From the NCBI GenBank assembly GCA_009103225.1, contig RHPI01003587.1:124001-188000 (forward strand): 64,000 nucleotides of DNA, in the 5' to 3' direction. The notes beneath the pieces were generated by a model. It saw only the letters and a list, made by a program, of their open reading frames with translations, searched no databases and was not told where the DNA came from. Numbering within the stretch: position 1 is the stretch's first letter; each line of letters opens with the position of its first letter. The position numbers and the translations under genes are program-made. Below are positions 1 through 64,000 of the stretch, piece after piece. The DNA is from Chlorokybus atmophyticus. Its lineage: Eukaryota; Plantae; Mesostigma and Chlorokybus algae.

Positions 1-715
1 CCGTTAAAAGCGTCGCAACTCCTTTACCTTGCTGGTGGTCTGGGGCGAGAAGGTACGCCGCAGTGCCGCGCACAAGTCCTTGAGAGGAGAGTCCGACATG
101 ATAGCATCAACGATGATAGCTGGTGCGCGCAACGCCATCGAGCCAAGTGTAAAGAGGCTGATCCCTGCCGGAGTATGCGAGCCCGGTGTTGGCAGTACTG
201 GTGTCCACGTTTCTAAGGCTGCAGCTTATTGTTCAGCTTGCTGAGCTTTGATAACGGCAGCGGTGCGGTTGAGCACTCAGGTCTGTCGGTCGGGCTTCTT
301 GACCTCGACCTCTGCAGGTGTTAGCGAGGCAACAATCAGCTCGGCTTTTTTGTCCTCTGCTTGTTGCATGGCCAAGGCTAACGCCCGCCAAGGGACTAGG
401 TTTTGAGGGACCACTGCCGCTGAGGCGGCAGCTGCTGGTCTATACGTCGGCAAGTGCTATGGTGCTGGCAAGCTCGCCATAGCCATTGACTGAGTGCAGC
501 TCAGCAATGGACTTTCGCACATCGTGTGCCTCATCAAGGTACTGCCGCAGGCGCGGCGCCATGATATAGAATGACACCTCATCTGACCAATCCCTGTTCT
601 TCAGGGCTTGCTGCTGCCGCATCTTGGAGTGGAACTTGATGATGAACTCATCAAATGATGTGGTGCTCGCATGTCCGGAGAAGCGCAGGGAGTTGATTAA
701 GCTGGAAGGCTCCAT
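1..715 (-). pseudogene. Degenerate gag-like retroelement ORF remnant, runs off the window
   Basis: ORF 440-715 (LRFSGHASTTSFDEFIIKF...) resembles a gag N-terminus and continues with stops towards base 1. A PBS-like TGGTGCGCACAAG lies on the minus strand at ~993-1005, next to a TCACA end. No pol domain is visible. Confidence 0.3.
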
Positions 716-1986
716 TTTTTCTTTGTCACTGTCCGAAAGAGGTGGAGAAGCTTGATGGCAAGCAGTGAAGTGGGAGGAGGTGAAGCCGGAACGGGGCGCG
801 AGCCTCTGCTGCTACGGCAACTGCTTCCTTCACTTCCTCGTTCGTAGGTGAGGTTGGAGGTCAAGCTCGTCTATTGGCGAAAACGGGGTGGGCCTGCTCA
901 TACAGCTGATGCGAAGGTGAAAGTGTATAAAGGGTAGAGTGTTTGTGCTCTACACGGTTATCTCAATGCTGCTACCATTCACCGCACTAGTACTTGTGCG
1001 CACCATGTGATGTTAGTGATAATGATGCACGCGGATGTATCTAATTGCAAGCTGCACATCCGGTGTGCAGGATGCAACCACACTCACTTTAGCAATGAGG
1101 GTGACATTGTGAGTCAACAAGCCACTACTATAGGCAGTGCTGTTTACACAGTTCTTTGCATGAATGGAAAACGTGTTACACTGTTAAGTCAGGTGAATGA
1201 GCAAGCAACATGTGGATGCTATGCCCTGACTGATGCCAACAAGCACACCGCGACCAAGCGCACAAAGCTCACAGCAACGACAAGCACGGTGCACACGAGC
1301 ATGCACAGACTCTTACACGGTGAGGAGATTCTTGGTGACTATGACGGCGTAATCGTAGTTCAAGTCGCTTCACAAGCTCCTAGCTTCCTCACTCACGGTG
1401 TCACCAGCTAATCCGGTGAACACCGCGACTACTCTTACAAGTCAAATCACGACTGTTCCGAACACAAGCTAACGGTCATATCGGAACTATACCCACAAAA
1501 AACTCCCCAGCGATATAGAACATAGTGTGTAACCAAATGCACAACTGAAACACCTACGCGCGTTGCCTATGTAGGCAACGGTCATCAGGTGGTCGAAGTT
1601 CATGATCTAGCTACTGGTCAGTGACGCGCGGGTTGGTATGCTGATAGCCCGGGCGAGGGTCTTGATGTAAGCATGCCCGATGCAGGCTGGCACACGAGGA
1701 CAATGGGCATGACAGCCCTCACCTGGAGGGGGAGGAGGGCCCCTTTAACAGTTAAGCCAAGCACCCCAATCTCATAGCGAGACAGCACCAGATTGAATGG
1801 CAGACCTATTCTGGCTTAGCCTTAATTACTCCTCTACTATTGCCTTCCCACTTGGCCACACGCTTACTCAACGGCCTCCGGCTTTGATTAGCATGTGCTG
1901 ACGCAATCAAATCTCTTAGCTACATAAGTGTACATATACATGTTATCTCAATAATTGAATGGCTTCTTTGATGCAAAGCTGTTAGT

Positions 1987-1988
<2 letters not shown>

Positions 1989-2034
<46 letters not shown>
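1989..2034. repeat. Compound microsatellite (AC)n(AT)n
   Basis: Read directly from the sequence. Confidence 0.95.
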
Positions 2035-2036
2035 GT

Positions 2037-2283
2037 ACATATATAAATTGTATGCATGTATTGAAATGCACGCATATAATAATTGTAGAGTTATGTATAT
2101 ATAACAAACTATACACATACTATGTGCGCTTTATATGAACATGTTCCGCACACAATCAGACATACTTATATATACACATATATAAATTGTATGCATGTAT
2201 TTTAATGCATGCATATAACAAGGTTATGTATATATAACAAACATACTATGTGCGCTTTATATGAACATGTTCCGCACACAACA
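2037..2283. repeat. Imperfect tandem duplication, ~120-140 bp unit, AT-rich
   Basis: acatatataaattgtatgcatgtatt...catactatgtgcgctttatatgaacatgttccgcacaca occurs at ~2037-2151 and ~2176-2280. Confidence 0.85.
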
Positions 2284-3593
2284 TGACAGATGGCTTTAAG
2301 AGTACACGAACACTCTGCACCACCGCACACATAGATTAAAAATGATGCACGGTGCCCAACCCGTTATTCGTAGTCATCAAAGCAGCTACCCGTTGAGCAA
2401 CCCGTGACCGACTGTTGGAATGATGTTGTCGACCAGCCTTTCTAGGCACGACGTTCGCGACGCAACGAACGCTTGTCAACAAACGTGCGCTCCAGTCAGA
2501 CTGGACCCCAGTCAACCGGCCGCCGGCTCTTTAGGGGGCCACCGCTAGCCGGTGTAGGCGACCGCGAAGAAACCCCGCCAACCCACCGACGCGGCCGCGA
2601 GGCAGCGGCGTTGCTTGCCGAGTTTCCGGCCACTTGGCGCCCGCCGGTCACTTCGCATCCGCGCGCGTCTCTGTCCGGGTTTCTGGATTTCCCGACCGGT
2701 TTCGGCCGGGGCGTTAGTCAATGTATGTGGCGCATACACACCGCTTGACGTTGAAGGACCATGAATGGTCCGTGCCTTGGGGCCGGGATTTTGCCCTGCT
2801 TAGTGAAATCGGTTGCTCATGGATGGTCCGGCTGTCTCTGACAGTCGGACCGTGCATGGTCCAAACCTCACGTGAACGGTCCTAGACTTTTTTGAGGTCG
2901 CACCATGTTTGGTCCGGCCGGTTTCCGGTCGCATCAGGACCAGGTAAGAGCCAGCCAGCGGACCAGGGACTTAATCATGAATATGTACTGACAACAATCA
3001 TTACTGGTCCGGCCAGCGGACCATCGACCGCAATGTTTAAAATCATCAGATGCAAATGCACATTGATAGCGGTGCAACCTTTTTGAGTCTGGCGAATGGT
3101 GCATGGTCGCGGGTGCAACTGGCGAAAGCTGGCGAAACCCTGGCGAATGCTCCAGCAAGCTGTACACGCTAAACACAGTCGTGTGCAAGGAAAATGGTGC
3201 TGTATTGTGCTTAATACAACTCTATACAAGCGTGCTACATGACATACAACACATATTACTTGCTTTTAGGCCATCAAAGTTCAGTACATGCGCGTGCGCA
3301 TGCGCATGCGCGTGCGCGTGCGTGTGTGCAAGGGGTATGGAGTTGTATTGTGCTTGATGCAACTCTATGCAAGTATAGTACATATGTATGACACACAACA
3401 CGTTGCTGGCTTGTATGCCACTTGAACTCACAACATGCGCGTGCATATGCACGCGTGCACGTGTTCGTGCTGGGTGGGTAAGTGGCACTCACTGAGTGCT
3501 TTTGTGCGCGTGCTTGCTGCATGAAGTGCAACCGTACTTGTGTCATACATAGCACAAAGGTAACTTCAACTACTCTCTCACTCTCTCTCTCTC

Positions 3594-3688
<95 letters not shown>

Positions 3689-3689
3689 N

Positions 3690-4696
3690 AAGAGTTATAC
3701 ATCTGCCTAAACATGTGCTGCTGATGGAAGGCTTGAGCATTATTGCGCAACTCTGGTGGAGTGGCAGAGACGTGTGTTGTTGTGAAACTTTGCTGACTGG
3801 CCATGTTGTGTTGGGAATGCGGCTGAGCGTTGATGTTGGTATGAGCCAGCATGTGCTCATTGAGGAGGTTGTTGATGTCGAAGTGGTTGTCCGCAAATGA
3901 CCCCAATCCGAGAGCGGGGGGTGCAGGCCCGACCATTACGGGAACGTAGGATCGGGAAAGAGTATGGTGTTGTAAGTTGAAGCCCCCTAACACGTCATCC
4001 ACATTGGCCTCGGGCGCAGTCATGTAATCAACGTTGTTGGCAACCTTAAACAAACCCTCCAATGCTGCATCAAGCTCATCTGGCTCTGCCTCCTCTTCAT
4101 CAATGACTGCGTCAAGCTCCCAGCTGGCCTCATCATCGGTGTTGTCAAGCTCATTGCTGGCTGGCCTGCAAGGGACAAGCGAGTCAACTCACATGCTTAA
4201 TAATGCAAAGTATGATAGATGATAGCAATGCCAATGCTAAGAAGAGTGTTTACCGCTTTGGTGAAGAGGTGTAATGCAATCCGATTGCCGTCATCATGCC
4301 GACGGTGGTAGCCAGCAAACGATTGCGCCTGTTTGAATGGAACCAGCCCATCAATGAGAAGGTGCGCTCCGGTGCAGCAGCATGCGGCACAATGTCCAGC
4401 AAGAGGACTGCTAGGTTGACAAGCTCCTTGGAATTTGGTCCGCACACAACAAGCCACCAAGCCTTCACATTAAAACCTTCCCCTCCAACTGGCAGATTGA
4501 AGGGCGACATGGACACCTTGTAGAGCTGCATTTGCACTAGCAAACGCTGGCACTCAGTTGCGCTGTGCCCCCTTTTCTTCATCAGTTGTGCAGCCTGCCA
4601 AACCAATGTCAAACACTGACAAGTGCTGCCACTGTTTGCATGCCAGCATAACTTACCTCATGCATCAACATCTGCCACTTGTCGGAGTCGTCAGCA
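3690..4696 (-). pseudogene. hAT-1 transposase, C-terminal part (dimerisation domain plus acidic, Q/H-rich tail)
   Basis: WWLVVCGPNSKELVNLAVLLLDIVPHAAAPERTFSLMGWFHSNRRNRL is the hAT dimerisation motif containing the catalytic E. Confidence 0.8.
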
Positions 4697-5769
4697 GCCC
4701 TGCGACTCGCGGCTGGCAAAATGAGGAAAGGCCGAATTTGAGGCCGAAAAACCCCCAAAAAAACAATTGCAAAAGCTAGCCGCAACCGGCCAACACCGGT
4801 CGGCGGCTTGAAAAGGCCAACTGCAGCCTTTTTGAGGTTGCCAATGCAGCGGCACTGGTCAGCGGCGGCGGCAGCGGCGGGAGCGGCAGCCGAGGTACGA
4901 CGGCGGCGACGTCAGTGGAGACAGGCGCGGGCTGTGGCAGCACGCCCTGCCATTGCCATCATCACGCCATCTGCCGGCAGCGGCTCGCAGCAGCAGCTGC
5001 GGCCTGCAGGTATGCTGGTCGCACTGCAGTGTGGCAGTGACTGGCAGTCACTGCCAAGCCAGGCTTGCTCAGTGTTAAGGTGTGTGTGCGACGTTGCTGG
5101 GGGCGGCATGATGTGACTGGGGACGTGGGTAGGCAGGGGCGGCACTGTGGATGCCGCAGGTGTGCCATACCCAGTCAGTTGTCACAGTCAAGAGTTGCTC
5201 CAGTGGCATCGATAGCAGAGACTGACTGCACAGCTAACTGCACAGCCAAAAGTCATCAATTAAGCCCTAAAAAAGGACTCAATAAGGCTTATTGTTGCAG
5301 CATGGCGCCCACAAAATTCAACAACCGGCTAGAGTATCCACCTTGACTACCGGAGAGGCTGCATGACACCATCCCTCGTCACAAGCAGTCTGGCAACACA
5401 CATGAGCGTGCAACTTGGGTGAATGGATGGCGTCAAGCTTGTGGCCTTGCTGTTGTCTATCCGCGCATGACAACAAAGGTGGACAAGGCGTCCTACCCAT
5501 CACCACCAGCACCGGGGCAAACGCCCTTCTTCTGGGATGAACAGCAGAAGAAAGTGACACGCGAATCACCAGAATTCACTTATCAGCTTGACAACAGCCC
5601 CGCTAAGCTGGTACGCTCTCAAGCAAGTAGATTGAGTGGCAAACGCAAGCAAAAGCTACAACAATTTATGGGCTTTGAGTTTGTGAAGCGTCCAACTACA
5701 GTTATGGGAGGCAAACTTGTGCGTACTCGACAGCTGTGCATTGATGCATCTGTGTCTGCACCTCAACCT
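4697..5769 (+). repeat. Left arm of 1073-bp inverted repeat
   Basis: Reverse complement of 7463-8535 apart from a few substitutions (e.g. KRPTT vs KRPAT, MAMAG vs MAVAG in the mirrored ORFs). Confidence 0.95.
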
Positions 5770-6486
5770 GCTGCTACAGGAATTCATGAGAGCAACCCAC
5801 TGGCATTGGCTAATCTGCTACCATCACAATACAGTGAAGATGAGTCAGGATTAGCTCAGGGTGTGCGCAACGCTGTGGATGAGATGTTGGCCGCAAGCAG
5901 TGAGGAAGCTGAAGTACAGCAACCCGTTATGAATTGGCAACAATGTGGCTATTATTGCACAATTTCCACAGAAAACGCTTTATTACAGCCTATTTTGGCT
6001 GATAATAATGTGGTTTTGGGTCAGGTGCCCACCCGGCAAGTGAGCGTGCCAGCAGCCCCGAAGCCTGTTCAAGTAACAGGGTCCACCAGGTCTCCCTCCC
6101 AAGACCCCTTGGACTATGAAGACAATACGAGCTCTGTCGCCGGAGCGGCAGTGCAAACGGGCGTCGACGCGGCAGGCACCGTCGACCAGGCAGTGCCAAC
6201 GGCGTCAGTCGGCGTGGAAGTAGCTGCGGAAGCTGCTACGAAAGTTGTTCAGGGTGTTATTACGGAAGTTGCAAAGGAAGCTTCCATTCCACAAAGGAAA
6301 GTTTTTGCGGAAGCTTTTAAGGAGGTTCCTGTAATCATGTTGGAAGTTATTACGAAAGTTCCGACAGGCGGCAGGAATGTTGGCGTTAGCCAGGAGGCCA
6401 GGGACGGCGTGGCCAAGGGGGTCGGCAAGGGTATGGAAAATGACGACGTGGTGATGGTGGACTCGACGGCGAACACACTTTCTTAA
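5467..6486 (+). CDS. Unknown ORF (340 aa from ATG 5467) starting inside the IR arm; probably an extra ORF of the Gypsy 3' region
   Basis: Long open frame (ORF track 5419-6486) with V/A/E/K-rich repeats near the C-terminus and no recognisable domain. Confidence 0.4.
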   Translation: MTTKVDKASYPSPPAPGQTPFFWDEQQKKVTRESPEFTYQLDNSPAKLVRSQASRLSGKRKQKLQQFMGFEFVKRPTTVMGGKLVRTRQLCIDASVSAPQPAATGIHESNPLALANLLPSQYSEDESGLAQGVRNAVDEMLAASSEEAEVQQPVMNWQQCGYYCTISTENALLQPILADNNVVLGQVPTRQVSVPAAPKPVQVTGSTRSPSQDPLDYEDNTSSVAGAAVQTGVDAAGTVDQAVPTASVGVEVAAEAATKVVQGVITEVAKEASIPQRKVFAEAFKEVPVIMLEVITKVPTGGRNVGVSQEARDGVAKGVGKGMENDDVVMVDSTANTLS

Positions 6487-6489
6487 GTT

Positions 6490-7450
6490 CAGTCGAATCA
6501 CGCGCATTGGAAAGGTCTCAAACACGCCCAAACCCTACCAGCAGTCCCCGGAGGCACCCACGGAGATGGAGAAGATGTTCGCGGCCTTGAAGCAATACAT
6601 TGATACACGGCTACCAGTCCCTACCAAGGAAGGACCTGAATTGCCTTAGGTCGGGACTGCTGCTCACAAAGATCATCTTCCCCGGGCTGAACCCATTCGC
6701 AAGGATCGCAGGGATCACAAGGGTCAAGTGGATCGCAAGGATCTTACAGCTCACAAGGATCGGCCGCGCTCACCCCAGCCAGCTCGATCGCGCTCACCAA
6801 CTCGGCATCGCTCAAGGGACCGCGGTCGCGAGCGTTCGCCGCGTAGGTACTCGCCACGTGGGCAGTACACGGTGCCGCGCGACAGGTCGCCGTGCCGTAT
6901 CAGGTCGCCAATCAGGGCTCGTATGCCGCGACACCACGGCAAGTCGCCTGTGCGCGTTCCCGTACGTGACGTGGCGGCTCCATCGTGCGTGGTAGAATTG
7001 GGGCCAACGGCGGTAATAAATCCATTCGAGTCCGGGGTCATGAACCAATATGGCTCCAACCAGGGCCTCATGCAGACCCAGAGAGCAGTCACAGGCGCTG
7101 CAAAATCAATTGGGCCAATTGTGGTGGACGTGCGGGGCATGAAAACCTGTATCAACAGCAAGAGTGGGTTCTTCCCTACCTCCGTACACCTGCCAGCAGA
7201 CGAGAAATACCAATATTATGCACTGCACGCCGCGACCATGCCGGGAAACCCGGAAGGAGTGCTGATCGCGCTGTTGCCAGGACCCCTCAATGTGCAACCT
7301 CAGGCTCCTACTGCAATGTTTGCTGGGTTTACTGGATTCCCTGGATTTATGTGCCTCAGCAAAACCCAGGTGGGTTTTTGTGTTGGTGGGGAGGGGCTTC
7401 TCACAGCTGTGGGTACCAGACGGGTGCCCGGCAGCGAGACAGTGACCAGG
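6490..7450 (+). pseudogene. Degenerate RS/RSP-rich ORF of unknown function
   Basis: ORF 6728-7576 (RSRSPTRHRSRDRGRERSPRRYSPR) extends upstream in frame through a single TAG at 6647-6649. Confidence 0.4.
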
Positions 7451-7451
7451 C
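7408..7451 (+). repeat. 44-bp copy of the start of the Gypsy-1 LTR, preceded by a purine tract
   Basis: TGTGGGTACCAGACGGGTGCCCGGCAGCGAGACAGTGACCAGGC is the reverse complement of 14559-14602. GGTGGGGAGGGG (PPT-like) lies ~11 nt upstream. Confidence 0.9.
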
Positions 7452-7462
7452 GGTTGAGGTTG

Positions 7463-8535
7463 AGGTTGAGGTGCAGACACAGATGCATCAATGCACAGCT
7501 GTCGAGTACGCACAAGTTTGCCTCCCATAACTGTAGCTGGACGCTTCACAAACTCAAAGCCCATAAATTGTTGTAGCTTTTGCTTGCGTTTGCCACTCAA
7601 TCTACTTGCTTGAGAGCGTACCAGCTTAGCGGGGCTGTTGTCAAGCTGATAAGTGAATTCTGGTGATTCGCGTGTCACTTTCTTCTGCTGTTCATCCCAG
7701 AAGAAGGGCGTTTGCCCCGGTGCTGGTGGTGATGGGTAGGACGCCTTGTCCACCTTTGTTGTCATGCGCGGATAGACAACAGCAAGGCCACAAGCTTGAC
7801 GCCATCCATTCACCCAAGTTGCACGCTCATGTGTGTTGCCAGACTGCTTGTGACGAGGGATGGTGTCATGCAGCCTCTCCGGTAGTCAAGGTGGATACTC
7901 TAGCCGGTTGTTGAATTTTGTGGGCGCCATGCTGCAACAATAAGCCTTATTGAGTCCTTTTTTAGGGCTTAATTGATGACTTTTGGCTGTGCAGTTAGCT
8001 GTGCAGTCAGTCTCTGCTATCGATGCCACTGGAGCAACTCTTGACTGTGACAACTGACTGGGTATGGCACACCTGCGGCATCCACAGTGCCGCCCCTGCC
8101 TACCCACGTCCCCAGTCACATCATGCCGCCCCCAGCAACGTCGCACACACACCTTAACACTGAGCAAGCCTGGCTTGGCAGTGACTGCCAGTCACTGCCA
8201 CACTGCAGTGCGACCAGCATACCTGCAGGCCGCAGCTGCTGCTGCGAGCCGCTGCCGGCAGATGGCGTGATGATGGCAGTGGCAGGGCGTGCTGCCACAG
8301 CCCGCGCCTGTCTCCACTGACGTCGCCGCCGTCGTACCTCGGCTGCCGCTCCCGCCGCTGCCGCCGCCGCTGCCCAGTGCCGCTGCATTGGCAACCTCAA
8401 AAAGGCTGCAGTTGGCCTTTTCAAGCCGCCGACCGGTGTTGGCCGGTTGCGGCCAGCTTTTGCAATTTTTTTTTTTGGGGTTTTTCGGCCTTAAATTCGG
8501 CCTTTCCTCATTTTGCCAGCCGCGAGTCGCAGGGC
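7463..8535 (-). repeat. Right arm of 1073-bp inverted repeat, contiguous with the Gypsy-1 post-integrase region
   Basis: Mirror of 4697-5769. It begins 80 bp after the integrase stop at 8616. Confidence 0.95.
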
Positions 8536-8615
8536 CGTCGATGTTATCCGACGGTCACCATAAGTTCGCGCGGCTTGCGAATCATGGCGCCGCGGAAGGC
8601 CCTTCCTAGGCCTTT

Positions 8616-11600
8616 CTAGGCCCTGTTTGCAGCGTCAGCTGCGCCCCTAACTTTAAAGGGGGTAATTCTCTCCACATTCACTATTTCTTGCTTCAAAGAA
8701 GTTATGTGCTCAACCAGAATAGTTGTTTTGGCCGTGTTGCATATCTCTTTGATCACGTAACCTCCTTTCCAATTGCCAGCAGCCCCTGCTGCTCTGGGAC
8801 CGGTTCTCAGCATCACAGTTTGCCCAACCTGCAACCACGCTAGTTGAGTTGGGTCAAGTGGTTGCTTCCTTTTTGCAAAGTCCTCAATTTGCTTCTGCTG
8901 AGCTTGCCCAATATTCACCAGAGCTCCATCATAAAGCCTGCTCACAGATTCTTGGCGTTTCAGCAGCAATGCAGCTAAGTCCGCCTCTCCCATTGTGGCA
9001 TAATCCAACTCCTCTATCTCTGAGTTGCTGACCACATTATCAAGCTGAAGCTTAGGGTCTCTGTGATACACCATCTTGAACGGTGTCACGCGAGTGCTGC
9101 GTTGCTTGGTTACACGGTAGGTGAACAGCACTTGTTGCAAATTCTGCTCCCACCGATTTCCCACCATGCTTTTGAACAATGCCAACTTCACTGTCCCATT
9201 TATTCTCTCAACCAACCCATTTGTTTGCGGGTGGTAAGCGCCTGAGTTGACGTTCTCAATATTGTAGCGTGACAGCAAGTCTTGCACTTCACTGTTGAGA
9301 AACTCTTTCCCATTGTCACTCTGAATGATAGTGGGAACACCATGACGGCAGATGATGTCCTCAAGCAGAAACTGGCGCACATGAATGCCCTCCTTTAAAG
9401 GAATTGCCTTTGCCTCGACCCATTTAGTGAGGTAATCAATGGCCATGACAATGTACTTGTTGCCCTTTACTGTCTCAGGCAATGGTCCAATCAAATCAAT
9501 TCCCACTCTGTGAAAGGCTTCCCCAGTTTCTTTGATTGGATGCAAGGGAGCAGGCTCACGGGATGTACGCCGGTGCTCTTGGCAACTCTTGCAAGANCCT
9601 CCTGAGTTATCCCATACCAGAAGAATCGAGGGCGCAACATTTCAAGCACCTTGCCAGCACTTGGGTGATGCATGTTGTCGTGATGCATCTGGATAATACC
9701 ACGCCTCAGACTCTTAGGTGGAACTCTGCGAGTCACCATCTGTGGCTGATCATCCCCATCATAAGTGCTTCTCCCCTTCTTGTTGCCAGGCCTGGTTCAG
9801 ACCTCACTGCCTTTCATTGCAAAACCTTTGGCTCGCTTGCGTACTCGCCTTCTTTCTTGCTTTGACAGTGCTTTGATGCTGGATGGGTCCTTCAAGTATG
9901 TGAGCAACACCTGATCATCCATCACATCTTCAATGGGCTTGCCAGCTGAAAGTTTTGATGGGGGTAAAATTTGCGCTTCAACTGGAGCCTCCACTATGTT
10001 TGATGGGGGTAAAATTTGCGCTTCAACTGGAGCCTCCACTATGTCCTCCCCTTCAACATCGTGGCTCACCTGAGCCACAAGGCTTGGCATAGTGTCTGAC
10101 TCAGCAACGTCCTCCCCCTCAGTGCATGTCTCAAGTGCCTCCTCTTGTGCCTCATTGCCGAGGTCAAGCTCATCAGAAGACATCCCCCCCACACGCACTA
10201 CCTCTTCTTCAGCAGTGTACAAGTCCGGAGGATTGCGGCTCAGCGCATCCACATGGTCGTGGTTCTTGCCAGGCTCATACTCCACCACAAAGTCATACTC
10301 CTGCAGCTTGAGTGACCATCTGGTGAGCTTGCCCGTAGGATCAGCTGTATTCATCAACCATTTTAGAGGGCGATGATCCGTCACCACCGTGAAGGTAGTA
10401 CCATGCAGGTAGTGCCTCCACATCTCCACACTCCACACGATAGCGAGGCACTCTTTTTCAGTTACACTGTAGTTTCGCTCAGCCTTGTTGAGCATCCGGC
10501 TGGCATAAGCTACAACATACTCCTTGTTGTCCACACGCTGTGACAATATAGCTCCCAAGGCATCTGAGGCATCCGTCATCACCACAAAAGGCATATCCAG
10601 ATCTGGCCTCCTCAATACTGGAGCAGTGGTCAACGCGTGTTTCAGCTCATCAAACGCTTGCTGCTGCTCTCCCCCCCACACAAATGGCACCACACTGGAC
10701 GTCAACTCAGTGAGTGGTTGTGCTTTCTTGCTGAAGTTCTCCACAAACCTTCTGTAGTATGAAGCTAACCCCAAGAATGAGCGCACACGTGTTTGTGTAG
10801 TTGGCACAGGGAACTCATGTACTGCCTTCAGCTTGCTGGCTTGTGGTTTCACCCCATTTTCCATTAGGTCATGTCCCAACATGTCAACCTCATACATGCC
10901 AAACTTGCACTTCTCGAGTGCCGCCACAAGCTGTGCGTCACGCAGGGCTTGCATCACCAAGTTCAAATGCTGAATGTGTTCCTCAAAGGTGTTGGAGTAC
11001 ACAATGATGTCGTCAAAGAACACCAGCACGAATTTGTTGCTGTACTTGTTCAACACTTGCGTCATCAGCCTTTGGAACGTCGCTGGTGCATTGGTGAGAC
11101 CGAAGGGCATGGTGTTGAATACATACAATCCTGTCTTGGCCACAAAAGCTGTCTTCTCACGGTCGCGAGGCTCCACCCACACTTGATGGTAAGCAGACAG
11201 CAAGTCCAACTTGCTGAAGTACTTGGCTTTGCCCACACTGTCCAAAATGTCGTCACACCTTGGCACAGGAAACCTATCTTTCTTTGTGACCTCATTCAGC
11301 TTGCGGTAGTCTATGCAAAGCCGCCAGCCGCGGCCGTTAGGCTTGGGCACCATCACAATTGGTGAAGACCATGGGCTTGATGAAGGGCTCACAATGCCAG
11401 CCTGCAGCATGTGTTCAACTTCTTCTTCAATCTGCTGATCCTCAGCACGTGAAGTGCGGTATGGCTTTTGCACAATGGGGCGAGCATCTCCAGTATCAAT
11501 CGCATGTGCCACCATGTTAGTGCCAGGCACTTTCTCTCCCAACACAAACTCTTGCTTGGTAGCAAAGAGATCATCAAACTTGCTCAGCAACTCCACCACC

Positions 11601-13324
11601 TCCTCCCTTTCTGAGTGTGCTAACTCAGAGTTGATGGGAAGCTGATGCACTGTCATAATCTTTTCAGATTGCTTGACCTCTATTCCTGGGGAAGATGTGA
11701 AGGACATTGTCACACCCGCTCCAAAGCCGTCCTCTCCGTCAAAGGTGAGCTGCCTACTGGAGAATGAGAGATTTGCACCAGCTCGAGCTAGCCAGTCCGT
11801 GCCAACCAGCAGGTCATCCATTGTTGAGGGGCTGACGTTTACGCGTACGGCATGCGTGACTTCACCAATGGTGATGGGGAGCTCCTCAAGCACTCCCAAA
11901 AAGGCGCACTTGTTACCATTGGCAACTCTCATGACTCGGCGGGTGGGTTGCATTGAACTTTGCAAGCATAAGGCTTCTACCAAGGTTATTCCCATCACAG
12001 TGCATGATGCACCTGAGTCAATCACAGCCTCCACCTCCCGACCCATAATAGTTACTGTAGCATAGGTGGCAGTATGCTCAGTAGACTCAGTCATGTGCAC
12101 CACTTGAGTGTCGCTCTTCTCAAGCTCTCTGACGTAGGTAGTCACTTGCTGTCTGTGTTGAGGACTCACTTTTAACAGTTGCTTGATAGAGATCTTGGCA
12201 GTGACGTAGTCCAATTGCTCAAGCACATCATAGTTCTCTCCCTTTGCCACTTGAGGTGAGGTGTGCATCTTCACAGGCTTGGTCCACACAGCTGTCACCT
12301 CTTCAGTCTCAGGTAGGTGTGGTGCAGATGCGCATGCTGCCGCAGCAGTGCTGCAGGAGGGCACATCAGATGCAGCTGGAATAAGCATGGTTGGCTTGTC
12401 ATGCTCAACCTCATCCTCACTGTCATTCATTGCCACCACCATAGACACTTTGGAGGTTGACCCCATCACGTTGCTTGGTGTTGCCTTTTGCTCCTTGACC
12501 TTGGCTGCTGCCCATTTGGGACACATGGGCTTGATGTGACCTGTCTCGTGACAATAATAGCACTGCCTGGTATCTGGTCTCACTCCTCCCTTGCCTGCAT
12601 AGGCGTTGCCTTGCTGATAAGCTTGAGGCTGTGTCTTTGTCACCACCTCTGCTGAATGTACCTTTTGTTCAGCCAATTGTTTCATCATAGCATCCATTTT
12701 CTTCTGCAAGTCTGCCAATGCAGTTGCCTCCTTTGCCAAGACTTGCTCTTTGCCAACTTGCGCTGCCTGCATAATACCCTTAAAATATACAGCATCATTG
12801 ATGGCTTGCTCCAATTCCTCAGGCCTTCTGTTGATAACCTTCTCACGCAAGTCTGGCCTCAAGCCTTGTATAAAGCGCGTCTTCTTCCAAGGGTTTGAGA
12901 ACTCTCCCCCCAAGCGATCCATGAGCTTCTTCAGGTGGTCTGCGTACGTGCGCACGCTCTCGTTGACGCCTTGCTTCTTGTCATGCAACTCATTCATGTA
13001 GATGCTTGGGTCTCCCACATCAAAGCGTTCTTTCATGGCCACTTTCAGTCCTGCCCAGGTGCTGAACTCACGAGTCAGGTACCAAGTCTGTGCCTCATCC
13101 CTCAGGTGTGTGGCTGCCAGCTTGTACGTGATCTCCTCATTCCAGTTATAGACATTAGCCATCATGTCTACATGCCTCAGCCATGCTATAACATCCTCCT
13201 TCAGCTGACCATGAAACGTAATGAGCTTTGGTGATGGCAGCACCACCCTGGGTACAGCAGAAGTAATCTCTGTCACTGCTGCCATGGTATTTTTCTGTTG
13301 CTTTTTTCTTTTCGTAGGTTCCAC
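8616..13324 (-). mobile_element. Ty3/Gypsy retrotransposon 1 gag-pol (gag, zinc knuckle, PR, RT, RNase H, integrase; no chromodomain)
   Basis: CYYCHETGHIKPMC, AVIDSGA, RLCIDYRKLN, FGLTNAP, FFDDII, TDAS/EKECLA, HHDNMHHP...CKSC (intact in copy 2), GIDLIGP, QSDNGKEF, GLVERIN. In-frame TGA at 9797-9799 between RNase H and integrase. N at 9597. Confidence 0.95.
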
Positions 13325-13969
13325 CCCCTCACTCAGGCTTAGCTGAGGGTTTTGTTGTAACCCCTTCCTGGTAAGTGGGCGGTCCTCAATTTTTGTTGGG
13401 TGGATGTTTTGTTGGCAGGCCCAAAGGAATTAATCAATAAAATTGTAGAGTATTGCTGTAGAGTATTGCTGGCACAACCTGCAAATACCCCCTCTCCCTC
13501 AACGTGAGGTGGAGTAATTTTATATGATTAAAACCCCCCACAGGAGTGTTTTGGTTGGTGATTTTCTGTTTTTCTTGCTGCAATTTTGGCTAAGTCCTTG
13601 GTCTCTCACAAGGGTGAGTTAGGCTGGAGCCCGTCCTTCGTCGTCACGCCTCGCAGCGCGTCGTCACATTTGCCGTCACACTTGCCGTCACACTTGCCGC
13701 CCCACGCCCTGCCACCCGCTGTTCCTTAATCCACTTAATACTCCAGAGTCAAGGTCGCGTCCTCAACTCAATTAAGTGATTACGAACGGCCCTGCAGTGC
13801 TGTTCGCGGCTACTGCCGTAGGTGTAACACCTACGTCCCCTTGGCAGTGCTACGCAACCCTACTTGGCGGTCGTAGGTTTCACACCTACACCGGCGGTCG
13901 TAGGTTTCATACCTAGTGGTGTCCGGTACCCCAGATGACTTATTATCACCGGCCTAACTGGCCCAATGA

Positions 13970-13983
13970 CCGCTCCGATACCA
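13970..13983 (-). promoter_or_regulatory. Primer-binding site, tRNA-iMet-like
   Basis: Minus strand TGGTATCGGAGCGG versus the canonical TGGTATCAGAGC. Confidence 0.75.
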
Positions 13984-14602
13984 AAAGAAGCCGGTGGGTG
14001 ACCGGTAGTGGCGCAGTCACCACCGTCATCCACGTGGCCTGTGCGCCGAACGTATTAGCACACACAGCTCATGCCCACCCGGGGAGGCAATGAGCAAAAT
14101 TCATTGTGAAATTGTGACATTCACATAAGCACGCCATGCATCATTCACTCAATTTTAGAAGTCATTCTTGTATTAAAGATGCTTGAAGAGAAGGCGGCTC
14201 CCGGGCTACCTACAAGTGAGCCGCCGAACTACCTTTATACCCTTGTCACTGGTCTTATCCAGCTAGGCATGCAATAACAAATAAGCTTATTAACCACTGT
14301 TTGATTAATAATGCAACTATTATATGCTGGCATAGCCACACTAGGGCATCTTCCCTAGCTATTTACAGCCATTTCCTGCAGTAAGACCCGTGGCTAACTG
14401 CCTTATTATGCGATCACATGGTTAAATAAATAACCAACATTATTTTAACTACATCAACACCTACTGGCCGTTGATGCAGCACCTCCTCGCCGTCTTCATC
14501 GCACGATCGTCACGCTCCGCGCACAGTCTTCATCGTTGTGTCGTGATTGGACCACGCGGCCTGGTCACTGTCTCGCTGCCGGGCACCCGTCTGGTACCCA
14601 CA
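13984..14602 (-). repeat. Putative 5' LTR of Gypsy-1 (~620 bp)
   Basis: Starts with TG at the junction with Gypsy-2 integrase and ends just before the PBS. The terminal CA is not evident. Confidence 0.65.
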
Positions 14603-17060
14603 TGCTGACCACATTATCAAGCTGAAGCTTAGGGTCTCTGTGATACACCATCCTGAACGGTGTCACGCGAGTGCTGCGTTGCTTGGTTACACGGTAGGTG
14701 AACAGCACTTGTTGCAAATTCTGCTCCCACCGATTTCCCACCATGCTTTTGAACAATGCCAACTTCACTGTCCCATTAATTCTCTCAACCAACCCATTTG
14801 TTTGCGGGTGGTAAGCGCCTGAGTTGACGTTCACAATATTGTAGCGTGACAGCAAGTCTTGCACTTCACTGTTGAGAAACTCTTTCCCATTGTCACTCTG
14901 AATGATAGTGGGAACACCATGACGGCAGATGATGTCCTCAAGCAGAAACTGGCGCACATGAATGCCCTCCTTTGAAGGAATTGCCTTTGCCTCGACCCAT
15001 TTGGTGAGGTAATCAATGGCCATAACAATGTACTTGTTGCCCTTTACTGTCTCAGGCAATGGTCCAATTAAATCAATTCCCACTCTGTGAAAGGCTTCCC
15101 CAGTTACTTTGATTGGATGCAAGGGAGCAGGCTCACGGGATGTACGCCGGTGCTCGTGGCAACTCTTGCAAGAGTTCACATACTCTGTCACTTTCTGAGT
15201 CATCCCATACCAGAAGAATCGAGGGCGCAACATTTCAAGCACCTTGCCAGCACTTGGGTGATGCATGTTGTCGTGATGCATCTGGATAATACCACGCCTC
15301 AGACTCTTAGGTGGAACTCTGCGAGTCACCATCTGTGGCTGATCATCCCCATCATAAGTGCTTCTCCCCTTCTTGTTGCCAGGCCTGGTTCAGACCTCAC
15401 TGCCTTTCATTGCAAAACCTTTGGCTCGCTTGCGTACTCGCCTTCTTTCTTGCTTTGACAGTGCTTTGATGCTGGATGGGTCCTTCAAGTATGTGAGCAA
15501 CACCTGATCATCCATCACATCTTTAATGGGCTTGCCAGCTGAAAGTTTTGATGGGGGTAAAATTTGCGCTTCAACTGGAGCCTCCACTATGTTTGATGGG
15601 GGTAAAATTTGCGCTTCAACTGGAGCCTCCACTATGTCCTCCCCTTTAACATCGTGGCTCACCTGAGCCACAAGGCTTGGCATAGTGTCTGATTCAGCAA
15701 CGTCCTCCCCCTCAGTGCATGTCTCAAGTGCCTCCTCTTGTGCCTCATTGCCGAGGTCAAGCTCATCAGAAGACATCCCCCCCACACGCACTACCTCTTC
15801 TTCAGCAGTGTACAAGTCCGGAGGATTGCGGCTCAGCGCATCCACATGGTCGTGGTTCTTGCCAGGCTCATACTCCACCACAAAGTCATACTCCTGCAGC
15901 TTGAGTGACCATCTGGTGAGCTTGCCCGTAGGATCAGCTGTATTCATCAACCATTTTAGAGGGCGATGATCCGTCACCACCGTGAAGGTAGTACCATGCA
16001 GGTAGTGCCTCCACACTCCACACGAGGCACTCTTTTTCAGTTACACTGTAGTTTCGCTCAGCCTTGTTGAGCATCCGGCTGGCATAAGCTACAACATACT
16101 CCTTGTTGTCCACACGCTGTGACAAATAGCTCCCAAAGCATAGTCTGAGGCATCCGTCATCACCACAAAAGGCATATCCAGATCTGGCCTCCTCAATACT
16201 GGAGCAGTGGTCAACGCGTGTTTCAGCTCATCAAACGCTTGCTGCTGCTCTCCCCCCCACACAAATGGCACCACACTCGACGTCAACTCAGTGAGTGGTT
16301 GTGTTTTTTTGCTGAAGTTCTCCACAAACCTTCTGTAGTATGAAGCTAACCCCAAGAATGAGCGCACACGTGTTTGTGTAGTTGGCACAGGGAACTCATG
16401 TACTGCCTTCAGCTTGCTGGCTTGTGGTTTCACCCCATTTTCCATTAGGTCATGTCCCAACATGTCAACCTCATACATGCCAAACTTGCACTTCTCGAGT
16501 GCCGCCACAAGCTGTGCGTCACGCAGGGCTTGCATCACCAAGTTCAAATGCTGAATGTGTTCCTCAAAGGTGTTGGAGTACACAATGATGTCGTCAAAGA
16601 ACACCAGCACGAATTTGTTGCTGTACTTGTTCAACACTTGCGTCATCAGCCTTTGGAACGTCGCTGGTGCATTGGTGAGACCGAAGGGCATGGTGTTGAA
16701 TACATACAATCCTGTCTTGGTCACAAAAGCTGTCTTCTCACGGTCGCGAGGCTCCACCCACACCTGATGGTAAGCAGACAGCAAGTCCAATTTGCTGAAG
16801 TACTTGGCTTTGCCCACACTGTCCAAAATGTCGTCACACCTTGGCACAGGAAACCTATCTTTCTTTGTGACCTCATTCAGCTTGCGGTAGTCTATGCAAA
16901 GCCGCCAGCCGCGGCCGTTAGGCTTGGGCACCATCACAATTGGTGAAGACCATGGGCTTGATGAAAGGCTCACAATGCCAGCCTGCAGCATGTGTTCAAC
17001 TTCTTCTTCAATCTGCTGATCCTCAGCACGTGAAGTGCGGTATGGCTTTTGCACAATGGG
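14603..17060 (-). mobile_element. Second, truncated copy of the same Gypsy family (RT-RNase H-integrase fragment)
   Basis: Near-identical to 9028-11478 with small independent indels. Same in-frame TGA at 15390-15392. Confidence 0.95.
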
Positions 17061-19018
17061 CACAATCCTTGTAACGTGGATCGAGAAAAAGGGCAAGCTG
17101 TGCTATTTGTGTGTCCATCTCCCTCACCTTGTGTTGAAGGAGTGCACCACGTGATGGCGCATGTCTGCACAGCAATTTCAAGAGGTGCAATGACATAACA
17201 ATGATACAAGCACACAGCAACATCAACATGGGAGCGCATGTGGCTACACACCTGCTGGCAACTTGACGTCTTTGATAGCCTTCGCCAAATAAAGCCAGTA
17301 CCTTGTGATGTCGGCAAGCGTGGCATTGTCCGCTTGCACGGCTGAGATGACCTTGCTAAATGGCTCTAGCAATTGGCAAAGGGCCGACAAGCCGTCCCAA
17401 AAGTCCTGGTTGTCAATGATTGTGATGATGGCCTTATTCTTGATGTCATCGCGGTATTGCCTACGTACATAACGCAGAGCACCTTATAAGCGTTGCACAG
17501 ATTGCAAACACCTATTCACACGCGACTGTTAGTGCACGCAACAACACACAGCAATGTTTGTAACAACAAACGTCACAGCTACACACACAGCACCTGTGCA
17601 CCGACGTGAAGCGAGTTTTATTGAAGCTGTGTAGGGTGGTGTTAACCCCGTCGGCTTTGGCAGCATCCTTGAGCAGTTGTAATGGCCTGTGAGAGGCTCG
17701 GAAGTATGTCACAATCTTCTGTGCATTGACAACAATGTTCTTGGCCCAATCGTAGCAGAGGCATGAGTTAGGAAGAACCCATGCATGAAGCACCTAAGCG
17801 CATGCATGCACAATGGTGAGAGCGTGCACATGATTCGGATGTGTATGCTGGTCAGCTTGTGAGGCTCACCTTAAGTCAATGATATGCTTGTACTCCTCTT
17901 CATTGGTAAGCAACCGCCGGGCGAGCTTCATGCTGGCAGCGTTGTCCGTAACCAAGGCAGCAACCTTGTTAGCTCCCACCTGGTTGATGCACTCACGGAA
18001 GATCTCTGCACGCCATTCACACAAACACATGTTAGCGCTGTGCCCACATAGCTTACGCAAGCATAACTTGTATTGACATGCAGCACATTAGCTTGTACTC
18101 ACCTGTCAAGTAAGTGGAAGTATGCCGCTCTGCACTTAGCTCTAAGGTTCCAAGCAAGTGGGCAAAACGATCTGCCGTTATCACATTGCACCCATACACT
18201 GATTGGTTGTTAACGTTGCTGCAGCCATCAATGCAAACACTAGCATTATATTCATCTTTCATGCGCTCTTGAAACTTGTGCTGCACTACAGAGTGCTGGT
18301 CGACAAGCAACCTAGTCTTCAGCTTTGTTGCACCTACACGCACACATTGTAAATTGCTGAGCATGGCTGCATCTGTACACACGCATACGCATGCATGCAC
18401 ATGCACGCACACACAATAGATGTAAAGCATTGCGGCACAGGCTCAATGCTTTATGAGCATGTTGTTGTGCTTGCCTGGAGGAATGTACAGAGGGCGTAGA
18501 GCTTGTATGAATGCGATGAAGTGGGGGTTGTCAGAGACGGCGAAAGGAAAGGCGCACATGACAAATGCCATCAACATCTTGGCATCCAGGTCTTGGCGCA
18601 ACGCCTTACCCACTTGCCCACTCTCATAATGTGCTGTCAACACAGATTGCTCAACCTTGCGCTTGCGTGTCTGTGTGACAGTAGACTGCGCTGCTGCAGC
18701 AACGCCATACTTCTCCACCAACGTCTCATGCAGAGCTGCACGCACAGGTGGAGGTACCTCTCTGCACTCAACACTAGTGTGCTTTTCCAAAGCTTCTACT
18801 CTACCATCCTTGTACTTCTTGCCGCAATACTTGCAAGCCGCCCCTTTACGCCTGTTGCGGTTGTTCAACCCCTCACACTCGTTGAAGTGCTCCCAAATCA
18901 TAGACTTGGGCGCTCCGTCCTTGTTCTGAACAGCAGGGGTACATGCGCTATCCTGCTCATGCTGACTGGCGGGCTCTTCCAGCCCGTCTGACAGGCTTAC
19001 CGCCATCAACGACGCCAT
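17061..19018 (-). pseudogene. hAT-1 transposase, N-terminal part (BED finger, DUF659-type core), with introns and stops
   Basis: IWEHF...CKYC...LEKHTSVEC (BED finger), CIDGCSN, VTDNAASM, CFMH, KTRF, LFLDPRYK. Confidence 0.85.
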
Positions 19019-19569
19019 CTAGGACGTCGCCCACCCGGCCGCCGCTGTGCTGCTGCTGCTACGGACTGTGGTTTGCAACGACAGCACTTTGACAGCGCGC
19101 GAATTTAAAATTTGCGACAAGTGCAAAGCCCCGCGCGAAAGTGTGTTTTGGCGCGAAATTGTGGGTTTCGCCATTTACGCGAAGTGGCACCCTTTGGTGC
19201 AATCTGGCGAAACCTCTGGCGAAACCCCAAATGGCGAAACCCGCGGGTTGCACCGCTATCACTGCAAATGCAGGAAAAGTGCTTGATCTTGAGCCGACGG
19301 CCCCGGCCACGCCCGGCCTGCGGCGGGAGCGCACGAGGCCGCGGCGTCTTAGAAATGATTAATGGTGTTGGGCATTAACCCAAGTTGATCGCTGTTAACG
19401 TTAATGGTTAATAAGTTAACATTAATGCCTAGTTAACGATTCGCACATGCTCGGTTTGCGGCAAAAGTACTGTCAATCGAGAGCTCTCGACAAGCTGAGC
19501 GAGATACGCTAGCAGGTTAACAGTTGCAATCTCATTTAAGCTCCAAACAAGCTGCGTCACTCAACCTCC

Positions 19570-21774
19570 ATGTCTGCTATGCTGCAAAGCTCAATGGCTG
19601 GTAGTTTGGAGCTAAACAAGTGGCCTAATGGGCACCTTTCCTCAAGCATGTACTCAGCCTGCTCATCTAACTCATCCTCATCATTATCTACTCCCCTCAT
19701 TAGCAATGCAATGTCAACAATAAACTGCTCTTCATCCGGAATGAACTCTGGCTCCTATCACGGGTCCAATTCAACCTCTAAAGACTCGCGCACCGTCTCC
19801 TCCACCGCATGCTTGGTAGCACCTTCCACCACATCATCATCAATTACAACAACATTGCGCTGAGGCATGTACCTGCGTCACAATGCATAAGAAACATGTC
19901 GCATAAGCTTGACATCATTTAATGCATGCAAATGCGCAACACGCATGTGCTTTCCACTGCATTTGAAGGTGCAGAGCGCTTGCGAGGGGGGAGAGATGAC
20001 TTGACCACCGCCATTTTCATTGCTCGTGCTACTTGCATGCGGTTGCGCCGCTTGGTGTGAATGTTGCCAAGCGCGGAGAAGAGGCGTTCGACCGAAGCCG
20101 AGTGCACCGTTTCGGCAAACAAACGCTCAGCAAGTGCTGGCAACTCTGGAGATAGCTGGCGCATCAACTTCCAAAAGAGCAAAGGCCGCTCTGCTATTTT
20201 TGTTAGGAGAACTTGGCCAAAATGCTTCTCTTTACACGATCCTCTAACATGGACTGGAAGCAGCGCTTGCCTGCAGCCTCATCATTCTCAATCACCCTCT
20301 TGTAAGCTTCCTTGGCCATTAAGGCTAGGTTGACATAAAAAAAAAAAGGTCCAGCTGTGTTAAGATGTTCAGTCTGCCTTGCGGGGTTCAAAACATACGC
20401 TAGCACAAAAAGTTGCTGCTCCATTTTACCCCAACGCTTCTCCAGACTCTCCAGGAGATGGGTGCTATAAACTTGGTCCTCACCAAATGCTGCAATGTCT
20501 GCAAAGCTATCCGCGATCCCAATGCCACGAAAATGTTGATATAACATACTGTACTTTTCAAACACATCGTCTAAGCGTGCTTGCTCAGCTTCCAAGCTTC
20601 TGATGACGACCTTGGGTGGCATAAGCTGACGAGCCGTGCGGTCTAGTGCTGTCCACATTGCTTGCTTGCTAACCAAATCCATAATGCCCTCCGCTTTCTT
20701 TTTCACATCAGCACTAGACCCCACGGACTGCACCAGCTCGCGGCGTGACATCAAGCACAACGTCCTCATGTCTCCTTCGACTTGCAGCAGCCGAATGATG
20801 GCGTCTACTTGCGATCCCCATCGTGTGGACACTGCAACTTTGAGCGCCTTGGGGCTGCTTATGCGACCTTGTAGTCAACCAAGAGGAACAGCATGGTTGT
20901 TAAACCAATTGATGGTTGCCGTGCAGTCTTTCAAAGCATTAGTAGCATTTTTGTTCATCTTGAAGTAGTCACCCACCAGCAAGTTGCCCTGCAATATATA
21001 TCAAGCTAAGTACATCAAGCATTTGCAACAAGCAATGACTGTGCGATGCAGGCAGCCGCATGCAGCATCTTACTTGATGAGCGTAGCAATCCAATGAAAG
21101 CATGAGGATGCTTCTCAAGAACAAGCCGGCGGGCCTTGCGGCAGTCTGCTGCTGCATCGGATACAATTGCAATGATTGTCGTATTGAAAGTGGTAGCAAT
21201 AAGATCTATTTCTTCCAGAATGATGTCTGCCAAGCCCTCGGCAAGCTTGCGCTGTGCAGTAATGTCATCACAACGATGCGGAAACACCTGGCAGTACAAC
21301 CATGTTCATGCAAAACCGCAACTTGCCGATCATCCGTGATGATAGTAAATGCCAGCAGCTGGCGGCGAACAATGTTGGTCCAACTATCGAGTACCAGGCA
21401 ACATCCTGCATCAGCACCAGTCAGATGCATGCTAGCATCACATGTGTGCACATGTGTGCATGTACACGACCATCTTGCACTCTCAGCTAGTGCTGACCTT
21501 TGCTCTGGCTCAAAGCTTCATGCATTGCCGCTTGCGCGACAGCAACTTCTTTGTCAAGGAGAGGACCACTTGTTTTCTTTTAAGAAGGCAAAGACACAGC
21601 AGGCCTCAAAAACTCAAACAACTTGCGAACTTCTGAAATGTCCATGCTGTTGAACGACCAATTGCTAGCAACAATTGCTCTCACTAGCAAACTATGGAAC
21701 TTGTGCTTGTCAGATACACTCAATGGCACATCTTTCAAAGGGACTCCACGAAATTTGGATTGCGACACATCTTC
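19570..21774 (-). pseudogene. hAT-2 transposase core and C-terminus
   Basis: LVLDSWTN, VSDAAAD, CYAHQ, STRWGS, AYVLNP, FWKLM...HSASVERLFSALGNIHTKRRNRM. In-frame TGA at 20875-20877. Confidence 0.85.
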
Positions 21775-24700
21775 TGTAGCAGCAGCACCGTCGCCGGTGA
21801 TGCCCCTTCAATCCTCTACCCCAACACCCACACCACCTGTGACAAGCCTCTCAACGGCGTGGCCACCACTGAGTAGAGAGCTGAAAGTCCCCACATCAGT
21901 TTGATGTGACCTTTTATATTAAGAGTATATGAACTATATACCTCTCGATGATTAACTCACAACTAGACATCGACCCTACAGATAGGGTAGTTAGGAAATC
22001 TAGCGTGAGCCAATCTCAGCTCAGATAAGGTACCTATCAATAAGGTACATATCCAAAGATACCTATCGTAAGGTACCTAACGAGATTGTGATCACATTGT
22101 ATCAATTGTGACACTAAGTAAGCTTGAATAAGCGGTTCTACACCCATTGGGACTTATTTAAGCTATGATAAAGCATCATAGCCTCTGATAAGCGAGGACC
22201 CGTAGAAAAGAGGTATAAATAAGCATATTTAGATACTTATTCATACAAAATGTGTTATTTAGGTAGCAATAATACCCCTATTACTATTGCTCCCGTTACA
22301 TTCCCCCCCACTTAGGTTTTTAACGTCCTCGTTGAACTCAAGTTGATCATGCTTGATTTCAAGTAATTGTAATCAGTGAGATAGCAGGAAATGACAGGGT
22401 GGTAATGAAACTGCCAGTCTGTCATAAACCAAGCCCACAGTTTATGGGACAGGCATGAATCTCAATAAGCTCGAAGCAACTCGCGGCAGTGCGTAAGATG
22501 CCTGTCGGGCTCCCAACTGTTATGTTCCGGGCCATACCCTTTCCATTTCACCAAATAGCGAGTTGCGCGTCCTCGACTATTTAGCTTATGGTTTCATATT
22601 ACGTCCACCTCTTAAATACATCTGGCACCACAGGGTCAGTTACGGCCTGTTCAATAGGTGTCTCTTCCTGTCGTAAGTGCATTAAAATTTACTTCCTCAC
22701 GTTTGCGCATGCAACGTTTCAGTTGCATAGCAGAGAGGAGCGGAACATTGTCGCGAGCAACACGTGCGAGTACAGGTGCGATTAACGTCACCTTACATTT
22801 ACCCTTACGAAGGGTGCACGTATTTGCTCGAGAGTCCAATTGCAAACCTGTTTCGGTGTGCCGCTGTTCTCCCAAAACAACATCCACCCCGGGGATACCT
22901 ATATCCGCCACGATGAAAGTTGGTCGAGTCTTGTGGCTGTTAATAACAAAACGCCCCTTCACCTCCCCAATGGCATTGAGGGTGGAACCAGCAGCACGTA
23001 CATACGACGTGACTGGTGTGAAAGGTATGTTATTACGTTGCACCCAAGCATGTTCAACAAAGTTATGGTTTGCACCGGTATCAATTAATGCTGTACATGG
23101 TGTGCGCATAAGTTGACTCTCACATCACCATTTGAGTGGTCCCGAGTGACCATCAAATGTAGCTAATGTCGGAGTGCCGTGATCGGTAGCAGGCTTGATA
23201 AAGATCACTTGCAACGGTGAAGCTCCTGTATCCTTGCGTGAGAGTTGCATAATTACTTCTCCCCCTTTTAACAATCGCGACCACGGGCCATGATATCGAG
23301 GGATAACTACTAGTACACATGCAGTGACAGCATGTTGTAATTGCAACTCGTGTAAGTGCTTAACAGCAGTTACTAATTTAAAAAATGGAACATTGATTAA
23401 AACACAACCGTTTGCATTTGTCAACACAGGTGGTGTGCTCATATCAGTCCATACATCTGATACATCACAAAGAGAGGAAACTTTATCAAGAAGTACAGAG
23501 TTTTCAAAGTCGTTCTGCTCGACTAAGCTACCAACCACGGACAATTCCTATTTCTTGTCCCTCTGCTGCTTGGCCTTCTGTGCATTCCGCTTTGCATAGC
23601 ACTTGGCCTCCTCATGACCTGTCTTCTTGCAGAAACTGCAAGTGATGATGGATTTGGCCGCGTTGTAGGGGCCAGCAGGCTGAGATGTTTTCGCCTTTTT
23701 TACAAAAGGTTTGTTGTCAGTGGCCGGGCGCTTTGCAGCTGAAACCGGGGCTGCCTCTTTTGCCGTGGTTTGCATGTTTGCGTGAGAGCGCTTTACACTG
23801 TCCACAGTAGCAACCATCTGCATCAGCATTTGTAAATCCGTCGAGGCCCACTCTTGCTGAACCGGACGCCCGTTCTGACGCAAGTTGTGCAGCTGGTTGC
23901 GAGCAACCTGGGCACGATCTGCGCCACCATAGCGCTGCTCCATGAAAGAGCACAACTGATTTACTTCCCACCCGAGGTTCGTATCCCGTTGCTTACGGCG
24001 ATACCACTTGGCCAGAGCATCGTTTGGGATCAGCAACTCAGCTACACGCAACTTCCCCTCCTCAGAAATGTGAAGGGAGTTGACATAGTGTCTTAGCTTC
24101 ACGAGCCAGTTGAAAATTGCCGCTTGTTTGTTGTAAACAAACTCGGCAGGTCGAGCAAGCGCCTGAACAGGTGGACCACTATCAGAGCGTTGAAGGCGCT
24201 CGATCATGTTCAAAACACGTTTTCCTTCACCCATCGATCCCTCCCAATCTCGCCCCATAAAGGTGGTGAGCTTTGCGATCTTTTCCGCCATATGAAAGAG
24301 GAAGTTGACAAGTGAGAGAATCGCCTCGCGAGGATCCTTATCATAGGTGCCAAGAAAATGGTCCATTAACTCTTGTTTTGTCAAGTGCATTGATCTTTCA
24401 AGCTGAACAAATGATGGTGGTGGTGGTGGTCCGTTTGGTTCCACCAAGCCATCCACATCCTTAGCAGCATGAGACTCATCAGGTGCATCATCCGGGTTGG
24501 AAATATCCTCCATGGAGAGAAACTCCTCCTCATGAGATAATTGCTCTTTTTGCGAGCTTTCCCCCTTTGAGGTGGGCACCGAGTTCTCTGCCATTTGTCT
24601 GCAAAACAGGCAAAATGGAATGGTGAGAATCTCACCAATGGTGTAGGTTCAATGAGAGGGTAAAAATGACCCCACGTTGTAAAAGTCTTAAACAGAGTCC

Positions 24701-26061
24701 AAACCAGTCCTAAAACAGAAAAGGTTGGATCTAGAGTGTCACTAAACAGAACAAGTCTAAGTGGGACCAGAATGTCCTAACCCTATGTTATACACAACCA
24801 AGTCCCAATCTCCAGGCCGAAGCCAGAGGGGGAGGGTTTCAGACTAACAGTGTTTGGGAACAGGTTGTCCTAGAACCTCCCCAAAACTGTCCTAACCGAG
24901 TTCCGATCTCCAAGCCGAAGCCAGAGGGGGAGGGTTTGGGAACAGTTTGGTTTAAAACTTACGGACCCGGGTCAAGCGACCCGGAAAAACCGCTGGCAGG
25001 TCACATATATGTCACAGGCATGCAACAGGCAAGCCACAGGCATGCAGCAGGCAAGCCGCACAGTGACCAACTGTGACATGCACTGGCAAGCACAATGACA
25101 AGAAACTACCGCATGCAATGACAGGCAATCACTGCAAGCAATGATAGTGCACTGAGTGTGACAAGCAGTGATGGCATTAGCAAGCCGCACTCATGCACTG
25201 ACAAGTCACTGGCAAGCATAATGACAAGCAATCACCGCATGCAATGACAGGCAATCACTGCAAGTAATAATGGTGCATGAAAGTACACACGTGCACTTGA
25301 CAAGCAGCTGGCAAGCAGGCAAGTCACCGACGTGTGTGATGGTACCTCACACGTGGAGAGGCCGCCTATTTGGTGGGTGGCTTCAACGCGGAGGTAGCGC
25401 AGGGAAGCTAACTTGAAGCTTGGGCTGCGTGGACGAATAGAAGGTTGCCACGGACGCTTTCTCATTGGTCGATAGCAGGTCGCCGCCCCGTATAAATACC
25501 CACGTCACCCCCCAGCTCCTGAAAACCAATGTAACAGCACCACCGTCGCCGGTGATGCCCCTTCAATCCTCTACCTCAACACCCACAGCCACACCGCCTA
25601 TGACAACCCTTTTAACGGCGTGGCCGCCACTGAGCAGAGAGCTGAAAGTCCCCACATCAGTTTGATGTGACCTTTTATATCAAGAGTATATCAACTATAT
25701 ACCTCTAGATAATTAACTCACGACTAGACATCGACCCTACAGATAGGGTAGTTGGGAAATCTAGCGTGAGCTAATCACAGCTCTGATAAGGTACCTATCG
25801 ATAAGGTACCTATTAAAAGATACCTATCGTAAGGTATCCAACGAGATAGTGATTACATTTTATTAAATGTGACACTAAATAGGCTTGAATAAGCGTATCT
25901 ACACCCATTGGGACTTATTTAGGCTATGATAAAGCATCATAGCCTATAATAAGCGAGGAACCGTAGAAAAGAGGTATAAATAAGCATATTTAGATACTTA
26001 TATATATAAAATGTGTTATTTAGGTAGCAATAATACCCCTATTATTATTGCTCCCGTTACA
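21775..26061 (-). mobile_element. Chromovirus A (Ty3/Gypsy), non-autonomous, RT-RH-IN deleted
   Basis: TG...CA LTRs at 21775-22300 and 25530-26061. Perfect TSD TCTTC. PPT AAGTGGGGGGGAA. Degenerate PBS TGGTTTTCAGGAGC. gag with CSFCKKTGHEEAKC, PR LIDTGANHNFV, chromodomain RYLVKWKGYGPEHNSWEP at ~22462-22590. Confidence 0.92.
23125..23544 (-). pseudogene. Domain between gag and protease resembling a degenerate N6-adenine DNA methyltransferase-like region
   Basis: VLINVPFFKLVTAVKHL...VLVVIPRYHGPWSRLL fits an NPPF...VVP.W...W..L pattern. It is in frame with gag (TAG 23548-23550) and with PR (TGA 23125-23127). Confidence 0.45.
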
Positions 26062-26297
26062 TCTTCCCCTGACGCCTTTCTCTTCTCACGCCCATCACCA
26101 CGATTTTCCCTCCCAATCTTTCGTGCAGCTGAGTTGCATTGCTGACATGCAGCTAAGTGCGCATGCATGTGCTTGTTTGTTCGTAAACAGTGCCTAGCAT
26201 CAGGCACACATCCGGTTGCATCCACGCAAGCTTTGCAAATGGCCCCATAATGATGACTGTTGCATTTATCTGCAGTCTTGGTAAAATACTGCCACAC
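26062..26297 (-). pseudogene. hAT-2 transposase N-terminal BED finger
   Basis: WQYF...CKAC...HMHAHLAAC. It rejoins 21774 across the TCTTC TSD as ASGEDVSQSKF. Confidence 0.8.
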
Positions 26298-26915
26298 TAC
26301 AAGTTATGTTTCACTGCGTTTGAAGCCTACATTGTCGGCCACAGACGACATAGGGAACTGCACAACAAAGAGAAAAACTTATATATATTAAAACATAGTC
26401 TTCAAGGAGACATGCTGTGTTGCACTGATTCATACAACATTGAGAACTAACAACATTGCATTGCTGCAGCCTGTAACCTGCACTGTATGCCCTACAGGAC
26501 TGCACAAAGAGTGCTTCACGACAGCACAATACGTGCATGCAGATGGTTTCGCTGCTAACTTAGCATATGCACTAAGCATGGAAAGATATGTGCTTACCTT
26601 AAGGACTCTTGTCGCTAGCAAGCATCCTATGACTCTCTAGGTGCGCTTCCTTGCCGCTGCTGGTCTTGCAGCGCCGCCGCCGCCGCCGCCGCCGCTGCAA
26701 TATGGTAAAGTTTCCCGCCAAGTACTGCTGCAAAATACACCGCTACATGCGGCGTAACTCTGATACTGAGACACGCTAAGAGCGTAACTCGACGTAACCT
26801 GTTAACCCATGATCTCAGGGGTCAACTAATAATGGTTAACATTAACCTGTTAATACGATAAATGGTTAACGGGTTAACAGTTAATGTCCAACACGAATGA
26901 TTAGTGAAGAACACA

Positions 26916-26988
26916 TGCGTCCACCGAGAGTCGAACCCAAGACCTTTGGAATACAATCACGACACCCTAACCACTAAGCTACATCTGC
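26916..26988 (-). ncRNA. tRNA-derived sequence (SINE head or tRNA pseudogene)
   Basis: 73 nt with A box TAGCTTAGTGG and B box GGTTCGACTCT at tRNA spacing. Acceptor and anticodon stems do not pair and there is no T-run terminator. Confidence 0.7.
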
Positions 26989-27824
26989 ACGTACCGGTAG
27001 GGGCAGTGTAGTACTTGCATTATAGATTGTACCGACGGCCGCTTGGCGACTGTCGGCGGCGGAAATTGCACAGGAAGTCGGCGTTATGAATTGACAGACC
27101 CATAGGCAGTGCATGCGCTATCAATGTGCATAGGCTGTACCAGTATTAATCAACGGTATTACATTATTTTAGGTTATTATTGATGACACAGACAGCCGCA
27201 ACTCGGCGGCTACCGAGGGTTGTAAACCACAATGCATTGTTGAGGGCTGTCCTTAATAATGTAACCTTGGTAGGGGTTGTCCATATCCTGCTTGCGTGCG
27301 CATACACACACCTACATGTTTCTATATGTAAGCGTTTGTAAATATATATATGCATATGTTTACATGACATAGATACCAAAACCGCATGGCGGCACCAACA
27401 GAGGTGTTTACCGGATTTGTTGGACACAATGCTCGATCAAGGTTGTCAATCATTCTGCGGTCTCATCAGAGGCTATTATAATAAGTGACGTCATTCATGT
27501 ATACTTTTTATACATATGTATATGAACATACCTTGTATACGGCTCACCCCAAAATACTACTGATATGACCATTTAAACCTACGTGTTCATGCATATAAGA
27601 ATAAATTCGTTGCACACGCTGACATTTAAATATATCATACGACAGTTATATGTGTTACAAGATATATATATCATACAATGACGTATACACATATATAATG
27701 TTCATATATACGTAGATACTTGATTAAACGCAGAGAACATGTAAATGGTGCATGTTTACAAATTTTTGCAAATACACGTACGGTACTATGAACTATGTTG
27801 ATTGCATAGACAGCCCCTTACAGC

Positions 27825-27930
27825 TTAATTGACAGCCGGCCAGCTGTCAATCAGCCGCCGACCATTTGCGGCTATCCACTTGCGGCTGTCCACGGTGTAT
27901 AGCCGACAGTCGGTGCGGCTTGTCAATTAA
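27825..27930. repeat. Small inverted-repeat element flanked by TTAA
   Basis: TTAA-TTGACAGCCG ... CGGCTTGTCAA-TTAA. Confidence 0.6.
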
Positions 27931-28390
27931 CACGTTAAGTGCATATGTGCAATCTCTCTCATTACTAGTACAGTAATCAGGCATGTAGGCAATCTCTCGT
28001 ACCTTAAGTAGGTTGTTGCTACCTACTCATGATAGCGGCAGGGACCGTGCTGCACCGTACATAATGCGGCACGGACCGTGCGGCACAATGTACGGTGCGC
28101 GGTAGTAGGGCCACAGGACCGCGGGACCGCACCTGGTTCGCATTCAAGGGCCAGCGTACATTAGTGGTCCGTGCCGCACCATGGATGGTGCGGCACGGAC
28201 CATGCGTGGTGCACGTCGCCGCGCCAGCCATTCACGGGCCGCGGGGCCCAGAACGGACCAGGAACGGTCCGTCCCCCGCGGACCAGGCAGTCCTGGCCCG
28301 CGGGATACGGACCATGCATGGTCCTTCAACGTCAAGCCGTGTGATACAAGTGGAACTACAATACATTTCTTTAGTGTTGACATGCTTGTA

Positions 28391-29450
28391 TGTTACATTT
28401 GGTGTTCCCCTAGTGCGAGCGCATGTATGAGGTAGGGCGCATACATGCACATTAGTTCTGAACAGTTGTGAGCACTCTTAACTGGCTTAGGAAAGAGCTT
28501 TGCTACGCTAGTGACTATGTTGGAGTCCTCAGATGTGGTGTTGAAGCTTGCTGATGTAGTGCCTAAGTTGCTTGCTGTGGAAGGCAAGATGGGTGTTGAA
28601 GAGATACAGAATGGTAACGAATGTATCGAACTTGCCGCCTCAATTTCTCATCACACACGAAGCAAGAGCAAAGCAGGTGGTGGGAAGCCATCACGTGACA
28701 AAAAGTGCCACTTCATTCGTTAATGCCTGAAGAGGATCCACGAGGAGTTAACCAAGGTGGAGCACACGATGATGGCGATTGCTGTCTAATATTGGTGAGG
28801 ACCTCAAGAAGTTGCGGTGGATGGTGTTCGTCCGTCCTCTCCCACTGCCAGGGCGCATGAAGGACATGCGTAGACGGAGGTCGCAGACACAAAGGTCTAT
28901 AAGAGTTACTGCTAGCCTATAAGTAGTTAATAGTGTTGAGCTGCATACATTGAAGGTTGCATCGATGTGGAGTTGCTTCTGGTAGCACACAGGTGTGCGA
29001 TACTGGTTAGAGCACTTCACCAGATTAGCATGCAAGGACTGAGTTGTATACCTAGCTAACAGGAGATGAGAGAGGTGGTTTGCTTGGTGGAAGGGTCCTG
29101 ATAACCATTGCACGGCCTACACTCTGATACTGCATTGCTAGGGTAGAGAACTCAGTGTAGTTTATAGCATATTTGCCATCGAAGGAGTTATTAAAACCAC
29201 GTGAGCAAGGTTAGGCGTGGCGTGGTGGAACCTGATGCGACAATTATCAGGAGAAAACAAGAAATATTGGAACCTTGTAGCCCTGCTGGCAGCACGAGGA
29301 AAAGGATGGTGTCATGAAAAACGCGTATCAAGTGCATTAGAAGCTGCAAATCCGTGGGAGTGTTGAATGGAATGAGTTAATGTGGGTAAGCTTGCAAGAA
29401 GAACTTGAAGTCAAGATTAAGCTGCTCGCGTGAGAGTATCGAAGGTTATA
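28391..29450 (+). pseudogene. Heavily deleted LTR-retroelement remnant, possibly Copia-type gag
   Basis: TGTTACA followed by PBS-like TTTGGTGTTCCCC. Gag-like ORF 28511-28723 ends in an eroded knuckle (KKCHFIR*CLKR), then LRWMV where a protease motif would be expected. Confidence 0.3.
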
Positions 29451-29937
29451 GGTTGTTGAAGGTACATGTATATGCGGCGCCTACATGTAGTTGGTATGAT
29501 CAGCTTAACTATTATAGTTACGGGAATTACGACAGTCACAGGTTGTAGTTACGTTGGTTACGGCAGTTGTGGTCAAACGCCGTTATGGTCAACCATGGTC
29601 AACTTTGACTTTGACCGTTGACTAGTCTTGACTAATGTTGACTTTCACTAGAGTTGACTAGAGTTGACTTGGTAGCATAGTATAGAAGACACTACAAATT
29701 GCTTAACACAATGGGTTGCACATTGTCTCTGTAGTTGGCGTGCTTGCTGCACTTCGTTGCAAAATGTTTCCCCTGCCTGCCAATTAAATATTGGCGACGG
29801 CCGTGCACCTAAGGATATTTATCCAGGCTGTCGTGGCTCAGTCCACCTGTAATCAATACAGGGACCTGTGTATAACTTCCGTTACTATCAGGCCCTTCCC
29901 GTTAGAATTCAGTTTTTAATAATTGACTGTGCATAAT

Positions 29938-30160
29938 TAATAGGCACCTGTTAGTTACTTACCAGGCCTTAACAGCTGACTATTCCCACTTAATAGGCAC
30001 TTATTAGTTACTTATCATGCCTTAACATAACCATTTAACGGGCACCTGTAAGTTGCACATCAAGCCTTAACAGGTGACTATACCTAATCTACAGGCACCT
30101 GCAAATTACACATCAGTCTTACTTAGGTGACTCAGTCTATGTGACAGTCACCTGCAGGTT
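29938..30160. repeat. Degenerate tandem repeat, ~45-55 bp unit, 4-5 copies
   Basis: Recurrent (taat/taac/tac)aggcacctg...ccttaacag(c/g)tgact. Confidence 0.75.
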
Positions 30161-32799
30161 ACACACCGGATCAGCGCAGGCGACTGAGCCCAATTCACAA
30201 GTATCAACTAGGTAATTGTCGATCAAATAAAGCATTCTTCAAGCAACTGAAGGTGACTGATGCCTAATTGTCGTCATATGTATTTGCATAGCTTGACTAC
30301 ACGCGACTGCTACTAATTGCAAGCATTATTATGTGCCTGTGCTGTGCACAGGTACATGAAATGTGTACAGTGTCTCTCAATCACTTGCCAAGGCTTATAA
30401 TTCGATCATGTGACTCGAATGCCTGCAATCCTGTTGTATATCATAGGGATGCGAGTTTTTTCATGCATGAGCATAATGACGATTGACTGAGCTGGTTTAA
30501 GATGCACAACACTAAGTCACACGTCATTATGGAACGAAACACCACGCGCTGGGGTCTGTAGAAGAGACGCCTGAGCTTGCTCTTCCTCCTCCTCGGACGG
30601 TTGCGCCAGCCAATCAAATGCCGCTTTTGCCTCAGCGAGCGGGTCACTGCTATCTCTTGCGGCCGGCGCCGATTGGGATCTTTCGAGTATTCGACATAAG
30701 ATGCAGCGCGGCGGGTGACAAGGGTGAATGGCTAGAGGGCTGCATACCGTTGCCTCATCTCTCGCTTCATTGACATGCTCATGGTGTTGATTTCGACGAG
30801 GTACTCTTCATGTGTGTTGATGCTGGCAGCCAGGAGAGGGTCTCCATCATTGCCCTTTAAGATGCGCTCCATCTGCGTAGTTTACAGCTATGGCTTAGTG
30901 GCATTGAAAGCCATCATTCATTGCAGCGTGTCTGCAAGCCTGTAGTTTGGGGCTACATCATTCCTAAATTGCTAGTGATTGAGTTCAGAGTGCTCACCGT
31001 AAGCAACAAGTATGCGAGGTGGTTGACTGTCAGCTGCTGTCGACCTGGTGTAGTGACGGCGTAAAACCAGCATTGCACGATCATTTGCCAGATAATGAGA
31101 TTACCCCATTCATGGATGTATCTCCTCCTCTTCGGGTCTGCATTGTCGGTCACCTCAAATTTCCGCCATAACTTGTGTGTGAGAGTCATACCAATAAAGC
31201 ATTGAGCTAGAATAGTGCCTGTGACTTACTTTAGAGCGCGCTGCGCATCTGGGCTTTTTCAGTCTAAGGGTCCATTGGCGCGTCGACGTGCCTGATTGCA
31301 TCGGTTACGATAAGTGAGATGCGTACATGTGTATGGAGGCTGAGTAAGAAGGCAGTGTTGCATAGCAGACATGGTGGTAACGGACCCAACTCAGTTGCGC
31401 TTGTTGCTGTTAAGCAGTGTCCACTTGTACTCCTTCTCAAGGACATGCTTGATCTTCGTGACGTTCTGAACCGGACCTGTGTAGCTTTCTTCGAGGTGAC
31501 ACTCCAGTGGAAGGGGCACTCCGTGGGCGTCCAGGATACCTCATAGAACTTCGCCGCATCGGCCTCGTCATCATAGTCGAAGCCAACTACTTATCACGAG
31601 CAGGATGGTCAGTGTCACGGTGCAGTGAGGTCATGAAGCATTCACAGCACCTGGCACATGACGTTACAAATAGTGTGCTCTATGGGATATACGTGGCTCT
31701 CTACCAAGTGGCCATTTATGATTTTAACGACGGCATCTCGTAAATGCTATCCATAGAAGAACAATCTTCTACACACAGTGTCAAACAGTGCTTACTCGTT
31801 GCCAATCTTCCACTTGCTTGGGGAAGGGTTGCTGACGGCCGAGGTTGCTATGTCACGGCTAAATGCGTTTGGATAGGGGGTTCCAATCGACCCTCTTCAA
31901 GCACAACCGCGTGAGTCATGCTGCCAGCCATGAAAGATGCAACCCTCGCAGTTGAGCAAAAAGAACAACCTGCACAGTGTGTCCAAAATGCATGCAATGA
32001 GTCATTGTGGCAGTCGTGCAAGAAGCAAGCATAAAAGTTTGAAGTTGAGCAAGAAGCAATGTGCACAATGCATCAAGAACGCATGCATTCAGCTTGCCCT
32101 TGCGACTGCGGTGTCAGGTGGAGTTGTTGTGATGGGCTGGGCGTTAGCGCGAGGTCTTGCTGCAATTGGTTGGCCAAGAGTGGCTGCTACTGGTTGGCGA
32201 CGGTTGCCTGGTTGAACACTTGGGGCAATGTGGACTTGGGGAGCCGACCTTCATAACGAGGTGCACCTACAGATGGACCACGAGGCATCTCTCTAATTAA
32301 TAGTCGGGTGCCGCCTGCTTACCTGATGGTGGTGCTGCCGCCTCCAATGCTGCCGCCGCTAGGTGGTCCGCTCAAATATACGAGGCGCGAAAATGAGGCG
32401 ATTTTAAATGTCTAGTGTCCCGCACTAGAGTCGCACTTGTAGTGCGTCCTTCTTTCCTAAGGTTGATGGTACGACTTATGCATTTGTACCATCCATGCTT
32501 CGTACAACTAAGGGTAACAATGGCTTTGGCGTAACATTTATGGCACGACAGAGGCAGCTCTCGTCCAACCCCACCGGTTGGCGTACAGTGGATCTATCAT
32601 ACCACCCATGATACGACAGAGGCATTGCTCGACCAGCCCTAATGGGAGTTAACGTGCACTCATCAAACAGCTTCATTGATGGCCGGATGATGGCACGCAG
32701 GGGCATTAAGTCGATAACGGCTCAAATGTCCGGCATAGTGGACCTGGGTTTGACTAGGAGGCGATGGACCAGGAGTAGTCGGCGGCGGCATGGCACATC

Positions 32800-33110
32800 T
32801 TGCGAGAAGTTGTGGTCGTAAGAGTTCAAGCAGAGAATCCAGTTAATACTGGGCGCCACGCCATGAATCATAGCAGGCGTCAGCAATGGGGCTGTCCAAT
32901 ATGCATCACCAACATTGGACAAACCAGCAGGCAAGCTCTTAAGGACCATCTTCACACAGAGAGCTGCTTGGTGGCTTGCTTTCTGCAACAAGAAGTGCAT
33001 TAGGAGCTGCAGTCCTTGGAGGTTCTTGTTGAAACCATGCAGGACCAATTGCGACTGTGGGAACAAGCACAAAGGAATGCAGAGGTACGCTCAACAGTTC
33101 CATGCATTTC
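32800..33110 (+). pseudogene. C2HC zinc-finger-like fragment, possibly the 5' part of the cargo gene
   Basis: WGCPICITNIGQTSRQALKDHLHTESC at ~32887-32967. The frame continues past a TAG. Confidence 0.4.
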
Positions 33111-33832
33111 CTTGCAAGGGCAATTGTTTTCTTTTGCGCAGTCCATGTGATACATGTAGCGTGGCTGCAAGCCTCCACTATTCACCCATACCCACCCCAC
33201 AATCAAGCCAACATTGCGGAAGCCAGAGCAGGCAGACAGAGCTGGGTGGCGCTATGTTGTTGCCAATCTCGCTGTGCATGTTGACTGCATGCACCTCAAA
33301 TGCATGCATACCTTTGCATGCTAGATTGTGCGTGAGCGTGCGAAGTCACGCGCGCGTGCTGAACGAAGTAGGCTGGGTTTGAGCACAAGAGCTCGTGGCC
33401 ATTCATCTGGCATTCAACCAGTCGTGCATCAACCAGCAATGCCGCAGGCGACTGTTCGAAGCAACCAGCTGATGGACGGTGTGACGCAGTTGACTATTGC
33501 AACTGCAGTGTCGCAAGTATGCAGCTAACCCACATGTAATTCATTAACAGCACCACAGTATTATGTTCTGTGAGAGCTCCTATGCAAGCCTGGATTCAAT
33601 GCCATCAACTGGTCCTTCAATCCCACTTGCTGATGGGCCCGACGGCAATGCGGCATCAGTTTAACATGCATGTTGGCCTGTGGAATCCCGACATGTTCAT
33701 TGGAGTAGTGGCGCATCCTGTGCCCATAGCTCACGAGCTCTGTGACGAGTCTGCGACTGAGGGTGGCAGGGAGAGTGTACCCAATACCACCTTGTCAGCC
33801 CCCATAGCTTCCCCTGCTCCATGCAGCCCACG

Positions 33833-36800
33833 TGTGACGGTGCTCGTGCCTTGTCACCTGTGCGTTGGTCCGATCCACAACCCTCTCACCGAGACACGGT
33901 AGTTACATGAGAACCTTGCCCCCTCTGCCAAGCACACACGCGCGCCCCGCCACTCGAGTACGCATGCGCATGCGCTCAGAGCTACACACCGACTTGTGTA
34001 GTGCCTTGGATCGTCACACAAGCAAGCACACACCAGTGGACACATGCTAGCAACCCCTGCTAACCACCACAAGGCTTGCACACAAGAAACTAAGGAGCTA
34101 AAGGTTGTCTTACAAATTATAGAATGTCAAATTTATACCTACCAGCCTGCACATGCTACTGTCTAAACGATTCTAGCGCTAGACGGAACTTGAAGCTAAG
34201 ATTCTTGCAGAATCGTGTACTACACTTCTAGACCTTTCCGAAGCACCAAAGATCTCTTCATTTGCTGCTCATATGGTCAAGTTATACTACTTGGCGCGAG
34301 GCCCTTCCAATAATCTGGCCGTGCCCTTCTCGATTAGCCCTCCGTTTTCTGGCGTCTTCCATACTGGCCCTGGGCCGGTCGATATCTGCGGCAGACTTGC
34401 AACTTGCCGATATCCGCCACAAGTCATTAAAAACATGATATTTCACAAATAAGGCCTAAAATGGCAATGAAAATCACGAGATTTAGCCTTGACTGTTACA
34501 CTCGTTCCCCCCTAGGTGAGCTTTGTCCTCGAAGCTCGCGAGGATGTCGTCGAGCAAGATAGTCACGCACAGCGTCTCGAGCATTAGCCAAGTGTGCCTC
34601 TGGCTCCCGGGATGCTTCATGCAATGGATAGGCCTTCCATTTCACTAAGAACTTGCGCACGCCATGCACAAACTTCTCACCAAGGATGTCTTCTACCTCC
34701 CACTCTGGTTTACCATCCGTGCCAACTTCGGGGGGCGGCCTGTCCGGCAATTGTCCTCGATATGCTTTAAAAAGGGAGACGTGAAAAACGGGGTGCAAAC
34801 GCATGGTGTCGGGTAGCTCCGGCTTGTACGCCACGTCCGAAATAACTTTGTTGACCGTAAATGGTCCCAACCAGCGTTCATTCAGCTTGCAAACTCCCGT
34901 ACGCACATGTACATGCTTCGCGGAGAGTAACACAATATCGCCTTCCTGAAATGTGAGGTGTCGGCGATGCGCGTCCGCGTATTGCTTCTGCCTGTTATGT
35001 GCCACCAATAGCGCCTCTCGAGCTGCCTTATGAATGTCCGCGCACTTTGTGAGGAAGTCATTAGCTGCCTCCACACGCACGTCATGTCATCGCGGTGTCA
35101 ATGCTGTCAACGGTGTCAATGGATGTTGTCTATATTTCATACAAAAGGGAGTGACACCTGTGCTGGCATTGTGGTGGTTGTTGATTGCAAACTCCACCAA
35201 CTCAAGCAGCTCCGCCCAATTGTCTTGTCGCGCGTTAACGTAGCAACGCATGTTCTCAATCACACGGTTGGCCCGCTCCGTTTGCCCATCGGTCTGCGGG
35301 TGGAATGCCGTGCTAAACTTCAGTGTAGTACCTAGTGCACTATGCAGCGCCTCCCAAAACTTACTTGTAAAGCGCGGGTCGTGATCACTCACAATGCTTC
35401 GTGGTTATCTATGAGAACGAAACACATGCTTTACGAACAAGCTTGCGGCCTCCGGCGCCGTGCAACACTCGCCACACGGTGCCAAGTGTACCATTTTGCT
35501 AGTTTTGTCGACGAACACAAGTATAGCGTCGTACCCTTTTTTTGTCTTTGGTAGCCCCGTGATAAAGTCCATGGTAACTTGCTCCCACTTGGACAATGGC
35601 ATAGGGAGAGGTTGCAGCAACCCACCTAGCTTTTGGTTGCTTGCCTTCACCCTTTGGCATGCGTTGCACAACGCCACTTGGTTGCGCACATCGCGATGCA
35701 TCTCTCGCCAGTAAAAACGCTGCTCCAAGCTTGCCAAAATCCTCTCCAACCCTTGGTGACCAGCAATGGGCACGTCATGAGCTTCCTTCAGCAACTTCAC
35801 ACGGATATGCGCGACGTTGGGGATGTACAAGCGCCCGTGGTGCCATAGCAGCCCGTCGCGCATTGACCAATGCCCACTTGTGTCCGTAGCTGCACTTTCC
35901 AGCTCTTACAACATTTTTATACCCTCCGTGTCTTCACGAAGCACTTGCCGAATCTGGACGATCCACTCGGGCTGTACTTGAGCAAGTGCCCCAATTGCAT
36001 TAAGCGCGTTCGTAAGTCCGAAGGACACGACCAACCACTCGTAGCGCCCATAACGTGTGTTAAAAGCTGTTTTCTCCACATCCTCAGGCGCGATGCGGAT
36101 TTGGTGATTACCTCCAGCAAGATCAAGTAATATGAGGTACTGCGCACCTTCCAAGTGCTCCAGCAACTCGTCGATGCGTGGGAGTGGAAAGCAATTCCTC
36201 TTCGTGATGTTATCGAGAGCTCGATAGTCGACGCACATGCGCAAGCTCCCGTTCTTTTTTCGTACAAACAAAATAGGTGCACCATAACGGGACTTACTAG
36301 GCTTGATGTAGCCTCTATTCAGCAAGTCCGCCACCTGCCTCTCGGCCTCTTCCAGCTCAAAAGATGACAACTTGTATACGGGTCGATATGATGGCTTGTG
36401 CACGCCCTTAATCAGCTCCACACGGTGGTCAAAGCTCCGTGGAGGTGGTAGACCAAATAAAAGTCCGTCCACCATGATATCTTGGTATTCTTTAACAAGT
36501 TTACACACCTCGGGGTCCATCATAGCCGTCTTAACATCGTCACTCAGCTCCGGTGCTGACTTTGCAGTGATTTCGCGCACCACGCACAACCATGCAGCCT
36601 TTGCCTTCCGTGGAAACAGTAACTTCCTCAATTGCACATAAGAGGTCTGGGCAATTGTCGTACCACCTAATTGTGCATGCCGCGCCTCAATGACGTCCGA
36701 CGCACCTATGGCAAAATTTCGCTTGCTTTCCACAAAGCGAGCTTCCTCTTTAACAGGCATGCGCGTACACCTTGAATGGACTTTCCACCGTTTTGTTTGA

Positions 36801-39477
36801 TGGTGAGCACGCGCTTCCTCCAAATGATGGATGGAATATGTTGCCATAGCCACGGTAGTCCCAAAATTCCGTCAAACCCGTTCCGTAGGGTGATGCAGCA
36901 ATATCGCATGTTCTCCTTCATCTTCCCACATAGTTGCACAATGCGCATACGGTATTTGATACGTCAAGAGACTGATACGGGTATGATACTTTGCATGTAA
37001 AACGTCGATGCGCTTAATACGCCAAATGCACCCAACATGTTGACATGTTCTAGGGGCATGGTAGGTGGTAAAGTGGTTTATCATCATGTAATCGCGATAG
37101 CCGCACATCTTGGCATCGTGTGCTGCGCAATAAGTAAGGGCTTTGAAATGCGGCGCAGGCCCAATTAGGGCTTTGCAGGCACCTTAATTATTCAGACCCA
37201 AACCCTAACCCTAAATACGCGTATTACCGCGAATATAATTCGGCGGACAAGCAATACGGGTATTATACCGTATGCATTCTGACATTTATCCGTATTGTGC
37301 AACTATGTCTTCCCAATGCGATCGCACAACTCTTTGGTCATAAACGCAGCGCCATCACCTGCAGAGGGTGGCTCTCTATCAGCGAGCTTCACTTCACCTC
37401 CTCGTAATGACGAAAGCCAACCGTAACGCCGCGCAATAACAATACTCATAAAGTTGCTGTTGGCACCGCTATGAATCATGAGCTTACACTCTCTCCATCG
37501 TCCTTGGTCATCGCAAATGTGTGCTCGAAGCCCAAAGTACTTTGTTGTCTCCTCTTTGCATAACTCACCACCGTTAGCGCGTTCATAGCCATCTTTTCTT
37601 GCTTCCTTGATGGAAATGCCACAGCATCCGTTCGTGCATGAGGCTCCTTCCTATCCCCAGCAGTAGCCTCCTCACCTACTGGGTGAAGTCGTTTTCCTGC
37701 TCCACGCCATTTTACTCCATGGTGTTGACGCGACGATCACGGCGAGGGGTGCCATCCGGTGTTGGCCTTTGCGTGCTTCGTTTGGGGCATCCGTACGCCA
37801 AATGCTCAATCCACCAACACGCATAACACTTGCGCACACCTTTACCTCTTTCACCACGTCCGCCATGCTTCGCCTCACTTCCACGCGTGTGTATGGCACC
37901 CACCTCCATTGGTGCAGGCCCAAAGTCAGCTCCACCTCCATTGGCAAGCGCTAAACTTGGTTCTCCTCGTCTCCATGCATGTTGAAAGCCTCCCCGGGGC
38001 TGATCACCATGCCTTTGCCTCCAGTTAGTGTTTCTTGTGGTGGACTTGAAGTACAACGCGTCGAGACGCTCCGCGATGCGTATAGCCTCCGCGAGTGTCT
38101 TCGGGTCCCGTAGCTCCACTTCTTTATGCCCCAAAGGTTTCAAACCACGTGTATACATGTCCAGCTGCTCCTCGTCGGTTATATTGAGTATGGACATCAC
38201 CAATTGCTAAAACGCAGCCATGTACGCCATCACCGACCCCATTTGCACAAGGGCTGCAAGTTTGTCGCGTGCGGCCTTCACGCTCTCAACGAGAACAAAT
38301 TGATGCCTGACATCCAGTACCAACTCTTCCATGGTGGTCAATGGCAGTGCCATCCAGTTGCAACACGCGTACAACGATCTCCACCATACAAGTGCTGCAC
38401 CTTCAGGCAATGTCGCTGCAACATCCACGTGCAGATGCGTGGGCACCTCCGTGAGCTTCAATCAAGACGATACTTGAAAAGTCCATTCATCAACTGCATC
38501 TCCATCACGTTGACCCTTGAATGGCTTGAGCTTTGGCACCTTCACATGCACGCGCGAGCTTAATGCCATGGGAACTTGTATACGCGCCATCGCATGCTCA
38601 TATGCCTCGCGTTGTGCCTGTGCCGCCGCTTGAGTGTGATGAAGCTCTTCCCTGCGAGCATCCTTCCCTCAATGCTAAGATGGCAGCTTGAAGCTCTTCC
38701 ATGCGAGCATCCTCCATCTTCACTAACACACTGCACTCCGCCGCCAAATGAAAAGCGTAAACGCCCACACATTTCCGCTCTCCCTTCGTAAACCGTGCTC
38801 CAACACCAGTTGTGACGGTGCTCGTGCATTGTCACTTGTGAGTTGGTCCAATCCACAACCCTCTCACCAAGAAACGGTATTCACACCGGAACCTTGCCCC
38901 CTCTGCCGAGCACACACGCGCGCCCCGCCACTCGAGTACGCACGCGCATGCGCTTAGAGCTACACACCGACTTGTGTAGCGCCTTGGATCGTCATACAAG
39001 CAAGCATACACCAGTGGACACGCGCTAGCAACCCCTGCTAACCACTACCAGGCTTGCACACAAGAAACTAGGGAGCTAAAGGTTGTCTTACAAGTTGTAG
39101 AATGTCACTTTTATACCTACCAGTCTGCACATACTACTGTCTAGACGATTCTAGCGCTAGACGGAACTATAAGCTAAAATATTCTTGCAGAATCTTGTAC
39201 ACTTTCAGACCTTTCTGACGCACCAAAGATCTCCTCATTTGCTGCTCATATGGTCAAGTTATACTACTTGGCGCCAGGCCCTTCCAGAAATCTGGTCGAG
39301 CCCTTCTCAACCGGCCCTCCGTTTCCTGGCGTCTTCCATACTGGCCCTGAGCCTGTCGATATCTGCGGCAGACTTGCAACTCGCTGATATTCGCTACAAG
39401 TCATAAAAATCATGATATCTCACAAACAAGGCCTGAAATGGCCCTGAAAATCAAAAAAATTGGCCTTGACTGTTACA
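33833..39477 (-). mobile_element. Chromovirus B (Ty3/Gypsy), decayed, RT C-half and RNase H deleted
   Basis: TG...CA LTRs at 33833-34500 and 38811-39477 (visibly diverged). Perfect TSD CCACG. PBS-like TGGTGTTGGAGC. PPT GGGGGGAACGAG. gag (APMEVGA), RT up to FGLTNA, integrase (TMDFITGLP, SDHDPRF, QTERAN), chromodomain EWEVEDIL...FLVKWKAY. Confidence 0.92.
36929..37307. mobile_element. 379-bp hAT-type MITE inserted in the chromovirus B protease region
   Basis: TIR CATAGTTGCACAAT and perfect 8-bp TSD TCTTCCCA (36921-36928, 37308-37315). Internal ATACGG repeats and AAACCCTAACCCTAAA. Confidence 0.9.
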
Positions 39478-39612
39478 CCACGGTTATCGAGGTAAATCGC
39501 TGTCTTTTATGATTGTGCTATGGTAACAATGCGTCAGGCACATGCATAAGCTTATATTCGTTTTTTTCAACATTGTGAGCCATCTTATTTTAAATCCTAT
39601 ATACAACCCCCC

Positions 39613-40587
39613 TTGCTGCATGCACGTGGTCTCACCTGCCGCACCTGCTCCCCTCGCAGCCAGAGCGCATCCACCTTCTGCGGCACTTGTGCTTCATGCA
39701 CTGCCGTCTCCTCCACGAGCAGCACCGGTGATTGCGGGGCAACAATCCTTTTTGCCGCAACCGGCGAGACCACAGCACAATGCAACAACCGAGGTGACTT
39801 CTACACCTACCTTACCCCACCCACTGCAAGTTGAAGCCGACAGTCTGCCCCAAGCTCATGTACTTTATCAGTCACGCTGATTCTTGCCGTCGACAATTGG
39901 ACACATCATGGGATTGCTGTATGCGCAAGCAGCAGGGGTCATCACCTGCCAGCGAGTTATCGAAAGAACTGGCCGCAACCCGCATACGGCCATCAGTCAT
40001 GCTAGGTGGCCAGCTCGCCTCATAAGACCACTTCAATGCGCCAACGGATGGTAATTGCTTCAACCATTGTGTGTTTCATGCTAGGCCGTCCATAGCGCAA
40101 TGTGTCATGGATGATTACAAGTGCACCAGCTCGAGCCGATTTTTGGCCATGCTGAACACCATGGACGACAACGGCAAGGGGGGACATTCTCCGCAAAATT
40201 ACCGCCAATGCTGTTGATGCAGGTGTGGCGAGCAGAATCCTAGACTTTTGCACAGCCACTGGTGCCGCGGGAGAGATATCATAGTATTACGACAAACTGC
40301 CTGCGACCATGTTGGCTTATGTCAATTGCAACATTGACATAGCCATGGCTAAGGTGCGACAGATTGTGCGGAGAGACGATGTGTACGTGGAGCACGTGCA
40401 AATGACCATGTTTGCCAACAAGCTGGGCTTGTTTATTGGCTGCGTGACCGTTCAGCGGGAGCATGGGGAGTGGGTGCCACGGCCCGGCAGCATAGTTGGG
40501 GTTGGAAATACAGAAGCCCCCAACTTAGTCCTGGTGGTGGGCGACGCTGCTCCTGATGAGCCAGAAGCACACTTTTGGCTCCTCTAG
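39613..40587 (+). pseudogene. Zinc-ribbon-like piece followed by an OTU-like cysteine protease domain
   Basis: CRTC...FCGTC, then APTDGNCFNHC (40047-40058), VEHVQMTMFANKLGLFIGCV and EAHFWLL. One frameshift in a G6 run (~40180) and a TAG at 40282-40284. Confidence 0.5.
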
Positions 40588-41989
40588 CCGGCAAGCTTCG
40601 AACAATCGTCGTGGCCTATGCATGAAGTGCTATCGATGGTAACAAACGTGATCGGAGAGTGGCGAAATGGCGTTGCCAATCCCCCGCTACCACCGGCTGT
40701 GACCCAGGGTGCTGCGCCAACGCCTCAGGCCTCGCCTTCGTATGCTAGGCAAGAAGTAGCCGACTGTTCTGCACATCCTGCCTCCCCTCGACCTCAGCCA
40801 CATGCTCGCAATTTGAACACCCTCCCTTCCTTCGCCGCAAATAATCACTTGTCATCGCACTCTGACCATCCGAAGGTATCACCATCAAAAAGCAGCGGTA
40901 GCTCGCCCTCTCCCTCTAAGCTTGCCACATTGATCCCAGCCTGTCTTGTTGGTAAAGAGATTGATTGAGGTGTCCTGAATGCTGCGCTGGAAGACAAAAG
41001 CTGCATGCTCGACCTCATGAAGCAACACGAGGATGTGGAGGCACGGGAGGCAACCAAGAAGCGCAAGACTGTGCAGCAAGAAATTAACGCCTTACCTCCT
41101 TTGAATGACACTACCACGGGGAGCGCCTGCCAGGATGTGCAGGGTGACCAAAAATAAAGAAATAAGGTTGTTGAAACAAGGGACGTTGATAGGACCATAA
41201 AAGCAAAGGTGAGGCATCGTTACAATGTAGTTTGAAAAAGCACAGCGCCTTGAAGCCTCACTGGGGTTGACTGTGTGTCCTGAGTAGGCACAGCGGGTTT
41301 ACAGCGTAATGTGGCTGCTCAACATCGTCAAGAGAGACAACCAATGCGGCACGAGCTGCATAAGCTCAAAGCACCGACGCGCAGTCTTTTTGAGGGGCTG
41401 ACTCGTAGTGCAAAGGAGTTGATCGCCCTACAATACCCCCAAGACGCGCTGCACCACCGCATGCGGCATGCCTCGAGGTGGGTGACGAAAGTATGCAGTA
41501 AGTGGGAGCAAATGCGGAGAGTGCAGTCCAAACAGATCTCTGGGGATTCGCCGTGGTTGGAACCTAAACACGACATGGCCATCCGTAGTACATTGTTGCC
41601 CCTCGCCGTCCTCGATATGATGGTGTTGTTGCTGCCGCATCAACCCGGCAATGTGCATGACCTATCCGCGGAGCAAAACTTCAACCTGCTGCAGCAGATG
41701 TACCTATTGATGTCGTTTGATGCGGGTCGATATGTGTGCTACTACCTCAGCAAATATACTGGGTGGCAAGTAAAAACATTCAAGCTGTACCTGACATGCA
41801 TTGGCTGGTAGTGGCGATATGTCATGCGGCACATCGAGCTGACTATGTGGAAGCTCGACGAAGATCGTGCGGGCGATTACACAATTGACGACAGCCATGT
41901 CAAGGGCTTAAGTGAACGCATGCTAGACGAGACCACCAATCAGGTGGTGTATGGCGGCGAATGGTTGTCAGGTGATCAAGTAGGCTGTG

Positions 41990-42112
41990 GAGCGTTATGC
42001 TGCGCTATTTGGATGGGAGTCGCTGCACCTGCAACGCGATAACAGAGTTTGGTGGCAGAGGCAGCTTGCACACCCGCGTGCACCATGCGTGCTGAATTGT
42101 CGCATAGAAGAG

Positions 42113-42209
<97 letters not shown>

Positions 42210-43190
42210 NCCCCCGCGGATGGGGAGACGCCCTGTTGCAAGCAAGCGATGTGCCATGTCTGCATTATATGCTGGCAAAAGCACGTGACAAATAAATCAA
42301 AGGAGCTACAAGCGTGTCCCATGTGCAAGCAACCTCACCGATTTGAGTTGCCACGCTTGCTGCAAGATGCCAATGTGTCGGCGGTGATTAGGCCCCCGCC
42401 TTGATTACAATTGTGCATGTACTGTAGTTTTGTGTTATACACCTGTGAACCATGTAGATACATGTATAGTTGCAGCATCGTGCATGGTGCACCCGAGATC
42501 TGCTGTTGTCAGAAGTATTGGCTGTACATGTGTATGAGGATTGCCCAGTGCATGAGTCAATGCATGGCTTGCATACCTTGCTGGTTCAGAGCGTGGTCGA
42601 CAGCAACAAACTCGGACAGCGCTCTGGGTTTTATGAAATGACAGCACAATCGTACTCGCATACTACTCGTGGTAGTATGCGAGTATTCTTGTACTGTAGT
42701 ACCAGTAATGGATGGAGTACCATTTATGTTGATGTAGTACCATGCATCGTACAATAATACTGTCAATGGTACAATCGTGCTTCACTTGAAGTGTGACTCA
42801 TTTAGGGTTCGTAAGCTAGCAACCATAAATTGCTACCCATACCCTAAAGTCTCGCTCAGTTTGTGGGCAGCCGTGCCGATTCTTATCTTGCATGATGTCG
42901 GCGGCAGCAATTAATTCCCCCTCACCTAAGAGACCATGCTGGGTGTGCCCACAATGCAATGCGTACGTATGTGCCAATGGCCGTGAATAGCGGATGCGAA
43001 CACATATGACCGAATGCCAGCGAGTGCAGACATTGAGCCTCGGTTTTAGTGCTGCTTGCTGGCATCACACCACACACAACGTCGATGTATCTGGCTGCCG
43101 CCTCGGCAAAGTGCTGTGCAAGAAACCCGAGTTTTTCCATTGCATGCAGTGTGTGTGCAAATCGTGCTCGCGCTCATGCTTCGAGTGGCG
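41990..43190 (+). pseudogene. RING-like and PHD-like Cys/His-rich fragments
   Basis: LCCAIW ... ETPCCKQAMCHVCIICW...ACPMCKQ (42225-42340), then EDCPVH, CWVCPQCNAYVC and FFHCMQCVCKSC. Interrupted by a poly-C gap and an insertion. Confidence 0.5.
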
Positions 43191-43468
43191 AGGGGAATCT
43201 ACGCGCTTCTTCACATGGACAACACCGGGACATATGGTTAGTGGACAGGTGGTGGATGCTGTGGAGGTAATTCGGCAGAGTGGACAGCAACGTATACCTG
43301 CATTTTATGTTGGGCGTATGCTTATTTCATGCATGTTGAAGCTGTTGTCGCATTCAGAGCAGTCTTTCATGGTGTGGGCGCGAGCAGCTTCCACCCCCTG
43401 ACCGCTATAGATGAGGCAACCATCGACCATTAAACAGCGCACTGCATAGGCTGCGGAACGCAGTTAAG

Positions 43469-43710
43469 TTGGGATGCGAGCAGCTATTCGGTGTGAGTGT
43501 CATGGTGCATTGGCCGCTGAATGGGGAATGGTATGCGGGCGTTGTGGAATTATTCAAGCAAGCATCAGGTCAGCATCCCTTTTTGGCATGCGAGAGTGAG
43601 GACGCATCATATATGCATGGTGCAATGGAAAATGGCTTTGCAGGGCAGCACCGTATGGTATTTGATGACGGTGATTGACCACAAACCATCAACTTGAAAG
43701 GGCACAACGT
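43469..43710 (+). pseudogene. Tudor/Agenet-like domain with a 75-nt intron (43569-43643)
   Basis: Spliced reading LFGVSVMVHWPLNGEWYAGVVELFKQASGQHRMVFDDGD*PQTINL matches the plant Tudor pattern W/WP..WY.G.V...H.V.YDDGD. Confidence 0.7.
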
Positions 43711-43727
43711 ATTCACGTATATATCAG

Positions 43728-44561
43728 TTGACGGGGCACGCCATGTTCTGCGCCGGAGGGGAGAATGTCAGTCGCAAAGTAAGCACGGACGGCATCATTG
43801 TTGGTCTCTGGCCAGCACCACGGCCAGCCTTGACCACATACACGCCATTTAACAACAAGCTTGGACGCATACACAGACCAAGGGCACTCGACCTATTCAG
43901 CGGCGGTAGTGGTGCCAGTGTCGGCCTATATCATGTAGGCTTTGACGTGAACAGGATGGACATAAGTCCCTCCTCTGAGCACCCTCTGCCCTTCATAAAC
44001 CGCGATGTATGCACCCTGAGTGCAGGACAATTGAATGAGTATGAGCTCATATGGGCCAGTTCACCATGCCAGGCCTATTCATATGCTATCCCGGCACCTG
44101 CATGGGCAGCACATGGCACATCCAAGAGACATCAGGATGTGATATCGCTCGTCCGACATGTGTTGCTTGCAAGCCAAGTCAAGTTTGTGATTAAGAATGT
44201 GCCAGGAGTAGCTTCCTCACATAGACCCAATCTGTCCCTTTGTGGTACGATGTTTGGCCTGTCAACCTTCCGATACCGTCTGTTTGAGACACAGCCAGTG
44301 GTAGCTACCCCACCAGCACGCTGCTTGCATGCGGGCAAGGCGATTGGACTGCTATCGCCGCACCTGTCCACAAGCGTGAAGAAGACAATTGTGACATCAA
44401 ACGCACCACAGCAAATGTACCCGGTCTATGGCTTTCCAAGCACCAGGGGCGGCATTGCTGCAGGGCAAACAGCGCTGGGAGTGCCATAGACGACCTCGGC
44501 CGTTACCATAGCGAATGCTTTTTCTTCCGTAATGGCGGAGTGCATAGGGCGTCATGCTTGA
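43728..44561 (+). pseudogene. C5 cytosine DNA methyltransferase, short bacterial/phage-like type, pseudogenised
   Basis: Motif I ALDLFSGGSG, II GFDVNRMDI, IV WASSPCQAYS, VI VIKNVPG (ENV to KNV), VIII-like LCGTMFGLSTFRYRLFE. After the in-frame TAG (44487-44489) comes motif X-like IANAFSSVMAECIG. Confidence 0.85.
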
Positions 44562-44869
44562 AACAATGGATATGCGCTGTGACTACCCTCCTATGTCATG
44601 GAATCATGAGGCTTGAGTGTGGTGCACTGTATTGATGCTTAATGCCACACGGCTGACTAATTGTTAAATATTGCATTTAACGTTCGATTGTGGTGACGGT
44701 TGTGCAATAACAGCTGCCCCGTATTGTACACGTCCACATGCAAAGTCTTAGCATACGATTAGCAATGCCTAACTGACTGATATGCTTCAAATTCAGAGTA
44801 GTGATACAAGTACATGTGTCACGTGGCAATGTAGTGGACGTTTACCGGATACTTGCCCTCTTGTACACG

Positions 44870-47760
44870 GGCGCTGTCCTTGTCAAACATGGGGAGCAGC
44901 TAGACAATGCCTTTTATTTGCTCCATAGTCACGACATCGAGATGTGACCCCCCTCGACGCATTTCCCATTCCAAAGCGATGCACTTTGTGTCGCTCATCA
45001 CATCTAGCTTCGTATACCAGCGGACAAACACGACCTCCTTCCACACACGCTTGCCACTACCACCCCACACCACCACGCGCAAAGAAAGGAGTGCCTGAGC
45101 CCACCACGTCACATTCACACCGTCCTCATCACGTTCCAGCTCAAGTGTAGAGAACCAAGGCCGCTCACGGAACATCCCGGTTGCGCGCGCCATGATGATT
45201 CCTGATGTCATGTCACACCGCTGCGCCTCCGTTCACCATGCGAACAGCACGCCATCCATAGGCCACTCCAGTTGTTCCCTCCTCAACCAGCTGTCTAGGG
45301 TGGCAGGCAGTGTGTCGGCGAATGGAGTCTTCGGGGCGACTTGGCGGCTACGCGCAGATCCGCTCCAGTACGGGCTAAACTCCCTCCTTGTCAGCACATC
45401 CATCCGTAGCAACTTGTCCGTCTTCTCCATTACATTACCGCACTGCTGCCGCGCCTGCGCCATGACCGAGCAAATTTCGGGATCCACAACCATGCCAACC
45501 TCTTTCACATAGTTCGCACAGCTCCATGCCTACAGGATATGAGCCTGGTAGTCCCAGTTGTTGCCACCACGCGCCCATAATTTGATGTTTCGGGCATGCG
45601 TCTCTTCCATGCGGTTGGCGCTGAACCAATCTAGGTGTCCAGTACTGACAATTGCCGGCCCAAAATGAGTGAGCTCTTGCATCTTCTCGATCTTCCAACC
45701 CAACTTTTGTGCAGAGTATCACGACAATAGCGGATGCAACACTGCAGATTTGAAGGCAGCCAGCTCGTTGTCGGCTGTGATCAGAATCTCTCTTGCGTGT
45801 TCATGCGCCTTGAGTAACTTCTTGTTCCACTGGGCAAGCGATGCGGCAGCAATGGTGAAGAAATCGTTGCCCTCATTGTCGAGCAGCAAACCGTGTGCAA
45901 GGATCGGCAGCAGCTGCAGCACCGCCACTTTCTCCACCAGCTTAAAGGATTGGTTGGACAGGAAGAAATCTACTACTCTAATGCTTATGGGTGCCTTGAT
46001 GTGCAAAACCCGTGGAGTCGCCTTGCATGCATTCAACCTGTGCACATCTGCATGTAAGCACGTGTCGCTGTCTTTTGTGTTAAACACAAATGCAACACTA
46101 AAGACGTGCCTAGCCCGCAGAATCTGTCTCATGGATGGACACATGCGCTCTTTCGCAGCGTCGTACACAGCAGCAAGCAGGTGGTCAATGATGCCTCCTA
46201 GCACATGCATTGCGTCAGGGGCGAGACGAGAGTAGCAGTCAGCTCTCGGCACCTGCGACTGTCGCCAACCCCACAATGCATTCTGTTGCCAAGCCACATT
46301 CTTTTCATTGATTACACGAAAAGCCATTCATCTTCTTAATGCCGATAATTTGACCATTACCTCCTTGACATGCATGGAGTGCTTTTCTTTCAAAGCCTTG
46401 GCTGTGTGGCGTGCATACCTAACACCGCTATGTAGGTCCGCACGCAGCTGTCGTACTGCTGGTGTGTAGAAAGCCTTGGTTCTCAATTCCGCCTCCTTAT
46501 CCATCAACAGATTTGGTTTGGTGACGAGATCAACATCGTAAGGATGTCGTGTTTTGTTGCCCGACATAGTGCGTGCGGGCGTGGCAGTCCCATGCAACAC
46601 GACAAACTCAAATGCTCCACTAACAACATCCTCCATGCACTGTTTGCCGGCAAGCTGTATATGGTTACAACCATGCATGCCCACTACCTGCAAGTCGCTG
46701 ATGTAGTCGGCAAGGACGGGAAACACAGGATGCTCGATGCCATTCGGGGCGATGAGCTGCAGGCCTTCCCAGCTCGCCCGCTTCACATCCCATAACACTA
46801 CAATCAAAGCTTCATGAAAAAACTCACGTTTTCGAATTAAAAACGATTCCTTGCCCTGCGCCCAGGTGGATGCCCGGCCACCGCGTGAACCACCGGCAGA
46901 AGCGCTATTCTAACAAACCCCATATTGCTAGCATACATGTCCCAACTGTAGTTGGCAAGCAATGCCATCAGAGGGTAGTCAGCGCGCTTGCCCGCGCTGT
47001 CCAGCGTGGTCTTGTCACTGTACATAACGGCAGGCGCCAAGTAGGACGCTTCCCCCACCTCTGTCCTCAAATCCACCTCAACATCCTTCCACCAATCGCC
47101 CGTGGAAGGATGGCCAAAGCTATGCTCGTCACCACTATACTGGAGATTGAAGCCATTAGCGGCATGTGGATTACTATACAACCGCGCGAGCAATACCTGC
47201 TCCAACCAAGAGCATTAAAAGCCATAATGGCCTGAGATTTGATACTGCATTAGATACTACATTTCACAGACCTTGGCCGGCATATAAGTGATGCTGATGT
47301 CCTAATCCTCAGGGTCTCCAGGCTTGTGCAAGTCAGCCGTCACGTTGTTCTGATACGGCAGGACACTCGCATGTGCATATGTCACATGGCTTTGGTAGTT
47401 GAAGCAAATGCACCGCACACCGTGAACACACCTCACAATGAGAGAAAGCAGTTGTGGTCCGGAGGTAACTGGTCACATGCACACCGGTCTCCCGCTGGAG
47501 CTCTACCGTCAGGAAATGTGCATTTCGGATGCACTTGATGATCCGCCCCATGTTAGAGGCTCAGGCCTTGGCCGTTGTTGCACTACACGAATGCCACTGC
47601 AAGAGCCTGCTCCAAGCCACACCACCTGAATTTCGACGCGTGCGAAGGGACGCCTCCACTTCCATGTTGGCGTGTCACAGGTTTCGCAGGCACACACACA
47701 CATCGAAAGCCCTCGTTCACTTCCTCCTCCTCCTGCTCCTGATGTGCGTGTGTCGCCTGA
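44870..47760 (-). pseudogene. Plavaka-type (CMC-related) transposase, degenerate, with introns and stops
   Basis: HPSTGDWWKDVE, AVMYSDKTTLD...DYPLMALLAN, VFPVLADYISD, PDAMHVL.GIIDHLL, and C-terminal VVFVRWY...LDVVTMEQIKGIV. Confidence 0.8.
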
Positions 47761-48449
47761 AGGGGTCCTTCAGCATTAAGCATGTGCGCATCATGAATTA
47801 AACTCCCCGGTTTAACATGACCTGCATCGTACTGTCATGGACACTGGCCGACATACAGCTTGATTTGCTCGCACACCCTGCTGCTGACAATGTGCACGTA
47901 GACCGCGCTGCGTGTGGCGAAGCGCATGTGGCAGTACGGACAAAGGACTCCAATAGCTCACTCCTGACGTCGACACAAGTGTCGCCAACGTAACCTGCAT
48001 CATTAAATCCAGCAACACACACAGCCACCGCCGTCGCCGCCACCGCCGCCGCTACCCTTGCATGCTAGAGGCGGGACATTTGGCCGCCATTCACTGGCGT
48101 GACAGCTCCGTCGTACCATTACAATGGTACAATTGAGCCATTGCACGTCCTGGCTGGGGTGAGTCTGCATAAATATCTTAATTGAACCGTTCCAATGGTA
48201 CGAAGATGCCTTTGCCAAGAGGTACCAATGACAAGTGCTTGAAATGGTACCTTTGTACAGTGGCAATGGCAGTTCGTACCATTGACAAGTGGTGGCAATG
48301 CCAGTCCCTGCATATGAAAACACCATTGATGGCTCCGCCAAGCTATGCCCTTACAGGGCGGTAATGCCGAGGGTATGCGACGTTCGGTGGATCGTTGGCG
48401 GTGCTGCCAGGGGCGTAGTGGGCGTTGTGGTCGAGGTCCGGGATGAAGC

Positions 48450-49117
48450 CCATGTTCGCATAGGGAGAGCAAGGTGCCGGTGGGGTGTCCTTGGTGTTAA
48501 ACCCCATCATGCCTACCAAGGGCACAGCCAATGACAACAGAGACTTGGGCGATATCTTACAGGGCTCACCCTCCGAGTGGGCAAAGCATGTCACAGCGCA
48601 CTCGACCACAAAAGACTTGGTGCTTGTATGGTCGATTTGTGGTAATTTACTGTACCTTCCCGTTACATCCCCCCCCACTTAAGAACGCTGACGTCCTCGG
48701 CAGCTGGCGCTCATCAGCTGGGGAATCTTCCAAGGGGTCTGATTTAGAGTGGGTCACCGGCCCCACCACCCAAGGACCGGCCAATTAAGGCCCATACCGG
48801 TCAACGCGCGCATAGCGCGCCGCTGCCGGCCCCACAGGTCGCGTCGCCGCGATAGGCAGGTCGCGCCCTGCCGCGCCAACTGAACTGGTCAGTTCGGCGC
48901 GACTGCCATTAGGCAAGTCGCGACCCATTGATGATGGCACTTATAAAGTGACCATTTACGATGTTATTGGATCGAAAAACAACGACCGCGGAATTCGTGT
49001 GCAAGGCAGGAATTGAACCCGGGTCTCAAGCTCCGATGACCAATGTCATAGCCCACTCGACCACAAAAGACTTGGTACTATTATGGTCGATTTGTGGTAA
49101 TGTACGTTCCCGTTACA
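48450..49117 (-). mobile_element. Miniature LTR element (TRIM-like), related to chromovirus A at the PPT
   Basis: Two diverged LTR starts TGTAACGGGAA...GACCACAAAAGACTTGG at 49117 and 48667. CGAGGACGT...AAGTGGGGGGGGA-TG PPT as in chromovirus A. No ORF. Left boundary and TSD unresolved. Confidence 0.65.
48999..49070 (-). ncRNA. tRNA-like Pol III promoter inside the LTR
   Basis: A box TGGTCGAGTGG (49053-49063) and B box GGTTCAATTCC (49009-49019), 44 nt apart. The D-stem GTCG/TGAC pairs. Confidence 0.7.
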
Positions 49118-51599
49118 AAGCCACACCACAATATTGCCTCCAGGAACATCCCACCCACCAGTAGTTGCAACCGCGGCGACATGATTGAAGGGACCAAATA
49201 AGACGGGCATACCCAAGGTGGGTTATAATGCACTGTCAATGCCACATGCTAGGGTTTTTTTATCGTGCACATGCACAGCCTCAAGTATCTTGCACATGAC
49301 ATACACTGTTAATACCACATGCACACCCTCATGCACAGCCTCCAGTGTCATGCACATGAACATCATGACCAATCTCGCAAATGCACAGCCTATTTCTACT
49401 TACGGGAGCTCACAAGTTGCAAAAGAGAATCTGCGGAGTACCACGAACGGGTAATCCATGACCTAGTTTGATGTTTCCAGCGGCACTTAAGCAGTATGCT
49501 TGCGGATTGCCATGTTAGACAGAGTGAACCAACAGCAGCGCAGCAGGCTAACTATATGCCTAGCGGAGCGCAACAAAGTGGAAGACAAGGTAAGCATGTG
49601 TATGCTGATGGGCTAGTCCTCTGGTGCTGACATCAAAGCTGAAGGACGAAGTAGCCGCTGTATTGTCAGCGAGCGAGGCAGCAGATGAAGATGACTCCGA
49701 TGTTGAAGCAGAAGACTTGTCGGAGGAGGAACACGAGGAGGGGGTTGAGGAGGAGTTCTGAGGCAGGCACCACGGGTTGACAAGCTGCGCATGAGTGGGA
49801 CACCTAGATTGAATGTTGTATGTAGTTTCATGCGCAAGTCGGCTGCTTAGTTGCAAGTGGACACACTCTCACCACTGCGAATACGTTGTACATATTGTGG
49901 GCTTATAGTTGCAAGACCAAACAATCAGGCCAAGGTTTGTACAAGCTGCATGGCATGTTAGTGTTGGCTTACGACAAGGATTGTCAACTTGTGTCAAACG
50001 ATAAGGGTCACATATGAACAGCAGTATAACGGCAAGGAAACTGCCGGCTATTGCTGTCAGCTGTCCGTGACTACCGACTAACAGCCATTTATGCACATCG
50101 ATTAAAGGGTAACTGGTTGACAACTCTTGGCCGGTCAGGGCCACCGACAACCACGTTCACCCCGCGGTCGTCTGCGTCAGTCCACATAAGCCAACGGCAA
50201 ACCCAAAAGTCCAAACGTAACATTCCAGGCAGCGGCAGGCAGGCTCAGGCACCCGTCAGCCCCTCAGTCCTTAGTCAGTCACTATGTCAAATTTGCGACG
50301 TTGTCCTTAGTGGGTGCACACTTATATGTTAGAGGCGCATACACACAAACACTAGGCGCATCACTAGTTCTCAACATCCCCGCCCTCTGCCAACACCGTA
50401 ACTACTACTTAATATTTGGCCTAAGCTGCGCCGCAGCCATTTTTTGTACACCCTTGTCAGGGCGCTCATCCAGTGCTAGGGGGCTATGCATTAGCTTCCC
50501 CGTGACCTTTAAGCTTTGCTTATCAATAGTGTGATTTACAGCTCGTCGGTTTAGGAGCCTTGAAGAAGATCCTGAGGAAACCCTATGTGCTCTAGGCATT
50601 TGGGGGCACAAGAGTCTCATAACCCATCGACGACTTTTAAATGTTATGGGCGTGCATTTCATTCGCTTTATGAACTCGTGCGACTTACGGGGCGTGAGGG
50701 CGGGTGCCAAATGGCAGCAAGCTTCGCCACCGCAACTGTGGCCTCCATTGTATCGCCTAGCTTAGTATTAAATCACAAAAACCGTTACGCCTCGTCCCGT
50801 AGTACAGCCTTTTGCCACCATAACCAAAGGGTTGTTACATCCACTCACCCTCCTCATAGTTCCTTACCCTTACCTCAAACATGGTGGATGTCTTCAACAA
50901 CCTCACCGCACTTGCCACCTATGCCAACAATGGCGCCACCATGGTAGAAATTGAAGCGACAAGAGAAGACACATGTCATAGAAAACTTATTAAGTGAGTG
51001 CTTGTGCCCTCTAATGGTGCAACCTGAAGCACAGAAGGTGCAAGAGTCTCATATGAGTGACTTAATAATTATGTGTTTAAATCATGAGCGCTAGCGCTCA
51101 CTTCATGAGCTTCATGAACTCATATATTATTATATGCTCGTAGTGTTGTGCTATAAAATGTATGATTCTAGCAAGCCTTATACAGCTGCATACATCTGTA
51201 TACATTCTTATAAGATGCTCCATGTTTTTGCATGCATGCTATGACACAATTAGACGGTGCTTAAAAGTAAGCGCACATAGTCGTAAGAGCAGGTCTGTTG
51301 TTGCAATTATCGAATCCGATGTAATGGTGCATCATACATGCACGCAACCATAGACTACGTAACTGCGTGCATGTGTAACTTATACGTATGATACATTAGA
51401 TGTACATCCTTATGGCGTGAAAAGTGGATGTTCCCATGCAAAAACATAGCAACTTTTTCATGCATGGTTGGACCGCGTAATGAAATTAAGGGCTTTTGAG
51501 CATACCATGCAATGTTGGCAACACAGACAAATAGTGTGCGTGTGGTTATTCGACAGCGCAACATTTGTATTATTGCTACACCACCCCCCAGCTAGCTAA

Positions 51600-53200
51600 C
51601 AAGCGTACTTTAATTGTTGCCATAATATTAGAACGTGGGGCTCAATTAGTGGTCACGACAATGGAGGCTCAGCATTTACATTTATAATTAAATTGATATT
51701 AATATAGGTAGAATAGAAAATAAGATGCAAACAAGCTTGCTGCTGGAATCTCTTCAACTACTCTGTATCATTACAGTGCAACTACAAATGCTGACTTTGA
51801 AAGTCTTCAACCGCTATGCACAAATACAAACCATAAAAGTAAGTACAAGGAGAGTTAAAGTTGCTTCATTAATTCGTCAGTTACTAGTTATTGGTATAGA
51901 GCAATGCCGACTTTAAAAGTCTTCATATGTAAATATTCGCTATACAAATTGTTTTTACAATGGAAAATACTTCATGTTAAAGTGAAATGTGAGCGGATTG
52001 TATGATGAATGTTGTGCATTGATTATCAAGCTAGTACAAGATGTATAATGTATGTTGTCAAGCCTTATATGCAATTCTTTGATAATTCACTACTATTTAA
52101 ATGAGTACATTTTTGTAAGAAGTTAACGACAATAACAGTATTTATAATGCAATGACATTCACTTGATGTCAATAACATGTTGAACAAAATAATCATTAAG
52201 TCAAGGTATGATGATTGTAAAGAACGAGCTTATACGGTGTATAAAAATGTAAAGTTATACCGACAGTTATTGATATGCCTTATTGAGCTACTTTACAGCT
52301 TTTAATCATATGAGGTACTCTGACATTTAAATATGTAAAAATACTCCAGGCAATTTGTCGTATGCATACATTCAGATATCATAAACCCAACTTAATTAAT
52401 CATGCGTTGCCCTTTTTAACATGCAGGAAAATTTAGCTGATGCCGGTTGCAAACCGGCAGTACATTGGCGAACTTGCAACCTAATGTTAGTGCGTCAAAC
52501 ACTTGATGGTGATGCAAATGCACAGCTTTATGCTCCAAGATCGCCTCATATATACAGCTTCTGCACTTTCGTGACGGGGATTATAACGGTATTTAACTTT
52601 ACGTCATGGTAAATTATTACTCATGACTCATGCAAAGTAATGCAGTAATAGCGTATTAACACAAAAGTGCTATTATGCACCGTTAATGTCCCATAAGAAA
52701 CTCTACTTAAAAAATTAATCCCCGCTTATGTCCCAAGATAAAGCTACAGTGCTAGCTATTTGTATATGTTGTTGCAATATATATCTTCATACAAAAATCG
52801 GAGTGAATTTTGCACTTGTTTGTACAAATATGCTTGTACTACACATTCGCCTTGTTTACACATTAAACGAATAGCTATACAACGCTATTGTCTGCTACGG
52901 CACGCAGCGCGACAATATCAATCAATGTATATCATGAATATGAATCACATTTTTTGTGTCTAGGCTCGAGGTCGTAGGCAAACACCCTTGCTTATTACAA
53001 TCAAGCAAAGGTGTTTGCCTATGATTATCGTTCTGTAATGATTGTGTTTCATATACAACATATATGAGAGATAAAAAGACCGAATTTGGTAATGGCATGC
53101 AATGCTGTATTATGAGTAAGATTGATACCGTATAATATAATATGGTTGGAATGGCATATGGCATGGGTGCGAGAAGCTGAGATACATGTCTCATTGGTAT
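51600..53200. other. AT-rich non-coding tract between the TE nest and host genes
   Basis: Visibly AT-rich relative to its flanks, with no credible ORF. Confidence 0.6.
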
Positions 53201-53941
53201 GATGCACCAAGCAGCACCCTCTTCGCTCTTAAAGCGCTTTCACCTTTACTCGCAACATCAATGAGTATAAACCTCGCATAAGTGGTTCAGGAGTTAAGCC
53301 TTACGCCACGCGCACCCCTTTAACACAACTATCCTAGCTGGGGTCGCACGGTGGAGACCCCATTGCATCATGAAAGGCGCCGTGACAGCAACCGCATGAA
53401 CTATTCACTGTCGGCATATTGTACTCCAAATTGCGCATATCAAGGCTATTCATGCGCCATTCATGATGTCGCCCCAACCATGGCATCTTGCCACCATTGC
53501 TGCTCAGCATTGTTAGCTATAATTTTATTGAGTACACAACCTGTTTGGAGCTATTGTGGTGTCGTAAGCTGCTCTTGATGAGCGCGTCTGCAATCTCTCA
53601 TGATGAGGTTGGGAGTGAAGCCCCACCTTCCTACAAAGCGGATTCATACACCGCAAATGGATTTCGTTACCAAGAATTACCACTTAGTTAGGCAAGCGCC
53701 ATGGCAGTAAGGCATTGCTAGCTCGAGCACCCATTCCACAAGCGCATGTTGCTTGGATGAAATGGCCTCCACTATAATTTCCCACAATTACAATGATGTG
53801 CATAACCCATGCCCCCTCCCGCGTCTTTCCAACTACTGCATATGTGCCCAACAAAGGCAAAACCCACGTGCAGACGCACCCACTGACCGGTTGAGTGAGA
53901 GGTCAGCACAAACAGCAATCGAGCAACGACCAAGCACTTCA

Positions 53942-56900
53942 TCAAGGCCAGTGTTTCTTCTGTTTCGCCGAGCTCTGCCGCGAGTAGCCAGTACTACTAC
54001 TGGAGCTAAGCTTGCTGGCAGCTGTGCACAGTACACAACGCAGAGTAACTTCCATGTAACATACATCTTGAGCTTGATAGCGCCCATTTGCGCTTGGCGT
54101 GCTGGTCTTTCTGTTTAAGGAAGACAACCTCTCTGGCGGCATGTTGCTCTGCGAATGCGACGGTGAGCTCAATCCGCCTGTGGCGTCCTCAAGACACGGT
54201 ATGTGGTATGAGTGCGCGCAGAAGAAAATGGCCACGCTGCCTTGATGCATAGAAATGGGGTCCAAGCACATGCAGCATCTGCCGCTGCCGCTCGGGACTG
54301 TGAACAAACGACCAGATGTTGATGGCATCTGCAGCTCCTCGTCAGCACGCGCAGGTGCTGCTGCGCTTGGGGTTGCTGCCAGCTTCTCTTCATTGGGCTG
54401 CCGGCTGTCGCTGGAGACAGTGCTTCCTACAAGCAACAAGGCCACGCGTTTACATAAGAGTGCACGCGTTTGCTGGCTTAATGAGTAGACAAGACGCAAC
54501 AATGCAGAGTCGCGCAAGCCAAGTGTGGCGGTTATGTGGTCACTCACCGGAGGTGACAAGGTTGCCAACATGCACGCCATGCTTTGCTTCAAGGTAATGC
54601 CGTTCTGCTAGCGCCTGACAATCAGCCTTTAAGATCTCATTGCAGCCATGCGACAGCGACATGTGCGTTCGGTAGTCGGCAACTATACGTACAAGCCGGT
54701 TCCGCAACCTGTGTTCAAGGAACAGCAAGTCTGAGTCAGTGCGCAATGCCATGACAGCTATGCCAATCTCTGCGGTGGCTATGCAACAAACCCCTACCTG
54801 GGAATGGGCATGCCATCAGGAACACGCTTGAGCAGTAGCAGGGGATCTAAGTGGCGCCCTATGTGTTCAAGCAATGCGCCAACAAGATTTGGGTTTGTGA
54901 GGCTGCGCGTTATGAGATCCTCCCACAATTCATCGTCGTGTTGCTCCGTAACAAATTCTATCGCCTGATTACCACACGTCAGAATCGGTATTGTTATGGG
55001 TGGCTGTCATGGCAGCAAAACTGGACAAAATTTAGCAACTCATGCGAATGATGCACACCTGCTCAACATCCTGCAACTTGTCCATGATGATGGCGAGCGC
55101 CTCGCTGCTGTTGCCCATCCGCCCCAAGACAAACACCATTTCCCGCATCAGACCGCGTGACTTGCAGACTTCAAGTGCCTGCACATAATCTGTTGTGACA
55201 ACTACGCCAGCTGAAAAATGCAGAAGGGGATGACGCCAGTTCAAACCTTCTCAAGCGGGTAGTAGTTGCTAGACCGCAAGAAGGGAAGCAGCATCTTCCT
55301 GTCGTAATCTGCATACAACTCCACCTGCAGACACACAGCTGTACATCTGTGTGCATCAATGAAAGCTTGTGCCCCGCATTCTCTTAGTTACCAAACTGCA
55401 CACTCGGAACTGCGTGGTGGCATTGCCTGCATGCCTGTACAATCGCCTAATGGCTGACACACCTGAAGTGCATGAAAGTCTGAGCTGGCTGAGGGGTGTC
55501 GCTCAAACAGCTCATGCAAGTAACGGTGGAGGTGCGGCCGAAACTCTTTGCGCTCCTGCAGCTGCGATACGACGGATGATGGCGGAACAGACTGCCAGTT
55601 CTCCACCAGCATGGCAATGGCGCGAGGAGGGTCCAGCGCCACCAGCATCGCAACCTGGCAGCGGACATCATTAGGATCGTACTCAACAGCTGAGACAGCA
55701 AGCCAACTGGTGGCCCTGAAGCGGACCTTATCATCAACAGCTGTGAACAGGTTGTGCTGTGCAATAAACTCGAACGCTTGGGGCCGCTTCAACTCCAGCC
55801 AAATAGCCAGGGTGCGCTCCAACTGCCCGTCATACTGGTACAGCTCAGCCAGAGCTTCCTTGAGCTCTACCGTCTGAGGGCCACTCTGCCGAATCGCATA
55901 TCAGCTTTATCGCATCAGCTGGCCAGAACAGAAAACCAAGCATTTACTTTGTAGCCACAGCAAACAAACCTGCAATCGTTGAAGTGCTGCTGCTATAATG
56001 GTTTGCACGTTGTATACATCCCGTGGCCAGGCCAGGATCGTGGTAAGAAAGCGTCCATGGTCAGCGGGAAGCGCCAAAAACGTGTTGAGAACCACCTCAT
56101 ACACTGTGGATCGCAACCTTGGGTTCTCCGTGGGTATGTATGACGCGAGCGCCGGGAGCTGGCGCAAGTGCGCGAAATGGAAGACAGCGCGCTCCCACGC
56201 CGCAGCACTCAGTCGCAGCAGCTTGGGACAGAGGGCTGCTGCCTTCTCAAACTGCCTCTCAGCTAAAAGGTGCTCAAGGTAGCGCCCGCCAACCTCTTCC
56301 AAGGTCTGCGCTTGCAATGAGGGGCTCGCTTCACCTGCCTCCGCGGCGGCCAACGCCCGCTCATACTTGCCATGCTGTCAACAGCACAACTGATCAAGCG
56401 CGAAATACGAGTACACTAGCTAGGATGATGTAACCTGAGCGGCCTGCACGTAAAACAGCAACCCAACGGTACCTGAAGCAGCCAAGCAATGTGATCGTCT
56501 CCATCCCGGGGTCGAGCAACCACCAGGTCCTTTGGGGACACTATATAATACAGCGGCTCTTCACCGTCAACCCATCTCCCGTTGCGCGCAGTTCGCGTGA
56601 TCATGGTCTCACTCGTTTGCACTGTGGGGGCGTGCGCCAGCATGTAGTCGTTGGCCTGCGCACACACACCATGCAGGTAACCAATCTGACATCACCATAG
56701 CATACGGAGCGCCAGCAGGCCATTCGTCCAAAGTGGCAGCTTACTTAGCCAGCACTGCACTAGTTGCTGCTGACCTCAAAGTGTTCGTAGCCGTGTATGG
56801 ACAGTGCATCGGAAGCGAGTTCTTCATTGGTCCAAGTAAGAATGCGCACTTCCGGCCGCTCCGCGAGCCTCTGTCCCGCGAGTGGTGCCTTTGTGAAAGG

Positions 56901-58207
56901 TTGGCAAGCGGGCGTGGTGGGTGTGTCATTGGGAGAGACGTATGCAAGAACGGCGAGGGCGTTGCCGTAGGGGGCGATGCCGCAGATGTAGTAGTCGGTC
57001 TGGAAGGTGGCGAGGATCTCAACATACTTGGCCCCTCCGTAACCGGCCATCTTGCTGGAGATGGAGGCGTCGCCTGTGCGGACGGCAGCGATCTTAATGG
57101 AGTCGGCCCAGCCAATGAGCAGCGTGGGGTCTGTGGCGGCCTCAACCCAGCAGACGTGTGGGCGGTATGCGTCCGCGCGGGGGCTGCCCCTCGGCCGGTC
57201 CATGTATGCGATGCGCTGGTACGTGGCGCAGTCGTACAGCTTGACCCCGACATCGTTGGCCCAAGCAATGATGCTCCCCCTCCACTTGATTGCGTGGATC
57301 GATCCCTCACCCGCATGCAGGATTGCGTCGCTGCGCCCAAGCCACCCTTTCGAGTTCATAACCAGGTGACCTGTGCGTGCATGGCTAAGGTTGAACGGCA
57401 TTGAAGCAAGTTGCAGCTTCCAAAGCGCAGATATTGGTATGTACATGGGTATTATTGCAGGTACAATAACAGCTGCAGCTTCGTGGTCCTAACCTGGACG
57501 TACCCGCAAGTCCGCCAGCTGCAAAGCGCTTTGCTTTGCTTTCAACATAGTCGGGGTCGAGAGCGACAGCCTTGACCGGGCGGTGGTACTGGTGCAGAGT
57601 CTGCTCATCCGTGTACAGCCCGCTCACCACCACCGTCCCATCATCCGAACCGCTCCCTATGTATTCGCCTGCACGCATGACGAACAACAAACACATCATC
57701 ACCCAACCCTGTGCTTGATGCTGAGACCAAGTCGCTTTTAGCATGCAATGCAGTATCAGTGAATGCTGCCTTTCAGCTTAGCCAACTGTGCTGCATGCTA
57801 GCGACATTGTGATTGGGCGTCTGTGTGTTCTAAGTTGTTGGGTTTAACATTACAGGCTTACCTGCGGCGTCGAAGCAGAGGTCGTTAACAGCAGCAACGT
57901 GGGCGGCGAAGTGCTTGATCTGGTTGCCGTTAAAATCCAGGACGTAGACGTGCCCATCATGAGTGCCCAGCGCCACCATTTTGGGCGCCACGCACAGGCA
58001 CGAAGCGGAGTCTGACGCCAGCAGATCCGTCACGCTCGCGCCCAGCCTCTGGTACTTCAGCAGCGGCTCCTCCTCCTCCTCCTCCTCCTCTTCTTCCTCC
58101 TCCACCTCCTCCTGGTCTTCCAGCACTCGGTCGTCTCCTGCCCCCTCAACATGATCAACGCGTACTTGTGCGTGCGGGACTCCAGTCTCTGCTCCGTCCT
58201 CCTGCAT
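53942..58207 (-). CDS. VPS41: Vacuolar protein sorting 41 (HOPS subunit): WD40 propeller, clathrin repeat, RING; ~12 exons
   Basis: EEPLLKYQRLG, LGTHDG, IKWRGSIIAWANDVGVKLYD, YYIVSPKDLVVARPRD.DDHIAWLL, EALAELY, AIEFVTEQHDDELWEDLI, LSHGCNEILKADC, C-terminal RING. GT-AG exons traced approximately: 58207-57862, 57668-57503, 57370-56775, 56655-56473, 56374-55970, 55885-55727, 55654-55463, 55324-55247, 55178-55059, 54964-54797, 54708-54548, 54426-53942. Confidence 0.95.
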
Positions 58208-58392
58208 GAAAGCAACAGCAGCCGGACTGACCACACCTCCTCCTCCGCCTACGCCACCACCGCTGCTGCCGCTTCAGCTCTGAGCTGCTCTCAGCTTGCA
58301 CGCAAGCAGCATAGATTGTGTGTCCAAATTAGGGTTAGGGTTGCTCACAGCTTGCGTAATACCTGGCTAGTTGTCGGGCGTGCAAGTGCAGC
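58208..58392. promoter_or_regulatory. 185-bp bidirectional promoter containing TTAGGGTTAGGGTT (telo-box-like, 58329-58342)
   Basis: Lies between the divergent ATGs of VPS41 and PLAA. The motif is read directly. Confidence 0.55.
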
Positions 58393-61300
58393 ATGGCGGC
58401 GGCGGAGGAGGACATGGGGGGAGGAGGGCCCTTCAAGCTCAGCTACGAGCTGCGCGCCCACGAAGATGACGTGCGTGTTCATTCGCTCGCTCTCTGTTTC
58501 ACGTCCTGCTCATGGTCTGCATGCTCAGCTGCTCCGCCAGTGCTCTGGTCCTGTTTGAACCCACCTTGAGTTGGCGAAAACAGCAAAGACGCGCTTGTAT
58601 GCGTTGACCTGGTGCATGGCTAGCAGCACTCACCATTGTCAACCACAGTATGTACGATCACAGTCATCGCGTTGCAAACTGCACCTTACAGCTTGACGGT
58701 CACTTGTGATCAAGCTCTAAAAAGGCTGGCATGTATAACCCTTCCGCCAGTGTGTGATTCAGCAACATACGCAGTTGCGTTTAGTGTACTTGATCAAACC
58801 TCCACAAGTCACATGCACGTTTAGATCGCATACACAGGGCGAAGTCTGATAGTAGTGGATGCAATTAATAACATGCCAGTTGCCTGAGTTCGCAAGGGGG
58901 TGGCGACACTTCTCGGTTCAAATGATGGAGAATGTTGGGTGATTTTGCTCGTGTCCTTATTGTGTACAGGCATGCATGTCACCAGGCGTGTTTCACCATT
59001 GGTACAGCCGTGGTCCTGCTTGATTTGCTTGACTGTTTTATTGCTGGGATGTAGTCTACAAACGGTCATGCACAGTGTTTACATTGGTTGAATGGGCAAA
59101 CTGCAGGTGCGTGGCGTGTGCGCATGTGTGGGCGGGGAGGGCGGGGAGGCCATTGCGACGGCGTCCAGGGACAAGACCGTCCGCTACTGGGCGCCGGCCA
59201 GCACTGAGGGTGGTGGCAACCGCTACGAGCTGAAGTCCACTTTCGTCGGCCATACCTCCTTTGTGGGCCCCGTCGCCTGGATGCCCTCCCAACTCAACGC
59301 CTCGCGCTTCCCCGCTGGCGCCCTCGTATCCGGTGGCATGGACACGCGCGTGAGTCTCTCCAACTCTCTAACTCACTCACATACTGAAGTTCGCTGCCCT
59401 GGATATGTTTCATGCCCTACGCACTCGCGCATGCAGGTGCTGGTGTGGGACGTGGTGAGCGGTGCGCTGGCTCAGGAGCTTGCCGGCCATGAGCTGCAGG
59501 TCTCCTCTGTTGCCATCCTGCCCAACGGCGACATCGTCTCCGCTTCTCTCGACAAGTATGTTGTGTGAGACTTTGAGTACGCACAGTAACATCAGTCACT
59601 GTCGGTGTTTGCTCTCATGTGCTTGCACCGTTGTAGGACGATTCGGGTCTGGCGTGAAGGCGCGTGCATTGGCGTGCTCACCGGCCACGAGGGCCCCGTG
59701 CTAGCCGTGCTCGCCCTGCCCAATGGCCAGATCTTGTCAGGTTGGGGCACACTCGTAGCCAGGCAAAGGGCAGGTTTTCAGATTGTGAAGCAGAGAGAGC
59801 ATACTCTCATCCAACTCATGGGTTGACACACGCAGGAGGTGCGGACAAGACAATCCGGTTGTGGGAGGGATCCAAGTGCGTGCGAACATTCACGGGCCAT
59901 TCAGGTAAGTGTGTTACACCAACCCGCAAAGCAGTAGAGCTAAAGCAAGACGCCGTGCTTATTGACATGTGGTTGGCTTGGGTGCTTTCAGACTCTGTGC
60001 GTGGACTCTCACTGGTGCCAGATGTGGGCGTGCTTTCTGCCTCCCATGACGGGTACAGCTATTGATGCCGACATGTCCCTGTTGTACGTGCAAGTTGAGT
60101 TTCACCACAACGCATATCTTTGTTTCAGAACGGTGCGGCTGTGGAGTTTTCAAGGCGATGTGGTGATGGAGCTGGTGGGACACACGGCACTGGTCTATGC
60201 AGCAGCCGCCAACACCATGGACGGCACTGTGGCCTCCGCCAGTGAGGACAACACCGTGCGTGTGTGGCGCGGAGGCGAGTGCGTGCAGACCATCCCGCAC
60301 CCGGGCTGTGTCTGGGGCGTGGTATTTCTGTCCAATGGTGACCTTGCAACCGCGTGCTCCGACAGCGTGGCTCGCATCTGGACCACCTCCGCTGACCGCG
60401 CCGCCGACGACCAGACCGTTGCTTTGTTCGCTGCAGCAATCCTGGCACGCCAGACTGCAAGGTACATCTGTTGGTTGCTGTTGCTTCCACGCTGCCTTTC
60501 AGTGTTTCAACGCCCAGAACATTTACCAACATATGCTTTGCAGCAAGACTGTTGGGGGCGTGCCTGTCAGCGAGCTGCCAGGGTTGGAAGCGCTTCAGCA
60601 GCCTGGTCAGTGCTATCACGGTGGTGGTATTGATGTTGTCGCTTGCTCGGACGCCTTTGTGTAACATTCCTGCCTGCGCGCAGGCACGAAGGATGGACAG
60701 ACCAAGATCATAAAAGAGGGCGATTCGGGTGTTGCTTACTCCTGGAACAGCCGCGAGTTCAACTGGGACAAGGTGGCTGCTGTTTTTGTTGTACTAACGT
60801 TTGTGTTGTACGGGTGTGTTTCAAGGGGTCTATTCACACAGGTTGGTGAAGTGATTGACGGGCCAGATGATGGAGGCTTTGGCAGCCGCAGCCTTCACGG
60901 TGTCACATATGACTATGGTATGTTGTACGGTCTTGCTGTTAAACTCATGGCAACGCACAATGCAGTGTCACGCAAAGCTTTGACACTATAGTGGTATTGT
61001 TGCTACAGTGTTTGATGTAGACATTGGCGACGGCCAGCCCGTGCGCAAGCTCCCCTACAACAGAGGAGGTGCGGCATCACATGCCACAGTCCATTAGCAT
61101 AGTGGTCTTGTTGTTGACATACGTATGTGTGCAGACAATCCGTACACGGCTGCTGCTAAGTTCCTGGAAGACGAGGACTTGCCCATGACTTACAGAGACC
61201 AGGTTGTGGAGTTCATCAACACGAACACCCAGGCTGCAGCACCCCAGTATGATGTCCCTGCCAACTTTGACCCCTTCACTGGCGGTGAGTGCTGTTGTTG

Positions 61301-62945
61301 GCTGTTGTCAATACACTAGTCTCTGACTTGTTCGGCGTGTGCATATGTACAGGTGGCGCGTATGTACCTTCAGGTAAGCTGTGTGTATAGATCAGTGCTT
61401 GTGCCGCCAGCAGCTGCCTGTCAGCGATATACATTGGTTGTTTGTACCAGGCTCGTCCCACACCAGTACAACATCAAAGTCCCAAACAAGCTTCACGCAC
61501 ATACCAAAGGTACGCTTAACTACCTGTTGCAACGCACATGTTGACAGTTCTAACGAGCTGTTCCGTGTGCGCAAGCAGAAAGGCTTCCTATTCTTTGACA
61601 CGGCTCAGTTTGATGCCATTGAGCGCAAGATTATGGAGTTTAACGCATCGACACCAGTTGCGGAGGTGATAATGCAGCACTCAGTGTCGCACATGTTGGA
61701 GTAGGTCAAGCGCACAACATGCAACCCCAGCCCTTGCATGCATGCAGGCCGGTGCCGCCTTGTCTGAGGAGCACGTGGCGCTGATCAAGCGGATCATTGC
61801 GACGGCGCGCGAGACTACGCGATACCACGTGTCCAAGTTCAGCGATGCTGAGTACGCTGTGCTGGACAGGATGTTGCTGAGCTGGCCGCACGCACAGCTG
61901 TTTCCAGGTGAGACCTTATGATTGTTGACTTGTGTGCAGCTGCTGCCATCCTCCTACAGTTCTGAGTGACTATGCACGTATGTTGTTGCAGTGTTGGACA
62001 CGCTGCGCATGTTGCTGATGCACCCTGAAGCTGCCGCGCGCTACAGCAGAGGTAGCGGACATTGCATTATGTCATAGTCGTGTCTGCGACGGCATATCGG
62101 TCTTTGCCACCAATGCCAGCAATTTTGTGTCAGCAGGGCCAGTGTTGTTGCAAGCGTTGTTGCGGGCGAGCGGGCCACCCGTTATGGCTGCGGCACAGCT
62201 GACGGCGTTGCGCGCGCTCGCCAACGCATATAGGCACCGCGCGCTGCGGGACTGGCTGCGGCACAGCAGTGGGCAGGTGAGGGGCAAAGCGGGTCACAGG
62301 TCGCAGCCAGCGGAGCATGCCCGGTGCATGGCAGTAACACACGCCTTGTTGGCCAGGTCATTGACGCATATGCGGAGTGTTGCCGGTCGGACAACAAGAA
62401 TATCCGTTTGGCGCTGGCCACTGTGCTGCTCAAGTAAGTTCAAACGCGAGCCATGCCTGCAGTTGTCGCATAGTAGCCACTACAGTGTTGACCCATACTG
62501 TTTGTCTGGTTGGGCAGTTACGCGGTGCTGGCGAGTGAGGGCATGGATGCAGGCCCAAAGATGCATTGCCTCTCTGCACTCATGCAGGTAAGCCGCTGCT
62601 CTTCATGTAGTTGCCTGCCTGGCGGAACATGCAATCATGGAGACACCGTTGTCCTTGTTGCCAGTTGTGCGCGGATGAAGATCCCCAAGTGCTCTTCCGT
62701 GCGCTGGCTGGCGCCGGTACACTGGTGAGGAAATGCTATGTATTTGGGCAGTCATTCGATTTCAGCTCTACCATTGTGTTGCTAGGGGTTGACCCAATTT
62801 TGACCAGGTGTGTCTCGATCCGAGTTTACGGGACCAAGCCCAGAGCCTCGGGTTGCAAGCAGCGGTGGACAGTGCCAAGACTTCAGCCACGTCCACGGTG
62901 GTGGAGTGCGCAAAGGACGTGTCAAGAGCATTGCAACAGACATGA
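58393..62945 (+). CDS. PLAA: Phospholipase A2-activating protein / Doa1 / Ufd3 (WD40-PFU-PUL), multi-exon
   Basis: FKLSYELRAHEDD|VRGVC (intron 58471-59106), ATASRDKT, SASHDG, SASEDNT, QTIPHPGCVW, PFU DYVFDVDIGDG...KLPYN...NPYTAAAKFL, PUL-type C-terminal exons. Stop TGA at 62943-62945. Confidence 0.93.
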
Positions 62946-63670
62946 CAGGCTGTGGGCTTCTCTTCGAACGCTCATTGATAAGCCCACTTCCATTGTTTGT
63001 TTGTTATGTTGTCGCCTTGCGCAATCTTGTGCCATAGAGTGCATCAAAATCATGCACCCAAGCTGGCTGCAACATTTGGCCAGGCATGCAAGTACCAGAT
63101 GTCGTTGCAGACAAAGAATTGAGTTGCAGCATGTGCACACAGTCAACAGCAGACAATCAATAGTCACTGATTATCGAGCACAGCAATGCTGAGGCAAGTC
63201 ACACAGCAAAGCTTGTCGCTCGCAAATGTGGCCCCAATCCGCCCAATTCGAATTCGAACAATTGCATACCAACACATTGGCCAGAATCCTCAAACGCCCG
63301 CACTCTCCTTGGGCCACGAGAGCCAGGGCATAAGTTTCACCTCGCTATGCTTGCGTAGAGGCTTGCAATGACCAAATCTCAGTCACTTACAAACTCCAGA
63401 TGCATCACTGCACTCGAGCAGCCATGCTCTTGAAAGTCCCAACATCCCTGCAGTAAACGCTTGCATCCGGCGAACACGCTGTCCCCCGTTACAAGATTCC
63501 GCAACACCTTATCTTACAGGAAACCACGGCCACTACCAGCATTCTCGATCTCTCTCCTACATACCTTATTTGAACTCTTCTACAACTTTCCAACAGCAGC
63601 AGACAATGCAAGCCATGGCATTGCTTTTATGCACACAAGAGCAAACCACACCCAACCCGTTAAGACAGTA

Positions 63671-63982
63671 TTACCCCTTTCTTGCAAGCTCCTGGACGCC
63701 ACCCTGGAGGTTTTGCGGGTCGGCACCCTGCAGCTGCGCAACCTCCTTGCCCGCCTTGTGAAACTTGAATGTGGGCACTGCCGCGATGTCCAACCTCATC
63801 ACCGTGTTCTTCAGCGGCTCCTGCGCGTGTCATTTACTCAGATTATGGGTGTTTGCTGTGCAGGGAGTAGGCCTGGCTGAAGTCACTGTCAGTTTCTCAT
63901 ACCGCGTCGATGTCTACTTTGAAGAAGGACACGTCCGGAAAGTCTTCACTCAGCTTGTTATATAGTGGCGCGATCTTTTGGC
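63671..63982 (-). CDS. Thioredoxin, 3' exons only (5' end outside the window)
   Basis: Exons 63982-63903 and 63820-63671 give CQKIAPLYNKLSEDFPDVSFFKVDIDA|EPLKNTVMRLDIAAVPTFKFHKAGKEVAQLQGAD...* (TAA). Confidence 0.9.
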
Positions 63983-64000
63983 CTGTGCAGGGGAGGTACC

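Follow-up and report, generated by a model that had tools for sequence, protein, structure and literature searches.

Plavaka transposons are now placed with the EnSpm/CMCT elements, a position that replaces the Plavaka/KDZ grouping used in a preliminary description of the locus reported here, and both their termini and a TET cargo have been described (PMC12730594). They occur in chlorophytes and streptophytes (PMC13519894), and viral DNMTs and Plavaka giant repeats have been treated elsewhere (PMC11244446); PMC12633428 was also used for comparison. Fungal PlavakaB elements with TET/JBP genes likewise combine a Plavaka transposon with a cytosine-modifying enzyme, but their cargo is an eraser and their host a fungus, whereas the putative cargo in Chlorokybus is of the writer type (PMC12730594). 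The red-algal Plavaka elements with PAG1–3 (Bostrychia moritziana) are likewise large and carry accessory genes, among which are a putative writer of DNA methylation and genes with chromatin domains; by contrast with the Chlorokybus enzyme, which is of the C5 type and has a Tudor-like neighbour, their PAG2 is a putative N6-adenine methylase (PF01555) fused to SET (10.1101/2025.02.11.637652). The PAG cassette (PF01555 with SET, and a 2OG oxygenase) gave no Pfam match in the pieces of our locus that were scanned, where decayed pieces could escape such a search.

Capture of a C5 methyltransferase by an algal transposable element is also known from SymbioLINE-Dnmt, SymbioDIRS-Dnmt3 and KnitGypsy-Dnmt3, but these are retrotransposons whose own ORFs contain the enzyme, which is mostly of the eukaryotic Dnmt3 type (PMC5890265), whereas the Chlorokybus case concerns a separate gene from the compact viral family and a cut-and-paste element. 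Mariner-1_OLpv is likewise a DNA transposon encoding a C5 methylase; it resides inside a virus genome and couples its 344-aa enzyme to an endonuclease in a restriction-modification-like arrangement (PMC3627910). The preliminary description knew of no Plavaka element paired with a C5 enzyme, and such a pairing was indeed not found in the literature searched (main texts, mostly outside subscription journals); the related Plavaka adenine methylase and Mariner C5 enzyme are nevertheless in print, in the sources cited above.

The locus lies in a 64,000-nucleotide stretch of Chlorokybus atmophyticus DNA (contig RHPI01003587.1; hereafter the window, numbered from its first nucleotide). The window is intron-bearing eukaryotic DNA in which Vps41 and WD40 genes are accompanied by numerous remains of Ty3 and hAT elements. 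The host Vps41 gene (minus strand) and the divergent WD40 gene (plus strand), which we take to be PLAA/Doa1-like, both contain introns and occupy 53942–63200. An inverted repeat of 1073 nt, whose arms are 99% complementary and enclose 1.7 kb (4697–8535), interrupts hAT remains and carries the start of an ORF duplicated in both arms. At 8616–17365, two Ty3/Gypsy pol copies that are nearly identical lie 5.6 kb from each other, and one of them has an open frame of 1210 aa. Long poly-C/poly-G runs at 42112–42215 and near 3690, each with N, are probably assembly artefacts or gaps. For comparison, a single public run (X1) was used, which shares 8% of sampled words and whose organism is likely another, related strain or species. 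In the middle of the window a decayed compact C5 methyltransferase gene faces a decayed Plavaka transposase. The methyltransferase is, in our judgement, probably cargo of a Plavaka-type element; if it is, intact copies are quite likely to be active DNA C5 writers. The fuller reading, in which the dead gene is Plavaka cargo and intact copies methylate the element's own newly inserted DNA, is the one that we favour on balance.

Motifs, profile and fold together identified the catalytic domain of a compact C5 cytosine methyltransferase pseudogene at 43860–44616 on the plus strand. Its frame runs from 43698 to 44489 and, read through one TAG, to 44561; the position of its start is uncertain. In the translation of the window, all the motifs of the preliminary description were recovered on this strand and in the expected order, comprising DLFSGGSG (motif I, FxGxG; 43890–43913), ASSPCQ (motif IV; 44055–44072), VIKNVPG (motif VI; 44187–44207), LCGTMFGL, RYRLFE (with RYR as the RxR of motif VIII; 44271–44288) and, after the in-frame TAG at 44487–89, ANAFSS at the position of motif X (44511–28). 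The layout is that of a compact enzyme in its motif order, as had been proposed, but not in two details, since AIPP is replaced by ANAFSS and motif IV reads SSPC.

Searches with the Chlorokybus protein placed it in a large, phage-rich family. PHROG 363 (phrog_363, DNA methyltransferase) matched at E 6e-15, phmmer returned 2456 representatives at E<=0.001, and tblastn against a phage collection returned 303 records at ~33% identity. The Pfam DNA_methylase profile (PF00145), which had been suggested as a check, gave a weak match below the cut-off (14.6 bits versus 22), as it does for several intact relatives, although the phrog_363 match and the predicted fold speak for the same enzyme class. 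A structure model (pLDDT 71.9, built from an alignment of relatives) supports a C5 methyltransferase fold, its top Foldseek matches in the PDB being C5 methyltransferases (DNMT3B, DNMT2 and M.HaeIII) at 14–22% identity; the best viral structure match was the Pithovirus LCPAC201 C5 methylase (36% identity, E 2e-11). For eukaryotic DNMT1/3/5/CMT, phmmer found no PDB chain at E<=1 and fold matches had 13–19% identity. The trees comprised compact-family rows, leaving out DNMT sequences and the Pithovirus LCPAC201 enzyme. Sequence comparison thus supports assignment to the compact prokaryote/phage-type C5 enzymes rather than to DNMT1/3/CMT, as originally claimed. Phage members such as those of Mycobacterium phages PP, Pukovnik and Redno2 (phrog_363) share the short layout, LCG.MF and R.R.FE at ~33% identity, but have neither the PVYG..RG and DYxP signatures described below nor a transposase context. 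No activity data for the compact phage C5 family were found in the literature searched.

The phage-rich membership of the family and the intronless catalytic domain are what would be expected had bacterial or phage DNA entered the assembly by contamination or misassembly. This is extremely improbable, because the GC content (0.53) and CpG depletion (o/e 0.64) at the methyltransferase match those of its flanks, the gene is contiguous with eukaryotic transposons and intron-bearing genes, and the independent run X1 holds variants of the entire block in which it lies.

Within the family, the Chlorokybus methyltransferase groups with proteins that bear a long insert after RLFE together with a PVYG..RG motif. 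Support for this subclade was 94 (SH, FastTree, 154 rows), 89 (SH-aLRT, quick IQ-TREE, 81 rows) and 93/82 (careful tree, 36 hand-chosen rows), with the Chlorokybus protein on a long branch (1.4–1.9) and the subclade support unstarred in every tree. A profile built from the 30 clade sequences scored 186.7 bits on the Chlorokybus protein, versus 146–171 for 20 random 30-sequence profiles. Motif comparison located the subclade signature QMYPVYG...RG at 44412–44456 (plus strand), and PVYG..RG occurs in 26 of the 30 clade proteins but in none of the 224 remaining members of the family. There is some circularity in these tests, as PVYG..RG was in part considered when the clade was compiled and the searches were seeded with the Chlorokybus protein. 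A second signature, consisting of motif X, G, 11 residues and [DN]YxP, is present in all 10 proteins of group A (MBD-group proteins with a C-terminus), in none of the 17 of its sister group B and in none of 222 others.

Members of the subclade include Klebsormidium nitens GAQ92615.1, which is 39% identical to the Chlorokybus protein over 170 aa, and the JGI gene model Chrzof1 UNPLg00428, presumably from Chromochloris zofingiensis. One group B member sits in the giant-virus bin GVMAG-S-1074258-81 (G001/L081), a label that reflects the IMG/VR bin class, with a capsid match below cut-off (E 6e-4). The insert of the relatives, ~60–130 aa long and located at the target-recognition position, is recognised as an MBD above cut-off in P0011, P0017, P0179, P0181 and P0295 and more weakly in P0155 and P0028, giving profile matches to MBD2 structures; in group B it is MBD-like by eye only. 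Alignment with these relatives revealed no MBD or MBD-like insert in the Chlorokybus protein. The MBD-insert subclade is thus its nearest kin by tree and by two signatures, although the insert itself is missing. MBD-insert C5 enzymes of 270–440 aa apparently form an unnamed group, and no MBD-inserted C5 enzyme was found in the literature searched (main texts, mostly non-subscription).

Among 154 viral loci fetched, the subclade signature was found in one, the giant-virus bin. Two C-terminal subclade profiles run against GTDB genomes found no match, a weak negative given the few exact patterns on which the scan relied. Viral contig scans with P0184, A3, P0013, P0005 and the window transposase, and metagenome contig scans with A3 and A5, likewise yielded no relative; these negatives are also weak, the contig scans relying on few exact patterns that miss known JGI proteins. 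Scans with A2 and A6 listed generic phage members as matches. Since the nearest kin come from gene sets of green algae and from a giant-virus bin, and none from the GTDB scans, sequence relationships make algal viruses or algal mobile DNA a more likely proximate source than bacteria, and the direct bacterial or phage acquisition first suggested is not supported in that form.

The searches also brought up unusual relatives. P0009 and P0010, the best two phmmer matches, were rejected as nearest kin as they are tandem double proteins whose scores are summed; together with P0034 they were cut to one copy in the 154-row tree and are absent from later trees. P0009, P0010, P0034 and P0292 comprise tandem methyltransferase domains and one family A DNA polymerase fusion, and a search for longer fusions at 768–2190 aa returned a single protein, the PolA fusion. 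P0011, P0017, P0177–P0183, P0295 and P0155 are intact small C5 methyltransferases whose catalytic domain contains the MBD; in Pfam such enzymes are often annotated as MBD only, so that some of them would escape a DNMT survey that relied on PF00145. The K. nitens gene model (P0295/P0293) contains a partial tandem duplication with a fused 145-aa protein, named a HIT-family hydrolase by JGI, which is also encoded on 13–26 kb metagenome contigs identical in length to those with P0177 and P0014, hinting at a viral block.

Set against its relatives, the Chlorokybus copy keeps the FxGxG of motif I and the PC of motif IV (DLFSGGSG, SSPC) but carries several lesions. The first P of motif IV is replaced by S at 44061–63 ([SAG]P[PQ]C in 245 of 254 relatives), E of motif VI by K (AAG) at 44193–95 (ENV in 251 of 254), and W ahead of motif X by the TAG at 44487–89 (W in 199 of 212), while ANAFSS stands in place of the AIPP of motif X. 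The read-through frame closes with a TGA ending at 44561, where the gene was at first thought to end; that stop is real, but a loss of 2 nt near 44551 has shifted the frame, and coding continues in another frame to a TGA at 44614–16. This out-of-frame C-terminal tail (44552–44616, plus strand) contains DYPP and matches the tail of the MBD-bearing group. In X1, two extra bases follow 44551 (depth 145.8 of 145.8, 3 contigs); their insertion brings DYPP into frame, after which the spacing of the window tail follows the group A pattern by eye. Judged from the K in motif VI, the TAG and the frameshift, this copy is dead: the first two lesions had been noted before and are confirmed, and the third is added here. 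Where window and X1 differ, A/T in the window faces G/C in X1 at 288 sites and the reverse holds at 114 (p ~2e-18, with sites treated as independent), an excess that fits decay of the Chlorokybus copy through cytosine deamination. The E-to-K, W-to-stop and P-to-S changes are each reachable by a single deamination change and so fit copy-specific decay.

Such decay bears on whether the enzyme could be a true cargo of which the whole family is catalytically dead, acting as a DNA- or chromatin-binding decoy or as an RNA modifier that writes no 5mC. The lost MBD insert, the degenerate motif X (ANAFSS) and the long branch would suit a family released from catalysis, and the substrates of orphan DNMTs are hard to predict (PMC12344493). 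Yet the catalytic cysteine, FxGxG and RxR are retained, ENV is nearly universal among the relatives, and the damage is of the kind that deamination of this single copy would leave; the frameshift near 44551, the only lesion open to comparison, is absent from X1. We regard this reading, which includes the decoy and RNA variants, as quite unlikely.

The second gene of the pair is a decayed Plavaka (CMCT/EnSpm-like) transposase at 44900–47214 on the minus strand, convergent with the methyltransferase. PF18759 scored 35.7 bits (cut-off 26.3, E 7e-9) at 46840–47214 (minus strand), and the profile continues at 46331–46909 on the same strand (E 0.0017). The gene is damaged by a frameshift near 46867 and by in-frame stops. 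Its open reading persists as far as 44900, which leaves 339 bp to 44561 and bears out the tail-to-tail placement at ~300 bp reported initially. Plavaka transposases have a DDE triad with C(2)C and H(3-4)H motifs; candidates for the triad, picked by eye, are YSDKT (47022), LADY (46714) and RMEETH (45613). An extra base in X1 behind 46867 reduces the stops from 33 to 5 over ~790 codons, and a compensating pair of X1 indels removes one further stop; X1 indels thus bring back the frame in both the methyltransferase and the transposase. On the other hand, among the 12 of 54 indels listed, four at 46303–46337 disrupt the reading of the transposase if introduced by themselves, giving 24 stops.

Upstream of the methyltransferase, the plus strand holds further modules. 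A Tudor-like domain lies directly upstream at 43463–43720, matching a chain of PDB 7DE9 (E 0.003), which we take to be a plant histone-binding Tudor; atlas searches led to Tudor clusters at 0.78–0.84, below the 0.9 lead threshold, and there was no Pfam match for this region. A 75-nt GT-AG intron candidate read from the sequence (43569–43643) splits the domain, and removal of this stretch renders the region colinear with typical Tudor domains by eye; a stop lies within the region at 43676. The Tudor-like and catalytic domains, whose frames differ, could be joined through a donor-like site at 43779 and one of several acceptors, so that a Tudor-methyltransferase fusion through splicing is conceivable on sequence grounds, if somewhat doubtful. 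Farther upstream, a weak RING/PHD-like Cys-His cluster at 42213–42360 had a best PDB match at E 0.075, with top chains all of RING/PHD type, and no Pfam match. Decayed coding remains of a family not recognised extend over 39960–42100, and the upstream and left-flank ORF pieces that were tried gave no usable Pfam, PDB or atlas match. A DGNC motif in these remains (40026–40214, plus strand), with no Pfam match, recalls, we presume, OTU-type proteases.

At 80% likeness, contigs of X1 revealed that the block at 39480–49500 exists there as many variants. A total of 591 contigs cover all 30 bins of this 10-kb block, with a summed depth of 85–409 that does not represent copy number; it is 260–292 over the methyltransferase, 185 at the junction (44505–44839) and 136–318 over the transposase. 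Haplotypes at depth 118–154 recur from 39542 to 47561, including positions 44551 and 44741 within the junction, and are accompanied by diverged pieces at depth 3–4; a single site is overlapped by up to 12 contigs. No contig bridging both genes was present among 8 of 595 pieces listed, and no loose end at the convergent junction among 6 of 91 listed. This is most simply read as a multicopy family of recent origin that spans both genes, together with older copies. As X1 variants cover 30 of 30 bins without a drop across the junction, carriage of the methyltransferase by the Plavaka element, as proposed in the preliminary description, is likely. The ends of the element were not found, however: among 25 shown of 61 candidate pairs, from searches of 26000–33830 and 47200–54000 for Plavaka termini (TGT..ACA or CATCA..TGATG with a 2–3 bp target duplication), there were no convincing terminal inverted repeats with target duplication, so the gene could not be placed between element ends, which may be decayed or lie beyond these ranges. 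Self-BLAST found no second copy within the 64-kb window. An 80-nt repeat, 86% alike (48588–48667 and 49043–49117), flanks a short segment to the right of the transposase; an X1 contig joins both repeats, and the structure may be subterminal to the transposon or represent a small element nested there.

On its left side the block is split by a later insertion, a chromovirus-type Ty3/Gypsy LTR element (33833–39477, minus strand) with a chromodomain, LTRs ~90% identical and a 5-bp target duplication, CCACG, at 33828–32 and 39478–82. The junction of the empty site is present in 2 X1 contigs at 39489. Since the Ty3 element is nested in the block, the block continues left of 33828, where decayed coding remains of a family not recognised (30500–33800, minus strand) possibly belong to the same element. 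That the block reaches past the Ty3 element and includes coding remains there leaves space for a second mobile element, with its own mobilising gene unseen left of Ty3, from which the methyltransferase would derive and which would be nested in, and co-amplified with, the Plavaka; accessory genes do move among transposon families in red algae (10.1101/2025.02.11.637652). Against such an origin, the pieces scanned at 30500–33800 contained no further transposase or helicase, the listed junction contigs lacked a loose end, and the same source gives a precedent for large Plavaka elements of 17–19 kb with several accessory genes. A second element is thus rather improbable.

Slightly less improbable, though still unlikely, is that the plus-strand genes were left by an endogenous giant virus or by foreign DNA of another kind, beside which a Plavaka element landed, and that the enzyme served the virus. 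The subclade is found in a giant-virus bin and on 245–300 kb contigs, the best viral fold match is the Pithovirus enzyme, and virus-derived orphan DNMTs are reported from eukaryote genomes (PMC12344493); the missing element ends would be explained, and X1 could carry the orthologous locus in a few haplotypes. Against this account, scans of 15 + 47 + 22 ORF pieces from the window turned up no giant-virus hallmark, the Tudor-like domain holds an intron candidate, and the variants have similar depth on either side of the junction, where many contigs overlap. Among relatives of the methyltransferase, none lay beside a Plavaka gene in the 154 viral loci or in G001, a count that covers viral flanks only.

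Under the cargo reading, we propose that the gene descended from the compact phage/prokaryote family through a lineage resident in giant viruses of algae and in algal genomes, from which the transposon later acquired it. An intact element would encode a convergent pair, with the transposase on one strand and, opposite it, the methyltransferase, which may be fused to the Tudor-like domain. The reaction is expected to be that of C5 enzymes in general, with SAM bound at FxGxG, the motif IV cysteine, the motif VI glutamate and base flipping. With so little sequence for target recognition, the site recognised is predicted to be short and is most likely CG, a guess based on the MBD of the relatives and the CpG depletion of the Chlorokybus copy; the latter would be explained equally well by host methylation as by the enzyme's own CG writing. 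In place of an MBD, the Chlorokybus Plavaka family may dock on chromatin through the upstream Tudor-like domain. De novo CG methylation could give newly inserted copies the look of host chromatin or restrain the element's own activity; by analogy with a proposal for DNMT-carrying algal retrotransposons, either purpose is a speculative suggestion that we hold to be less than likely.

The cargo of Plavaka elements so far known includes a cytosine eraser in fungi and a putative adenine/histone writer in red algae. The addition of a C5 writer would make this range complete, and it suggests repeated recruitment of viral epigenetic enzymes by the superfamily. The very DNA mark by which hosts control such elements could then be written by intact copies themselves. 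The MBD-insert enzymes are intact, small and easily assayed, which makes it testable whether a methyl-CpG reader steers a C5 writer in one short polypeptide. More tentatively, and with considerable doubt, these observations may trace a miniature C5 lineage that passed from phages to giant viruses and on to green-algal genomes and DNA transposons while gaining chromatin readers (an MBD in the Klebsormidium, chlorophyte and viral members; a spliced Tudor and a RING-like module in the Chlorokybus Plavaka), and so became a mobile reader-writer. If this were true, a recently amplified cut-and-paste transposon would set its own methylation independently of host DNMTs, guided by existing 5mC or histone marks.
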